NCBI GenBank assembly: GCA_040954595.2
Contig: CM082586.2
Location: forward strand, 7,781,337 to 7,845,336
Length of the DNA stretch: 64,000 nt
From: Balanoglossus misakiensis
Lineage: Eukaryota > Animalia > Hemichordata
Reading direction: 5' to 3'
Shown: positions 1 through 64,000 of the stretch, piece by piece
Layout of the letters: each line of letters begins with the position of its first letter
How positions within the stretch are numbered: the first letter of the stretch is position 1
Made by a program: the position numbers and the translations under genes
Notes under the pieces: model-generated
The model's input: the letters and a program-made list of their open reading frames with translations, nothing else
Databases searched by the model: none
Told to the model about the DNA's origin: nothing

Positions 1-3000
1 GTAGATGTGACTGTCCCAGATACAATGTTAAGTATAGCTCATATTCAATGACGTATTCTGTGTCAAAGAAAGTTGTTGATTTTTCAGTTGTACAAGTGAG
101 TGAGGTTTCTTCATCTGTTGCCATGGAGAAAGAAGGCTTCCAGCGAGTCGTGGAAAATATGGCTGCCTATGGTGTTGAACCCAGCACAGTCGCTATTAAC
201 AGAAGTGTTTGAATTACAAGGGAGGGATGCAGGAGAATGTGTTAGCCAGTTAGGAAACGCCATATTAGACATAAATAACCCCATGAACTGGCTATTATGG
301 ACCATCCATGAAAATATAAAATGTGATTATGACCCGAGGACAGCATTTGTATGAGGTTGGGATCTTGTCTACCTCTTAGACATCTCTGCTGCAGTGAGAG
401 GCAAATGAAGAAAAAGAAGTTAATTAAGCCCACCGCGGAAAGGACCAGGGGTGGTGTCAAGAAATTAATCACCGATTCAGTACACATTGGTCAAAACGTA
501 TTAAATCTTGGCTAGGCAGGAACAGGCAAAACCCATTTATTTAAGAAAATCTTAAAGCTGCACAGTTGATGGCAAATACCATTTTGGGTATATTTGTATA
601 ATCCTTTAACATGAAAATAATTGCCCTACCCATGGACTCGGGTCAAATTTACTCCTATAACGATATAAGCTTCATAGAAAAAGTCTGATGGTAAACAACA
701 TGTTTACATGAACCGCCGATACTACACGGAAACTGTGACGTCACAATCACGAGACCAGACGCGATGTAGCGTGAATTGGAGACGTGAGGAAGTGGCTTCA
801 TTCACGCACATGTGCATGCTGTCAACATGGAGGTGAGTGTTCATGAATAAACATGAAAAAGTTTAATACTATACGTATCTTTTGTTTACTCTTAGGATAT
901 CCAGTTTCAGTGTGATCTCTCTTTTTTTCGTTTTATAAGACTGGTTGTCGTAAGCGTCGGCATATTTTGGTGATTGGAAGAACAACTTGACGATAAAAAT
1001 CGTTGATACACGTGTACATTATTAGCTAGATGCATGTCTGCGGATTTCTAACACTGGGAACTGTAATCGTTTGGTCTGTATTCGTAATAGAAAAGTGTTC
1101 TTTTTAGCTTTCGGATGGTTTACGAACAAGTCCGCTTTGCATTTGTTCATGAAAATATCAACAATGGTATCGTGTTGACAAAATCACGACGGGCCGGGAG
1201 GGATTGTATATATTACTGTGAATTACATGCATGTCAAAACATATATACAAATTGCACCTCTACCGACATGATGTACTGGTATAAGGATATTTGTGCCATG
1301 AAAGTTACGAAACCAAGACATAAATGATATTTTTGGCGAATTTCGATGCCCAAGTAACAAAAATATATACCTAAGGAATAATATGTTTTCAGGACATGTT
1401 TTATGTATATCAAAACAAAAGCTTATGTACTAATGCTAGTGCAGGGCCTGAGTGTAGGGTTTGGATTTATTTTCAAAATAACAGGAAATTAGTAATTATA
1501 TGTGTACAATTTGCTTGTTTTTCAGACGAGTTCTGACGCGGACTATAGTCCAAGTCAGGAAAGGTCCTGCATTCAAAGAGGTAAAAAAAAGGTCGTGGTC
1601 GTGGACGAGGACGAGGAAGAGGTAGAGGAAGTCAGAGAGGACCAGAATTTGGAGGAGAAATTGTGCCAGAAGAAAGAAATATAAGACTTAGAGTGAGGGA
1701 AAGGGGCTGACGGCCACTACTGGCATTGCGGCAAGTCTCCTACCTAGCAGGAAAACCATCCACCTTTTCATTGCATTGATGGACGGTCAATACACCGATC
1801 AAGAACTGGAGAACGATGGGGAGGGAAGTGTGATTTGTGATACAAACCCAAAAGAACACAGGCCCGGAAGCCGACCAAGACAGGACCGGCAGGGCATAAG
1901 GGAGAGAAGAAACCAATCCCCTGAAAGCCCCCAGCAGGCCCCAGTTAGGAAAACCATCCCTGTAGTCAGGGAGTCGTCGGGAGACGAGGAATATGTATTA
2001 CCATCTAAGCGATACAAGCATATTATTCCCCCAGCCGAGAGTGACGAGGGTAAGGTTGAAAATGTGACTGACATTTTGGATGCATTTGAGGCCCACCTTT
2101 TGACAGCGGATGGAGGGCGCCAAACGCAAACTTCGGCAAAACAAAATAGGTCTCAGGTAGGCCGCCTTATCCAGTCATTGGGGTCCCTGGAAGCAGTGGG
2201 GGATACAAATAAAGTTCTGAATATCATTGAAAAGACCCCAAATCTTAAAGCTAGTTCCGTAAGGAGCTCTCTCTTTTCATTCGGTATGTTTTACAACTTT
2301 TGCTCATGCCGCACCCCACCTCTCCTCCCAGGCAAAGCAGATCTGATGCAGACATTAGTCTTGAAATGGGCTACTAGTTACAGAAAAGAGGTACATCAAA
2401 GGTCTGCAGAATTCCAATCACAAGTGGTGCACCAGCTGCCAAATTTAGAGCCTTTGAGAACAGCAAAACGGCAAGAGATGCATACAAGATTATTGCATCT
2501 GCTGGGAAGAAAAGTAAAGTTACCGAACTGGAATTTAAAACTGCAAATGGATGGATACATACTGGTCTGCATAGCCCTGGATTCTGCCCAAAGATCGGGA
2601 GCTCTGCGCAATGTTACAATCCGCGACTTCAATAAAGCGGTTGAAACTGACAACGGTCATGTTGTTTTGGTTGCAGAACATAAAACGGCCAGCTCCCATG
2701 GCGTGGCACGTTTGGTATTTACCAGGCAACTCTACAGAATAACATCGCTTATGATTAGAGACGTGTTTCTTAAAACACCAGGTGGGAATAAACCCACAAG
2801 GAGACTTTTCTCGAATTATTGTGGAGAGCAGCTGAGTAGCTCAACTTTCGCCAAATTCTTGGCTGATTCCTGGCGTAAATCAGGAGTTTCTAAAAAGAAA
2901 CTGACAAGTACAATTTGTAGAAAGAGCATGGTTACCATGGTTTTAGACAGCCAGCCCAAGCTATCGAAGAAATTGGCTAGCCATATGAGCCACAGGGAGA

Positions 3001-3664
3001 CGACCCAGTCATTCTATTATAGGATTGCTGGAGCTGTGAAGGAAAGTTCCAATGTTATGCAGGAAACTAGAAAAATTAGAGATGGCTTAACATCAAACAG
3101 TAATAAAAAAGCTGAAATTGGTCCATCAGAACCAAAGGAAAATTGAACAGGAGCAAGTACAGCCAATGGACATTGGGGAGGATGATACACCTATAGATCC
3201 TCTGGAAATTGTGGATGCTGAATCCATATATGCACCCTCCACTACCGAGCAGTCACACGTCTTCTCTGGAAGACGAAGCTTTTCAAGCGAGCAAGTTGAA
3301 ATGATAGAACTAAGATTTAAAAAAACATCATTGAGAAAAGTATTACTGCTGCCCAGGTTAGGCCAATAATGGAGAATGACCAAGATTTTTAGGGCAGTTT
3401 CCACGGCTATACGGTCAAGCAAATTGTAGACAGAATCCGGTGTAGTTTTAGAAAAAAGTAAGAGTAAACCGCTATTCAAGGCACTCATTTCCTGGTGTAG
3501 TTTTAGAAAAAAGTAAAGTTAGTTATATACCAGAAAGCAAAAAAAACACATACTGGCATGACACATGCATGCACAAACATGTTCTTTGTTATGGTTAATT
3601 TGTTTTGTTATTACTGTTTAAAAAGAAGACAAGAAGACTGTTGAAGATAAGAAGAGGAAGAAGA
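1..3664 (+). repeat. Copy A of a 5196-bp-period direct tandem duplication (window starts inside it)
   Basis: Sequence from 1 (gtagatgtgactgtccc) recurs at 5197, and ORFs 100-354/5296-5550 and 1115-1327/6311-6523 are identical. Homology ends at ...gaagaggaagaaga|gtgtt (3664) vs ...gaaaaagaaga|ctcaat (~9870). Confidence 0.97.
827..3461 (+). pseudogene. Tyrosine recombinase (phage-integrase fold) gene, copy A; main ORF 1776-3146 plus frameshifted C-terminal helical domain
   Basis: Catalytic motifs AQRSG (R), AEHKTA (K), ICRKS (x-x-R), SHMSH (H) and TQSFYY (Y). Putative micro-exon ATGGAG|gtgagt at 827-832 spliced to ttcag|1526. Stop at 1682-1684 and a frameshift upstream of the main ORF. Confidence 0.85.
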
Positions 3665-4949
3665 GTGTTATTTGTTATTAAAAAAAGGCACAGAGAAATA
3701 AAATAAGTGTGTCTAATTGGTGTCTCAAATGCTATGTCTGATATATGAAAAATGTACCGTAGACATGCATTTGATATCCCAGTTGAAACACACATTTTCA
3801 GCTACGGAGAGGAGAGTATAAACACATATTGGAACCCTCAAAAGGTGGAAATTCAAGAAGGAAGAGGTAAAGAACAGCAATAAGGTGAGTTAAATTTGTG
3901 TTTTATTAGTGTAAACATTGCTTTATTAGTACCACTCTGGTTTTCTTATTTTTTCAGCAATGAAGATCACATAGCTTCACCATTTCTTTGTATCTGCTTC
4001 TAGTCATAACATTTCTAATTCTTCTTCAGGAGTCACATATACAAATGTGACTACCAGCACAACACATCGACCAATATTCCCCAAACCAACTGGCCCCAAT
4101 GTTTGCAGCACGAAGAACTGGTGGAAAAAATAATGAAGGAAACCGAAATGAAACGTATACAGAAAAACATTACTGAAACCAAACTTGATGAAATATCAAT
4201 GTTGTCTGCAAAACTCTTCTTGGAGGTAAGAAACTCTGAACGAAAAATAACATGTGGTTCACTGAGTTTTACAAACTGAAATTTTTAATTGCCAATGTAA
4301 AACATTTCAAGCAAACGTCAATACTTTTCTTGCATCAGATTTTTGATCCTTGATACAACACACCCCAAGAAAGATGTAAAGAAGAAGTGTTAGTTGAATC
4401 TTCGTCAAGGCGTAACAAGAAAGGGTTTCCGAGGAAGAGTGTTGAAAGTGAAAGACAACTGAAAAGGGTGGAAAAAGGCAAAGCAAGTTTGCCCTGGGGA
4501 GGGATGTTCTGCCTCCGTCGTCTAATCCACATGCACAACTAAGAAATGCATGCCCTCATCAAGGAGAAAGAGGTTGCAACAAAAACACAAGGGGGTAGGT
4601 TTTCACAGAGAGTGCCTGTACGATATTGCAATGGCATTGTCATGTGGATTGACAGACAACTCCCTTGACTTTGAGTTTGCACGGATTCTAGAAGCCACCT
4701 CTACAAGAACGCAATTACAGAATCAGTGGAGGAATGAAGGAAGAGAGCTGCGAAAAAAGAAAGGTCCAAAAGCCACAGTGAAGAAAGTGGTGACATCCAA
4801 ACAAGGATTTATAAAACCCAATCACCAACTTCAGAAACTTCAGACTAGGAAAGTGAAGAAACTGTTGGCGTTAACCAGATAATTGTTAAACTTGAGGATC
4901 TGGGGATCTGTTATGGAATAACCTTCCAATTGATGTTCACTTCTCTGAT

Positions 4950-5600
4950 AGCCTTCTCTCATTATGCATATTGCCAGAAGGCCAAATTTTCCAATATGAG
5001 GTTCAGCATATGAAAAGTTATTTTCAATTTTTAACTCCACGAATGTTCCCCTTTTAGAAGTTTTGGAAGATCATCTTATCAACAAGTTCAAAACGAGTAT
5101 GTAATACCTGAAATCGAAAATACTTTGAAAACATAACAGAGAGAGGTATTTGAATCGCTACATGGAAATCACATCAAAAGAAAACAATCGGTGACGGTAG
5201 ATGTGACTGTCCCAGATACAATGTTAAGTATAGCTCATATTCAATGACGTATTCTGTGTCAAAGAAAGTTGTTGATTTTTCAGTTGTACAAGTGAGTGAG
5301 GTTTCTTCATCTGTTGCCATGGAGAAAGAAGGCTTCCAGCGAGTCGTGGAAAATATGGCTGCCTATGGTGTTGAACCCAGCACAGTCGCTATTAACAGAA
5401 GTGTTTGAATTACAAGGGAGGGATGCAGGAGAATGTGTTAGCCAGTTAGGAAACGCCATATTAGACATAAATAACCCCATGAACTGGCTATTATGGACCA
5501 TCCATGAAAATATAAAATGTGATTATGACCCGAGGACAGCATTTGTATGAGGTTGGGATCTTGTCTACCTCTTAGACATCTCTGCTGCAGTGAGAGGCAA
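4950..5600 (+). pseudogene. Degenerate Kolobok-type DDE transposase fragment (its 3' part also at 1-400)
   Basis: Frame from 5190 reads GDGRCDCPRYNVKYSSYSMT..KKVVDFSVVQVSEVSSSVAMEKEGFQRVVENMAAYGVEPSTVAINRS*, matching the GDGRxDSPG..KY / DFxxVQVSExxSSxAMEKEG / ATDR signature of Kolobok transposases. Stops and frameshifts present. Confidence 0.75.
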
Positions 5601-6022
5601 ATGAAGAAAAAGAAGTTAATTAAGCCCACCGCGGAAAGGACCAGGGGTGGTGTCAAGAAATTAATCACCGATTCAGTACACATTGGTCAAAACGTATTAA
5701 ATCTTGGCTAGGCAGGAACAGGCAAAACCCATTTATTTAAGAAAATCTTAAAGCTGCACAGTTGATGGCAAATACCATTTTGGGTATATTTGTATAATCC
5801 TTTAACATGAAAATAATTGCCCTACCCATGGACTCGGGTCAAATTTACTCCTATAACGATATAAGCTTCATAGAAAAAGTCTGATGGTAAACAACATGTT
5901 TACATGAACCGCCGATACTACACGGAAACTGTGACGTCACAATCACGAGACCAGACGCGATGTAGCGTGAATTGGAGACGTGAGGAAGTGGCTTCATTCA
6001 CGCACATGTGCATGCTGTCAAC

Positions 6023-9000
6023 ATGGAGGTGAGTGTTCATGAATAAACATGAAAAAGTTTAATACTATACGTATCTTTTGTTTACTCTTAGGATATCCAG
6101 TTTCAGTGTGATCTCTCTTTTTTTCGTTTTATAAGACTGGTTGTCGTAAGCGTCGGCATATTTTGGTGATTGGAAGAACAACTTGACGATAAAAATCGTT
6201 GATACACGTGTACATTATTAGCTAGATGCATGTCTGCGGATTTCTAACACTGGGAACTGTAATCGTTTGGTCTGTATTCGTAATAGAAAAGTGTTCTTTT
6301 TAGCTTTCGGATGGTTTACGAACAAGTCCGCTTTGCATTTGTTCATGAAAATATCAACAATGGTATCGTGTTGACAAAATCACGACGGGCCGGGAGGGAT
6401 TGTATATATTACTGTGAATTACATGCATGTCAAAACATATATACAAATTGCACCTCTACCGACATGATGTATTGGTATAAGGATATTTGTGCCATGAAAG
6501 TTACGAAACCAAGACATAAATGATATTTTTGGCGAATTTCGACGCCCAAGTAACAAAAATATATACCTAAGGAATAATATGTTTTCAGGACATGTTTTAT
6601 GTATATCAAAACAAAAGCTTATGTACTAATGCTAGTGCAGGGCCTGAGTGTAGGGTTTGGTTTTATTTTCAAAATAACAGGAAATTAGTAATTATATGTG
6701 TACAATTTGCTTGTTTTTCAGACGAGTTCTGACGCGGACTATAGTCCAAGTCAGGAAAGGTCCTGCATTCAAAGAGGTAAAAAAAAGGTCGTGGTCGTGG
6801 ACGAGGAAGAGGTAGAGGAAGTCAGAGAGGACCAGAATTTGGAGGAGAAATTGTGCCAGAAGAAAGAAATATAAGACTTAGAGTGAGGGAAAGGGGCTGA
6901 CGGCCACTACTGGCATTGCGGCAAGTCTCCTACCTAGCAGGAAAACCATCCACCTTTTCATTGCATTGATGGACGGTCAATACACCGATCAAGAACTGGA
7001 GAACGATGGGGAGGGAACTGTGATTTGTGATACAAAACCAAAAGAACACAGGCCCGGAAGCCGAACAAGACAGGACCGGCAGGGCATAAGGGAGAGAAGA
7101 AACCAATCCCCTGAAAGCCCCCAGCAGGCCCCAGTTAGGGAAATCATCCCTGTAATCAGGGAGTCGTCTGAAGACGAGGATTATATACTACCACCTAAGC
7201 GATACAAGCGTATTATTCCCCCAGCCGAGAGTGACGAGGGTAAGGTTGAAAATGTCACTGACATTTTGGATTCATTTGAGGCCCACCTTTTGACAGCAGA
7301 TAGAGGGCGCCGAACGCAAACTTCGGCAAAACAAAACAGGTCACAAGTAGGCAGCCAGTCATTGGGGTCCCTGGAAGCAGTGGGGGATAGAAATAAAGTT
7401 CTGAATTTCATTGAAAAGACCCCAAATCTTAAAGCTAGTTCTGTAAGGAGCTATCTCTTTTCATTCGGTATGTTTTACAACTTTTGCTCATGCCGCACCC
7501 CACCTCTCCTCCCAGGCAAAGCAGATCTGATGCAGAGATTAGTCTTGAAATGGGCTACTAGTTACAGAAAAGAGGTACATCAAAGGTCTGCAGAATTCCA
7601 ATCACAAGTGGTGCACCAGGTGATAACTGCTGCCAAATTTAGAGCCTTTGAGAACAGCAAAACGGCAAGACATGCATACAAGATTAATGCATCTGCTGGG
7701 AAGAAAAGCAAAGTTACCGAACTGGAATTTAAAACTGCAAATGGATACATACTGGTCTGCATAGCCCTGGATTCTGCCCAAAGATCGGGAGCTCTGCGCA
7801 ATGTTACAATCCGCGACTTCAATAAAGCAGTTGAAACTGACAACGGTCATGTTGTTTTGGTTGCAGAACATAAAACGGCCAGCTCCCATGGCGTGGCACG
7901 TTTGGTATTTACCAGGCAACTCTACAGAATAACATCGCTTATGATTAGAGACGTGTTTCCTAAAACACCAGGTGGGAATAAACCCACAAGGAGACTTTTC
8001 TCGAATTATTGTGGAGAGCAGCTGAGTAGCTCTACTTTCGCCAAATTCTTGGCTGATTCCTGGCGGAAATCAGGAGTTTCAAAAAAGAAACTGACAAGTA
8101 CTATTTGTCGAAAGAGTATGGTAGAAGAATAGAAGAATAGTTTTATTGCGTTCCAAGGCCTCCGGCCCATATGCAAGGGGGTTACAAAAATTTAACATAG
8201 AAAGACAGCAAAATAAAGTACAGCTGTACATGACCATTAAACAGTTTAAATTCTGTCTCTTGAAAAAAGTGAGAGAGATATCTTTCTCTGCTTAAACGCT
8301 TTGCTTGTGAAAATACAGAGGTTGAGAAGCTCATCATTGCTAGACGTGTTCATAAGTCGTACAAATTTGTGAAAAGTTGGATGCTCAAAGTAGACATGTG
8401 ATAAATACTGTTTTCTGAGGTCTGTGTAAGCAGAGCATTCAAGGAGAAAATGGTATTCATCTTCTACTGCTCCTTTTGTACAAAACTTACATAGACGATC
8501 TGGTACATCTATATTATGCCTTCTCCCCTCCTCAATAGCAAGGGGCAGGGTAGAACAGCGAAAACAGGTGAACAGTTGTAAGACATTGCGACTACATGGT
8601 AACCTAAGATACTTCTCAGGTTCGAGCATGCTTTTAAATTGCATGTATGTACGGAGTTTAGGTTTCAAAGATATTTTACTGTTCCAAAGTTGTTTAAAGA
8701 TATCTGAAAGCCTAGAATCAAAAAGTGACAAAAATTGCTGTTTGTTTCCTATTTCTTGGGCAAGCCAGGCATAACCGAAACCATAAGAAAATAAAACATT
8801 CTTTATAGATGTTGCCCACGTGTGGCGACCCAAGCCATCAAGATTACATAACATGATGTATGCTTGTCTTGGAAGTCGGTTTGGAGGCATTTCAAGTAAT
8901 TTTATCCAATAGCGAATGCAACGCTTTATAGTGTAAAAATGAACAGGAAAACGACCGCATTCACCCAATACTGCTTCATTTGTTGTATTGCCCGGTACAC

Positions 9001-9591
9001 CTAAAAATTTTCTACACCATTTTCTGTGTACCTTCTCCAGAGCATCGTACAAAGAGTATGGTCACCATGGTTTTAGACAGCCAGCCCGAGCTATCGAAGA
9101 AACTGGCTAGCCATATGAGCCACAGGGAGACGACCCAGTCATCCTACTATAGGATTGCTGGGGCTGTGAAGGAAAGTTCCAATGTTATGCAGGAAACTAG
9201 AAAAATTAGAGATGGCTAAACATCAAACAGTAATAAAAAAGCTGAAATTGGTCCATCATAACCAAAGGAAATTGAACAGGAGCAAGTAGAGCCAATGGAC
9301 ATTGGGGAGGATGATACACCTATAGATCCTCTGGAAATTGTGGATGCTGAATCCATATATGCACCCTCCACTACCGAGCAGTCACACGTCTTCTCTGGAA
9401 GACGAAGCTTTTCAAGCGAGCAAGTTAAAATGATAGAAGTAAGATTTAGAAAAAATATCTTGGAGAAAAGTGTAACTGCTGCCCAGGTTAGGCCAGTAAT
9501 GGAGAATGACCAAGATTTTAAGGGCAGTTTCCACGGCTATACGGTCAAGCAAATTGTAGACAGAATCCGGTGTAGTTTTAGAAAAAAATAA
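6023..9591 (+). pseudogene. Tyrosine recombinase gene, copy B, split by a LINE between the RKS and MSH/YY motifs
   Basis: ORF 6966-8122 resumes after 9062 (MVTMVLDSQPELSKKLASHMSHRETTQSSYY). C-terminal segment 9295-9591 (RRSFSSEQ..F..QIVDRIR). Confidence 0.85.
8123..9050 (-). mobile_element. 5'-truncated non-LTR retrotransposon (RTE-X-like), 928 bp
   Basis: 12-bp TSD aaagagtatggt at 8111-8122 and 9051-9062. ORF 8246-9052 gives the post-RT region with the LAIEEGR..RLCKFC...EDEYHFLLEC zinc knuckle. AATAAA followed by a (CTATTCTT)2 tail. Clade assignment is from motif recall. Confidence 0.92.
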
Positions 9592-12073
9592 GAGTAAACC
9601 GCTATTCAAGGCACTCATTTCCCGGTGTAGTTTTAGAAAAACGTAAAGTTAGTTATATACCAGAAAGCAAAAAAAAAACATACTGGCATGACACATGCAA
9701 AAATACATTCACAAACATACTGAACACACAATCATATGCACAAAACATACTTACACACACTGACATTACACATGCATGCACAAACATGTTCTTTGTTATG
9801 GTTAATTTGTTTTGTATTTACTGTTTAAAAAGAAGACAAGAAGACTGTTGAAAATAAGAAGAAAAAGAAGACTCAATAGCTACTAACATTACTGTACATG
9901 CATGTAATAACTTTATAAAAATGTCTGTAGTATCCAATCATGTTCTTAACAGTCTCTGAAAATAACAAGCTTTAAATGACATGTTTTCTTACTTTCCTAA
10001 TTTTTTACCTATGACACCCTGTTTTCTACAGTGTAAAGGCTATGGGGCATAACCATTTTGTTTCATAATTATATTTTTATAACTCCTTGTCTACATTTTT
10101 TAAATTTTAAGGTACCCCAGAATGGAGAATTTAAATGTCTACTATTTCTGAAAAAATCAGTACCAAAGCTCCTTTATTATACATCTTATGATAGATCTCA
10201 AATATTATAATTTGGCCGATTCTTTAACATACATGAAAACATAAGAATCACATATCTTACTTATTAGCTGGTTTGGTATTAATATTTGGACTGTGTATAA
10301 TTATAGTCAGTGAAGTGCCTTCCCTACAGTGCATTGCAGTAAGAATTGGCAGGGCCAGAACATTTGCATCATCACGAGACCCAGCAGGTAACGAGCCGGT
10401 CCGCCTTGACAGTTACAACACAACGTCTCAGAGAAATCCTCCTGATGAAACTTAAACATTCACATCCGAATTTAGATTTGTTTCAGTTATTTCATACATT
10501 TCCTATTATATTGATTTAGAGGAAAGTTTTAGAGGAAATTTCTTTTTATGAACAAATGAAATCTACCCTACCACTGATGTCATAAAACATTAAAAGTAAT
10601 TTACCACTGGATTTCTAATATCACAGCATAATTGATTATTACTACTTAAAGGGTGTTGATTGTGATCACTTCAGGTACTTGAGAGTGTGTTCTTTTTTAT
10701 CCCCATTTGCGTCAAACCCGTAAAAATAAAATAACGAAAAAATTCATTTTGATATGAAGTATTCAGTCAGTTCTGATGTAAGCAGGTTTCAATACTTGCC
10801 ACATAGGTGTAGTGACAGTTTCTCTACTACCATTAGTTTTAGTTTTTGAGATATGCTAAACATTTGTTTTCCCAGTAAAGGAAGGCATTTTATATTTCAT
10901 TATGGATTTATGGTCTAATCTTTTCAATATAAATACATGTTGAGAACTTGTGTGACATCAACTTTAAAGATACTTCATGTGGAATGTATAGTGACAATGC
11001 TTATTTGTACCAAACAATCATGGCACAGCAAGATTGCTCTACTTTTCAATTACAATGTAGACTTATAAAAAGAAAATTAAATTCAACATTGACAAAAAGT
11101 AAGTTAGTTTTTCATCAACAAAAGGAAGAAAAAATATTCTTTCTGACACAAGTTTCAATGTTCAATGTAAATAAAACTGATAAAAGAGTATTTTTGATAT
11201 CTGCACTTCACAGTGTATATTGTAGTGCTGACTAAGTAAATAAAATAAAAATGTACATATTGATAAAGCTAAATATCTACACAGGAAAATAGTTAAACCC
11301 AATGTCCAAACTTTGATTGTCATACTCTTTCTGACAGATTTTGTTAATGCTCAGTATATTGTGAGGAGCAAATAGTTGGAACACCATGTTAAATTGAGTA
11401 TGTGTCATTACAGTAACTTTAAACTATTTTTGTTTTGTAGCTACTCCATTTTCTTGTTCAAATTCCCGAATCATGATCTAATGCCCAGCATTTAGTTTAT
11501 CGACACAACATATATTGTCTAGTCTGAACAAAAATACAAAGGTACAGCTAATGTCCCTCTAGAGTACTTTTATCCTGAATGCTGCTGTAGCTTACTTCAT
11601 TCATTTTAGTGTTTACTTTTTTTTATTCTTTAGATTGTTTTTGACAGTATCTGTAAACAGGCCTCTCCTCCTTTGGTTTACTAATAAGATAACAGTTAGC
11701 CACAACTGAGCTACAGTACACACAGCAGGATGCTTAAATTGACCTTGATGAAAACTTATAAGCCGAATTGCAAACATATATATCAGTGTGACACTCCAGT
11801 ATACACTCCAGCTATTTTTAGTCACTAGGTAATTTACACATCATAATTTTCCCGCATTTTATGTAAATCACCCCGACTTGTCAGTCTTACGTAACACCTA
11901 CCATACATTCAAAATCCCTATCAGTTCCACTTTGGCTCTCGGCAAGTGAGTACAGTGTTCCTTTACCTCCTATTCATCTTTGCGTATTTTAGTTTAAACC
12001 TCTTATTTCACACCATTTTTTATATCATTTATTTGTTACTTTTACACTTTTGTCTCGTTTATTTCAGTTTTTA

Positions 12074-12110
12074 CCCTGATGAAGTGGGATTAATCCCACA
12101 AAACGTCGGG
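12074..12110 (+). ncRNA. Decayed minimal hammerhead ribozyme, Penelope-like LTR type
   Basis: cc-CTGATGA-a-gtggga-ttaa-tcccac-AAAAC-GTC-ggg: core CUGAUGA, perfect stem II, GUC cleavage triplet and short stem I. The conserved GAAA is AAAA (CG>CA). Confidence 0.7.
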
Positions 12111-12469
12111 AAAAAAATTAGTTTGTATTGAAGAACATTATGTCCAAGAGTTGGTGCCTCTTGACCACTTCATTCTATATTATCAGTGTGACTGGGTATA
12201 TTAGCATGCTGTTTGAGTAGACAAGAAATTTATTGCATTTGACAAACAGAACAAACATACCGGGTACAAAGATACGGCTAATGTCCCTTTTAGTATTCTT
12301 ATCTAAGATGTCGGCTGTAGTTAATGTTTTAGTGTTTACCTTTTTATAGGCTGTATCTAAAACATGGACTGGATTTCAAATTTTTATTTCTCACTTGGAA
12401 ATGAATCCCAGTCTACAAGTCTAGTCCCAGTTCACAATTATGAATTGCCATTATCTATCTATAAGGGGA

Positions 12470-13420
12470 CTCCAAGCCTTTGGGACCGATGGTGAACAAA
12501 ATATCTTTGAAAGTTTCCAGATATGCTTTCCAGAGGCATATCACCTTGTGATATTCACATGAAGGACAATGTAAAATCAAAACTTTGCAACCTTGGTATA
12601 CAAGGTGATATTGCCAAGGGATACATGAAAGATATATTTGGTCAAACAGTAGACAGAAAGAAGGAGAAGGGACTAGTTGATTCGATTTCAACTGATGAAT
12701 TTGATGATAAACTGACCAGTATAGAAATGGAATGGACTGAGAGCCATCTTAAGGGCCACGGCTTTTATTACTACTTTGTAGTAAACAAAGCTGATCTGAT
12801 AAGATGCACAATGACAGCAGATATCCGTACCATGTGTGGACTTGGCTTTCCACCTAAAATGTATAATCAAAATGCCAATGAATCAATTAACAGCATGATT
12901 AAGAGAGACAATGAGTGGCAGAAAAATGCGTAATATTGTTCATCGCCAGCAAGAACAAATCAAACTAGCAGTGATTGGAAGAGGAGAATATACAGTATTG
13001 CCAGAATACAAAAGTTATACTTTGGCAGAAAGTGACTTTTGTAAGATGTCAGCACCCCAGAGGGAGATTTAACAAAGCACCAATCATAGACAACTTGCCA
13101 CCTAATGAACCGACTCGCAATCATCATGAATTAGGTGTAAAACCTGAAAATTGCGAATTAACATCAGTGTCACAAGCTTATGAGAGCAGCAGAACTTGTG
13201 TCCTCAGAGTCTAATACATGTATTAGTGAAGCACCAGGAACATCAAACTCTCCAAGTGCCTGGTTTGTAATCAGTAGTCGTGGTTTACTTAATCCCCATC
13301 TTGTCCGAGAAGGCACATCTGGTGCACAGTTTATTTGTGATAGTCAGTGTACGAGATATAGCACCTACAAAATTTGTCCCCACACACTGGCTGTTGCCTT
13401 AATTTAGACTAGCCACAGTG
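12470..13420 (+). pseudogene. Degenerate Mutator-like (MULE) transposase C-terminal half with SWIM zinc finger
   Basis: GLGFPPKMYNQNANESINSMIKR (catalytic-E motif) and CDSQCTRYSTYKICPHTLAVA (SWIM-type), in several broken frames. Confidence 0.65.
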
Positions 13421-14267
13421 ATAACAAACCAAGGTGAAGTTTGTGCGAAGAGTTGTCCACTTGCCGCCGCCAAAAGTGGTTGGCAAACATACACCAGGAC
13501 TTCACTGGGAAAAACCTCACAAACATTAGGGTTAATACCTCCCAAGCTCACCCCATACCCAAGCTACCAAAAGTGTTAATGTGTATAAGCGGCATTGTTG
13601 GCAATTGCGAAAGTGCGGTCAAGAGACAATTATTACAATTTTATCATATTTGTTACCTTTCATTGTTGCGATCTATATAAATAATGGTAAACTTTCTAGT
13701 TCATGTCATTACTTCGTAATTTTGAGTAGTACACACATCACCATGGAGAGTTTGAACAAGAAACAGATAAGCAGCCCTCAAGGCAGCTGTAGTTACAACT
13801 TTCGTCGATCGATTGACCCGTGATTGAAAGTTAATTCATTGTTCATGGCAGGGAAGGTGATCTTAAATCATCTATCAATGCTACAGACTCAACGCCAACC
13901 AGTGACACTGACAACCACATACGCCTTCCAGACAGTGTCCAGCTTAGCCCTGCGTACAGGTCTGTGTGTTCATGGTGTTACACGGCCTCCACCACAGCCC
14001 TGCAAGGCGCCATAGACAAAATTGGTGCATCGGCGGGCTGGATCTGGTTACCTTCTTCACATCAAAGCTACCTCAGAAATGAGGCGATCAATAGTTATAT
14101 AAATTAATCAAATATTCTGTGATTATATTTAATGTGAAATAAATACAAACTAAACTTAAACTAAAAAAATGTTCAAGGCTTCTGACATTCAATTATGACA
14201 TTTGATATTGGATACTTCCAGTAAAGTTGGTTTTATGGTAGTACCTGTCTCTGTCCTGCTTTCTTAA

Positions 14268-16724
14268 CCCTGTGCTGTCTACAGCGCCCTCAGATGTCCC
14301 ATACGGGAGAAACCACATCGTCCGTACACGTCCGATGATTCCAGAACATCGGGCGATTCAAAAAGTGTGGGATACGTAACGGTTTCTTGTGAAATACGTG
14401 TTATCTTTTTCTAATGACGTATTAAACATATGATAGGCTCCCATTTCCCGCCAAGAAAATACCATGTGACCATTTGAACTTTTGCCCCTATCAACGATTG
14501 AAATCTCCAGGGACGCGCTGCCGACTATTTTTAGACAAATTATTCACGTCCTCTGAATATATAAATATCGGGAATTGTGACAGGAAAGTTATCAGGTTAT
14601 GGATCCTGGAAGAGCAAATGCCGAAATTATGAGAATATTTCTCGAAGACGATGATGACGAAGAAGAATTTTTAGGGTTTGAAAATATCGAAACAGCGAGC
14701 GACATCGATGTTCGCGAGCTCGATGAAGCCCTGCGTGAAGTTTTGAATTTTGAGACGGCCGCCGATGAATTGATACCGGAAGTACCGGACGATTTACGCA
14801 ACATCCCCTGGTCATCGGACCTCGAGGGTTTTGATTTGCCTCCGTTTCTTGTTGCGGAATCTGGTCCGAACCACCGTTTAGAAGTGGGTGCGCAGCCAGT
14901 GCAGTTTTTCCAGCAGTTGATTCCCCAATACTTCATGCAACAACTTGCCGACGAGACGAACCGGTATGCTGCACAATGTCAACAAGTCGGTGGACCAGAT
15001 AAGTATTGGTTTGAAACGAAGCCGGACGAAATACGGGCTTTTATTGCTGTGAATATTTTGATGGGAATTCACTCTTTGCCGGAGGTTAATGACTATTGGT
15101 CCACTGATGACAGATTGCAGGTACCAGGAATCGCCAAGATCATGCCAAAGAACAGATATAAGAAACTATGCCAGTACTTTCATGTAAACAATAATGACCT
15201 TGATTTGCCCCGAGATGACCCCGATCGCGATCGTATGTTTAAAATCCGGCCGCTGTTAGACATCATTCACCTGTCGTTTCCTGCTAATTATGTGCCTTTT
15301 CGAGAGCTGTCAATTGACGAGGCCATGGTCAGATTCAAAGGACACAGCTACATGATACAATACATGCCGGCAAAACCAGTCAAGTGGGGATTCAAGCTGT
15401 GGATGATTGCCTGCCCCCGTACCGGCTACTGCCTCAACCTTGCCCCATATACGGGAAAGAAGGACGGACAGGTTGCACAGAAAGGGCTGGGATATTCCGT
15501 GGTGTGGAATCTTTCCCGCATGTACCATAACATGGGACATATTTTATTCTTTGACAACTTTTTTAGTTCAGCCAGACTGGCTTTGGATTTACTCGGGGAG
15601 GGGACACTTTGCTGTGGCACTATTCGGCCGAACAGAGTGGGTTTCCCCTCGGACCTCCGCAACGTCAAGCTGGGCTTGAACCAGTCGGCAGTTCGCCAGT
15701 TTGGGAAGTTGGTTGCGACGTCATGGGTTGACAAGCGCACGGTGAATACTCTGTCAACATCATCACAACCAGAGTCAACCACTGTGAGGCGGAGAGCTGG
15801 AGAAATTTCCTGCCCGAAGAGTGTCATCCAGTACAACCGGTTCATGGGAGGAGTGGATTTGTCTGATCAACTGGCAACTTATTATCCACTCGGCGGCAAG
15901 CATTACAAATACTGGAAATATCTATTCTGGTCCATCATGAATAGAGCTATTTGTAATGCTTGGATCATGTATAAAGTTGCTAATACACCATCCCCAAAGC
16001 AACGATACAGGCAAAAAGATTTCCGCCTTGACCTTGCAACGCAGTTGGTAGCAGGATTCAGTGGCAGGAAACGACCTGGTCCTCCGGCTGTTCCGGTTCT
16101 TCTGCCAGCATCAATCTCCGCGGAAAACCTACCAAGCCATGACCTGGTGCGGCTGGAGAATGCCAGAGGCAAGAAGAACTGTGTGCTATGTGCTCAACTG
16201 GGAAAGAGAGCAAAGTCTGGAAGAGGAATACAGACATCGTGGATGTGTGCCAAGTGTAAGGTGGCTCTGTGTAAAGTTAACTGCTTCATCAGGTACCACG
16301 CCGTTCAGCTGACTGGCACCGGACATTAATGCCAGTGACTGTGTGTCGACAGTAAAGTGTAAAGGAACTAACGGATTGTAAATTTAGGAAAACCAGACTG
16401 TATATACGTTTTTATAATTATGTTTTATTCGAAGTTGTTGAAACTGAAAAGTGTTTAAAATTCGCCCCCAACAGTATTCTAACATGTTCATACAGGTAAA
16501 GTGTAATTGAATTTATTTGCTTTCATTTTCATTTTAGCATCATTTGAAAGCATATTTTTTTAGCTTTCATATAAATATTTGTTGCTGTAGTCAATTTTTA
16601 GCTCTTTTTTGGTTATTTGAATAAAAGAAATCACTGTCAGTCATTGAATAATATTTTCTGAATAGAGTGGAAAGTTCTGGTCTCCACTGTGCATTGTTAT
16701 GCAAATGAGCTGGGCTGCATAGGG
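14268..16724 (+). mobile_element. Full-length piggyBac transposon
   Basis: TTAA at 14264-14267 and 16725-16728. Ends CCCTGTGCTGTC... / ...GGGCTGCATAGGG form an imperfect ~12-bp TIR. Single internal transposase ORF. Confidence 0.93.
14599..16329 (+). CDS. piggyBac transposase (PGBD4-like), 576 aa, intact
   Basis: DDD triad motifs SIDEAM, FFDNFF and GGVDLSD; YMPAKPVKWGFK; acidic N-terminus; C-terminal Cys-rich domain CVLC...CAKCKVALCKVNCFIRYH. Confidence 0.95.
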   Translation: MDPGRANAEIMRIFLEDDDDEEEFLGFENIETASDIDVRELDEALREVLNFETAADELIPEVPDDLRNIPWSSDLEGFDLPPFLVAESGPNHRLEVGAQPVQFFQQLIPQYFMQQLADETNRYAAQCQQVGGPDKYWFETKPDEIRAFIAVNILMGIHSLPEVNDYWSTDDRLQVPGIAKIMPKNRYKKLCQYFHVNNNDLDLPRDDPDRDRMFKIRPLLDIIHLSFPANYVPFRELSIDEAMVRFKGHSYMIQYMPAKPVKWGFKLWMIACPRTGYCLNLAPYTGKKDGQVAQKGLGYSVVWNLSRMYHNMGHILFFDNFFSSARLALDLLGEGTLCCGTIRPNRVGFPSDLRNVKLGLNQSAVRQFGKLVATSWVDKRTVNTLSTSSQPESTTVRRRAGEISCPKSVIQYNRFMGGVDLSDQLATYYPLGGKHYKYWKYLFWSIMNRAICNAWIMYKVANTPSPKQRYRQKDFRLDLATQLVAGFSGRKRPGPPAVPVLLPASISAENLPSHDLVRLENARGKKNCVLCAQLGKRAKSGRGIQTSWMCAKCKVALCKVNCFIRYHAVQLTGTGH

Positions 16725-17386
16725 TTAAGTGCTAATTAAACGTCATTAACAAGCAAAATCCCATCATCCTTCGCCATACACTTTCCAGTAGCCATGGAGG
16801 AAGTGTATTAACTGTAGTGTGCAATTTGTCCCGGAAAAAAAAAACACTACAAAGAAAATCTGTGGATGCAAAATTGCCCCACTCCAGCAAATCAGGCACA
16901 GAGGTATTGAACATGAGTTTGACGTGAGCCTGACACCAGGAAAGCCACGCTACTTGTGCTTGTCTTGTGCAAGGACAACTGAACATCAATAATTATACAA
17001 AACTTGTAGGATCTATGTTCCAGGGCTGCAAGATTTTTTCTAGTGGAATGATTTCATGTGTCACAGCCTATTTTTTTTGAAAATTAAAATGACATGTGCT
17101 TTCAAACTGACCCATCAGCAGAAGTACTTGGCAAGAGACTTTTATATTTTAACATTATTTATTATTGGGACAGTCTGTCTTTTCACTGGTAGTAAAATTG
17201 TGCATTTTTTCTTAATTTTTACTTCCCTTTATTACTTATATTAGCAGGCGATCTTAAGGTAAGGTCCTATTGGATACAACATGTTATTTTTTTATGTTTG
17301 GCGGACCAACCTCAATTCTGTTATCATTAGCAATGGACCCCAACATGCCAGAGAAGTAACGCACCAACCTTAACATAAATTCATTC

Positions 17387-17680
17387 TTGGCCAGCAACGG
17401 GGAGTGTCAGATATGGTGTGGTTCCTTGAAAACAGGGGGAAAATATGGTGTCATAAATGTAAAACTGTTGAGCACTTCTTCGTGGAAATGTATTGCGGTC
17501 CATCGTTTATCTTACATGGTGGACCACAATACCACAGTGGTTGTCAAAACTCTGGATGTTTCACATTTATGCCATAATTCCCTCTGTATCAAGCCAGAAC
17601 ACCTTTCACTGGAACTACACCATATCAATAACAACAGACAGTACTGTAAGGCAAAAACTCAGTGTGTAGGCTTGACCTTT
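17387..17680 (+). pseudogene. His-Me finger (His-Cys box / I-PpoI-like) endonuclease remnant
   Basis: ECQIWCGS....YGVI....VHRLSYMV....DVSHLCHNSLCIKPEHLSLELHHINNNRQYC matches the CxxWxG / HR / SHLCHNxxCxxPxHL / ExxxxNxxR pattern. No clean start codon in frame. Confidence 0.8.
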
Positions 17681-18959
17681 CACTATCATGAAATTGTGGG
17701 TCTCATTGAAAGATATCCAATCAGTATTCTTAAAAAATCCACTTGAAGGTCACATATGTAATGGCCGTCATAAGAATGTTCCTTCAATTTTGACACCACT
17801 GTTACTTGTAAAATTTGTAAAGAAAGTCAGCCCGAAGGGTGGAGTTTTGATGGAGAGTTCGAATTCTTTGCCAGAGATGAGAATTTTAGAGACTTTTAGG
17901 TTGAAAAAGGAACTTCTTCCAAATGATGTAATTTGTGGTTCCTGTTTACAGACTAGTATACAGTATAATCACTCCTGCACTTCCAAAACGTGAAAATAAT
18001 GACAATTCTCAGTCAGTTTTCATTCAATGTGCTGCACCTGCACTTGAAGAAAGTGATCACATTATACAGAGTGAAGGGTTTATATTTTAACATCAAATAA
18101 ACAAATGTATACACATCTCTAAGATGAAATAGCTGAAAAGAATCCTAGTGTGGACTAATACGTATGTGATGAATATCTAAACCCTCAATTGTTAGATTTT
18201 GTTCAAAAGCTGATAAACAAGAAGACCGTTTTAAAAAGATAATCAAATTCTGAACACCAATTGGCATGTAAAATGGCTGAAGATAGTACTTCCCGACAGT
18301 TACTGGGACTATCCTCTGGACGTGCGCCGGAAGTACCTGTGGAAGTGGTGGGAGGCATCGAGGTATATTATCCAAAGACCCTCCTACGAGAGACGGGGTG
18401 GAAGATTGCAGTTGGTTTACACCCCCGGAAGGCAAAAAGCCTGAAGAGAGATATACTGGACCAGATCCGGGACCTGGTGAACCATATTTATTGTAAAGGG
18501 CATTGAGATAATTTATTATGTAATGCACTATACAAGAAATAAAGATTATGATTATCTACTTAAATACAGTGATAGACGGAACTAACAATAATCTATACAG
18601 CTACAGGGTAGCACTTTTACATGCAGAAATGCAGAGGTTTCTCCAAAAAGGACAAACACCAGTGGGTGCATCTCGACTTCAGTCTAGTATGCCTTGTATT
18701 TTAAAGGATATCAATGAGACAGTTAGCAAGGTATCTTCAGCCAACCGAACTGTCATGCTAGATTCAGCCACGGAGAGTAAAAGTGTGGCAGGCTCAGGAA
18801 ATCATTTAAGTCCACCTAGAGGTACAAACAACTGTTACTTCAAAGATATTTCGCTAGCTGTTCCTACAAATACAGCACAACGCTAACAACCTGATCATCT
18901 TCAACTGCAAGCCAGGAATATGATGGTGTTTTATTGAAGCTATAGAATATCCTATTTCA

Positions 18960-19166
18960 GTTATGGTTGCAAGCATGAGGCAAAAGCCAGAGCAGAGTAC
19001 TAGAGGATTATGTCTGCCAGGCACGATAATTTTGTACTCTGAGAGCGACCACAGATTGAACCCTAAATGGCCATTCATGGGTGCAATTCCTGATGCAGTA
19101 AATTGTGACTGTTGTGGTTTTGGTGCATGTGAGATAAATTTAGGTATGAAAACAGCTTTACTGTGA
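18960..19166 (+). pseudogene. YqaJ/lambda-exonuclease-like remnant (transposon accessory gene)
   Basis: LNPKWPFMGAIPDAVNCDCCGFGACEI resembles the P.LGASPDG.V.CxCCG.G.LEIK motif. Confidence 0.65.
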
Positions 19167-19914
19167 ACTATAACTTTACAGAATGGATAACAAAGCAAGA
19201 ATGTAATTGGCTTTTAAAATTATATCACGTCAGTTAGAAAAGAGTCTGCAATTTTATTTTTAGTGTGTGAGCTGCTAGTTTTGCAGTTGTCATCTGCTAC
19301 TTTCAGAAAGCACAACAAAATGCCAAAGGTTGTGATTCACAGTATTTTTGCAGTGGGTATAATGCACTACGACCATCTTTTGACCAAGGCTGGTGTCTAC
19401 CCTTGCTTCGTGAAAAGAACAACCCTCACTATCCTCATGCCATATTAGGCCACAATTTTCTTTCGACAAGGCAAATTTTGAGCGGTAGAATGTTCAAAAG
19501 GTCACGTCCGGTCAAACAGGCTTCTAATGCTACATGTACCGGTATATATATCCATCGGACGAATCGGGATTGTAACATAAATTCGGTTATAAATATAGTT
19601 TTGTTTGCACGACATTCAAGTTGAATTTCACGTTTCACTTATTGCTGACACGATTGATCAAAACAGCTTGCAAAGTTGTTGAACATTACAAACAACAGAA
19701 TTTTCCAGCCCAACATAACAATAGTCATAGTATACAGCAATGCAGTTCACACAAACTGCAGAGAATTAGAAGCAAGAGTATCATCAATTTGTCACAGTAG
19801 GTTACAAAATATTCAGACAAAATTAAATTGCATTATCGTTACTCACAAAAAATAGCTTGCTGTTCAAATTGTGCTCGATACAGCGAGCCTCTTTTGTGAA
19901 TTAAGACACTATTT

Positions 19915-19995
19915 CAATCTATGATGACATTGGAATTGATAAACTTGAGTGCTGTGGCCATGTTCAAAAGCGCACGGGTCGTCAGTTGATGGATG
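19915..19995 (+). pseudogene. Short Kolobok/Mutator-like DDE transposase fragment
   Basis: Reads IYDDIGIDKLECCGHVQKRTGRQL, the KLECxGHVQKRMG motif. Confidence 0.6.
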
Positions 19996-22900
19996 TGGTA
20001 TCTAGAAACAATCTTATTTGCCAAGGTGTAGCCGCAAGAGATGCAGCCCTAACTGCCGATGCAGCCCCAACAGCAGATGCATTTTAGGGAACAGTGAAAC
20101 TTTTTTTACGACATGCTAAAATTTTATTTTAACGGCGGCGGAAGTTGAAGTATCCCACCATGCCACAGCAAAGTTTACCTCCAAAACTGGTGGCGTCTCC
20201 GAGACCATGCCCGAAGAGTACATCGTTGTTACACTATAAATAATAATTTCAGAAACCCATACTCTGATTTGCAAAGGTGCAGCCGCAACAGTCGATACAA
20301 CAGACACAGCCCCAACAGTCGATACAACTGACCAGCCCCAACCGCCAACACAGCCGATGCAGTCCCTACAGCAGATGCAGCCCGACCATCAATTTGTACA
20401 TGCAGGATACCCCCCATTCCAGTCGGTTATACAGTTCCTGCGCAACAAATACCAAAGCAAGTCATAGACGAAGAGCTCTGCGTAGCATCGTCGATGGGCA
20501 ATTTCGCAAAATGATTGGTGGTATACCTTATGTACAAGCCCGATGAAAGAGTGGACCGAACGGTAACAGAGAAGTCTGGCAAAAGCTGCCACTGAGCCCC
20601 CGGAGGGCAACAGGAAGCAGTTTGTAAACACTACCCTACACACGTGCCGGAACTGGAACGTAATAGTGCGTGGAAAAGATGTGTCATAGATATTGACAAA
20701 GCCCTTAGAAAATAGAATTAATTTAGCTTTAGAAATTTTGTTTGTAACTTTTTTTGTAAATAATTGTCTTCTCAATTTTCATTAAATAAAGTCGAACGAA
20801 TATTATTTTTATTTCTGCGTTTTTATTATGAACTTATGAAATGTTTGCATGAAGGATGAAAGATAGAGTCTGACTTATAAATTGTTTCTGAGAAAACATG
20901 GCCTGGATAGATTTTTTTTTTTACATTTTTTTAGATTTCCTATGGAAAACTGATCCGTGGAGTCAGAGTGAAACACACAGCTGGCCAACAAGATGTCTGT
21001 GAAGTTTTGCAAATGCTGCCCTGTTCACCGCAAAGATCCGACAATTTCAACTGTAGTGTTGTAAAATTATCTGATTCTGTTATATTTATTCCTTTGGAGA
21101 AAATTATTTTGAGAAGAGAATGTATTCAACATCGTTGTGAATACACAACTTGCAGATTGGTGGGAGGAAAATACAAATATGAGCCTTTGTAAAAATATGT
21201 AACGTAAATAAATTTTTCGTCTCAGAATATTTACTTAAAAATCATCTTACTTCATAATAAGATGATTTCCACCATAGTTTTCTCGTGTAAATCACTGTCT
21301 CAAACTGAACTTATATTGTATAGCAGAAACAGCTACAGTGTATTTGCAAAGTGTCTGCAAGTTTATGAGGCAGTTTACATGTTGATACGTTGCTAATTTT
21401 GGCATGAATTACACTCCATAAATGACTGATCTTGTACGCCGAAATAATGCTGAGATGATGGTTACTTATGAATGGGTACCTAACTATGTTGTCTGGGTAA
21501 TTTGATATGTAAAAGTATAGTTTCTGACCCCCCTTCCCCCCTGTTAATAGGTCTAAATCCCCCCGCCCCTTACATAGTTTTTGTAATTTCTGCCTCATGC
21601 TGATTTTTTTTGAATGGGTGACAAAATAGTGAAGTGTAGAGGCATTATTTATATTCTTGTATCACAAAACGAAAGCAATGGCTCAGCCCTGTACTGAGCT
21701 GCATGTTCATCACACACAGTACATGTAGGGTATTTTGAATGGGTGTCGTCTCATTTTGTTTACTAATGGCCTCAACCTATATAATCAGATAGTCCAAAAT
21801 ATTTTCTGGAATGGAATTTCAATCTGTTCATGGAAAATAGCGCACTAAGCTGTCCATTGAAAGTCTTTTCCCACATTGTGGCGGATCAGTGAACGCAAAC
21901 GGTCCATGCACGTAGATTAGAAGTACCATGCGCGCGCATCATAAACGGCAATCATACACTTATACATCAGAATATCGGAATTTTACCAAGACAGCAGATG
22001 AAAATGTGACCGAAGATCATGTACTGATCTGACGAAGTCAGATCCCGTGAGGAGTACGGTGCCCAGAGTACTAGATCTTCGAAGTAAAAAACGGTATTAT
22101 TTCAAAACTCAAATGTGACTATGACCTCCATTCCAGTCAACCTATAGTACACTAACTAACTATGGCTGCCATCACAATATATTCTCCGCGAGTTTCCATT
22201 TAGAGTAGATGATACGCCTTTCTCTGATTTATGGTGTGATCGTTTTCATCAAGAATGACACAAACAACTCCGGGACAGTGCAACAGCTTCTGATGTGGCG
22301 GCTTTGGTCGGGTTTCCTTGGGGATAACGATCGACACTGTCTTCGCCTGCATGCCGCTGTAGCTTTAGACGCGATGCACAATTTAGGATCCCGCGTTTGG
22401 AATCGATACACTATCGAATAGTTTATCACTCCGCTACGTTGGACAGCGTAACATTCTGCTTATTTTTATTGCGATATAATGAGATGGACTGTAAAATTAA
22501 GCTTAAACGAGTGCAATAATCTTATTCTTGCGTAAAAAGTACTGAAATCCCCCAATCAAATACCCTAAATTATGGAGGATTATTTTATTTGCATGCGGAA
22601 GTATATTTTGCTGGCTAATTTTGAGCGGTCGAATGTTCGAAAGGTCACGTCCGGTCAAGAAGGCTTCTATATAGTATATCGGACGAATCGGGATTGTGAC
22701 ATAACTTCGTCAGCCCAACGTAGTATCCCACCCACTCCCAGCCTTAATATATTGATTAGCATTTAGGAGAGAGAAAATATATGTTGAGGGGTAAAATGCT
22801 TACAATTCAGGCCAACATTTGAAAATTCCAGTAGATTGGAGGACGCTGTATGGCGTGGCATGTAATAATAGAGGGCGCACTACTACCAAAATCAGTTTTG

Positions 22901-23818
22901 GCATGGTGAGAGGATAACGCAACGAATACGTGAAAATCACATATCCATTTGTATGGTACGACTAAACTTGGGGATAAATCGCTTGCACGGACATTGCATT
23001 ACATCCGAAGCCAAATTATTTTTCTCAGTTACGCCTAAAACGTTACTCTTTGGTTCGTCATTGCTTCGCCCTTTCCCGAATTGGCCCTCGCCTTGATCTT
23101 GAACGATACAATTTTCAACGAATGTTATATTTCGAACGCCGAATAAGCGTTTTAAGAAGACATTATCATGTACTATAATGGCTTGTGTACAAATGCTGAA
23201 CATGTGGGAAGTCTTTGCCACCGGCCTAATCACGTGAACTTGCCCGTATCGCCACCTGTGTGACGTAGACCAAACATGAAAGGGCAAAAATCAGAAATTA
23301 CGCCATTTGTCATAAATGGTTCACTGTTTTTTCATAACAGACCAACACCATGGTGCAATCGTTCATTTGTGCACGTAGAACAATCCGTTCTTGGAATCAA
23401 TGACTTAAATCCCATTTTAGATCTGACGTGATGTCATGGGTTAGTTTTACTCTCGTTCGAGCACAATTACTGAAAGGGTGTGGTTCAGTTCTCGTGTAGT
23501 TCATGAAAATCTTACCAGAATTCCGGGATTAACTCATTTGAACACGTCGGTGACCCCACTGGCCACAAAACCCCGGATTTTAAGCGTCGATGATCTGACC
23601 TACCCAACCGTGGAGGAAGGAACGCACCAGCTGAAATGATATTCGCCCACGTACACAACGACACATGACCTATTTTGCATCGTATTGAGCCTGGCTGTAT
23701 TTGTCAATGTCTGTCGCGCGTTTATTAGGACCATGGAAGTACTCGATACCTCCATGTTAGGACTCGTCGAAGAAGTTCGCTAGGAAAACACCGACTAGCA
23801 GGACTCACGGTTGGAATT

Positions 23819-26800
23819 ATGGCAAAGAGTACGTTAACAGGTACGTAACTGCAGGTCCAAAGTCCTCCAACTGGTATTTTCTGTCGTATTTTACGAGGCA
23901 CACCATTTTTGTTTTCAATAGAATATTAAACTCACCACAAAACGCGCAGGACGTTGAGAGAAAATACCAGTAGCAGAACTGTGGACCCATAGCTACGTCA
24001 CGCCGGGGTCACTGACCTCTTTGTACTATCCCAGCATACCCAGTTGATTTTATGCTCGTCAATAGGCCTACCTGTACAGACCATTGTTATATTTATTGAT
24101 AATTGCATTCCAGTCGGTACAAGAACAAATTAAAGCTGATTATGCGTCTATGGACTACCAGGATATTGAGAAGATAAACACTATACATTTAATCGTGCAA
24201 TGGAGCCCCTCTTTGGGGCACAATTGGCCGATTTTACACCAAGGCTAATAACATTCTGTTTGGGACAATTATTAATCGCATGGAAAGAATACGATGGACG
24301 AGGAAAGGCAACGTTAGGAGGAACTCGGCGTCAAAGTCGTTTGACCTTGTCAAACAATACTGTTTTTGTATGAAAGTAATAGCGGCACTTTGATGTGCAA
24401 CGTCATGCAAAGTCAACACTGCACTGTTTGTCATGATATAAATTGTAGCAATAAAACTTTTCACCCACTCCGACTTGCTAACAATTGTTTTATATGGGAC
24501 CGCCGGCCAGACGACACCCACGCTTTACCGCACATATTTGCCTTTCAGGTCCGACAAGTTTGGTTAACTTGTGTGCAGAGACTGTTGCGTTGAAGTATGG
24601 CGGCGGACAACTGATGAATGGACCGTTTGCTTTAAACGACCATCTAATGAAGAAAGTAAGGGCTTCTCAATTTTATTTATTTGCGATTTGGAGAACAAAT
24701 TGGAAGATTTAACTTTAACATTTCTGAAAGATACCAATGATGTAATTACACACAAGTGATCATTTTACATTTGTTCATCGTTATTCGCGAAAATTTATTG
24801 CGTCATACTGTAAAATAGGTTATTTTCGCGAGCAATAAATTTTCGCGAAATACACGAGAGTAAAAAAACGTGAAAATAAAAAGTCGCCTAATTTTTTCCC
24901 AGGGATACTGATGCAGAGAAATACGAGAATGTGAAAATTCATCCTCGTGTAACAGTTGCCTATTTTGATATCGCGAAAATTTCCTGTCGCGAAAATTGAA
25001 CCCGTTTCATTACAGTATATCCCGCACGTAGGCCCTATCCTATTGCAACTTTAATCGCTTTGCACTAATCGAGCAAGTGATCGTTGTTACAAGGTATTAA
25101 ACAAAGTAACATAACGGCGATTGTAATACATGTATGTCTTTATTAGATCTTCTATCTGGCATTTCCAACGACTGAGAGCACCATTCGCCTGTTTGCGTCC
25201 GTGACACATGGCACCGAGGATGGAAATGCGTGGAGCAAAGCTGAAGAAATCCTGGAAAAGGGGTGTATAATTGATGCTGTGCAGTCAGGTATCCCTGCCA
25301 TTCTTTCTCGCAATAGAGAATGTGACAAACTGTAAAATGATAGAGTTGTCTGAAACATGTTATATTTCATTACCTGCTCTATGTATAAAAATGACATTCA
25401 CTTTGATCTAAAAGTGAGGAAAACGAAACCATATGTGGACTGATGTGAAGGCTTTACGGGAGTCTTCGTCTGCAAATGGTGGTTACCAGAATATGTGATA
25501 CACTAGTTTTGTGCACTGATTTAAAAACAAAGCCTGTGTTTTATTTTAAATAACCAAAGACCTGTTAGACGTGTGTTTACACAAGAACGTTTTCGGTGTG
25601 TTCACCAACGTATTTACACCTACATGTAAGGTGATCATCTGTAACATGGTGGTCTTTCACGCCATTTCGGGGAATTAGGGCACATCTGAGGTGCAGTGCA
25701 CGGCTTAGTGCCGGTTAGGAATCGCACATTTACACAAACAAGATCTCTATCAAAAATTAATACACGTTTCCGCAGTCACTGTCGTACAATTGTCACCACG
25801 AATTTTATCATGTCATTTGTGTTTTCGTCAACAGGTTTTGTACTAAGCTGTACAGTGTACGAGGAGAGCGTTGACCCGGATGTGAACGATCAGTGGAGTC
25901 CAGATGCCCGGCCTTTTCATGTCTCTGCCAGCTTTGAGTGTCGACGAATAGTTCACACCACGTGCACGTCATGTGATGTGCTTTACTGTTGCCATGCTCT
26001 AGCCGCCATTTTGTACAGAATGCGTCAACCCCAGAAGGTGATCAATAAAAATGTTATGTGGTCCATCGATGATCGATGACATGACATGGACGACATTCTT
26101 GAGACGATGATCAGATAATTGTCCAAGTTTTCCACTTGTAAATCAAGTACGCGAACATTTATGTGTCCCATTTCTATCTCATCATAAAACAGTGTTTTGA
26201 GATGTGTGACGAAATTACTTCTTTTCAGGTTCCTCTCAGAAATTCGGTGTCCAGAGAACTGGACAACTTGTCAAGAGATCAGATGCAGACTCTTCTACAG
26301 TGGGTTCTGAGCAGTGACCCAGCCACTCTTTTTAAGAAGTCGTTCTGCCAAGCAGGTAAAATTATAAGAATAGTTTTGCCCTGGTTGACCTAAAATGGCC
26401 ATCTCTTTTGCTTATTGTTTCCAGTAAGGTGGCATCAGCTCGGGCGGCCAAAAAATATTCGAGAAATTTACGGTTGTGGTCTGGTGTTAACAGTCATGAA
26501 ATTTCGCGACACGCCTAACTCTAATGCTGACCCTGACACTATTACCCTAACGCTTAGCCTAAGGCTAATCTATCGCCAACCCTAACCAAATCAACCCAAA
26601 GTTTATAATAATGTGACAAGTTTAGGGGTGTTGAGACAAAATAGCAAATGTAGAAAAAAACTCCACTTTCGTGTGTAGTGACTACTGAGACTTTTAACTG
26701 TAATATGCCATACATTCATGTTTGTAACTATTAATTTCATTTGAATTAGAACAACTGCGGAGATCAAAGACAAATGTCACAACGAAAAGTGGTAACACAT

Positions 26801-29800
26801 TGGATCCAACCATCACATTGGCAACAAGTCCTGCAAGGCACTCTCTGGAGACTGCGCAGAAGTTCGGCGAAAATCTATACATACATCTTCAACAAGCGCT
26901 TGATTGTGGCGACCCATGTGAACACAGGTGAGTGCAACTATAAACCACGACTGAATTTTCAAATTAATACAACATACTGTCAATTTCATTTCTCAGTACA
27001 GACACCATATAACAAAATTGATTAAAGACAAATTACATTTTACTATTTACTATTTCGTTGAAAAGAAGAGTGTTGAGCGAAGTAACGTGTGGACTCAAGA
27101 TCAAAATGAATTTATTTTATTTACCACTCTAGGTTCTGTTACCATGGTTACAACCGATCCTTGAAAAGGGAGTCTTGTGAGCGAAGCAACTTATTGAAAC
27201 TAATGCAGCACATCCTTTCAGCTTTTAAAAGTCGAGATGATCTTCTTCAGGATTTGTTGCTAAGTGCATGTCAGGCCATCTTTTCCGGTAAGAGAAATAT
27301 GTTGTGCATAATAATGAGTCTTACCACTGTACTTTTGTCCTTGAGTGATAAAAGTTTTATGGTCACCTGTGACAAATTTAACCACACTACCATGACAAGT
27401 TCAGACTTAGCCAATAACAGATTTCATTTGGGTGGTCGCGGGAAATCAAGTGCGCCCTCACATGGTCATTCGAAGACTTGGGCACGCACTTTAAACCTTA
27501 AACCATATGTGGGTATATGCAATAAAAACTAGTAGTTGATTTACCTTTAATATTTTATAGTACGCATGATTTCGTGTAACTCCAAAGCTCATCATCTGAA
27601 TAGGTGCACAGCTCCATAACTTAAATTACTGTATATAAAGTTAATGTTATACATAATCAAGTTATCTGTGCCTCCGTTTCGCACATTGTCACTCGTATTC
27701 ATAAAGTTAGAAAGTGTATTTTCTGTCTCAAAGAACTCAGAGATCAGACAGCAAGCTGAAATCACTTTGGGTTTAATTGCAGTACTCCAAGATAACACAC
27801 AGGATGGCGGAATTGTACGCGATGAAACAATATGCCTTTTCTACCAGGATATCCAAGAACTTTTACAGGCATTGGTCTTCCGTTGTTATCAGCAGGAACG
27901 TTTGCATGATCTACGGAATCAACTACTCAACTTCGTGTTGTGAGTACTGTGTATTTTAAACCAATATTTCCCTGATGGAAGGATGTGTCCAATGTCTTTG
28001 ACATACACAGAGTAATGGTAGCTGGAGAAACGATAGGCGGTATAATCTCTACAACGTTGTTTCGTGAGTCACTGAGTGAGTCCAGCTGATATAACCTGAT
28101 CCCACTGATGTTTAACGTGCATATCACTACGTCAAGTGTAAAATATCTCCGATGATATTTCACGTGAAACGTCATCATTTCTTGTGTGTGCAGATTCTCG
28201 GAACTGTATTAACGAAAATGGGCCTTGGTTGTAAACAAAAGTAAACAGCTACGCAATCGTCAGACACCACTGTGGTGCAGCTCACAACCACACTTGCGGC
28301 TATGGCCAAACAAAGAAGTGATTTCGGGTGATAACCCCATATTGTTGACATAAGAAAACAGATACATCTTGATTTTTTTCATTTTTTTTACAGGAACAGA
28401 GAACAAGCGAAGAAGCTTCAGAGAACGGACCACACAGACCAACTGGTCAGTTTGTACCGCTTGTTCAATGGGAAGAAAACTGTGCTTATGCAACACATCG
28501 AAGACATGAAGTCAGAATCGTCCGAAACCAAGCAAACGGTTAATTTATACCAGGACATTCTGCACCTGATAGATTTCCTCATGGCAGATAGTGAAGCAGA
28601 TAGCAGGCAAGTTAAAAGGGGTTTGTAACTATGGGTCCCAGGCGACACATTAAATCGAAGTAGGCTGTGAAATAAAGGGTAGGGGTCATCTTGTGTGAGT
28701 CAGCGAGTATGGGTCCCATACACTTGCTAGTAAATTAAAGTAGGTCCAAAGTGCAACTGCCACAATGCACACCCTTGCAAACAGTGTGGTGTTACTTTGT
28801 ACAACGTTATGGAAAATAGTATGTCACTACTCTGACATTTTCAACTTACTTTGATAAAACATGGTCTGCTTGTCAGGGTCTCCTAGGCAGTGGGAAAAAT
28901 GCCAGAAAAGTCGCCAATTTGCAATTCAGACGACCCTCCCTATTAAACCCTGTCATGATTGTTGGTTTTCTCTCAACAGGAAAGTATGGTCAGTTCTCGT
29001 ACTTCATCATTAAATATCGCTTAAAAACTAATATAACATTAAGTTTTTCATTTATTACTCTAAAATCCTGGTTATTTACCTATTTATTCACAACGGTCAT
29101 TTTGTGGAAATGTTAAGACAATAATTGCACAGCTTTCCTGATTCTTTCATTTCTACGTGACAAATATTAACCTACTGTAGTGGTGGTGGTGGTTTATATT
29201 CTGTGGAGACCTTTCAGCATGTAGAAGTATTCAACAAGGGTTGTGAAATACAAAAAACATAGGATGGGGTTATTTAAATGATTTCATGTTTACTATTCCA
29301 GGAGAGTGGTTTCCCTACTTGAACGCGATATTCCATTGTTTGCTGCGTTTCTGAACAGCATTATGTTGTTTGGGTTGGAGGTCAAGTTCATAAAATTGGC
29401 AACAAAATTCTTGGCAATCTTAATAGATCGTGCTGAAAAGGTAATGACGTTTATGTTAATGCATTGATCTGCATATTTAGTTATTTCTAATGCAGTCTCC
29501 GGTACATAGATAACCGCTTTAAATAATGGAGATCTATTCAACCGGACTTGACTCGTGCGAGCTTGAAAACAGGTCCATTTAGACAATGTATGGGGGCATG
29601 TGTAAATTAGTTATAAATGCATACATTTAAGTAAACTAGTATGTTTCTATTTATTTTTATTTTGCCATGCCTCTGCCTCCCAGGCTTATATTTTAAAGCC
29701 ATTTAAACATTTGTTGTTTCAGTTCACTTTGCTGTCGACAGTCTATCTTTCCAACAAAGATGTTCAACAAGCAAGGCAACATCGTAAGTTACACAGCCAC

Positions 29801-32800
29801 ACAAAGTTTCTTACATGTTCTGCAATTCTGCTTCCTCTACTGCGTATTCTTATTTGGCATTCACGAATTACCGTATGTGGGTGAATTCAAGTGGATGCTG
29901 GCTTCGGTGTTATCTAATTCAAAGCTAAATTTGTGCAATTTTCGCTAAAATCTAGAGTTAATGCAGCTAATTTTATTAATCTTGTAATGTAATCGTTTTC
30001 AGTTCATAGTTGGTGCTAATCTAATGCTTAAAACTACTATTATGTTACTGATCATTGGTAGGTACAGTGTCCTTTACGCTGTTTTTTCAAGTGACTTGAT
30101 TGTACAGATCATGTTGTTTGAAGCGCGCTGCCCATACTGTATCAGTGTTTGTTTATGGATTAACCCTTTCTACGCCAAGGACAGGTCAACTTATAGTCCC
30201 ATTTGACGAAATAACCCCCAGTTACTTTTTCCACATTTTTTCTAAATAATTGAATAAGACTTTGATAATGCCAGTGGAACATTACGACCATTTTGTAAAA
30301 AAATAGACAACATGAATAAAAGAGGTTATTCTTTTGCATATGATTTCAGGATTGTCGTCAGAAGCAGTAGATGGCGGGACTGTTGCTGAAAACGTGGACA
30401 CAAAATCCGAGAATTACCGAGATGCGTACCTTCAATTGTCCCACCTTCTGTTGTACTTCACACACCTGGTCTTCGTGAAGAGCAAAGAAACAAAGACTTG
30501 TTGTCCCTGCCCGCAGACGATTATCCATGCCGCGGTGTGTGCTTTGGAAATGGCAACAGCACGCCTACTGTTTTTTGGCCAACTGGCATTGCCCGCCGTG
30601 GAAAAGTTTCGGAAACTCGAGCGGGGCATCCGAGACAATATGCTTGGTAAGACAATCTTGGTTGCAGTGTTAGTTGTCTTCACTGCAATGTCTTTTACTA
30701 CTCATATTTGTTCATGCGAATATGTATAGACCAAAACAAGGCTTGTTGTTACAGTTGCATTAACGTGCAAAAGGATTAATGCTTACTCATAGATTTGATT
30801 TGATTTTACAACGGTAACTCATGAGTTTTAGAAAAAGCGATTTTCTAGGGATTACATTTAAAATAAATGACATTTAAGGCCCCCGTTATGCATAAGTGCA
30901 AATGATAACCTGAATATTTATCTAATCATGCCCTGCTGTTGTCTTTATTTCAAAGATTGTTCACACCCACTCATCGCTCCCACGAAGTCATTTAAAGCAG
31001 AGGTAATGCGAGCATGCGCATTGGAACTGTCCAGAAAATACAAGTGCATACAGGACCGTACTCCACCTTTGGTACTAGTGGACTTGCTGTTGTCGACACA
31101 AGGGACAGACAGTGCAATGGCAGAAATACTGATAGAGATGTACACGGATATTCTCACCTACTCGTCGTCGCCCTTCATGGCAGATGTCGCGACGCTGTCA
31201 TGGCACGACAGTAAGTTTGAGGGCGCTAAGCTGTGGACGAACACACTGGACAATTTGATCCGGGCAGTGAAGAAGCAGAGAGAAAATTCCGCTCTCAAAC
31301 AACATACTGATTTCGTTATAAGCAGGGTGAGTATTAATGTTCCAAGACGATGATGTTTGAGTCATATGACTAATGGCTGTACCTTTTAAAGTAAAATAAA
31401 TTCTTAATTCCTCGGCCCTTGTCACTATTATATTCCTTTTCTCACCCATGTTAAAAAATTTCTATACAATGGATGTTATACAAACTCGCCAGAAGGGTAA
31501 AGCTTTTCCACCACGCGGGTCATGTTGAGATTTGCACAGCATTAGTGTGTGACTGCTTCCTATTTTGACTTCATGATCGATACATGGCGGGTGCCACTTG
31601 TGGGCAGGATTGCTCACTATTTTCAGAACACCTGACGTCACTTCCTGGTCTTTCAATCAGGAACTTGACTTTGGTCATGTGTTGATTGTCTGTGCAGTGC
31701 TTTTCTTACTTTTGGCTTGCAACTGTGTATAATTTGACCTATGAACTTTTTAGTCTGTGGATGAGTATGATCACAAGTATTTTGTGCCAATAGAAATGCC
31801 CACGTCAACAAATATGGTACTTTGGCTGATGGGATTGACCATAATACTGAGAGTATGATAACCATAACAATTAAAATACATATTTTTCAGGTTTTCGCAA
31901 AACTAGAAGACCTTACATCACGTAAACTCAAAGAAGAAACCACTAAATGCGTATTGAATGCCGACATACAAGGTTTACATACTTTTGTGAAGATGTCAAT
32001 AGCGAAGTTCTGCATGAAAGTCGCGTATGACCCACTTATGTACATACCGCGATGCCAAGTGAAGCAAATCCTCCAAATGACCGCTGCTCTAGAGTGCGGC
32101 AGTGATCAGATAATTGCTCTTGTGAAGAAGGAGATGACTGCGCACGACATCCTTGAATACGTTTCATTTTTGAAGGAATCGTTTGGTCAGGAATCCTGGA
32201 GTGCAATGTGCCTTATTAGCTCATCCGTTAATTGGCTTGTACCTGCTGCAGTTGCTACGAATTCCAGACACGATGAAGCTTTCGTGGAGATGCTGACCTC
32301 TGATTTGGACCTTGGTCCGAACATTCTATCTTTGCTTGAACTTCCCGAGAAAATCCTCTCAAACAGCAAACATTATGACACCTCGGCGTTGCTTGCTCTA
32401 GGGGAGTATTTCTATAACGCCAACCAAATAAGCATCGGTGTAGACTTCATAAAGGCAGCATTTTCAAGGGTGTTGGACGACATATACCTGAATGAACAGA
32501 AAGATAACCTTTCTCGACTACACTGGGTCTTGCTAAATCTCCCAGGGGACCAACTGAAGGCTCTGCTTGAGGACTCGTCGGTTGTGAAGGGTCTATTCAC
32601 GGGAGCCGTCGTAGGTTACGTCAGCTGCAGAGATTGTAGTTTCGCGTATCCTATCAGCGACAGTAAATGGGAAAAAGTCTGTAGCTTTTTGAACGCGGTG
32701 TACAACAGTATTTCTGAGGTTCACGATTCGCCCCAGGCCGAGGAAATCACCCTGGACTGTTTCGCCAAATGTCTTTGCAGAATGGTCAGGTACTGCCCTG

Positions 32801-32988
32801 CGAGAAAGCCCGTGTACAGGAACCTGATCAGAATGTTTCGTTCTGCAATCTTGTGGTGTCAGGAAAGGGGAATGGCGAGTTGTAAAATTGTGGAACACGT
32901 GGGCAATCTTGTGTCGTCTGCGGTTCCATCCGGTCGTCAGTTACTGCAGAGTATGGTGGATGAGGTTGTACAAGGGTTGGGGGAATAA
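23819..32988 (+). CDS. Multi-exon divergent ZSWIM4/5/6/8-like protein (BC-box + SWIM zinc finger + helical region)
   Basis: Phase-consistent exons 23819-23840, 24549-24655, 25147-25288, 25835-26037, 26229-26355, 26750-..., last 31891-32988. Motifs TSLVNLCAETVA (BC-box), IFYLAFP, GFVLSCTV, VSASFECRRI..TCTSC...CCHALAAILYR (SWIM), LSRDQMQTLLQW and DPT. Middle exons only partly traced. Confidence 0.8.
24806..25017. mobile_element. MITE with tactgtaaaa...tacagta ends and internal ttcgcg/cgcgaaaa repeats
   Basis: Terminal inverted TACTGTA; a related fragment lies at ~46414-46507. Confidence 0.55.
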
Positions 32989-34848
32989 CGTAATATTATT
33001 TACAGTCGTTCGGCTAAAAACAAAGTCTCAAGCATATTAAAGAATTCAAAGTTCCATGAATACGACCGCAACCAACCGAAATATGCAAATCAGTTGAAAA
33101 TGCCGAACAGATTTGTTAAATTATTGCCAATGTGGTTTTTTTTTTAATTGTTTTTATAAATATTTTTTTGTACGATTTCTCTCTTTGGGGAAAACTTCGC
33201 TGAAAAAGTTTGTCCTTATGCTTCGGTATTTTACGAGGATACAGTATTTGTGAATAAAGTGTAGGTTTGCAGTTATCGAGTTGTAAAGTGTATTCAACTT
33301 AATTCTGTCTGTTTGTTAGAAAGATTTGTAGCAGAAAAAAATTGAAGCGGAGAAGTGGAGTGATTTCAGGAAGACGCCAGTATGATATTGAAAAGCAGAT
33401 TTCTGAAATAAAATCAAAGTTGTCTGCTGTGAAGACCCATCCTCTGTTGTCAGGAACTATTGTCAGGAAACAGTGGGATTGAACCTGATGGAGACCAAAT
33501 TATTTTGAGACAAAATGAGGAAAGAATCAGCAAGATAAAGAAGGACACTGAATCACTGATGAACATTATTACAAAGAGTGAAATTGTTAACTTTACAAAG
33601 AATGGGAAACTTATCACTGGAAGGGATACTGCCAGCTCATTTCATACACAGGCAAGTGCAACACTTCTCCACCTGGAGAAAAGAGGTTCTGAGTATGTAA
33701 ATCCATGTGCAGTTTTCTAAAACATCAAACGGGAGCCGTCGTAGGTTACGTCAGCTGCAGAGATTGTAGTTTCGCGTATCCTATCAGCGACAGTAAATGG
33801 GAAAAAGTCTGTAGCTTTTTGAACGCGGTGTACAACAGTATTTCTGAGGTTCACGATTCGCCCCAGGCCGAGGAAATCACCCTGGACTGTTTCGCCAAAT
33901 GTCTTTGCAGAATGGTCAGGTACTGCCCTGCGAGAAAGCCCGTGTACAGGAACCTGATCAGAATGTTTCGTTCTGCAATCTTGTGGTGTCAGGAAAGGGG
34001 AATGGCGAGTTGTAAAATTGTGGAACACGTGGGCAATCTTGTGTCGTCTGCGGTTCCATCCGGTCGTCAGTTACTGCAGAGTATGGTGGATGAGGTTGTA
34101 CAAGGGTTGGGGGAATAACGTAATATTATTTACAGTCGTTCGGCTAAAAACAAAGTCTCAATCATATTAAAGAATTCAAAGTTCCATGAATACGACCGCA
34201 ACCAACCGAAATATGCAAATCAGTTGAAAATGCCGAACAGATTTGTTAAATTATTGCCAATGTGGTTTTTTTTTAATTGTTTTTATAAATATTTTTTGTA
34301 CGATTTCTCTCTTTGGGGAAAACTTCGCTGAAAAAGTTTGTCCTTATGCTTCGGTATTTTACGAGGATACAGTATTTGTGAATAAAGTGTAGGTTTGCAG
34401 TTATCGAGTTGTAAAGTGTATTCAACTTAATTCTGTCTGTTTGTTAGAAAGATTTGTAGCAGAAAAAAATTGAAGCGGAGAAGTGGAGTGATTTCAGGAA
34501 GACGCCAGTATGATATTGAAAAGCAGATTTCTGAAATAAAATCAAAGTTGTCTGCTGTGAAGACCCATCCTCTGTTGTCAGGAACTATTGTCAGGAAACA
34601 GTGGGATTGAACCTGATGGAGACCAAATTATTTTGAGACAAAATGAGGAAAGAATCAGCAAGATAAAGTAGGACACTGAATCACTGAGGAACATTATTAC
34701 AAGGAGTGAAAACGTTAACTTTACAAAGAATGGGAAACTTATCACTGGAAGGGAAGCTGCCAACTTATTTCATACACAGGCAAGTACAACACTTCTCCAC
34801 CTGGAAAAAAGAGGTTCCGAGTATAAGTCCAGTTCTCTAAAACATCAA
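32599..34848 (+). repeat. 1130-bp tandem duplication of the ZSWIM-like 3' coding end, 3'UTR and flank
   Basis: acgggagccgtcgtagg at 32599 and 33729; ORF 33705-34118 repeats the last ~129 aa of 31822-32988. Confidence 0.95.
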
Positions 34849-35079
34849 AGTTTAAAGAGGAAACAGAAACAGAAACGTTTTCCAGTGGATGATATCATGC
34901 TTTGTTTAGGACGTTTCATAGAAAATTTCCCAAAAGTATCAGGTCATTGGGCTTTGATGTCATATCATAGTGTATTTCGTTAGTACAGCTCAGTCTGCTG
35001 TAAATTGTTAAATCAACAATATTTCCTGTAGATGCACGAGCTTGATGACATGTCCAATGTTTACATTTATTATTATTAG

Positions 35080-35500
35080 CAGAAATGAATGTCAATGGTG
35101 CTCACGACAAGAAGGCCATTGACACTGACATCAAAACAGCTATAATTAGTAAGTAATCATGAAATTTTTCATTTGCTATCACCTCTTTGATAGGAAAATA
35201 TTTAAGAGAAGTGGCATTGCAGACAAGGGCTTGACCATAGCAAACATATGTTGAAGGAAAGGGAGGTTTTTAATGAATACTCCACCATTTCTTGAGCAGA
35301 GTGGTCAATTTAATGCACAGGAAGTTGCCGCAACACAAGAGATAGCACCAGAAAGGATTATTTGAGTGAGCAATACATAAAATCAAACATTTCTACTCTT
35401 GGCCAGGGATAGATTATTTCCACTTTCGATATTTTGTAGTGTAAATCAAATGTGGACAGTATGTGCTGTCTTGTGTAATATGTAGGATCCAATTATAAGC
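35080..35500 (+). pseudogene. PIF/Harbinger-ISL2EU-type DDE (DDE_Tnp_4) transposase remnant
   Basis: Broken frames read ADKGL, NTPPF, QFNAQEVAATQEIA.ERI and NQMWTVCAVLCN, typical of this family. Confidence 0.65.
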
Positions 35501-36011
35501 ATACAAGAATGCATGCAAGCATTTGAAAATTCAAATGTTTCCTGGAAGATCTACCGGTACCACCAAGTTCCAGTTAATCATCAATATCTATTGTTAGAGA
35601 TGGAATCAGCAAGTGTTGCTTGCCGCAGGGTTGGATCCAACAGTGTACAACATCGCTATGTTCTCATATTAGAGCTAGCAAGTGAAAATCTATGGCAAAG
35701 ACTGTAAAAAATGACTAATTTAAAGTTTTGTGACATTTCCACCGATGGTAACAGGAATTTCAATGGCTCTACCAGGTACAGTTGGTAGGTGCAGTTCACA
35801 ATTGCTGCCGTTGCATTGAGAATCCAGACAAAAAATTCAAGGCGGCAGCTAATATAGAAAACGGTGTGTTCTTGAGTTTGGGGTGAGAAAACAACATTGT
35901 CTGGTATCAGCACAATATAAGAGTGAGAACTTCTGTAGACCCACTGAATACACAACCCTGGTGATGGTAGAAATTTGCAATAAGAGGTGTATTTCACGAT
36001 GGTTATTTCCG

Positions 36012-37631
36012 AATCTTCGTTTACGAGTACCCAGTCTTCTGTTCACTGGTGATTAAGTTTCCTCGCGAAATTTTAGAGATCACGAGACTTAGTTCTCTTG
36101 GGAATCTTTTTATTGACGCATAAAGACTTCTCCGGCTGAATATGAGAACAACTCTTATTAACATCCCAGCCTTTCGGCTCGTGTGAAAAAGATTAAAAGA
36201 TTCAATTACTCTTTGACTTAGAGCCGAATGAAAAACATTGAAGAGATAAATAGATAATGCATATATTTCCCCCAGACAATACAGAAGGGTGGTTAGACTT
36301 CTTCACATATGTGACTCACCTGTGGCACTTCTAGTTTTACTTTGATCGCAATTGTATACTGGATAGTTACTTTATTGATAACTGGACATGTATTTTACAA
36401 AGTTTCAGCAATATGATCAAGTGAAGAAAATATATAAGTTTTGAGTGTTTTCTAAAAATGACGTTTTTGGGCAAAAAGTGGCAAAATGGCATTTTTATTG
36501 AGTAGGGTCAATAAGATTGCTATTTCTGGAATCAGCACCATTTTTTACATATAATGAATATTTCATATATCAAATGATCTCTGAATATGAAGGAAACAAT
36601 TTGTTTGATGTAGTATTTTTAGTAAAAATTACCTTTTTTGACCTCAAAAAGTGGCCAAAAATGGCAATTTTGTATTGATTGAGGTCAAAAAGACTGCTTT
36701 ATTTTTTAAAGTCACCACTTTTAACATAGAATTGACTTTCCATATATCACCAGATAAACCATTATGAAGAAAACCGTGTGTTTTAGTTTTTTCTAAAAAT
36801 GACGTTTTTTGGGCAAAAAATGGTCAAAAAAGCAATTTTGTGTTGTTTTGGGTAAATCGGACTACTTTTTTCGTAATATTCATGAAATTTTACATAGAAT
36901 AAGCATATCATATGTCATCAGATCTCAGAATGTGACGAAAACAGTGTGTTCTTAGTGTTTTCTAAAAAATAACCTTTTTTGGGTTAAAAATGGCCAAAAT
37001 AGCAATTTTGTCTTGAGTGGGGTCAATAAGACTGACGTTTTTGGAATCAGCACCATTTTTACATAGAATGGACTTCTCAAACCTTCCTTACCAAAAATTC
37101 TGATTAACGGCACCTATCTCCTAGGGTATAACCTCTAAATAATTTCATTTCTTCGATGTTTCCAATGATTTCCACGGTCTTGTGTTTGGAGTTAGATTCG
37201 GCTGACTAGAACTCGTGTGTATCTGATCATATTGCTGAAACTTTGTAAAATACGTGTCCAGTTATCAATAAAGTAACTATCCAGTATACAATTGCGATCA
37301 AAGTAAAACTAGAAGTGCCACAGGCGAGTCACATCTGTGAAGAAGTCTAAACACCCTTCTGTATTGTCTGGGGGAAATAAATGCATTATCTATTAATCTC
37401 TTCAATGTTTTTCATTCGGCTGTAAGTCAAAGAGTAATGGAATCTTTTATTCTCTTTCACGCGAGCCGAAAGGCTGGGATGTAAATAGGAGTTGTTCTCG
37501 TATTCAGCCGGAGAAGTCTTTATGCGTCAATAAAATGATTCCCAAGAGAACTAAGTCTCATGATCTCTAAAATTTCGCGAGGAAACTTAATCACCAGTGA
37601 ACAGAAGACTGGGTACTCGTAAACGAAAATT
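36012..37631. mobile_element. Foldback-type element: ~408-bp terminal inverted repeats around a ~170-bp tandem array
   Basis: 36012-36419 is the reverse complement of 37224-37631 (cgtttacgagtacccagtcttctg.../...cagaagactgggtactcgtaaacg). Internal units begin ~36440, 36610, 36781 and 36951. Confidence 0.9.
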
Positions 37632-37799
37632 ATAATAGTTGACAAATAAAATCGTTAGGAATCGTCTATATATAGCCATAATAGTTTGAATGCCTCAGTC
37701 GCCGATTCTAGCAACCGAAAATAGATTTTGCAGCTTTCTCAGAGAGAAATTTATCAGATACATACATGTAGCTGCAGCATCATACCGGAATTCTGGAAG

Positions 37800-40700
37800 A
37801 TGGCGTATCGAATGGAAGGATATAATTATAAGCTACGGCAGTTTGCCGAACTTATCAAGATTTCTGTGGTTTTGGCAGTAGTGTTTGTGGAACAAGGCGG
37901 TAAGTGTTTTTTTTAAAGTTTCATCACACCATAAGTTGGCATAGTCCACCTTGCTGCAGCTAAATCTTTGACAGATTGTGTTTGATTAGGGTGAACCTGA
38001 TTAACTGGCGGGATGCCTCCAATCATGCGTCAGTGCTACGGATATGGAGAACTCCGTTTCGGGTACGCTTATTTTCTGGTCAACAAAGTATCCAACGTTA
38101 GTATTAAAGGCACGTAAGCTGCAACTGGATAAAAAATTAAAGTTTTAAATAATCTCATATATGCTTTTAATTATGTCTATTAAATGCTATTTCATGATAA
38201 TATATCAAGCTCAACACTTGTTTATGACAAAATGGCCAAAAATTAAAGAAAAACGAAAATTCCTGCAATTTTTAAAAAAGTGCAATATTGCAATGAAAAA
38301 TGAAAATCTGATGTCTCAGTGGTGTACATTTACTTCCATGAGCTCAAGTGGATGAGATCATGTTTTGTTTATGAAGTTTCACAACCGGAAATGAGACATT
38401 TTCATTGTTTCTTGCATTTTCCCACAGTGGCGGCCATAATCGCTTGCGGCAAAGCTTTATTATTTATCTGGTTAAAACTTGCATATGCACTCATATTTAG
38501 GGTTTATAGTGCTTGTGTATTGTTCACTGCCTTCATCTGCATGGACTAATGGTAGTGCTGTTTGAAACAAAAATTATGAAAATTATCCCAAAAGTTACAG
38601 CTTACGTGCCTTTAAACATATTAGTGTTTAAGGACCGAACTGTAGCAAATGCTATCAGTTGAGGAATCGTTCCTCAGCGGAATATTCGTTTACCATTTGC
38701 TTTTAGTCTTACTATAAAGTAAGGCAATCTTTCAAATATTAAATTTCTATTGCTATTTGCAATTAATTTCGACTGCTAATCTAATTCTCACAATTTGTTT
38801 CAAATAAACATCATTCTAAGTATTCTCAATTGTGAAATAATAAGGTGTCGTGTATAAGAATGAAGTCTGAAAGTTCTTTGACGAATTTTCATACTGACAA
38901 TGGGACCGTCTTTCAGGTAATTGTCAGGTGGTCATTACTGATGTCTACCAGCGGTCGGGCAGAAAGATGGGACAGTTCTGTAAAGACTTTGGTCTACGCG
39001 TGGTCAAGGATGACAGCGAGACAAAACACCAGAATATAATTAAGGCACTTTATGAACAAGGCTTGGAAGACGCAAGACTGCTTATTGATGCGGTGTTCTC
39101 AAGCGACAGAAATGTTTTACGAACCAGCGACGGACAGGTGCTGACGTACAAGCCCTTCGTGGAACATTTCCCGAAGTACGGAGACTGTATAGCAATGAAG
39201 TAAGTTTAATCAATTGCAATCAATCGTGTAAATCAATTAAATGTGTCAGTAGTTACCCGTCCTCACCCCGACAAAGTCTACAAGCGGTGACCTCGCTCAA
39301 CTTCACCGCGCATCCTGTCCGATATAAGTGCACTGTACACTGTATATGTTTTCTGCAAAGGTTTTCTCTATATGTTGTCCAGAGCAAAATTGATGCGCAC
39401 TGTTTACAATTTTGAATTTTGTAGTCTACTTTACCGCCAAGGCAAGTGGAGGGACAGAGATTGTGATGTTTACGGATTCGATCCAATATGTGAAAATTCA
39501 AGTAAGTTGAGGTGTACTTGTATAAACTTGATGACAGATGTGAATAAATATCACCTGTATTCAGGCCAGAAAAGTCTCTGAAGAAATATAGATTACTGTC
39601 GGAAGCTTAGCTTTCACTGTAATGCACTTAAATGACAAAATACTGATTACCCTTCCGTGTTACGCGAGTGTCGACTTATATAATATAAAATTACTGAAAT
39701 TAATTTTGTTAATACTTGCATGCAACGGGGAATTTAAATGAGTTATAACACAGCTGTTTTACCATTTAATTGTAACTGGCGTTTTTTATTATATTCTCAG
39801 TGGAAAATGTCAGACATTTGTGTAGGAGAATTTATTTTCTGCGAAATCCAAAATCATCATTACATGGAAAATATCAACTTGTATTTCAGCAACATCCGAG
39901 CTTATATCCTTTAGATCGGCAGACCAAGTGGGTGCACGTCAGCAGTGTAACAGTGTCGGCTTATATTTAGTGTCTGTCATGAATAAATGGAAACATCAAA
40001 AGCTGCTTGCTTGTCCCAAGTGTCTTGGGATTTCGCCTCATGTCATTACAACGTGGATCGATGCACACATCGCGGCTGACAATGTAACGAAGACAAGCAG
40101 TGGTTTTGTGTTGGAGTACACGCCCTTTGGCAGAGGCGAGCGGATAGACCCCGGAATGTGCATTTGGACACGGTGAGTGCAAATCAGTTGTGTTTGTCAT
40201 GAACTTGTAAATTATGCAATACTCTCTTTAGCTTTATTTCCATAGGGATGGACGCAAATGCATACACAAAGTATTCTGATATACACAGCGTATACTTTAA
40301 GTAAACGAACTCTGTACAGAGTTCGATCATGGGTACAAATCATGTATACTCAAACTTCATATTTTACAAAATATTCATTATGGCCCGTGTATAAGCAAAT
40401 GACGTGTGTGCAAATGAGCATACTTTTTGCATTAACAATTTAATGTACAAATTCACACTTTTTTCTCAAGATTGTTCGGTATGAAAAGTTGTATACAAAA
40501 GAGAGACAATCAACATAGCACAATTTTAATGGTTCGGTAACTTGTATTTGATTTGCTATTTATTACTGACACTTCATAATCCAAGTTCGTTTACTTTGAC
40601 AGATGTTATGATTATGAAGTAGACTGCCGATGGCTTACTACACCTTGTGATGGGGAAGCGAAATTTTGGTCTTATTGTGGTAAGGGAAAATTACTAGTGA

Positions 40701-43700
40701 AACCATATAGTACCGGTACTTCTTTTCATACTGCAATGTTAAATATTTGCTAAGGACGGCGGAACTGTCACAATCCTTTTAAACTGTTGTAACTAAAACA
40801 TTCAGTTTGCATCACCAAAGACTCTTGTTAGTATATGCGTGGGTAAATTTCCTGTCAGTTGCGGTGTCCATGATAACATTTGAAATCAAGTTTCTTGAGA
40901 TTCTCTCAGGTGGCATTTACGCTAGATATTAATTTAGCAATCTACAAAAAACTAAACATTAAATGCAAATAAGTATTGAGGCAGGTCCAGTATGGAACCT
41001 TTTTTGAACTATTGCAATCCAACATAATAGAATCCCTTTCATCCCATTTCGTTTGATTACTGAGTTACACCGTCTGTACTAGATATTGCGAGCGATTTGA
41101 TGCATCAAACGCGTAAAAGTTTGTCAAGCATCGCGTATGAGGTAGATTGTATTCATCGTGTCATGGTATCTGAAATGTGATCTCTTTCAGTGAAATTTTC
41201 AAGATATAAATTTTTCACTATGAAACGAAGCATTTATCAATAGAAATTCGATCTCTGTATAGTGCCATCGGAATGTAACATCATTGTACTATGGTTATGA
41301 AACCTAACACTTTAAGTTTTAAATGCTTATTCGTGTTCGGCGGGATTTCTATAGAAAAGCATTCCCGGGCTGTGTACGACACACCGCCAACGCATTGCGC
41401 GGTTGTAGTATTTCAGATGGATTTAATAAATTATACACATACTCAATTGAAGAGCATACTTGACACCATGGGTTTTCTGATGAAATAATGACCATATTAG
41501 CCTAAGTTTAATTAAAAGCAATAACGATTTTATTACCTTCACACAGATTTAAGTACACCCTTTTCTCATTTTCACTTTAGATAATGACGACTTTCCTCAT
41601 CTGTCACCACGTTTGGCCGTGATAAAAGCCAGTGGAAAGCATACAACGACTCTCGTAAGGGAACACACATGTTGAAATTACACAACTGTTGTACATAGCA
41701 CTTTCAAACCACAAAACTATCGTCGGCCATTACCTTATGATTGGAAAGAAGGAGGATAATTATGTAAAATGCAACACCGAGACTGGCCCTCATCGTGTTA
41801 AAAAGTGAATGAGTGGAAAATGGAGTAGATGTTATGATCTCAATTTTAAATGCTATGTAAATATTGAATGACGACAAACTATGAGAAGATGATGTCAATT
41901 CGTTGTACTTAGCAACACAGCGGCCGGTTCCATGAAAGGCGTGTGGTGCAAATGTATGCAAAGGTCAATTGTCCTCGTATCAACTTAGAAACAAGAACAT
42001 TCAAACATGTCGGAACTGAAAAGTAAAACGTCGATGAATTTGCTTGATAATTATAATAATAATTTCTGAAAGATGTGAAAAGTTTACATAATCACTGTGA
42101 TATTTTTCTCTCGACAGAGTCTTGCAGTGATCGACGATCTGGTCAGTTTCACCTCGGGACTTGTCAACAAAAACACACTGTTTGAAGATAGCATTCTGCT
42201 TTCGCAAGGTTTGCCGATTAAATTTCTTTTTGTTTTCTGGAAATTCTGCAATTTCAAACTGATGGTTAACGTTCCCTTCAAACCTTTTCAGAGATACTGA
42301 GTATTATTCAAGATGTCATTGACACAATACAGTCCCTGATAGACGTTGATCCGAGTCAAAAGTTGACTCTAAACCAATCGAACGACTTGACGAAGAAGGT
42401 AACGGAAATAGTCGACCAACTGTCAATGTTTGTTCTTCGCATGGCCGAGAGTGACAATGTAACGACAGTGCTAAACACATCTTCACTCGTTTGGAACTTG
42501 GAAAAGAAATCTGCCAAGGAATTATTTGACCTCGTCGTGATGGTAGGAGATGGAAGTGGATTCGAGCTTCCGCCAATAGATAACGTGTTTCCTAACGTGT
42601 CGTCGGATGCTGTTTGGAGCAGAATGGTTAGTATTCATTACATCGCCGTCTTTTGTCACAAGGCAGTGGTTTACCACAATAGGGGAATGCTATAATTAAT
42701 TGGCTTCTTCCGTTTTCTTTCAATACACAATTGCCATTGATTGTGAATTTTAAGGATTAGAACACCCCTGAGTATTGCATGCTAACACAAGAGGGTAATT
42801 TTGTTTGTTACTTCTTTCCTCAGACGTCACTGCCCATTTACATCTGTTTTGAGTAAAAACATTAAAATCTTTATTTTCCCTCAGATATTCCGTTTTGCTG
42901 TTAACCCCCATAAACTGAACACGAAGAGATACAGCTTTACTACAGATATATTGACGCTGATATTCAAAGATGAAAACGGTGTCGAAACGACAGGTAGGAC
43001 GGACCAGAACATAGAAATGATTACTGGATAGTCATTCATATCTGCTTTTGTTTTTTTCCTAAGCGGTTACAAATTCGAAGCAAGCGTTACAGATTTGAGA
43101 TATCGAGGAAAAATTCTTACAGCGTTCGATTATGAAATCGCCTAATAACAATTCCAGAGCAAGGCAAGGTCAAAGTCAGTTTACCAAAAATTAATAAAAC
43201 TTTTGCTGGTTGGATTAGATAATATGTACAATAATTCCAAGACCAATACATGTATATTGATTAAGACTTGTTCAGCACACAGATGCACAATCATGGTAAC
43301 TGTCTTGTCGTATTCAAATATAATTAACTCTACTAGATGTTATAAACGGGCGTGGATTTTACTTCATAATGACAACGGGTAAATGTTGTCATTTCAGTGA
43401 ACGAAACCACAAAGGATATTGGTATATGGCTTGGAAATTACCAAACCCCATTCAACGAAAGTATTGTAAGAGGAAAGCACATTGAAGCCGAAGGAGTGAC
43501 TCATTATGAGTTGGAAGTAACGGTAGGACTGAGGGCTCATTAAACATCACAACTATTGTCTGTGTATACTGGTGTTTGCAATTTCACGTTTTTATGTTTT
43601 AGGTAATTAGGCTGTCAGGAAAAATATAATTATTTTATGATTGATTGATTGGTTGGTTGGTTGATTGATTGGTTGGTTGATCGATTGATTGATTGATTAT

Positions 43701-44896
43701 TGTATCAACATATTATAAACATTGACTTACAGGCACTGATGATGAACAACGCTCTCCAGATCACGTTGAAAGCATCAGAACCTATCTCTGAGACCATTAT
43801 AGCAAATGTGTCATCTGAAAGACCTGGCGATCCTGTCGAACATGGAAGTTTCCAGTTGATCATTGAACTGGTATTCGACGGCCGTTTTGCATCCATATTT
43901 TTGCCGGAAAATAAGATAACACGAACAGGGTTTTACTACGTGACCTTTGACCTTAATGGTAAGTGGCAGAAAAGGACATGTAAATGTTACGGTCTGTTTC
44001 ACTGTCAAGTTCCACTTGGTCATTGTATACGGAAAGATTTTGTTTCAAGAATTATTTATTGTCTATTGCAGAGATATGGATCTCGGTGGGCCTAAGGTTG
44101 GGGGTTGCTTGTATAAATGACAATTTTTTATAGTTATCTAACACCCACGCGGTAGTTATCATGTATACGTTAAACCTCAGCCACCCCCCCCCCCCCGCTT
44201 GTGAACCACGTGTCTGGCTAATTCCAGCTGCTTGGTGTAACCATGTATATGTTCATTTTCATTATTACAGCTTGTGGTGTTGACATCAGCGTGACAACCA
44301 CGCAGCATAAGTGCAGTACTTTCACCGACAGTGGTTGGGAAAACGTTGGATGCAAGGTATGGCATCGCTTGGTATAAATATGCCTGATCGGTATGCCCTG
44401 CTTTGTTTTGAGACCTGGTACTTGGACGTGACTAAATGCGTTAATCGCTTAAGGGGCGTAGAGAGGCCGAAACTTTGTTGTACTGTTGTAATTAAGTGGT
44501 CAGTTGTTTATTAATACAGTGAAATGGTCAAATGGGCCCACTTGGGGGTTTCGGAACAAAAATTTGCACCGCCACAAACAATTCAACGTGAGTTCATGAC
44601 TATAGGTACTGGTTCAAATACAGGTACAGAGGATTTGTACCAACGCCCTCCTCGGGTATGATAAACCCCACGACCCTGAAAAAATATTCACGAACTGTTT
44701 ATGTTTCAGTAAATAATTAAGTAACCGTTTTCTGTGTTCCATTTGTTAGGTATCACCGAAGTCCAACTACAACTCGACTCTGTGTCTCTGCAATCACATG
44801 TCAACGTTTGCTGCAGTTGTTGAAGTCCTTGATCTGGTGGAAATTGAGACGCACTCGTTACATCCTACACTTAACCAAAATGTCAGAAGCGGGTGA
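37800..44896 (+). CDS. 13-exon, ~670-aa protein: signal peptide + 2 C-type lectin-like domains + PKD1/REJ-type GAIN/GPS domain, no transmembrane segment
   Basis: Phase-consistent GT-AG exons 37800-37899, 38917-39199, 39425-39501, 39890-40172, 40603-40679, 41581-41654, 42118-42208, 42292-42626, 42885-42993, 43398-43522, 43733-43958, 44271-44356 and 44750-44896. CTLD motifs (WID, GDCIAM..KWRDRDC..ICE). GPS: KCSTFTDSGWENVGCKV...CLCNHMSTFAA. Confidence 0.82.
38108..38611. mobile_element. Non-autonomous Kolobok-like MITE
   Basis: TTAA at 38104-38107 and 38612-38615; TIR aggcacgtaagctgcaact / agttacagcttacgtgcct. Confidence 0.85.
43638..43697. repeat. (GATT/GGTT)n microsatellite
   Basis: Direct reading. 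Confidence 0.9.
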
Positions 44897-45349
44897 TTTC
44901 ACCCAAATTAAAACTCTCAGAATTATTAAACACCAAAAATTCAGGGTGTTAGATTTTAGTTCTTTCATTGCAAAGCTGATGGTGCTTTGTTTCACGATTT
45001 AGTTAGATGGTGCACCATTTTGACGATTACATTTTCATTATTGGAACAAGCTTTGGAGATGGCACAACAGTTACCCACCTTGCATTTTAACAAAAGCAAC
45101 GCAAGTAAGAGAACATGTTTGTGATATCTTTAAAGAATGCCACATTTCAATTAAATTATGTCATAACAACTACTTGTGATGTACTATTGAGTGATTTAGA
45201 GGAATTTTCTCAATTTTTCAAGCTGGTGCTAGACCTCTCGTCGACAGCGCAAGCTCGTTCCCTCATTCACAATTGTTAACACTTTATGTCTAATTGAAGT
45301 AAATGCAACTGATACAATACACGGGATGTGGACAGCAACTTTAAAGTAC

Positions 45350-47230
45350 AATTAAAGCTGCAAGCAGCGTTGGCGGGGCGGTTCCCACGGTGACCAGCAA
45401 ATGCCAAGGCTGTATCTGCTGTGGATACCAAGATATGGGAAAGTAGGTCAAAGGTCACCCCAAAGTTGGGCAAAAAAATCGGACCCCATACTATTCTAGG
45501 TCCAACAAAAAACAGACCGCTAGCTCTATTGGTTTGCCTAGAATTAGGTATGCACATAATTAATGAGGTCTTGTGTAAGACTCCATATGTGCTCCATCGG
45601 CCCCCAAAAAGCCAGGACTCTAACTGCACTGCACGTCTACTCATTGGCCCCTATCACCCTACCAAGTTTCAGCCCCCTAGGTGCAGCGGTTTTCCATATC
45701 TACCTGGCCAAATTTTGGGAAGAAGAAGAAGAAGAAGAATAAAGAAGAATTAAAGCTGCAAGCAGCCCAAGCGCTGATCCGGTATTATATATGCACAGTA
45801 TGAATGAGAAGAAACAGAATGCTCTATCGGGTGTTTTATCTCATGGCATAACACAGACGTTTTTTTGCTACTGAAATACAGTAAAGTAGGTCAAAGGTCA
45901 CCTGAGGTCACCCAGCATTTCGGCAGAATTTTTTGACCCATACTGGTCCATGTCCAACAAAAACCAAAACTCTAGCTCTATTGGTTTGCCTGTAATTAGG
46001 TATGTGCATATTTAATGAGGTCAGCAGGTGTCACAGGTGACCCAAAAATGTGGCTTTACATTTTTGTCCCATCCTGCCAAATGCCAAGGCTGTATCTGCT
46101 CTGGATGCTGAGATATGTGAAAGTAGGTCAAAGGTCACCAGAGGTCACCCAACATTTGGGCAAAAAATTTTGATCCCATACTGGTCCATGTCCAACAAAA
46201 ACCAAACCTCATATTGGTTCGCCTGTAATTAGCTATGCACATAAGTGCAGTACTTTCACCGACAGTGGTTGGGAAAACGTAATTAGTGAGGTCAGCAGAG
46301 GTCAAAGGGGTCATGAAAAGTAGCAAATTATTTTGATCACACACTAATCCACATGCATCAAAAACCAAACGTCTAGCCCTATAGGTTAGCCAGAAATTAG
46401 TTGTGAAAGAACAATGTGTGAAAACGCGAAAATTAATACTCGCGTAACAGTGGCCTCTCTCGATATCGCGAAAATTTTGACTTGCGAAAAAAAAGTGTTT
46501 TACAGTAGGTCAAAGGTCATGCGAAAAAATCGCCAAAAATTTGTAACATATTTTAGTCACATGACGATAGATATCCATGAAAAGAATTTGTATGCTATCA
46601 ATTTTTAGACTAGGATAAGGAATTTAAATTTTTCACTGCTTTTTACAAAATCCAATTTGGCCACCATAATCTTCGACCAATCACAATGCTCTTTGCAAAC
46701 TTGATAGACATCAGTGTAGTGACCATACTCCCCCAATCTTTCGACTCAGTTATCTCCTGTTCTGGAGAAGAAGATTTTTGGAGTTTCACTAGGGTTTTTC
46801 GAAAATCCAATATGGCCGCCAAAATCTTCAACCAATCACAATGATCTTCGCAAACTTGATAGACATCAGATAGGTGACCACATACCCCAAACCCCGTGTC
46901 TCGGTTATCACCGGTTCTGGAGAAGAAGATTTTTGAAATTTAAGCCGGATTTCAGAAAAAAAATTGTAGCAAAAAAACTGCAACATTGACAGCAAAATAT
47001 TCGATTACAAAAATGATGGGTAGAACGTAGACTACCTGCACACCAAATTTGAAGTCGATCTGACTTGTAGTTTCTGAGATCTGCATTTTTTCAGAAAATC
47101 CAATATGGCCACCAGGTCACGGGACTAATTAAAAATTCACAGGTTCAATGCACATCTACTAATTGACCTTGACCACTGTAGCAAGTTTGAGAAGTGTACC
47201 TCTAGCAGTGTCTGAGATCTAGAGTTGAGA
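45350..47230 (-). mobile_element. Cluster of Helentron-associated (HINE/DINE-1-like) non-autonomous elements
   Basis: Ends aattaaagctgcaagcagc at 45350 and 45749; (GAA)n at ~45718; internal gtaggtcaaaggtca and aatccaatatggccgcc repeats shared with 52929-54088. Confidence 0.65.
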
Positions 47231-48123
47231 CTGGGTAGACCTTCTCGAAGTCGTGAAACCTTGGCGATTAAATAGTTCTGAAACTGCCTGGGTAGGACAT
47301 TAGTGTCAGTAGCCTTTGGTGTTTATTACAACATTGTCTTTCTAAACTTGTTCAGACAATTTAATACCAAAGAAATGTCTTGGGAACTTGGCTCATTGAA
47401 TTAATGTGGGCTTATTTTTGCCTGGGTAGGACATTAGTGTTAGTAGCCCTTGCATAAGATGGCTCAGCTGTGATCTTAAAACATCACTCCCTTATCATCA
47501 GCCTCTTGAATGCGGTTACGATGGTAGTATAACTACACTCTCTCAGACAATTACCAATGAAATATCTTGCGAAAAATGGCGTATTTTTACAAATTCAAAT
47601 AGATGGGTATTATCTCCAATATTTTCTACAGATTCAGTTTGTTATTGTAAAACCCAAAATAGCTACAAATGGTTGGAATTGGGTGAAGTAATGTAAGAGA
47701 TATATAAATAAAGGCAATACAGAAAGACCAGGAAAAGAGTACAAACAAGAATTTTCTCAGCGATGGAAACTCGCACGGTCAGTACTGTTTTAGAAGATAC
47801 ACACTGCCAACAAAGACTCCTTAGCCTGGAATGCTCGTCGTTCACCTTTGTACAATGCATTATTAAACATAGACTGAACAAACAATATTGATCATGCATT
47901 ATCTGTTTATTACTTGACTAGTCCCAACATAAAAAGGGTGATTACACAAATGCTAAAGAAAGACTAAATACATATATGGTAGCCAAGAACTCTAAATCAA
48001 CTATGAAACTGACATGACTATTTTGAATGATACAGTAATTACAGGACTAGATAGAATACATGAGTAAAATGACTCAATTTCATTCATGCCATTGTGCTTC
48101 CTGCAGTCACCGGTGTCCTTTAT

Positions 48124-48395
48124 TCAAACTCGGTCCCATATGTAGCAATAGTAGCCTGAAAGAAATCAAGGTTTACATTCAAAATTTGTTACGGCAAAAA
48201 AAATAGAATGCTGTAATGCTTCCGAGTGACCAAAAATTAAAATTGACATAACATTGATGTGACAAATGATTTGTATTCATCACACACATTTTTTACTAAA
48301 GTCAAAAGCTAGTAGACCACATTCCAAACTCCACGATACCTTGCAAGATATCACATATCAAGGCAGGTCAATAAACTCTCCTCTTTCCTGTGAAT

Positions 48396-48437
<42 letters not shown>

Positions 48438-51400
48438 TTTATTGCGTTCCAAGGCCACCGGCCCATATGCAAGGGGGTTACAGAAATTTAACATAGATAA
48501 GACAGCAAAATAAAGTACAGCTATACATGACAATTAAACAGTTTAAATCCTGTCTCTTGAAAAAAGCGAGAGATATATCTTTCTCTGCTTAAAAGCTTTG
48601 CCTATGAAAATACAAAGGTCTTTGTGTTTTTGTTAAGTTAACCTTTGTGAATAGAACAAAGCAGGTAAAATGCAGAATATAAGAGAAAAAGTAATAAAAC
48701 CAATATTCTTCCACATACCGGGGTACATACATACATACATACATACATACATACATACATACATACATACATACATACATACATACATACATACATACAA
48801 ACAAACAAACAAACATACATTAAACTGTGCAGAGTAATACTTACATTTATTCCACAAGCCTGGAAAGAAAGAGCATAATAGAACATTTGTAAGTAACATA
48901 CCAAGAAACGCATATTTCGCATGCCAATGTTACCTCAATATGTGATAAACTGACCCTATATGTAATAATATTTATATCTCAGTTAACCACAGTAATGTCA
49001 TACATACATACATACATACATACATACATACATACATACATACATACATACATACATACATACATACATACATACCATACATACCATACATACATACATA
49101 CCGTACATACCGTACATACATACCGTACATACCGTACATACATACATACATACATACATACATACATACATACATACATACTACATACATACATACATAC
49201 ATACATACATACATACATACGGTACATATATACGGTACATAAATACATAACTGTGCAGAGTTATACTTACCAACATACCACCCACGTTTGGATGAATCAA
49301 CTATCTGCTTTCCTGTGAACAGAACAAAATAGACAATAAGTGGAATAATACACACATACATCCTCCAATAAATGATATAGTTATACAAATAAACTGCCAT
49401 TGATCAAAGCTATGTTACTAAATGTACTCGTCATCTGTAGACACGTCAAAGGGTTTTGATCACCTTACCTTGAGTATTTCCTGCTGTGCGTTCATGTCCA
49501 TTATTGGCTGCTTCGGCACCGTCTATTTTAATAAAAATACCCGAATCAGAAACATATACAATACAGAAAATCACAACATTAACGTCATCTCCCAAGTAAG
49601 GCAAAAAGGTCTATAAATGTTATCGTGCCATTTCCTAACACCAGCAGTGTTACCTTTATGCTGCTAGGAGATAAGTTCGGCATACGATACCAGTAAACAT
49701 TTACATGTGTTAGAAATTTATGTATATTTTGCTTAATCTGGCCATCTGATTATAATATATGTGGTCAGATAAGAGATCATCACTTCTGAAATGCATGTTT
49801 ATCAGCATGTCTTTCATTTATCAAGGATGCCAGGCACAAATTAAATTATAAAATTAAAAGTTTTTGCATTTACGGTGGATTTCAGCTACAGTCGCCGCTT
49901 TCTTTAAAAAATTGTATTCAAAACCTTTAATTTGGTTAGACTTTTATTGAAAATATTGGTCAAAGACTGTATGTGTCATTTATATTTTGCGTGTGTATTA
50001 CACATCTTAACAGCGAGATGACATGGAAATGGTCGTATGCGTAGCGACTTTGTATGTTGCTTCTAACCAGTAACAGAGATCCCTTCGTTAAAAATCATAG
50101 AACAATAAAATAAAACATGGATAAGGAAACATCTTAAAATAATCTGTAGACGTTAATAAATGCCAATAAACTGATCATATGATGACTGCCCTCAGTTGCG
50201 GCATTGACTATCAGGATAAAAATTGTATTTATATACAGTCAAACCTGTGTATAGTGGCCAGTCAAGGGACCTTCATAAACTGGTCTTTATAGACAGGTGG
50301 TCTTTATAGACAGGTCAATTAATGCACATGTAAGTTGCACAGGGACTGTAACATAGTGGCCACTATATAGAGGTGGTCACTATATAGAGGTGGTCACTAA
50401 CACAGGTTTGACTGTAACTAAATCTCAATTTCCATAATTTTGTCTTTGATACAAATGAAGTATACATCACTATAAAATAATTTGCTCAAAGAATATCTCA
50501 CATTACTTATTCTTTACTTACAAAGTTTGGATGAATCAACTCTCCTCTTTCCTGTGAATAGAACAAAGCACGTAATATGTGGAATAATAAGAGACAGAGT
50601 AATAACCACTATTGCCATGCCCAACCCCCGTCTGGTCACTTTTTGTCGTCTGCTTCGTGCTTAATGCTCGATCCCGGACAGCTCGTGTTTACAGTCATCG
50701 TCGCCATGTTGGTTCGTGATTGTAACTTCTTTTTCTGATGCTGTTTCGTTCAGAAAATGCCACTGATATACCACAAAATCAATGGTTGATATAATATAAT
50801 AGCAATAACCCTTGCCTCAGTCGGGTATACACTCGATTTGGGTACAATTCGCTCCATATATTGTACCCAAATCTCGTGTATACCCGCCTGTGGCAGGGGT
50901 TATTGCTTAAGTATCCTCAACTTATAGATACTATTGTGATATATGTGTGTCACCAAACTCACTTAAATAAAATAAAAATCTTAAAATACAGGAATTCTTA
51001 CTATTAATGGGAATCCATGGTTCTGGAAAGAAGGACAGAATACCGGTTGACTATTTGTTACTACAAGTTTTTACGGCAAAAAAACACTGTTTATTGATTG
51101 ATCAGACTTGCTGAAGTTATTAGCAAGCTCAACAGATAACGCGGCAACATACCTCCACGTACCCGTATATGTCTGTTGCAAAATGCTGGGTCCATATACC
51201 GGTCTACATATATACCGGTACATATATACATACATGACTTTCAAAAATTAACTTTGTACGCAGTAATATATAAAACCATAGTTTTATATATTACTAAGTT
51301 TCTTTGTTTGACGCCATCATTTACAATACTGTTACCCACAGAATACTATTATGTGACACACATCAGATGGATTAAATTTTCATCATACGAATTTGTTACA

Positions 51401-54400
51401 CTGTATGCAATATATTTTAAAAACAAGAAATTTACAATATTCTACAATATGGAAAATTAAACATGCGGTGGCCATCTTGGGCAAAACCTTAAAAATTACA
51501 GTTTTCCGGTTGTGGGATTTTGGTATACTTTTAATATGTTATTCAGAAAACCATTGAGAAACCTGTGTTGCAATTGCATATTATTAGAAACCAATGAGTA
51601 CATCCTTGATGAGGAAATTGTTTCAGAAATAGTTAAAGGAAACGATAAATCAGAATTACTCTCAATGAGCTAACGGAGGCAGCATACCTTTCACACTGAA
51701 ATAAGCACTAAAACAGTAACATACCATACAAACAAACACGTAGTGCTACCTAGTAATTTTGTTGGAAAGGGACATTTAAAGGTCTATTTGGCTTTGATGA
51801 ATGACACAACATGCTTGCATACTATGTTGATTTTGAGAATCAAAGCGAGAGTCTCCTATGACCAGGAACAGTTATGCAAATTTTGACATAAAAAAAGACT
51901 GCAGTCGATTGTCCAACACATTTGAAGCATGTTCCACTTTCCTATTTTCAAACTCCGTCTTTCTATTATTGATAAGGTGAATGTCATGGAATCTGTGCAC
52001 TATTGTGAATTCCAATTAAAGTAATTGTGATTCTGTTTACTTGAAAGTTACTGTGTTCAGTGAATTGATGAAAATATTTGTGTTGATGCCTAAAATAAGG
52101 GCAATGTGGATCTCATCATCTGTTTTAAGGCAGTGAAAAGGAACAGTTGATTTGATATCTTGATATTGGATTTTCATAATAGGCGATGAGGAAAATATAC
52201 ATACATACACATATGCATACACACATACATACCCGGGTGTATACCGGTGCACACATACCGGTACATAAATACATACAGCAAAACCTGTCTAATCTGGAAA
52301 CCTGTCTATACAGAACACTTTCCCTGACCCTTTGACATAGAACCATGTTAAAAGAAGCTCTTTAAACTGGATGCCTCTGCAAACCAAACATTTTTTTCAG
52401 CCCCTATAGTATTTGGTTTAGACAGGTTTTACTGTACATATATAGACAGACAGACAGACACAGAGTCAATATACATACCTCCCCCCCATGGAGCCATTTC
52501 TCCCCATACTGAAGAGAAAGAGCAAATAAAACATTTAAACACTCATTTCTGCTTGTATGGATATGATTCATAATCTGTTTAAGTCGGTTGGTCTTTTGCG
52601 ATATTGCTTTTCCTGTGTACTTTGTAACAATTGTAGTTTTGGAGAAGATCAACGTGTATGTACTATTATTGATTTATCGGATTGTGGATATGTTACGTTA
52701 AGCCTTTTACATTGTGAAATGCAGTAGGGCAGCATGTAAAATGGCAGTGCGGTGGAGACAAAATCTCAGTCGGGCCATTAATTTTACTACTAATTTTACC
52801 CCATTATTATCACTTACCTCCACTTGTTCTTGCTACTTGTTCATTCTCATACCTTTTTAATTCAGAGGCATCTATTTTGGAGAAAAAAACAATAAAAAAC
52901 CTAAATTACAGATGGGAAAACAAATAAAAATTAAAGCTGCAAGCAGCATTGTCCGGGCCCAAGCTCTATTATCTGATCTGATGCTGATATAGTGTTAAGT
53001 AGGTCAAAGGTCAGCCGAGGTCACCCAACATTTGGGCAAAATATTTTGACCCCATACTGGTCCATGTATAAAAAAAACAAAACCTCTAGGTCTATTGGTT
53101 CATCTGTAATTAGGTATGTGCATTTTTAATGAGGTCAGCAGAGGTCAAAGGGGTCATGAAAAGTAGCAACATTTTTTGATCACATACAAATCCACATACA
53201 TCAAAAACCAAAATGATAGCCTTAAAGGTTAGCCTGGAATTAGATATGCAGAAAAATGATGCGTCAAAAGTAGGTCAAAGGTCATTGCCAAAATTACCAA
53301 AATATTTATAGCTTATTCTTGGCATATGATGATTCATATCCATAAAAAGAATTTCTGTGCTATCAATTTTTAGGCTAGAAAGGGAATTTTCACTTTTTAA
53401 TCGTTTTTCACAAAATCCAAAATGGCCGCCATAATGTTCGACCAATCACATTCTTCTTAGCAAACTTGATAGACATCTGTTTAATGACCACACACACCAA
53501 ATCTTGTGACTCGGTTATCGCCGGTTCTTGAGAAGAAGATTTTTGAAATTTTACTAGGGTTTTTCGAAAATCCAATATGGCCGCCAAAATCTTTGACCAA
53601 TCACAATGATCTTCGCAAACTTGATAGACATCAGTTAGGTGACCACATACACCAAACCCTGTGTCTCGTTTATCACCGGTTCTGGAGAAGAAGATTTTTG
53701 AAATTTAAGCCAGATTTCAGAAAAAAAATTGTAGCAAAAAACTGCAACTTTGTCAGCATAATTACCAATTACAAAAATGATGGGCAGAAGGTAGTCTACC
53801 AGCATGCCAAATTTGAAGTCGATCTGACTTGTAGTTTCTGAGATCTGAGATTTGCATTTTTTCAGAAAATCCAATATGGCCGCCAGGTCACGTGACTAAT
53901 TAAAAATTCAAGGGTTCAATGCACGACTACTCATTGACCTTGACCATTGTAGCAAGTTTCAGAAGTGTACCTGCAGCGGTGTCTGAGATCTCGTGGGTCA
54001 AAGAATTGACACAAGAATAAAGAAAGAAAGTAAAATTCCAACGAAACCAATACGGGCCCAAGCCTGGCTTGGCTTGGGCCCGTAAATATAACGCAAAATA
54101 TGCATTGCCTTCTGTATAAAAAATTATGCAACACAGTAGTCATGGCTACTGACCACGTAGGTTTACAGTGTATTGAGAAATTTTGTTAGTTCCTGACACC
54201 CCAGTGTGTGACCTTCATCGTGCAGAGAGTACAAGACATGTTGTTATCACAGTGTAATGACCGAGCTCATGGAAAGTATTTGTGCACCAGATGGTGTAGA
54301 TTGGAGCTTGGTACGAAAGATATAGAGTTATATAGAGATATGCGTCTTCTTAATTGGTGCCTGAAACACGATTGCAGCTTTAGGTGAACTCTGAAATTGA

Positions 54401-54566
54401 TTTGAAAGAAAGATAGTCAAAAGATGTGTCAGAAGTTCTGATGAATATCATATGTTGATAGCTTACCAGGATGTTCGCTGTAGGCTGTCTTCTCTTCATG
54501 GAGAGATGATGGCCGAACAAAACACACACAGGCGAGGGTAATCGTCAGCAATAATACCTTCATCAT
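48124..54566 (-). CDS. Micro-exon-encoded secreted peptide precursor (~125 aa)
   Basis: Exons (minus) 54566-54467, 52871-52818, 52508-52479, 51022-51002, 50551-50522, 49522-49469, 49312-49271, 48859-48845 and 48155-48124, all AG/GT bounded; internal exons are multiples of 3 in phase 1. Translation: MMKVLLLTITLACVCFVRPSSLHEEKTAYSEHPDASELKRYENEQVARTSGVWGEMAPWGGEPWIPINRKRRVDSSKLYGAEAANNGHERTAGNTQGKQIVDSSKRGWYVGLWNKCYYCYIWDRV*. Confidence 0.75.
48403..48645 (-). mobile_element. Short 3' fragment of the same LINE family as 8123-9050
   Basis: tttattgcgttccaaggcc..ccggcccatatgcaagggggttac matches 8142 onward. 14-bp TSD tgtgaatagaacaa (48389-48402, 48646-48659). (GATT)n tail. Confidence 0.9.
48724..48820. 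repeat. (TACA)n/(CAAA)n microsatellite
   Basis: Direct reading. Confidence 0.97.
48998..49240. repeat. Interrupted (TACA)n microsatellite
   Basis: Direct reading. Confidence 0.97.
50236..50414. mobile_element. Tc1/mariner-pogo-type MITE
   Basis: TA-cagtcaaacctgtgt...acacaggtttgactg-TA. Confidence 0.85.
50583..50911 (-). mobile_element. Non-autonomous Crypton-A-like element with long terminal hairpin
   Basis: ~107-nt imperfect palindrome agcaataaccc..gggtatacac..gatttgggtacaat / attgtacccaaatc..gtgtataccc..gggttattgct(taa) at 50801-50907. Family assignment is from recall of the terminal structure. Confidence 0.55.
52276..52434. mobile_element. Tc1/mariner-pogo-type MITE
   Basis: TA-cagcaaaacctgtctaa...ttagacaggttttactg-TA. 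Confidence 0.8.
52929..54088 (-). mobile_element. Complete HINE/DINE-1-like element in intron 1 of the peptide-precursor gene
   Basis: Minus strand: 5' tttacgggcccaagc..gcttgggcccgta (subTIR + IR), ttct microsatellite, core with internal repeats, 3' subTIR cttgggcccg, stem-loop gctgcttgcagc and T-rich end. Confidence 0.72.
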
Positions 54567-54619
54567 GTTGGTTGATTATCTCGGTGTAGGATTCTAGTGA
54601 ACATCAACAGGTGATCGCA

Positions 54620-54626
54620 ATTTATA
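54620..54626 (-). promoter_or_regulatory. TATA box (TATAAAT) of the peptide-precursor gene
   Basis: Lies ~55 nt upstream of the ATG (caacATG) with an Inr-like tcact between them. Confidence 0.6.
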
Positions 54627-57306
54627 GATGTCCTTTCTTCATCTGATTGAGAGGTATGTGATCGGATGAGAGATCATCGCCCACTGAGATATTTGCGTAT
54701 GACAGCATGACTTAATATTTTTGTTTAATGGGGTAATTAATCATGTGGGCACCACGCACAAGTGAAGTCACTATTACTTGTATTCTGTGGGACTAATAAT
54801 TTGGGATAAATCGTCACCAGTTGAATAAAAATATTGATGTGGCTGTTACCGTTTTGATTGAGTCTGGCACAAAGAGATAGTAGTGATATCACAGACCTCC
54901 ATGGGTGTGTAGGACAAACGTTATGCATGGAGATTCATACCCATGTCACGCCCCTCTTTGTGAACAATAGTGATAGAGTGGAGTTTCGATAACGTGGCAC
55001 AGGATAAAATATTAAGTCAGACATAAAACAATGCTTTGGAATGGTGGGTGACATCCCACTCTTTGTATTCACATCTCTGCTTGAGAGAACATACGGCTGC
55101 CACGTTTTAAGGTTTCTTTCTGTGCGTGACGGATGTCTCGTATGTCAATGTGCAAATGCTTCATTCATTCATTGTTTTTTTTTCATTCGTTCGTTTGTTC
55201 ATCTATCCGTCATTCCTCAATTCATTCAGTAGCATCCACCTGAGACGATTTTTAATGTACTTAGTTTGAGCATTCATTAATTCATTCCACATTAGTTACT
55301 GAAAAGTTAAAGATACATAAACCACCTCTAATACACAGGTCTTTTTTATTGTCAAAATCGCGTGACCAAGTGTCTGAATGAACACTTTTTATCGCAGGTG
55401 CCACCCATTGGTCATTTGTGATTGGCTATATTTGTATTTGTATTTTCCATTGTAACAATTAGAACAGGTGACCATCAAATTTGGGCATTCTGTTCAATAC
55501 CTTTCCAGCCATTTACTGAAATTTACGTCTATTGTAGTGTTTGACATTCAACTTTGATAGGTATTACCCATGGTGCGCATTTGAATTTCGCCTGTGAGGT
55601 AAATACGTAAATAGCTATCGACTGAACGCATCAGTGGACATGCGCACATTGTTAAAGTGATGTTTTTGTTCATACACCGACCAAAAATCACCCTTAGCCG
55701 ATGGCCCAATTTTTGTACACGTCCACCACAGTAATATCTTGGCTACTTTGTTACACTTTACTTGACGTTTGATGTGCATAATTAACCCATCTCATATAGG
55801 GTTGGCTGCCTTAACTAATACGAGTTTTTCTATTCACCAACACACGTAAAAAAAGAAACACAAACCAGTTTTAAACTATCAAGGTGCATAACCACACTGT
55901 ACGTCAGTACGATCTCCTGCTGAGCAGTAAAAGCGACGCCACCAACGTTCGTTTTCGTTCCACACTACCTCGTGGACTCCTGCATGCGCATGACTTGTCT
56001 GTATGTACGTGATGCTGACTTATACCGGTAGATATGAAACGCATGTTCAACCGACAACTATGTGGCAACCAATGACCAAGAGAATCACTACAAAAACAGA
56101 TTTAGTTTTGTATTTATTGACTCTATTATTTCTGTTGAAGGAAAAAGATTTTGTTGTTGCTTTTGTTGTTGAAAATGATTAGACATTCTACAAGGTAAGA
56201 GGTTCATTCCAAGATCAACAGTAGTCTGGCCAGGGATCCCTTCCTGAACCTTATGAGTGACCCGTGACCTAAAACATGTAATATGGAAAATATTCTCAAA
56301 TCAGACTTTTTGAGAGACTTCATCCTGTCAATATTCAGTTGAGTAGATATTGATATTTCAATGTACGGAGCTGGTTATCTGGTCCCCTGCTCCATTCTGA
56401 CAGGTACGGTTTATTGTAAACATGGCTCTCATTGGTCAGTAAATACAAGCATTTCCTACATCACAACAAGTTTGTGTTTGCTTTCCCAACAAAATATACT
56501 TTGGCGCATTCGAATGAGAACACTCATCATCGAACTATGTAACAATATGCTTACAAGCCAAAGCACTGTCATATAAATGGGAATGCCACTCTCGTATCCT
56601 CGATCCGGGTTCCATTTAAACTCCAACAAAACAAGTGTTATTTGAACAAAAATCGTTAATTTTTGAAGAACCTTCCTTTTGCTAACAACTGGGGACTTTC
56701 AAAACTGTCTGGATGACTCGACCCTTGCTTGTTACATCTGACATCGACAGTACCTGTGTGCGAATGTTATAAGCAGTCACCTTGGGTTACCGTATGCGGC
56801 TGTCAAGATTTTGATGATGGCAGTGCGTACCTGACCCTTTCTTTTTAGCGTAGCGTAGCCAGCGGTGGGAATGGGTTAGGGGACGATATGAATATTCATT
56901 AATTAATAATATGTGAACATTCCATCCGCCCAGGCCTTAACGTGCTTACCATTCATTTTAGACCATTCATTTTTAAAAAATACCTTTCCTTTTCTGAGGG
57001 GATCTCTTTCGAAAAAGTACCAGTCTCTAGCTCTGCAGATAAATGTAAAGTATCACGTGTCAAGTCAGGCGATGTGACAATAAGCTGGACGCATGCACGC
57101 TGCTGAAACGCACCTTCAAAAAGGAAACTATAAATGCAATTCAAAGGTAGACTGACATAGGTGACAAAACACTGTCTAAGATCTGTCACAGTGGCGTTAA
57201 AAACGTATATTAAACAACTCCAGCATTAAGTCGATGTGGCCTTTCTGATAAAGCTATCCAGAGCATAGGACCATTACATTGACGTACTGCAATTGGTTGA
57301 TATAAA

Positions 57307-57317
57307 GGGGATTTCCC
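57307..57317 (+). promoter_or_regulatory. Candidate NF-kappaB site GGGGATTTCCC upstream of the Ubl-IFI44 gene
   Basis: Exact GGGRNNYYCC match, followed by TATATA (~57330) and an Inr-like tcatt (~57347). Confidence 0.45.
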
Positions 57318-58421
57318 TAAAGTGTGACCTATATACGTAGCTCGAGTCATTGGTAGGTTATTTTCGTTTTGAATTCTTCGGAACCAAACAGTGACCGAGG
57401 TTACTTATTTGGACTTTAGCTGGTAACCTACCTGTCGAGGCAAACATTTCGAGTGGACAGTAAATCTTTTGGTGCTGGCAAATTCTCTTCTCAAGCTTCT
57501 GTCAGATAACATTTTGATTAATCATGTTATGTGTCTTAAGCTTCTGTTTTCAAAAATTGACCTAAGAAGTACTACATGCACATTCGATGTTTATATGGTC
57601 TGATAGCATTGTTTGGGGCTGGTGGGTCTCTTATCCCTATCGGTTATCGGTTTTTCCTCCTTTTCATACTAATTTTTTGTCACCCTAGATCTAGAAAACC
57701 ACTGCACTTCTCAAAGTTGGTACTATAGTCTGTTCCAATGAGAAGCCACTCACCTGGCTTGTCAATTTTAATTTCAGGAAGAAAAACGAGGTTCATGGGT
57801 TACAACGCCCTGGTTAAGGTTAAGTACTACGAAATCACCAAAAAATAAATGTAATGTCAACTTGATGAAACATTCTATAATATTATACCTCTTGAAATAT
57901 GAAATAAAAAATAGGGGTCACCTCATCCGTTTCCATGGAAATGGAGCATGAAAAGTACTCCTTAAGGACCTGAAAAAATGTCCACTTGAAATAAAAATTC
58001 ATAATAAAAGTGTAAAAACACAACTTAAGAATAAAAAATCAATTAAGAGGATGGATATTTGAAAAAACTTGTCTTTTCAGACTTTTGATTGTCAATCATA
58101 GAACAAAATTTGTTGTAGACTTTTGTGTTTCCTTTTCATTTTGAATTCCACGAAGCCATGCAACTCCCATGGTTCACAGTACTAGCCTGTCATGTGAGCT
58201 TGTTTTCGATCCTAAACTACTCGGAAGCCATGTTCGTGCACACTTCATGCGCATGTGCAATGAAACCTATTTGTAACTTGTAACCTAGCTACCAAACTAC
58301 AAACTGGTGGAAGGTTGGCGATTGCCAACATTGCACATTGGCATATACTAAATCTGTTGTATATCAAAGGAACCGACATAATTTTCACCGAAACACAGTA
58401 CTGACAACAACAAGAACAATC

Positions 58422-59662
58422 ATGAGCAGCCAGAGAAGAATTTACGTAAGACATGCTGACGTCAGTGGTAATCTGATGCCATTGAGATGTAAGGAGGACG
58501 ACACCATTTGGGAACTGGCCGTTTTAGTGAAGCAGAATGCTGACATGTTTGATCTCAGAAGCGATGATATTAAGACCAACAACATTGGCATATGGCTAAT
58601 AGATGGCAGTGGTAGCAAACGGCTATTGGAGTTTAATGAGCCTGTTTCACTTATTAAAAGTAACTGCACGGTAGAATTCACCGAACATCGGCAATGTAGT
58701 AAGTATACATTACCCCAAATGACAAAACATTTAAAATTATAGCTGTACTGATTTGGGGAAATTAAAAGTTTTGTTCCCGAAATCCGATAATTATAACTGA
58801 AGAAACGGATTGTGAATACTGCTACATGTACCGTATAGTATGACTGGGGCTGTGCTATTTACCATGGACTTGTTGTAATGTTGTTTATTACGGGATTCGA
58901 ACACATCACGTAGCAAGTAATTCCGTTAAAAATACACCAGTTTCATAATACTGATTAGTGGACAACCTTAGATGCCATTGTATCACTGCACTCCATCTTA
59001 CGTTGTATAAACCTTGTTTAGGGGGGCGGAAGGGGGTTGTTTGGAGGTACATCAGGCGGATCGCCTTGTATTTGAATCACTGTGATTGTGTTTTTGATTG
59101 TAAGCGAGTACAGTTTCCATATACTATCCAACCCACACATGCATTAAAATGCATCTCTGGCACATTATTTGAAAATATTTATATTTAACATGGCATTGCA
59201 TAAAACATTTTCCCCTTCATATATCAGTTTAAGCTTATTCCCATGGCTCAGGGATACACACTCGCATTAAAGTGTTAATCTTTATGTTAATGTACTGATT
59301 TAATACTGTTCAGCCTACAGCATCCCAGTCAGATACATAAGGTCAGTCAATCCGCTTCCAATACCATACAGAGAGAAATCTGATGTCTCTGAAGTTGCGC
59401 GATACATACGAGAAAATATTACAGCCTTCCACTTGACACAAGAAGACACTAAACGAGCCAAGCAAAGTGGGGGTGAAGTGGTGTTAATGCAGATCATTGA
59501 TGGTGATGAAAAATCAATCAAGCCTGGTACGCAAGTACATAGTTTGGAGGGTTCCGATCTTGTCTTTAAGATCAAATCTTCCTCTCGTCAAGACAAAGGT
59601 GAGAGGTTCCAAAAGAGACTATACACATTTGTGCCTCATTTGTTAGCTGTCAATTGATGCGC

Positions 59663-59693
<31 letters not shown>

Positions 59694-59747
59694 TGTATGT
59701 ATGTATGTATGTATGTATGTATGTATGTATGTATGTATGTATGTATG

Positions 59748-59781
<34 letters not shown>

Positions 59782-62700
59782 TGTATGTATGTATGTATGT
59801 ATGTATTCATTTAGACAAATTGTTGATTGTCCGACAATACAATACAATACAGTTAAATACAAACAATACAATATTCTGTATCGCCTGTTTATTTCTGGTT
59901 TCCTTCAGAATATGTAACTCTCTGCCCTGTTAACGTTTTTGTTGCTTTGTGTCTCTCAGATTTGGAAATTTGGGTGAAACATATCACCGCAGTCTATCCG
60001 ATCCGCTTCCACTGTTCAGAGGATGACACGGTCTCTGATCTCGCAAAGAAGATTACAGAACGTATAAGAGATTTTAAACTATCTACAGAAGACACAAAGA
60101 TGGCTCAAAAGTGTGGAAACGAAATAATACTGGCGACTATCCCCGATAAACCTGGAGACAAAAGCAAAGTTTTGAATCCGGGTGATAAAATCGCTGGCAT
60201 GCAGGAAAGAAGGTTCGAATTTTCAGTGCAGACAAAAGAGATGAGAGTGACTACTGTAGGTAAGCCACATTATAAACTCAAATAATGTTCGGTGGTTTCT
60301 CTTTAATCGGCAAAATCAAATGAATTTCTTAGCTAATTCTGGTACCTTTTGATCACACTTCTTCCCATAGCAATGTTTATGTGACGAGCATCGGATTGTC
60401 GCCCATTGCTGACAATGTTTTCCCATCATTTTGTTGCGGCTTTAAAGTTTGATTATGTCAGAGGCACGTAACTACCGGTAATCGCATGAGCTGCAACTGG
60501 ATAAAAAAATTAAAGTTTTAAATAATCTCATATATGCCTTTAATCATGTCTATTAAATGATATTTCATGATAATATATCAAGCTCAAGACTTATTTATGG
60601 CCAAAAATTGAAGAAAAACGAAAATTCCTGCATTTTTAAAAAAAGTGCAATATTAGAATGAAAAAGGAAATTATAATGTCTCAGCGGTGTACATTTACTT
60701 CCATGAGCTCAAGTGGATGAGATCATGTTTTGTTTATAAAGTTTCATTACCGGAAATGCAACATTTTTGTTGTTTTTTGAATTTTCCCACGGTGGCGGCC
60801 ATAATCGCTTGCGGCAAAGCTTTATTATTTATCTGGTAAGAACTTGCATGTGCACTCATATTTAGGGTTTATAATGCTTGTGTTTAGTTCACTGCCTTCA
60901 TCTGCATAGACTAATGGTAGTACAGTTTGAAACAAAAATTATGATAATTATCCCAAAAGTTACAGCTTATGTGCCTTTATAAAGCCTGAGCCCCTGTGAC
61001 ACATTTTGGGAGTTTTCTTTTGATATGAATACTGCACAATTGTGACTTTGTAAGTAAAAATTTGTCATAAACTATTGGATCAGTAATTTTTAAATTCTTC
61101 AGTCTCTAAAACTTTGGTATATTAGTACTAAAAATTCTATACACTTCCGCGAATCCTATTTTTTTTTCAATTTCTTAGCGTTTGAAAATAATTTATGATA
61201 ATTAGTTCTTTATATTTTTAAAAGCTGTTTAAATGCTCTTTCAACTGAACAGTCGATTTGATTTATTACAAACAAATCCTTCACAATCATTATGCTTGTA
61301 AGCTATATTAAATTCCATGAAAGAGTTCTGTCGCTTATTAAGACTTTTCTCCTTTACTTTAAATGACGCAATCTGGTTATAGATATAACAGTTGTTAATT
61401 TTGTATTTACAGATGACATCAATGAAAAGTGTGATGGGCAGAATATAGCATTTGTTGGAGCACCTGGACACGGGAAATCTTCCACCATTAATACTACTAT
61501 CGGAGTACGTATCTGGATCGTGCAGTATGATAAATGATAATAAGGCATTACCAAAATATATCTGAAGGTGTTCTGTTTTTAAACTAACTAATAAGCTAGA
61601 ATTTTTAGTACTAATATACACAAAATATTATGCCACAATATGTGCAGTAGTTATTATATAGTTCTTTCAGTTTCATTTGTATTCTTGCTCTTGTATAGCT
61701 TGAAAAAAAATGAGCTAGTCGTATCAAAACATCGCTAATTTTTGCTACTCGGGATTGGAAGCAAGAGAGGCTTTGAACAACCCAAGTCTAATGAATCTGT
61801 TTATTTATAGGCACTGGCACAAATCCACGCTCCACTAGCTTCAACATGGAAGGGTGCAGCAACTGGAACTAGCGCTTTGACTTCGTACAAAATTGATGTG
61901 AGGGGAAAGTATTTCAAATTCATCGATGTTCCTGGCAAGGCAATAAGCCACAAAGGGAGTGATCAAATGGAGAAGATAATTAGTGATATCTTTGATGGCA
62001 CATATGCAGAAAACGAGTCCCTGGATTGGAAACTGAGTAATTACTTTAAAACAAAAACTGGTCCTATGCATGCTGCAGTCATCGTTCACAAGGGTGGTGC
62101 TGATTTTGACCGAATCGGCTCTACTACTATAAGAGTTGCTCAAAAAAAAGGTAATAGTTTAAATGGACATTGTATGACTTATCAAAATGTCTAAGTAACA
62201 TAAATTAAGACAGAATAGGTCAAATCATAATAGTATATTGCACTGTGAGTAAAATGGTCGTAAACCCAATGTAATATTTTGAAGAAATAATGTATTAATT
62301 ATTGTATTTCACGACATTTCTGTCTTTAGCTAGTATAAAGAACTTCATATTAATGCATTCGTGCCAGTACTGTTAAGATGTAAGGCGAAATAAAAAATGT
62401 TTCCTGTTCCAATTACATGGTTTTTAAAAATAGGATAGGTGCGCAGGGAAATTTTCTTTATATTGCAATTTTTAAAAAATCTTCGGCCGTCATAGTGTAG
62501 AAGAATGACGTCATAGTTCTGGCGCTATTCTTGCAATTTTCATAAATTTGATATGTTTGACATGGTTATTGTTACTTCTGGTTTACGAAGCTCTAAAAAG
62601 TTTAGGGTTGGTGGGCTAAAATTAGGGAAGGTCGGGTAATTGGAACAGAACATATTTTTAATTTGGCCTATAACTGGCAACCTGTTTTGATTTTAAAGTT

Positions 62701-63076
62701 TCCTCTTGTCCGTAGGTGAGACTAGGTCATTGATGATTATATAACTCTCAAATTTATGAACACATATAAGGTTGAATGGTTATGGACCTAATATCAATTT
62801 GGTTTCTTTTCAGGTCGGGGAATTCCATTGTTTGCTATAATCACCCACATAGACAAAATGTCTGAAGATAAAATCAAGGAAGCTGAAGAAAATCTCTCAG
62901 ATGGCCTTGGCATTGATCTCTCAAGGATTTATACAGTGGCGAATGCAGATGACAAGTTAAGTTCGACCACACCCTGCGTAACTCCAAAGCAAAACATCTA
63001 CATCCAGAATATGCTTCTTGGTTTTCTCACTGCAGCGGAAAATTACAAGAATGGTGGCGAATTCAAAATAAAATGA
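58422..63076 (+). CDS. 7-exon, ~533-aa protein: three tandem ubiquitin-like-type repeats + IFI44-like P-loop GTPase domain
   Basis: Exons 58422-58698, 59314-59598, 59960-60259, 61253-61297, 61413-61504, 61811-62150 and 62814-63076, all phase-consistent. G1 NIAFVGAPGHGKSSTINT, G3 FIDVPG, MHAAVIV, G4 IITHID, GIDLSRIYTVAN and QNMLLGFLTAAENY, as in the IFI44/IFI44L C-terminal domain. Confidence 0.82.
59664..59805. repeat. (TATG)n microsatellite
   Basis: Direct reading. Confidence 0.97.
60462..60976. mobile_element. Second copy of the Kolobok-like MITE
   Basis: Colinear with 38108-38611; ~17-nt insertion in the left TIR; TSDs degraded. Confidence 0.85.
62382..62670. mobile_element. MITE with imperfect TIR aggcgaaataaaaaatgtttcctgttccaattac / gtaattggaacagaacatatttttaatttggcct
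   Basis: Inverted termini of ~30 bp; superfamily uncertain. Confidence 0.6.
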
Positions 63077-64000
63077 GATCAGATGTTTAAACAAGATGTC
63101 AATTTGAGCTACATCATATTATAAACACAATTTCCCTAGGGCTGTATTTTATTCGAGAACATGTATATCCATTTTGACGACATCACACGTTACCATGCCA
63201 ATGTTGAAGAGATGGAAGCAGCCTTTGTTTAAATTCAAATAGGTTGTACTGTTACTGAATTGTATCAAGGTATTTTAAGTCAAAAACTCATAATTATGGT
63301 TTTGAAGCAATAATCATAGTTTATCTTTTTACAATATTGCTCAATATGACGTTTACTGTGAGTGAAAAATATGTGGTTTTGAATATGTTAATACTAGTTG
63401 TAGTGTGACAGTTAAACTTTATGTTGTATCTACCATGAAAGTCAAATTTACAAATGTATGTAAAATAAATGGAAGCAGTTTTCAAGGAAAATTAAATGAT
63501 GTGACTATAATTTAGAAGTATTGATCTTCAAACCAAGTTTAGCAGGGTTAGCAATTAAATACAGTGATTAAATAAGACAATGTATATAAATGCAAAGAAT
63601 GAAAACTTAGTTGTGGGGAGCATCCTATTGGTGTTCATGTAAAAGATACAAGATTATGAGGAAAAATGTGTAAACTGGTGAATGTTTTGATTGATGGTGT
63701 CCACAGAACTATATTGTGGTGGAAAGAACAACGATATTATCAAATTATAACCATGCTGCAGTTTGATTCTTGAAATGGTAAATGCATGCGCTTGAATAAG
63801 CTTAAAAATCAGAGGGTTCAATTTTTAACATCCATTCAGCAAGCATTAAATATGAACATAGAACCATCTTATTCAATTTAAAACATACCTAGGCAACACA
63901 GGAAAGGTTTCTGTTTAACTTTTAAATGTAGAGTGTTTTTTTTCTTGGTGTTGTGTTTATAGAACAATAATGTATACAGCGTATGACTTTGCACTATTAA

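Follow-up and report, generated by a model that had tools for sequence, protein, structure and literature searches.

The analyzed window, a 64,000-nucleotide stretch of DNA from the acorn worm Balanoglossus misakiensis, harbors on its minus strand a hidden gene of nine exons. The locus consists of two tandem copies, whose exons sort into three paralogous types (spacer, cut-site and Trp-core), and the second copy is likely spliced onto the first. In the reading that we favor, which is plausible but stops short of being probable, a gene duplication would have been followed by loss of the signal exon in the second copy, whose exons then came to be spliced onto the first. Prohormone convertases would cut the secreted 125-residue precursor at KR and RKRR, and the two Trp-rich peptides released would likely act at receptors as fast-evolving ligands. 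This prohormone-type function is predicted from the layout of the precursor. Hemichordate peptide signaling is thinly annotated, and a gene of this kind is invisible to ORF-based annotation.

All features of the locus lie on the minus strand. A TATA box (TATAAA, 54621..54626) is located 28 nt upstream of an initiator-like TCACT with the +1 position at 54598, where transcription of the nine-exon gene would presumably begin. Exon 1 (E1, 54467..54598) consists of a short 5' UTR and 100 coding nt (54566-54467) and ends at a GTAAGC donor; an in-frame stop sits four codons 5' of the ATG at 54566. Seven internal exons bounded by AG and GT follow, which measure 54, 30, 21, 30, 54, 42 and 15 nt: E2 (52818..52871), E3 (52479..52508), E4 (51002..51022), E5 (50522..50551), E6 (49469..49522), E7 (49271..49312) and E8 (48845..48859). 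The coding part of E9 (48124..48155) encodes YYCYIWDRV and a stop. One AATAAA starts at 48124 and a second, on the 3' side of E9, at 47911. The spliced coding length is 378 nt (125 residues and the stop), of which 246 nt fall in the seven symmetric exons of 15-54 nt and 96 nt in exons no longer than 36 nt. Every junction is in phase 1, the sole phase that is open across all seven micro-exons. A sequence-only reading had proposed this chain, and its TATA box, exon lengths, AG/GT boundaries, phase and length of about 125 residues were verified together with all coordinates. The donors of E4 and E5 score about 0 once exon-side bases are counted, and E6 combines a strong donor with a poor acceptor score of -4.1. 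The first intron interrupts the frame in phase 1 at coding base 100, a position described as typical of secreted, neuropeptide and conotoxin genes (PMC13542836). The number of coding exons counts against the favored reading, as nine exceeds the range of one to five given for sea-cucumber neuropeptide genes (PMC6586643).

That splice-like signals arose by chance in AT-rich DNA, with no gene present, is highly improbable. For chance speak the number of GTAAG sites in the gene span, which is at background (6 compared to a shuffle mean of 5.6), and the choice of this region after the fact. However, when the span was compared with 1000 shuffles in a test of GTAAG donors, outside of which E3 falls with its GTATGT donor, the joint statistics argued against it. 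All six GTAAG sites close an exon of 3n length that is open in one phase; six such sites were reached by 1 of the 1000 shuffles, and no shuffle had at least six GTAAG sites all of which closed in-frame exons. Strong acceptors are positioned within 60 nt for five GTAAG sites, which was matched by none of the 1000 shuffles (best four). Among 28 real tiles of 6.3 kb taken elsewhere in the window, none had six in-frame closures, although one reached five, and none had three strong acceptors (best two). The TATA box with its initiator and hydrophobic first exon, and the exon lengths and splice sites conserved between the paralogous copies, also argue for a gene, as does an excess of Trp, which beyond exon 1 accounts for 6 of 92 residues compared to 1.6% in translated local DNA (p ~0.003).

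The second copy begins in intron 5, where a decayed promoter and exon 1 start (49642..49821) still match the first copy over 175 nt with ~67% identity. Neither ATG survives, and the TATA box now reads CATAAAT at 49722. Alignment of the promoter and E1 with intron 5 yielded a score of 132.5, whereas the best of 300 shuffles reached 71, and no other copy of the promoter and exon 1 occurs in the window. The flanks of the paralogous pairs E2/E6, E4/E8 and E5/K3 were each matched by 0 of 300 shuffles; the intron upstream of E9 weakly resembles that of E4 (7/300 shuffles reach the score). The spacer-type exons E2 and E6 are identical at 28 of 54 nt without gaps, and replacement differences are at least as frequent as silent ones (pN 0.52 vs pS 0.39), a weak indication from 17 codons. 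The first KR of the precursor, located in E2, is not retained in E6, which counts against the favored reading. E7 is composite: its 5' part copies a cut-site exon, in which KRR has become KQI and a new KR has appeared further on, and its 3' part (GWYV) resembles E8 together with the following intron. A third cut-site exon, K3 (48340..48387), encodes KRRVY followed by a stop and is either a pseudo-exon or an alternative, stop-carrying exon. It shares with E5 an identical run of 27 nt spanning the acceptor and KRRV and shows a 1-nt gap relative to E5 and E7. At the acceptor of K3 the 5'-truncated 3' end of a LINE is inserted (48403..48645), which harbors the last reverse-transcriptase codons and a TTGA tail, is 93% like 8142-8322 and is flanked by 14-bp target-site duplications (48659-48646 and 48402-48389). 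The decayed second promoter with exon 1 and the third KRR exon are additions to the sequence-only picture. The locus appears as a multi-peptide precursor caught under construction, in which a gene was duplicated, the second signal exon disappeared, a cut site moved by loss of KRR and gain of KR in E7, and a LINE entered at an acceptor.

The same features could be read as two separate units, which we consider unlikely. Copy A (E1-E5) would be live, ending in unspliced E5 and yielding the first peptide only from a precursor of ~80 residues, and copy B (E6-E9) would be a recent pseudogene lacking a signal exon. This is suggested by the decayed promoter and exon 1 at the head of copy B, by K3 and the LINE as signs of decay within it and by the poor acceptor score of E6. 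Moreover, read-through of unspliced E5 meets a stop after 10 codons, and two poly(A)-like hexamers (49948, 49931) follow before the second promoter. However, E5 possesses a full GTAAGT donor, and E6, E7, E8 and E9 retain AG/GT boundaries and stay open in a single frame, whose phase is the one that E5 requires, while the promoter copies differ by about one third. In simulations, neutral decay since the duplication left E6-E9 intact in ~0.2% of cases, and old neutral decay is unlikely overall (0.2% to 4%); if the second copy died recently, the exons stayed intact in 18% at a quarter of the distance and in 33% at 0.035 substitutions per site. The join of E8 to E9 also gives an even number of Cys. 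In the favored reading, E6-E9 would be spliced onto E1-E5.

Three further exon candidates, named in the sequence-only reading, are probably decoys. The 79-nt candidate (52041..52119) has a weak donor, GTAAAC, and is in frame only with the candidate of 8 nt (51688..51695) or that of 20 nt (51153..51172); none of the three lengths is a multiple of 3. The pairings 79+8 and 79+20 leave the frame open, and the other pairs tried stop or shift it. In local alignment the 8-nt and 20-nt candidates did not emerge as significant paralogues (47/300 shuffles), and the likeness of the latter to E9 was insignificant (186/300). A decayed cut-site exon suspected at 52612 was dropped, as 121 of 300 shuffles reach its score.

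The predicted precursor begins at the first ATG after the in-frame stop with a hydropathy peak in residues 1-21, which indicates a signal peptide of uncertain cleavage position, followed in E1 by an acidic pro-part. Basic runs are located at residues 39-40 (KR), 69-72 (RKRR) and 105-106 (KR). Cleavage there would release a 28-mer with three Trp and a net charge of -3, and a 19-mer (residues 107-125) with three Trp, four Tyr, two Cys and a net charge of +1, presumably closed by a disulfide. These sites and both Trp-rich peptides are exactly as previously proposed; the peptides are unlike each other and do not repeat one motif, which likewise counts against the favored reading. A predicted N-terminal signal peptide occurs together with short peptides bordered by dibasic or polybasic sites, as in prohormones, and hemichordates possess convertase and amidation enzymes, with a neuropeptidome described as incompletely annotated (PMC10508912; 10.64898/2026.04.13.718258).

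With the same gene and processing, the peptides might instead be defense molecules of skin or mucus (antimicrobial, antifouling or deterrent), possibly with modified, e.g. brominated, Trp or Tyr; this is conceivable, but on the whole rather unlikely. Acorn worms make bromo-aromatics. Rapid divergence, duplication, transposon insertions and the failure to find homologues are typical of defense effectors, and aromatic residues make up 37% of the 19-mer, which also has two Cys. However, cationic Trp-rich antimicrobial peptides carry a clear net positive charge, which the values of -3 and +1 do not provide. The antimicrobial option of the sequence-only reading is therefore a poor fit in its classical cationic form, and such charges suit ligands better than membrane-lytic peptides. 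The highly secretory epidermis of hemichordates (PMC13554239) would be in line with defense.

Turning from defense back to the favored ligand precursor, cut sites and peptide halves are positioned on separate tiny exons, so that splicing could alter peptide ends, amidation and ring closure. As all three exon types are in phase 1, the peptide chemistry depends on the codon split at each junction, through which skipping would affect the length of the peptides, their amidation and their ring closure. The cut-site exons, such as E5 with KRR, begin with GA, and the split codon is decided by the last base of the exon upstream. A final G there would create Gly-Lys-Arg-Arg and thereby amidation (the Trp-core exon E3, WGEMAPWGG, joined to E5, or E7 to K3). 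A final A would create Arg and a free acid (the Trp-core exon E4, PWIPIN, to E5), and a final T would create a stop (the Trp-core exon E8, LWNK, to K3, or E5 to E7). The junction of E8 and E9 would generate the first Cys. Premature stops arise in 16 of 128 skip patterns. Among 256 splice patterns, the amide glycine of amidated products is preceded only by Gly-Gly or Val, and the enumerated short Trp products number 14 with E9 as last exon and 13 with K3. Exon and whole-gene duplication needs symmetric exons, and the symmetry, which may reflect mere exon duplication, is explained equally well in this way. Thus, of the earlier interpretation, the secreted multi-peptide precursor made from symmetric phase-1 micro-exons stands on sequence and chance controls, whereas combinatorial skipping is only possible. 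It is doubtful that a deuterostome here possesses a peptide library programmed by splicing, in which cut-site and Trp-core exons are shuffled and skipped and the junction codon decides whether a peptide is amidated, extended, closed by a disulfide or truncated. Its products might act as ligands on orphan receptors of acorn worms and perhaps belong to the two-Trp MIP type, which is considered lost in deuterostomes.

A partial precedent is vertebrate TAC1 (preprotachykinin A), whose mature peptide is assembled from several exons and in which skipping selects NPK, NP-gamma or NKA (PMC9800884). The acorn-worm gene likewise spreads one mature peptide over several exons of a prohormone gene, with skipping only predicted. 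It differs in the lack of FxGLM-amide or tachykinin likeness, in that nearly all internal exons are micro-exons, and in that the junction codon itself would make the amide glycine, Cys or stop. Should exons indeed be skipped, amidation and disulfide formation would come under the direct control of splicing, which exceeds the TAC1 precedent. Micro-exon genes (MEGs) of schistosomes share with it the signal exon followed by tiny symmetric exons, the escape from ORF finders, fast evolution and nearby transposons; they are described as restricted to flatworms (PMC4350168, 10.1101/2023.06.21.545858, PMC4015677). The present gene belongs to a hemichordate and thus not to this flatworm family, and it has seven internal exons rather than the 10-20 (6-81 nt) of MEGs. 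Its product also bears dibasic sites for several peptides, whereas neither 'dibasic' nor 'cleavage' occurs in the main text of the MEG preprint (10.1101/2023.06.21.545858).

Membership of a known bilaterian neuropeptide family (Wamide/MIP, somatostatin/allatostatin C, MCH or TRH type) in diverged form is very unlikely. The Trp pairs a few residues apart are shared with Wamides/MIPs, and like Drosophila sex peptide the 19-mer would lack an amide and contain a disulfide (PMC7270403), but the precursor has neither a C-terminal amidated Trp nor repeated two-Trp copies. Ambulacrarian MCH- and somatostatin/ASTC-type precursors likewise end in a two-Cys peptide that follows a dibasic site (PMC4772807, PMC8851493). 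In contrast to somatostatin/ASTC, the putative ring contains no FWK/IWK or FXP; only two Tyr separate the Cys, and W-N-K lies outside (PMC8851493). In contrast to MCH, Met/Ile after the first Cys, a basic residue penultimate to the second and a long loop are absent, and a Tyr-Tyr loop is found instead (PMC4772807). TRH-type precursors encode many tetrapeptide amides with N-terminal Gln, whereas the possible GWYV amide occurs once and has Gly at its N-terminus. A diverged member would fit reports that hemichordate SS/ASTC ligands are missing and Wamides are not reported from deuterostomes (PMC8851493, PMC7270403). Resemblances to galanin, GnRH, SWYG, AWDF/LWDY and NG peptide were dropped as mere likenesses of two to three residues.

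The peptides had not been recognized previously, and protein and Pfam searches with exon 1 and motif searches of text likewise gave no known match. The homology query was exon 1 alone. Its two matches among 1.84 billion representatives were both long tandem-repeat ORFs and were rejected as artefacts, a word-index search of longer proteins gave four candidates but none at E up to 10, Pfam gave no match and the Atlas no usable one. In metagenome contigs the cut-site exon pattern had 0 matches, and none of 594 matches to the exon-1 protein pattern was confirmed. A sequencing-run search with 47700-48160 listed no run, RNA or other. Five single-exon motifs had no relevant match in paper text, where they led to two papers that were both off the subject judging by their titles, and the motifs were absent from three supplementary files each of PMC10508912 and PMC6586643. 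Elsewhere in the window, a 405-residue ORF at 31771 had no matches, and the only match of the neighboring GTPase gene was to Ptychodera flava, at 51%.

All elements of the gene that the sequence-only reading had proposed, a micro-exon gene for a secreted multi-peptide precursor, were found on the minus strand, including promoter, first exon, micro-exons, frame and basic sites. A TATAAA (54626-54621) and an initiator-like site (54598) precede the ATG of exon E1 (54566), which has an in-frame stop four codons upstream. E1 contributes 100 coding nt and is followed by seven AG/GT exons (E2-E8; 54, 30, 21, 30, 54, 42 and 15 nt) and the last exon E9 (48155-48124), with AATAAA starting at 48124 and 47911 at the 3' end. 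Introns span 156-1595 nt, all junctions are phase 1 as described before, and the precursor totals 125 residues, of which residues 1-21 are hydrophobic. The KR, RKRR and KR sites are present as well, and cleavage is predicted to release a 28-mer (three Trp, net charge -3) and a C-terminal 19-mer (three Trp, four Tyr, two Cys, net charge +1).

The gene span contains GTAAG at background frequency (6 vs 5.6 in shuffles). All six sites end a multiple-of-3 exon open in one phase; dinucleotide shuffles yielded six such exons in 1 of 1000 cases, and in 0 of 1000 did all of at least six sites behave in this way. A strong acceptor lies within 60 nt for five GTAAG sites, which none of 1000 shuffles matched. 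None of 28 real window tiles equalled the gene span, which was picked post hoc for this test, the best values being five exons and two strong acceptors. The seven micro-exons are jointly open in phase 1 alone, and Trp is in excess (6/92 residues, p ~0.003). Splice sites were scored generically, and on this scale the E6 acceptor performs poorly. The locus is very probably a real gene, and the exact nine-exon chain E1-E9 is probably correct.

Intron 5 harbors a decayed copy of the promoter and the start of exon 1 (49821-49642), which the sequence-only reading did not mention. It aligns with a score of 132.5 vs 71 for the best among 300 shuffles (~67% identity), has lost both ATGs and lacks the remainder of the exon and the donor. 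Paralogy, flanks included, links the spacer exons E2 and E6, the Trp-core exons E4 and E8, and the cut-site exon E5 with K3, the third of its type (0/300 shuffles each). E3 and E8 have acceptor introns in common. E7 is a composite: its 5' half is of the cut-site type, with KRR replaced by KQI and a KR newly gained, and its 3' half is E8-like. K3 (48387), also previously unnoticed, reads KRRVY followed by a stop and shares with E5 an identical run of 27 nt spanning acceptor and KRRV; the 3' end of a LINE with a 14-bp target duplication is located at its acceptor. The promoter copy and the exon paralogies indicate that the locus, as judged from sequence, consists of two tandem gene copies, A (E1-E5) and B (E6-E9), made from three exon types.

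E6-E9 retain splice dinucleotides and frame. By inference, the E5 donor now joins copy B to copy A in splicing. Copy B may instead be a recent pseudogene, and copy A could terminate by itself at the poly(A)-like hexamers 49948 and 49931. Neutral decay since duplication left E6-E9 intact in only 0.2% of 20,000 simulations, and decay from half the distance in 3.6%, whereas a quarter of the distance spared them in 18% and 0.035 per site in 33%. The spacer exons (17 codons) show pN 0.52 and pS 0.39, hinting at relaxed or diversifying selection.

The gene resembles a prohormone precursor with multi-exon peptides in the style of TAC1 (accessible text of PMC9800884) and is laid out like schistosome MEGs (accessible parts of PMC4350168, PMC4015677, 10.1101/2023.06.21.545858); it belongs to neither group. 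Motif tests failed for Wamide/MIP (PMC7270403), somatostatin/ASTC (PMC8851493), MCH (PMC4772807) and TRH (PMC6586643), each as represented in the accessible text. Trp-Asp is the sole feature shared with the acoel AWDF/LWDY peptides in the available portion of PMC6188537. E1, the only exon long enough for a stand-alone homology search, gave no genuine match in protein, family and metagenome searches, and the cut-site exon pattern had 0 matches in metagenomes. Five exon motifs occurred in no relevant paper, and exon motifs were absent from six supplementary files; the peptide table of a 2026 preprint (10.64898/2026.04.13.718258) lies outside this set and may bear on novelty. Literature searches on micro-exon neuropeptide precursors and on hemichordate peptidomics or secreted peptides showed no such gene among the entries listed, and the hemichordate neuropeptidome is incompletely annotated according to the accessible part of that preprint. 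By exon-motif text comparison and the family motif tests, the peptides are unmatched.

The precursor would most likely enter the regulated secretory pathway and be cut at its basic sites, most likely by PC2/furin-type convertases, which Saccoglossus possesses together with an amidating enzyme (accessible text of PMC10508912). For acidic or near-neutral aromatic peptides receptor binding would be more fitting than membrane lysis, and a role as receptor ligands is plausible, if just short of an even chance. Because each junction splits a codon 1+2 and cut-site exons start with GA, the junction would set the outcome: an upstream exon ending in G would supply an amide glycine before KRR, A an Arg and T a stop, and the E8-E9 join would create the first Cys of the 19-mer. 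In the enumerated splice patterns, skipping E5 or E7 loses a cut site. With E9 last, 16 of 128 skip patterns, all joining E5 to E7, contain a premature stop, and the set yields 14 different short Trp products, one of them amidated; with K3 last there are 13, two amidated. Symmetric phase-1 exons are also required by exon duplication, and secreted proteins generally carry their first intron in phase 1 at base 50-100 (available text of PMC13542836). A splice switch at the junction codons is a testable prediction about peptide chemistry, and an unlikely one to prove real.

Plausible exons of a large gene run through 37879-44095 (+); its part at 42270-44095 had no Pfam match and resembles the extracellular region of a polycystin-1-like protein or an adhesion receptor. 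One frame of a 21-nt candidate at 37879 gives LWNK, probably by chance. The multi-exon gene at 58284-62194 (+) looks IFI44-like. Its N-terminal domains are repeated, and its GTPase exon has one match among 192 candidates, an uncharacterised Ptychodera flava protein of 536 aa (51%, PF01926), in line with an acorn-worm source. An orphan gene with long ORFs (27110-34849, +) has its 3' end in a 1.1-kb tandem duplication (97.7%), and its 405-aa ORF at 31771 had no homologue in protein or Pfam searches. Tandem 2.9-kb copies of an element (1-9700; 97.7% alike) show a weak tyrosine-recombinase match below cut-off (PF00589, E 0.0012); a LINE fragment breaks into them at 8246-9061. An unbroken 582-aa piggyBac-type transposase frame (14581-16329, +; PF13843, E 3.5e-82) and an ORF resembling a His-Me finger endonuclease (17360-17746, +; PF05551, E 1e-11) follow. 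Within the micro-exon gene, intron 1 holds one of two 87% identical repeat element copies (53269-53991 and 46504-47220), and intron 5 a small inverted-end element (50411-50235).

What the first reader, a model, noticed from the sequence alone, without database searches (positions are those of the whole stretch)
58422..63076. IFI44-like GTPase with three ubiquitin-like repeats in place of the TLDc domain
Seen: three ~92-100-aa exons ending in phase 1, mutually similar (IYVRH/IPVRY/IWVKH; EDDTIWELA/EKSDVSEVA/EDDTVSDLA; FDLRSDDIK/FHLTQEDTK/FKLSTEDTK), fused to an intact P-loop domain with IFI44 hallmarks. Knowledge: IFI44/IFI44L are interferon-stimulated antiviral proteins normally carrying an N-terminal TLDc domain. 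The beta-beta-'DDTV.DL'-helix pattern is typical of beta-grasp (ubiquitin/Crinkler-header-like) folds. Inference: a possibly undescribed invertebrate immune architecture (Ubl x3 sensor or decoy + GTPase) built by exon duplication. No di-Gly motif is visible, so conjugation is unlikely.
Basis: partly seen in the sequence, partly recalled or inferred. Interest (0 to 1): 0.75.

Follow-up and report, generated by a model that had tools for sequence, protein, structure and literature searches.

The report
Ubiquitin-chain GTPase of acorn worms
This intact animal gene, likely from an acorn worm, joins three copied modules with a predicted ubiquitin fold to a GTPase related to the antiviral protein IFI44, an apparently undescribed design that likely acts as an intracellular immune switch docked onto partner proteins by those modules.

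Summary
Six GT-AG exons (58422-63076; intron phases 1,1,1,0,1) give a stop-free 518-aa protein, 55% identical end to end to Ptychodera flava XP_070533647.1, so the repeats and the GTPase are very likely one gene; no RNA reads were available to confirm splicing. The repeats model as beta-grasp (window repeat 3: pLDDT 92, Z 9.6 to the parkin Ubl), with subtype unresolved. The GTPase has intact G1-G3 and an atypical G4 (THxD). Its nearest predicted structures include IFI44 and TLDc-GTPase clusters (TM 0.82-0.83), and profile scores agree, but it is a distant branch. It belongs to an expanded acorn-worm family (12 P. flava and 4 Glandiceps proteins named) carrying 0-3 repeats, with CARD, TIR-SAM or CaaX variants. 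'Replacing TLDc' is not shown, since many IFI44-like proteins lack TLDc. Decoy or conjugation looks unlikely: 0 of 42 repeats end in di-Gly, repeats are as conserved as the GTPase, and ubiquitin's Ile44 patch appears absent. Best reading: an immune GTPase switch with non-conjugated docking modules (inferred). No paper on it turned up in ten searches; two key papers were unseen. New variant of a known kind; interest 0.5.

The parts
58422..58698 (+). Exon 1: ATG and beta-grasp repeat R1 (92 aa), ends phase 1, donor GTAAGT
   Evidence: 55% (51/92) to P. flava R1; the homologue's R1 is modelled with ubiquitin-type strand/helix order
59314..59598 (+). Exon 2: repeat R2, symmetric phase 1-1
   Evidence: 59% (56/95) to the P. 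flava counterpart; absent from two-repeat relatives P0012 and P0014
59960..60259 (+). Exon 3: repeat R3, symmetric phase 1-1
   Evidence: AF2 pLDDT 92.4; Foldseek to ubiquitin E 4.5e-4; VIA Z 9.6, rmsd 2.0 over 72 to parkin Ubl
61413..61504 (+). Exon 4: start of the GTPase domain with P-loop G1 (GAPGHGKS)
   Evidence: 81% (25/31) to the homologue
61811..62150 (+). Exon 5: G2 threonine, G3 (DVPG, no catalytic Gln after it), IFI44-type helical insert ending in 'IFDG', and the HAAV strand
62814..63076 (+). Exon 6 (coding part to the TGA stop): GIP strand, atypical G4 (THID), G5-region asparagine, C-terminal helix; no CaaX
57307..57317 (.). NF-kB-like site about 1.1 kb upstream of the ATG (weak lead only)
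   Evidence: 5 matches at 3 places in the window against 2.84 expected; 18 of 100 shuffles reach 5, so not beyond chance
63464..63469 (+). First canonical AATAAA poly(A) signal candidate downstream of the stop
   Evidence: use not tested

Best explanation
The gene encodes a 518-residue protein with three tandem modules predicted to have the ubiquitin (beta-grasp) fold followed by an IFI44-related GTPase, and it likely works as a cytosolic innate-immune switch in which the non-conjugated ubiquitin-fold modules would dock the GTPase onto partner proteins. Shown: exon structure, open frame, a full-length annotated homologue, G-motifs, family expansion and modular repeat number. Predicted: beta-grasp fold and IFI44-type G domain. 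Inferred: GTP binding and hydrolysis; self-activation by G-domain pairing as in Toc, septin, GIMAP and GBP GTPases (no Gln after G3); docking through a conserved family-specific surface (R/K-H/Y at the end of strand 1, Asn, Phe-x-Leu, Asp, Glu); and an immune role. In this reading the repeats, the CaaX tail and the TIR-SAM or CARD heads of relatives are interchangeable targeting parts on one G-domain module.
For: Full-length collinear homologue, 55%. Family of 7 and 31 hits, of which 12 are named P. flava and 4 Glandiceps talaboti; 8 of the 12 and 4 of the 4 share one contig length, which suggests clusters. AF2 of the homologue: pLDDT 83 with three ubiquitin-type units; top Foldseek hits are linear tri- and tetra-ubiquitin chains, then the USP7 Ubl array. 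G domain: TM 0.82-0.83 over about 230 residues to TLDc-bearing and IFI44-named clusters. A family profile without IFI44 sequences matches 12 of 12 IFI44-like-named proteins at 40-60 bits over most of the domain; their profile scores the window domain at 25.7 bits against at most 2.5 for shuffles. Relatives carry TIR+SAM (P0029) or CARD plus a repeat (P0032), and 7 of 22 end in a CaaX-like motif. Each window repeat is nearest to the same-position repeat of P. flava paralogues. IFI44 homologues are upregulated in antiviral cells and after poly(I:C) in cnidarians (bioRxiv 10.1101/2025.01.24.634691, passages).
Against: No expression, splice-read or biochemical data for this gene. The IFI44 kinship is distant: the window domain's best stretch covers only positions 37-130 of 270 of the IFI44-like profile, the comparison proteins were automatically named shark and ray proteins chosen by a profile that contained a shark hit, and no GIMAP or septin sequences were run as controls. 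G4 is THxD, not N/TKxD, so guanine specificity is uncertain. In human IFI44 the G1 motif was dispensable for restricting RSV (bioRxiv 10.1101/2020.02.24.963900, passages), so the switch may not be the functional core. An amphioxus gene labelled IFI44 went down after poly(I:C), though its gene id is also labelled EGFL7 (PMC5752451, passages). Solved-structure Z-scores for the G domain do not single out dimerising GTPases. The upstream kB-like site is not beyond chance.
Confidence: 0.5

Rival explanations
1. The three repeats are a linear-polyubiquitin or ISG15 mimic: they bind ubiquitin receptors of innate signalling (as the tandem Ubl of OASL does, recalled) or bait pathogen deubiquitinases, and binding or cleavage releases the GTPase.
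For: The whole model's best solved matches are linear tri- and tetra-ubiquitin; single-repeat hits include the OASL tandem Ubl (Z 8.9) and ISG15 (Z 8.8); the Atlas structure neighbours of the repeat region are polyubiquitin clusters.
Against: 0 of 42 repeats have Gly-Gly near their end. Identity of window repeat 3 to ubiquitin chains is about 15-18%. By hand assignment with recalled ubiquitin numbering, the Val70-equivalent column is 7% hydrophobic, the His68-equivalent is Glu in 23 of 42 and the Ile44-equivalent is mixed. The repeats are not more divergent than the GTPase. The polyubiquitin matches have rmsd 13-22 A and follow from any three beta-grasp units in a row.
Confidence: 0.17
2. The repeats act like Ras-association domains: they bind the protein's own GTP-loaded G domain or another small GTPase, and so regulate the switch from within.
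For: RA, RBD and FERM-type beta-grasp domains tie with Ubl domains among the solved matches (Z 8.2-9.2); there is a sub-threshold PI3K_rbd hit in one relative (E 0.008); the repeat next to the GTPase is the one kept in the one- and two-repeat members of the window's clade.
Against: The full-length model has confident domains but pTM 0.50, i.e. no fixed arrangement. At least six relatives have no detectable repeat. Foldseek ranks ubiquitin itself first.
Confidence: 0.18
3. The family is a lineage-specific GTPase expansion with a non-immune job (membrane traffic, stress response or development); the IFI44 kinship is only ancestry.
For: No functional data; all named family members are 'uncharacterized'; the divergence from IFI44-like proteins is deep; the amphioxus result above.
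Against: Clustered expansion and TIR, SAM and CARD fusions in the family are typical of innate-immune genes (established knowledge).
Confidence: 0.12
4. The first three exons and the GTPase exons are separate genes wrongly joined.
For: No RNA reads could be examined; one relative (P0025) has three repeats and no GTPase; the homologues are RefSeq models whose evidence I did not see.
Against: Eight proteins (six of them named, from two species) carry three repeats plus the GTPase in one chain; exon 3 ends in a GTAAGC donor in frame with exon 4, and the junction residues align with the homologue.
Confidence: 0.03

Closest known systems
IFI44 / IFI44L family (TLDc + G domain)
   Same: G-domain fold and length (TM 0.82-0.83); collinear motifs: G1, DxxG without catalytic Gln, 'I.dG..P' insert, H-avv strand, G5-region Asn, C-terminal helix; lineage-specific expansion.
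   Different: No TLDc; three beta-grasp repeats instead; His inside G1 and THxD at G4 are family-specific; long branch from vertebrate IFI44-like proteins; no known interferon context.
ISG15, FAT10 and OASL tandem Ubl domains
   Same: Tandem beta-grasp units in an immune-type protein; single-repeat Z 8.4-8.9.
   Different: No C-terminal di-Gly (ISG15 conjugates through LRLRGG, PMC13030082 passages); three units, N-terminal, fused to a GTPase; 16% identity.
Crinkler/CR proteins with a Ubl header domain
   Same: N-terminal Ubl header before an enzymatic domain; GTPase C-termini are listed among CR proteins (PMC5289972 passages); one relative hits Pfam Crinkler at E 0.004, below cut-off.
   Different: No Crinkler hit for the window's exons; header triplicated; intron-rich animal gene; the primary paper could not be read.
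GIMAP/AIG1, septin, Toc34 and GBP GTPases
   Same: P-loop GTPase fold; Toc33 and septin give the longest structural alignments (191 and 198 residues); CaaX tails in relatives recall prenylated GBPs (recalled).
   Different: AIG1 15.7 bits against cut-off 27, IIGP 12.9 against 24; Z-scores tie with many other GTPases.

Membership tests
IFI44 family | IFI44-type G domain (fold and profile similarity over the domain) | tested here: met
   TM 0.82-0.83 over about 230 residues to IFI44-named and TLDc clusters, using the homologue's model; family profile matches 12 of 12 IFI44-like-named proteins over most of the domain. Distant; human IFI44 itself was not compared.
IFI44 family | G1 GxxxxGKS and G3 DxxG without catalytic Gln | tested here: met
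   GAPGHGKS and DVPGK; motif description from bioRxiv 10.1101/2020.02.24.963900
IFI44 family | N-terminal TLDc domain (canonical IFI44/IFI44L) | tested here: not met
   The N-terminal 287 aa are three beta-grasp repeats; no TLD hit. Many IFI44-like-named proteins are too short to hold one.
IFI44 family | Orthology: nests among IFI44 proteins in a rooted tree | tested here: inconclusive
   Tree of 37 G domains has no outgroup and long branches meet
IFI44 family | Induction by interferon or viral nucleic acid | not testable with these tools
   No expression data available
Ubiquitin-like (beta-grasp) superfamily | beta-beta-alpha-beta-beta-beta grasp fold | tested here: met
   AF2 pLDDT 92.4 for window R3; Z 9.6, rmsd 2.0, 72 aligned; all three repeats of the homologue show the same order of elements
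Conjugatable Ubl modifiers (ubiquitin, ISG15, FAT10) | C-terminal di-glycine after the last strand | tested here: not met
   0 of 42 repeats
Conjugatable Ubl modifiers (ubiquitin, ISG15, FAT10) | Leu8/Ile44/His68/Val70 binding patch | tested here: inconclusive
   Appears absent by hand assignment on the column table, with recalled ubiquitin numbering and no residue-level superposition
Crinkler Ubl header (PF20147) | Profile match above cut-off | tested here: inconclusive
   No hit for window exons; 18.3 bits against cut-off 24.6 in 1 of 24 relatives; not listed for the 7 closest
GIMAP/AIG1 | AIG1 profile above cut-off over the domain | tested here: not met
   15.7 bits against 27, profile positions 2-58 of 212 only, for the homologue
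Septins | Septin profile above cut-off | tested here: inconclusive
   Not listed for the closest homologue; one distant relative, P0026, reaches 26.8 against 26.2

The most novel reading that the evidence does not exclude
Acorn worms have evolved their own family of intracellular immune GTPases in which an IFI44-type G domain is the common switch and exon-duplicated ubiquitin-fold arrays, TIR-SAM or CARD heads and CaaX tails are swappable targeting modules. The three-unit array may be a built-in linear-ubiquitin-chain mimic that plugs the GTPase into ubiquitin-dependent NF-kB or RLR signalling, or baits microbial deubiquitinases, without ligation.
Probability: 0.2. Interest if true: 0.78.

Novelty: new variant of a known kind. 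Interest (0 to 1): 0.5.

Why it matters
How IFI44 proteins work is unsettled: human IFI44 is reported both to restrict RSV without its P-loop and to dampen IKK signalling through FKBP5 (PMC6712396), and a sequence search with the homologue found no close solved structure. A family that keeps G1-G3 intact while swapping its other parts (0-3 ubiquitin-fold units, CARD, TIR-SAM, CaaX) is a natural domain-swap series for asking what the G domain does and how it is aimed. It also adds a Pfam-invisible beta-grasp repeat family and a candidate immune family in hemichordates. It is not a new kind of system: domain shuffling around immune GTPases is familiar in invertebrate deuterostomes.

Tried and rejected
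No whole genome is held for this window, so paralogues elsewhere in this genome were not counted; within the window there is no second copy of the repeats or the GTPase. No RNA holder was listed for 58200-63600, so splicing and expression were not read. Pfam does not see the repeats (0, 1 weak and 0 families at E up to 5), and sequence searches of solved structures found nothing meaningful. A predicted homodimer of repeat 3 plus the G domain of the homologue, with GTP and Mg, gave no verdict (score 0.00, alignment not used); this is no evidence either way. The Atlas search by features found no usable hit for the repeats. The viral fold search gave only generic ubiquitin-like matches, none at E 0.001 or better. 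IRF-type motifs are above chance window-wide (12 against 5.5) but are not concentrated at this gene; the kB-like site is not beyond chance. 56 plus-strand ORFs from 36.5-58 kb (of 72 listed) had no Pfam hit, so no upstream CARD or TIR exon was found; the start Met sits where the homologues start. Earlier findings by sequence and by words: nothing. Zhang et al. 2016 on CR proteins is not held.
Full report
Observation. The region 58422-63076 holds six plus-strand exons with GT-AG introns, end phases 1,1,1,0,1, and a 518-residue frame without stops. R2 and R3 are 34% identical over 89 residues (E 5e-15); R1 is more distant (E 7e-6 and 3e-4; pairwise values). Exons 4-6 carry GAPGHGKS, a G2 threonine, DVPG and THID. 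No genome and no RNA run was available.

One gene. A search with exon 5 found 1 hit among 176 candidates, P. flava XP_070533647.1. The exon model aligns to it end to end at 54.9%, per exon 55, 59, 57, 81, 59 and 47%, collinear at all five junctions. The window is therefore likely from an acorn worm (inference); two earlier notes on this genome say the same (unchecked AI notes).

Family. The homologue retrieved 7 proteins among 7999 scored candidates and 31 representatives at E 0.001 or better. Named members are 12 from P. flava and 4 from Glandiceps talaboti, all 'uncharacterized'. Eight of the 12 and all 4 share one contig length per species, which suggests gene clusters. A repeat profile (built from 11 relatives plus the window, so circular for those) finds three repeats in 9 proteins, two in 4, and one clear repeat in P0010, P0021, P0032 and P0026 (the last with a weak second); none in P0023, P0024, P0027-P0030. 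In the alignment the two-repeat P0012 lacks R2 at about the window's exon boundaries, which fits gain or loss of a symmetric phase-1 exon, or an exon skipped by the annotation. Each window repeat is nearest to the same-position repeat of P. flava paralogues; only the R3 group is well supported. In a tree of 37 G domains the window gene lies in a supported clade of 8 (98/97) with five P. flava and two Glandiceps proteins. Other members carry TIR+SAM (P0029) or CARD plus a repeat plus a truncated G1 region (P0032) (these are gene models), and 7 of 22 end in a CaaX-like motif against 0 of 32 shark and ray proteins. The window protein has none.

Fold of the repeats. Pfam and PDB sequence searches miss them. 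AlphaFold2 of window R3 has pLDDT 92.4. Foldseek ranks ubiquitin first (E 4.5e-4, TM 0.71 by target). VIA gives Z 9.6, rmsd 2.0 over 72 residues to the parkin Ubl, tied within 1 Z with FERM, RA, OASL, ISG15, USP7 and Rad23 domains, so the fold is beta-grasp but the subtype is open. The full-length homologue model (pLDDT 83, pTM 0.50) shows three such units, and its best PDB matches are linear ubiquitin chains and the USP7 Ubl array, at high rmsd. Window R1 and R2 were not folded themselves. None of 42 repeats has Gly-Gly near its end. Conserved non-core columns include R/K (34 of 41) and H/Y (38 of 41) after strand 1, Asn (23 of 41), Phe (40 of 42) and Glu (22 of 29). By hand assignment with recalled ubiquitin numbering, the Val70 and His68 positions are polar or acidic, so the usual ubiquitin-binding patch appears absent.

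The GTPase. The Atlas model of the homologue's residues 293-536 matches, among 10 rows, three TLDc-bearing clusters and four clusters named IFI44 (one row is both) at TM 0.82-0.83 over about 230 residues; one IFI44-named cluster carries Ig domains instead. A family profile containing no IFI44 sequence matches 12 of 12 shark and ray proteins named IFI44-like at 40-60 bits over most of the domain. A profile of those 12 scores the window domain at 25.7 bits (best stretch positions 37-130 of 270), other members at 16.7-46.0, and 500 shuffles at most 2.5 (339 reported). Against this: those proteins are automatically named, were retrieved by a profile that contained a shark hit, and no GIMAP or septin control was run. 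AIG1 and IIGP profiles stay under cut-off. Solved structures give a tie among many GTPases, with Toc33 and a septin aligned longest. I file it as a distant IFI44-related G domain, not as an IFI44 orthologue. 'In place of TLDc' is not shown, because TLDc-less IFI44-like proteins are common.

Mechanism. Best supported (0.5): an innate-immune GTPase switch whose non-conjugated ubiquitin-fold units are docking modules. The immune role rests on kinship, clustered expansion and TIR/CARD fusions. IFI44 homologues rise in cnidarian antiviral cells (bioRxiv 10.1101/2025.01.24.634691, passages), but an amphioxus gene so labelled fell after poly(I:C) (PMC5752451, passages; its id is also labelled EGFL7). 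Self-activation by G-domain pairing is inferred from the missing Gln after G3 and from related GTPases; in human IFI44 the P-loop was dispensable against RSV (bioRxiv 10.1101/2020.02.24.963900, passages). Rivals: polyubiquitin mimic or protease bait (0.17), RA-like self-regulation (0.18), non-immune role (0.12), mis-joined genes (0.03).

Novelty. Ten library searches (listings and abstract starts seen) showed no paper on a ubiquitin-fold/IFI44 fusion or on this family. Passages were read in PMC5289972, PMC9334734, PMC6712396 and PMC13030082. Zhang et al. 2016, which catalogues Ubl-header proteins including GTPase fusions, is not held, and McDowell et al., cited for annotating the IFI44 G-motifs, was not seen; either paper or its supplements could already list this architecture. 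Verdict: real, conserved and apparently undescribed; a new variant of a known kind; interest 0.5.

Noticed in passing
proteins P0018, P0022, P0024, P0026, P0027, P0028, P0030: 7 of 22 family members end in a CaaX-like prenylation motif and group together in the G-domain tree (89/76, not starred); 0 of 32 shark and ray IFI44-like proteins have Cys at that position.
   Followed up: partly
proteins P0029 and P0032 (P. flava): P0029 is TIR + SAM + this G domain; P0032 is CARD + one repeat + a truncated G1 region. Gene models, not checked against DNA.
   Followed up: partly
window 14581-16329 (+): Uninterrupted 582-aa piggyBac-type transposase ORF (PF13843 E 3.5e-82, C-terminal zinc finger PF13842).
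   Followed up: partly
window 1692-3146 and 6882-8132 (+): Two near-copies of an ORF with weak tyrosine-recombinase hits (PF00589 E 0.0012 and 0.044); the second is interrupted by a minus-strand retroelement-like fragment at 8246-9061 and resumes near 9060. Possibly a Crypton- or DIRS-type element (recalled).
   Followed up: partly
window 27000-35000 (+): Multi-exon gene without Pfam hits in the three ORFs scanned; its last exon region appears duplicated (the end of ORF 31771-32988 recurs in ORF 33693-34118).
   Followed up: no
window 42270-44095 (+): Exon-like ORFs that read like the GAIN/GPS-PLAT region of a PKD1L-type receptor (recalled; no Pfam hit).
   Followed up: no
window 59657-59806: TATG microsatellite in intron 2 of the gene; similar arrays near 48700-49300.
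   Followed up: no
window 57307-57370: A kB-like site with an IRF-like AAAACGAAA 45 bases downstream (minus strand), about 1.1 kb before the ATG; neither is significant alone.
   Followed up: partly
protein P0034 (JGI/IMG): A PDZ-PDZ + related G-domain protein, another head on an IFI44-like domain.
   Followed up: no
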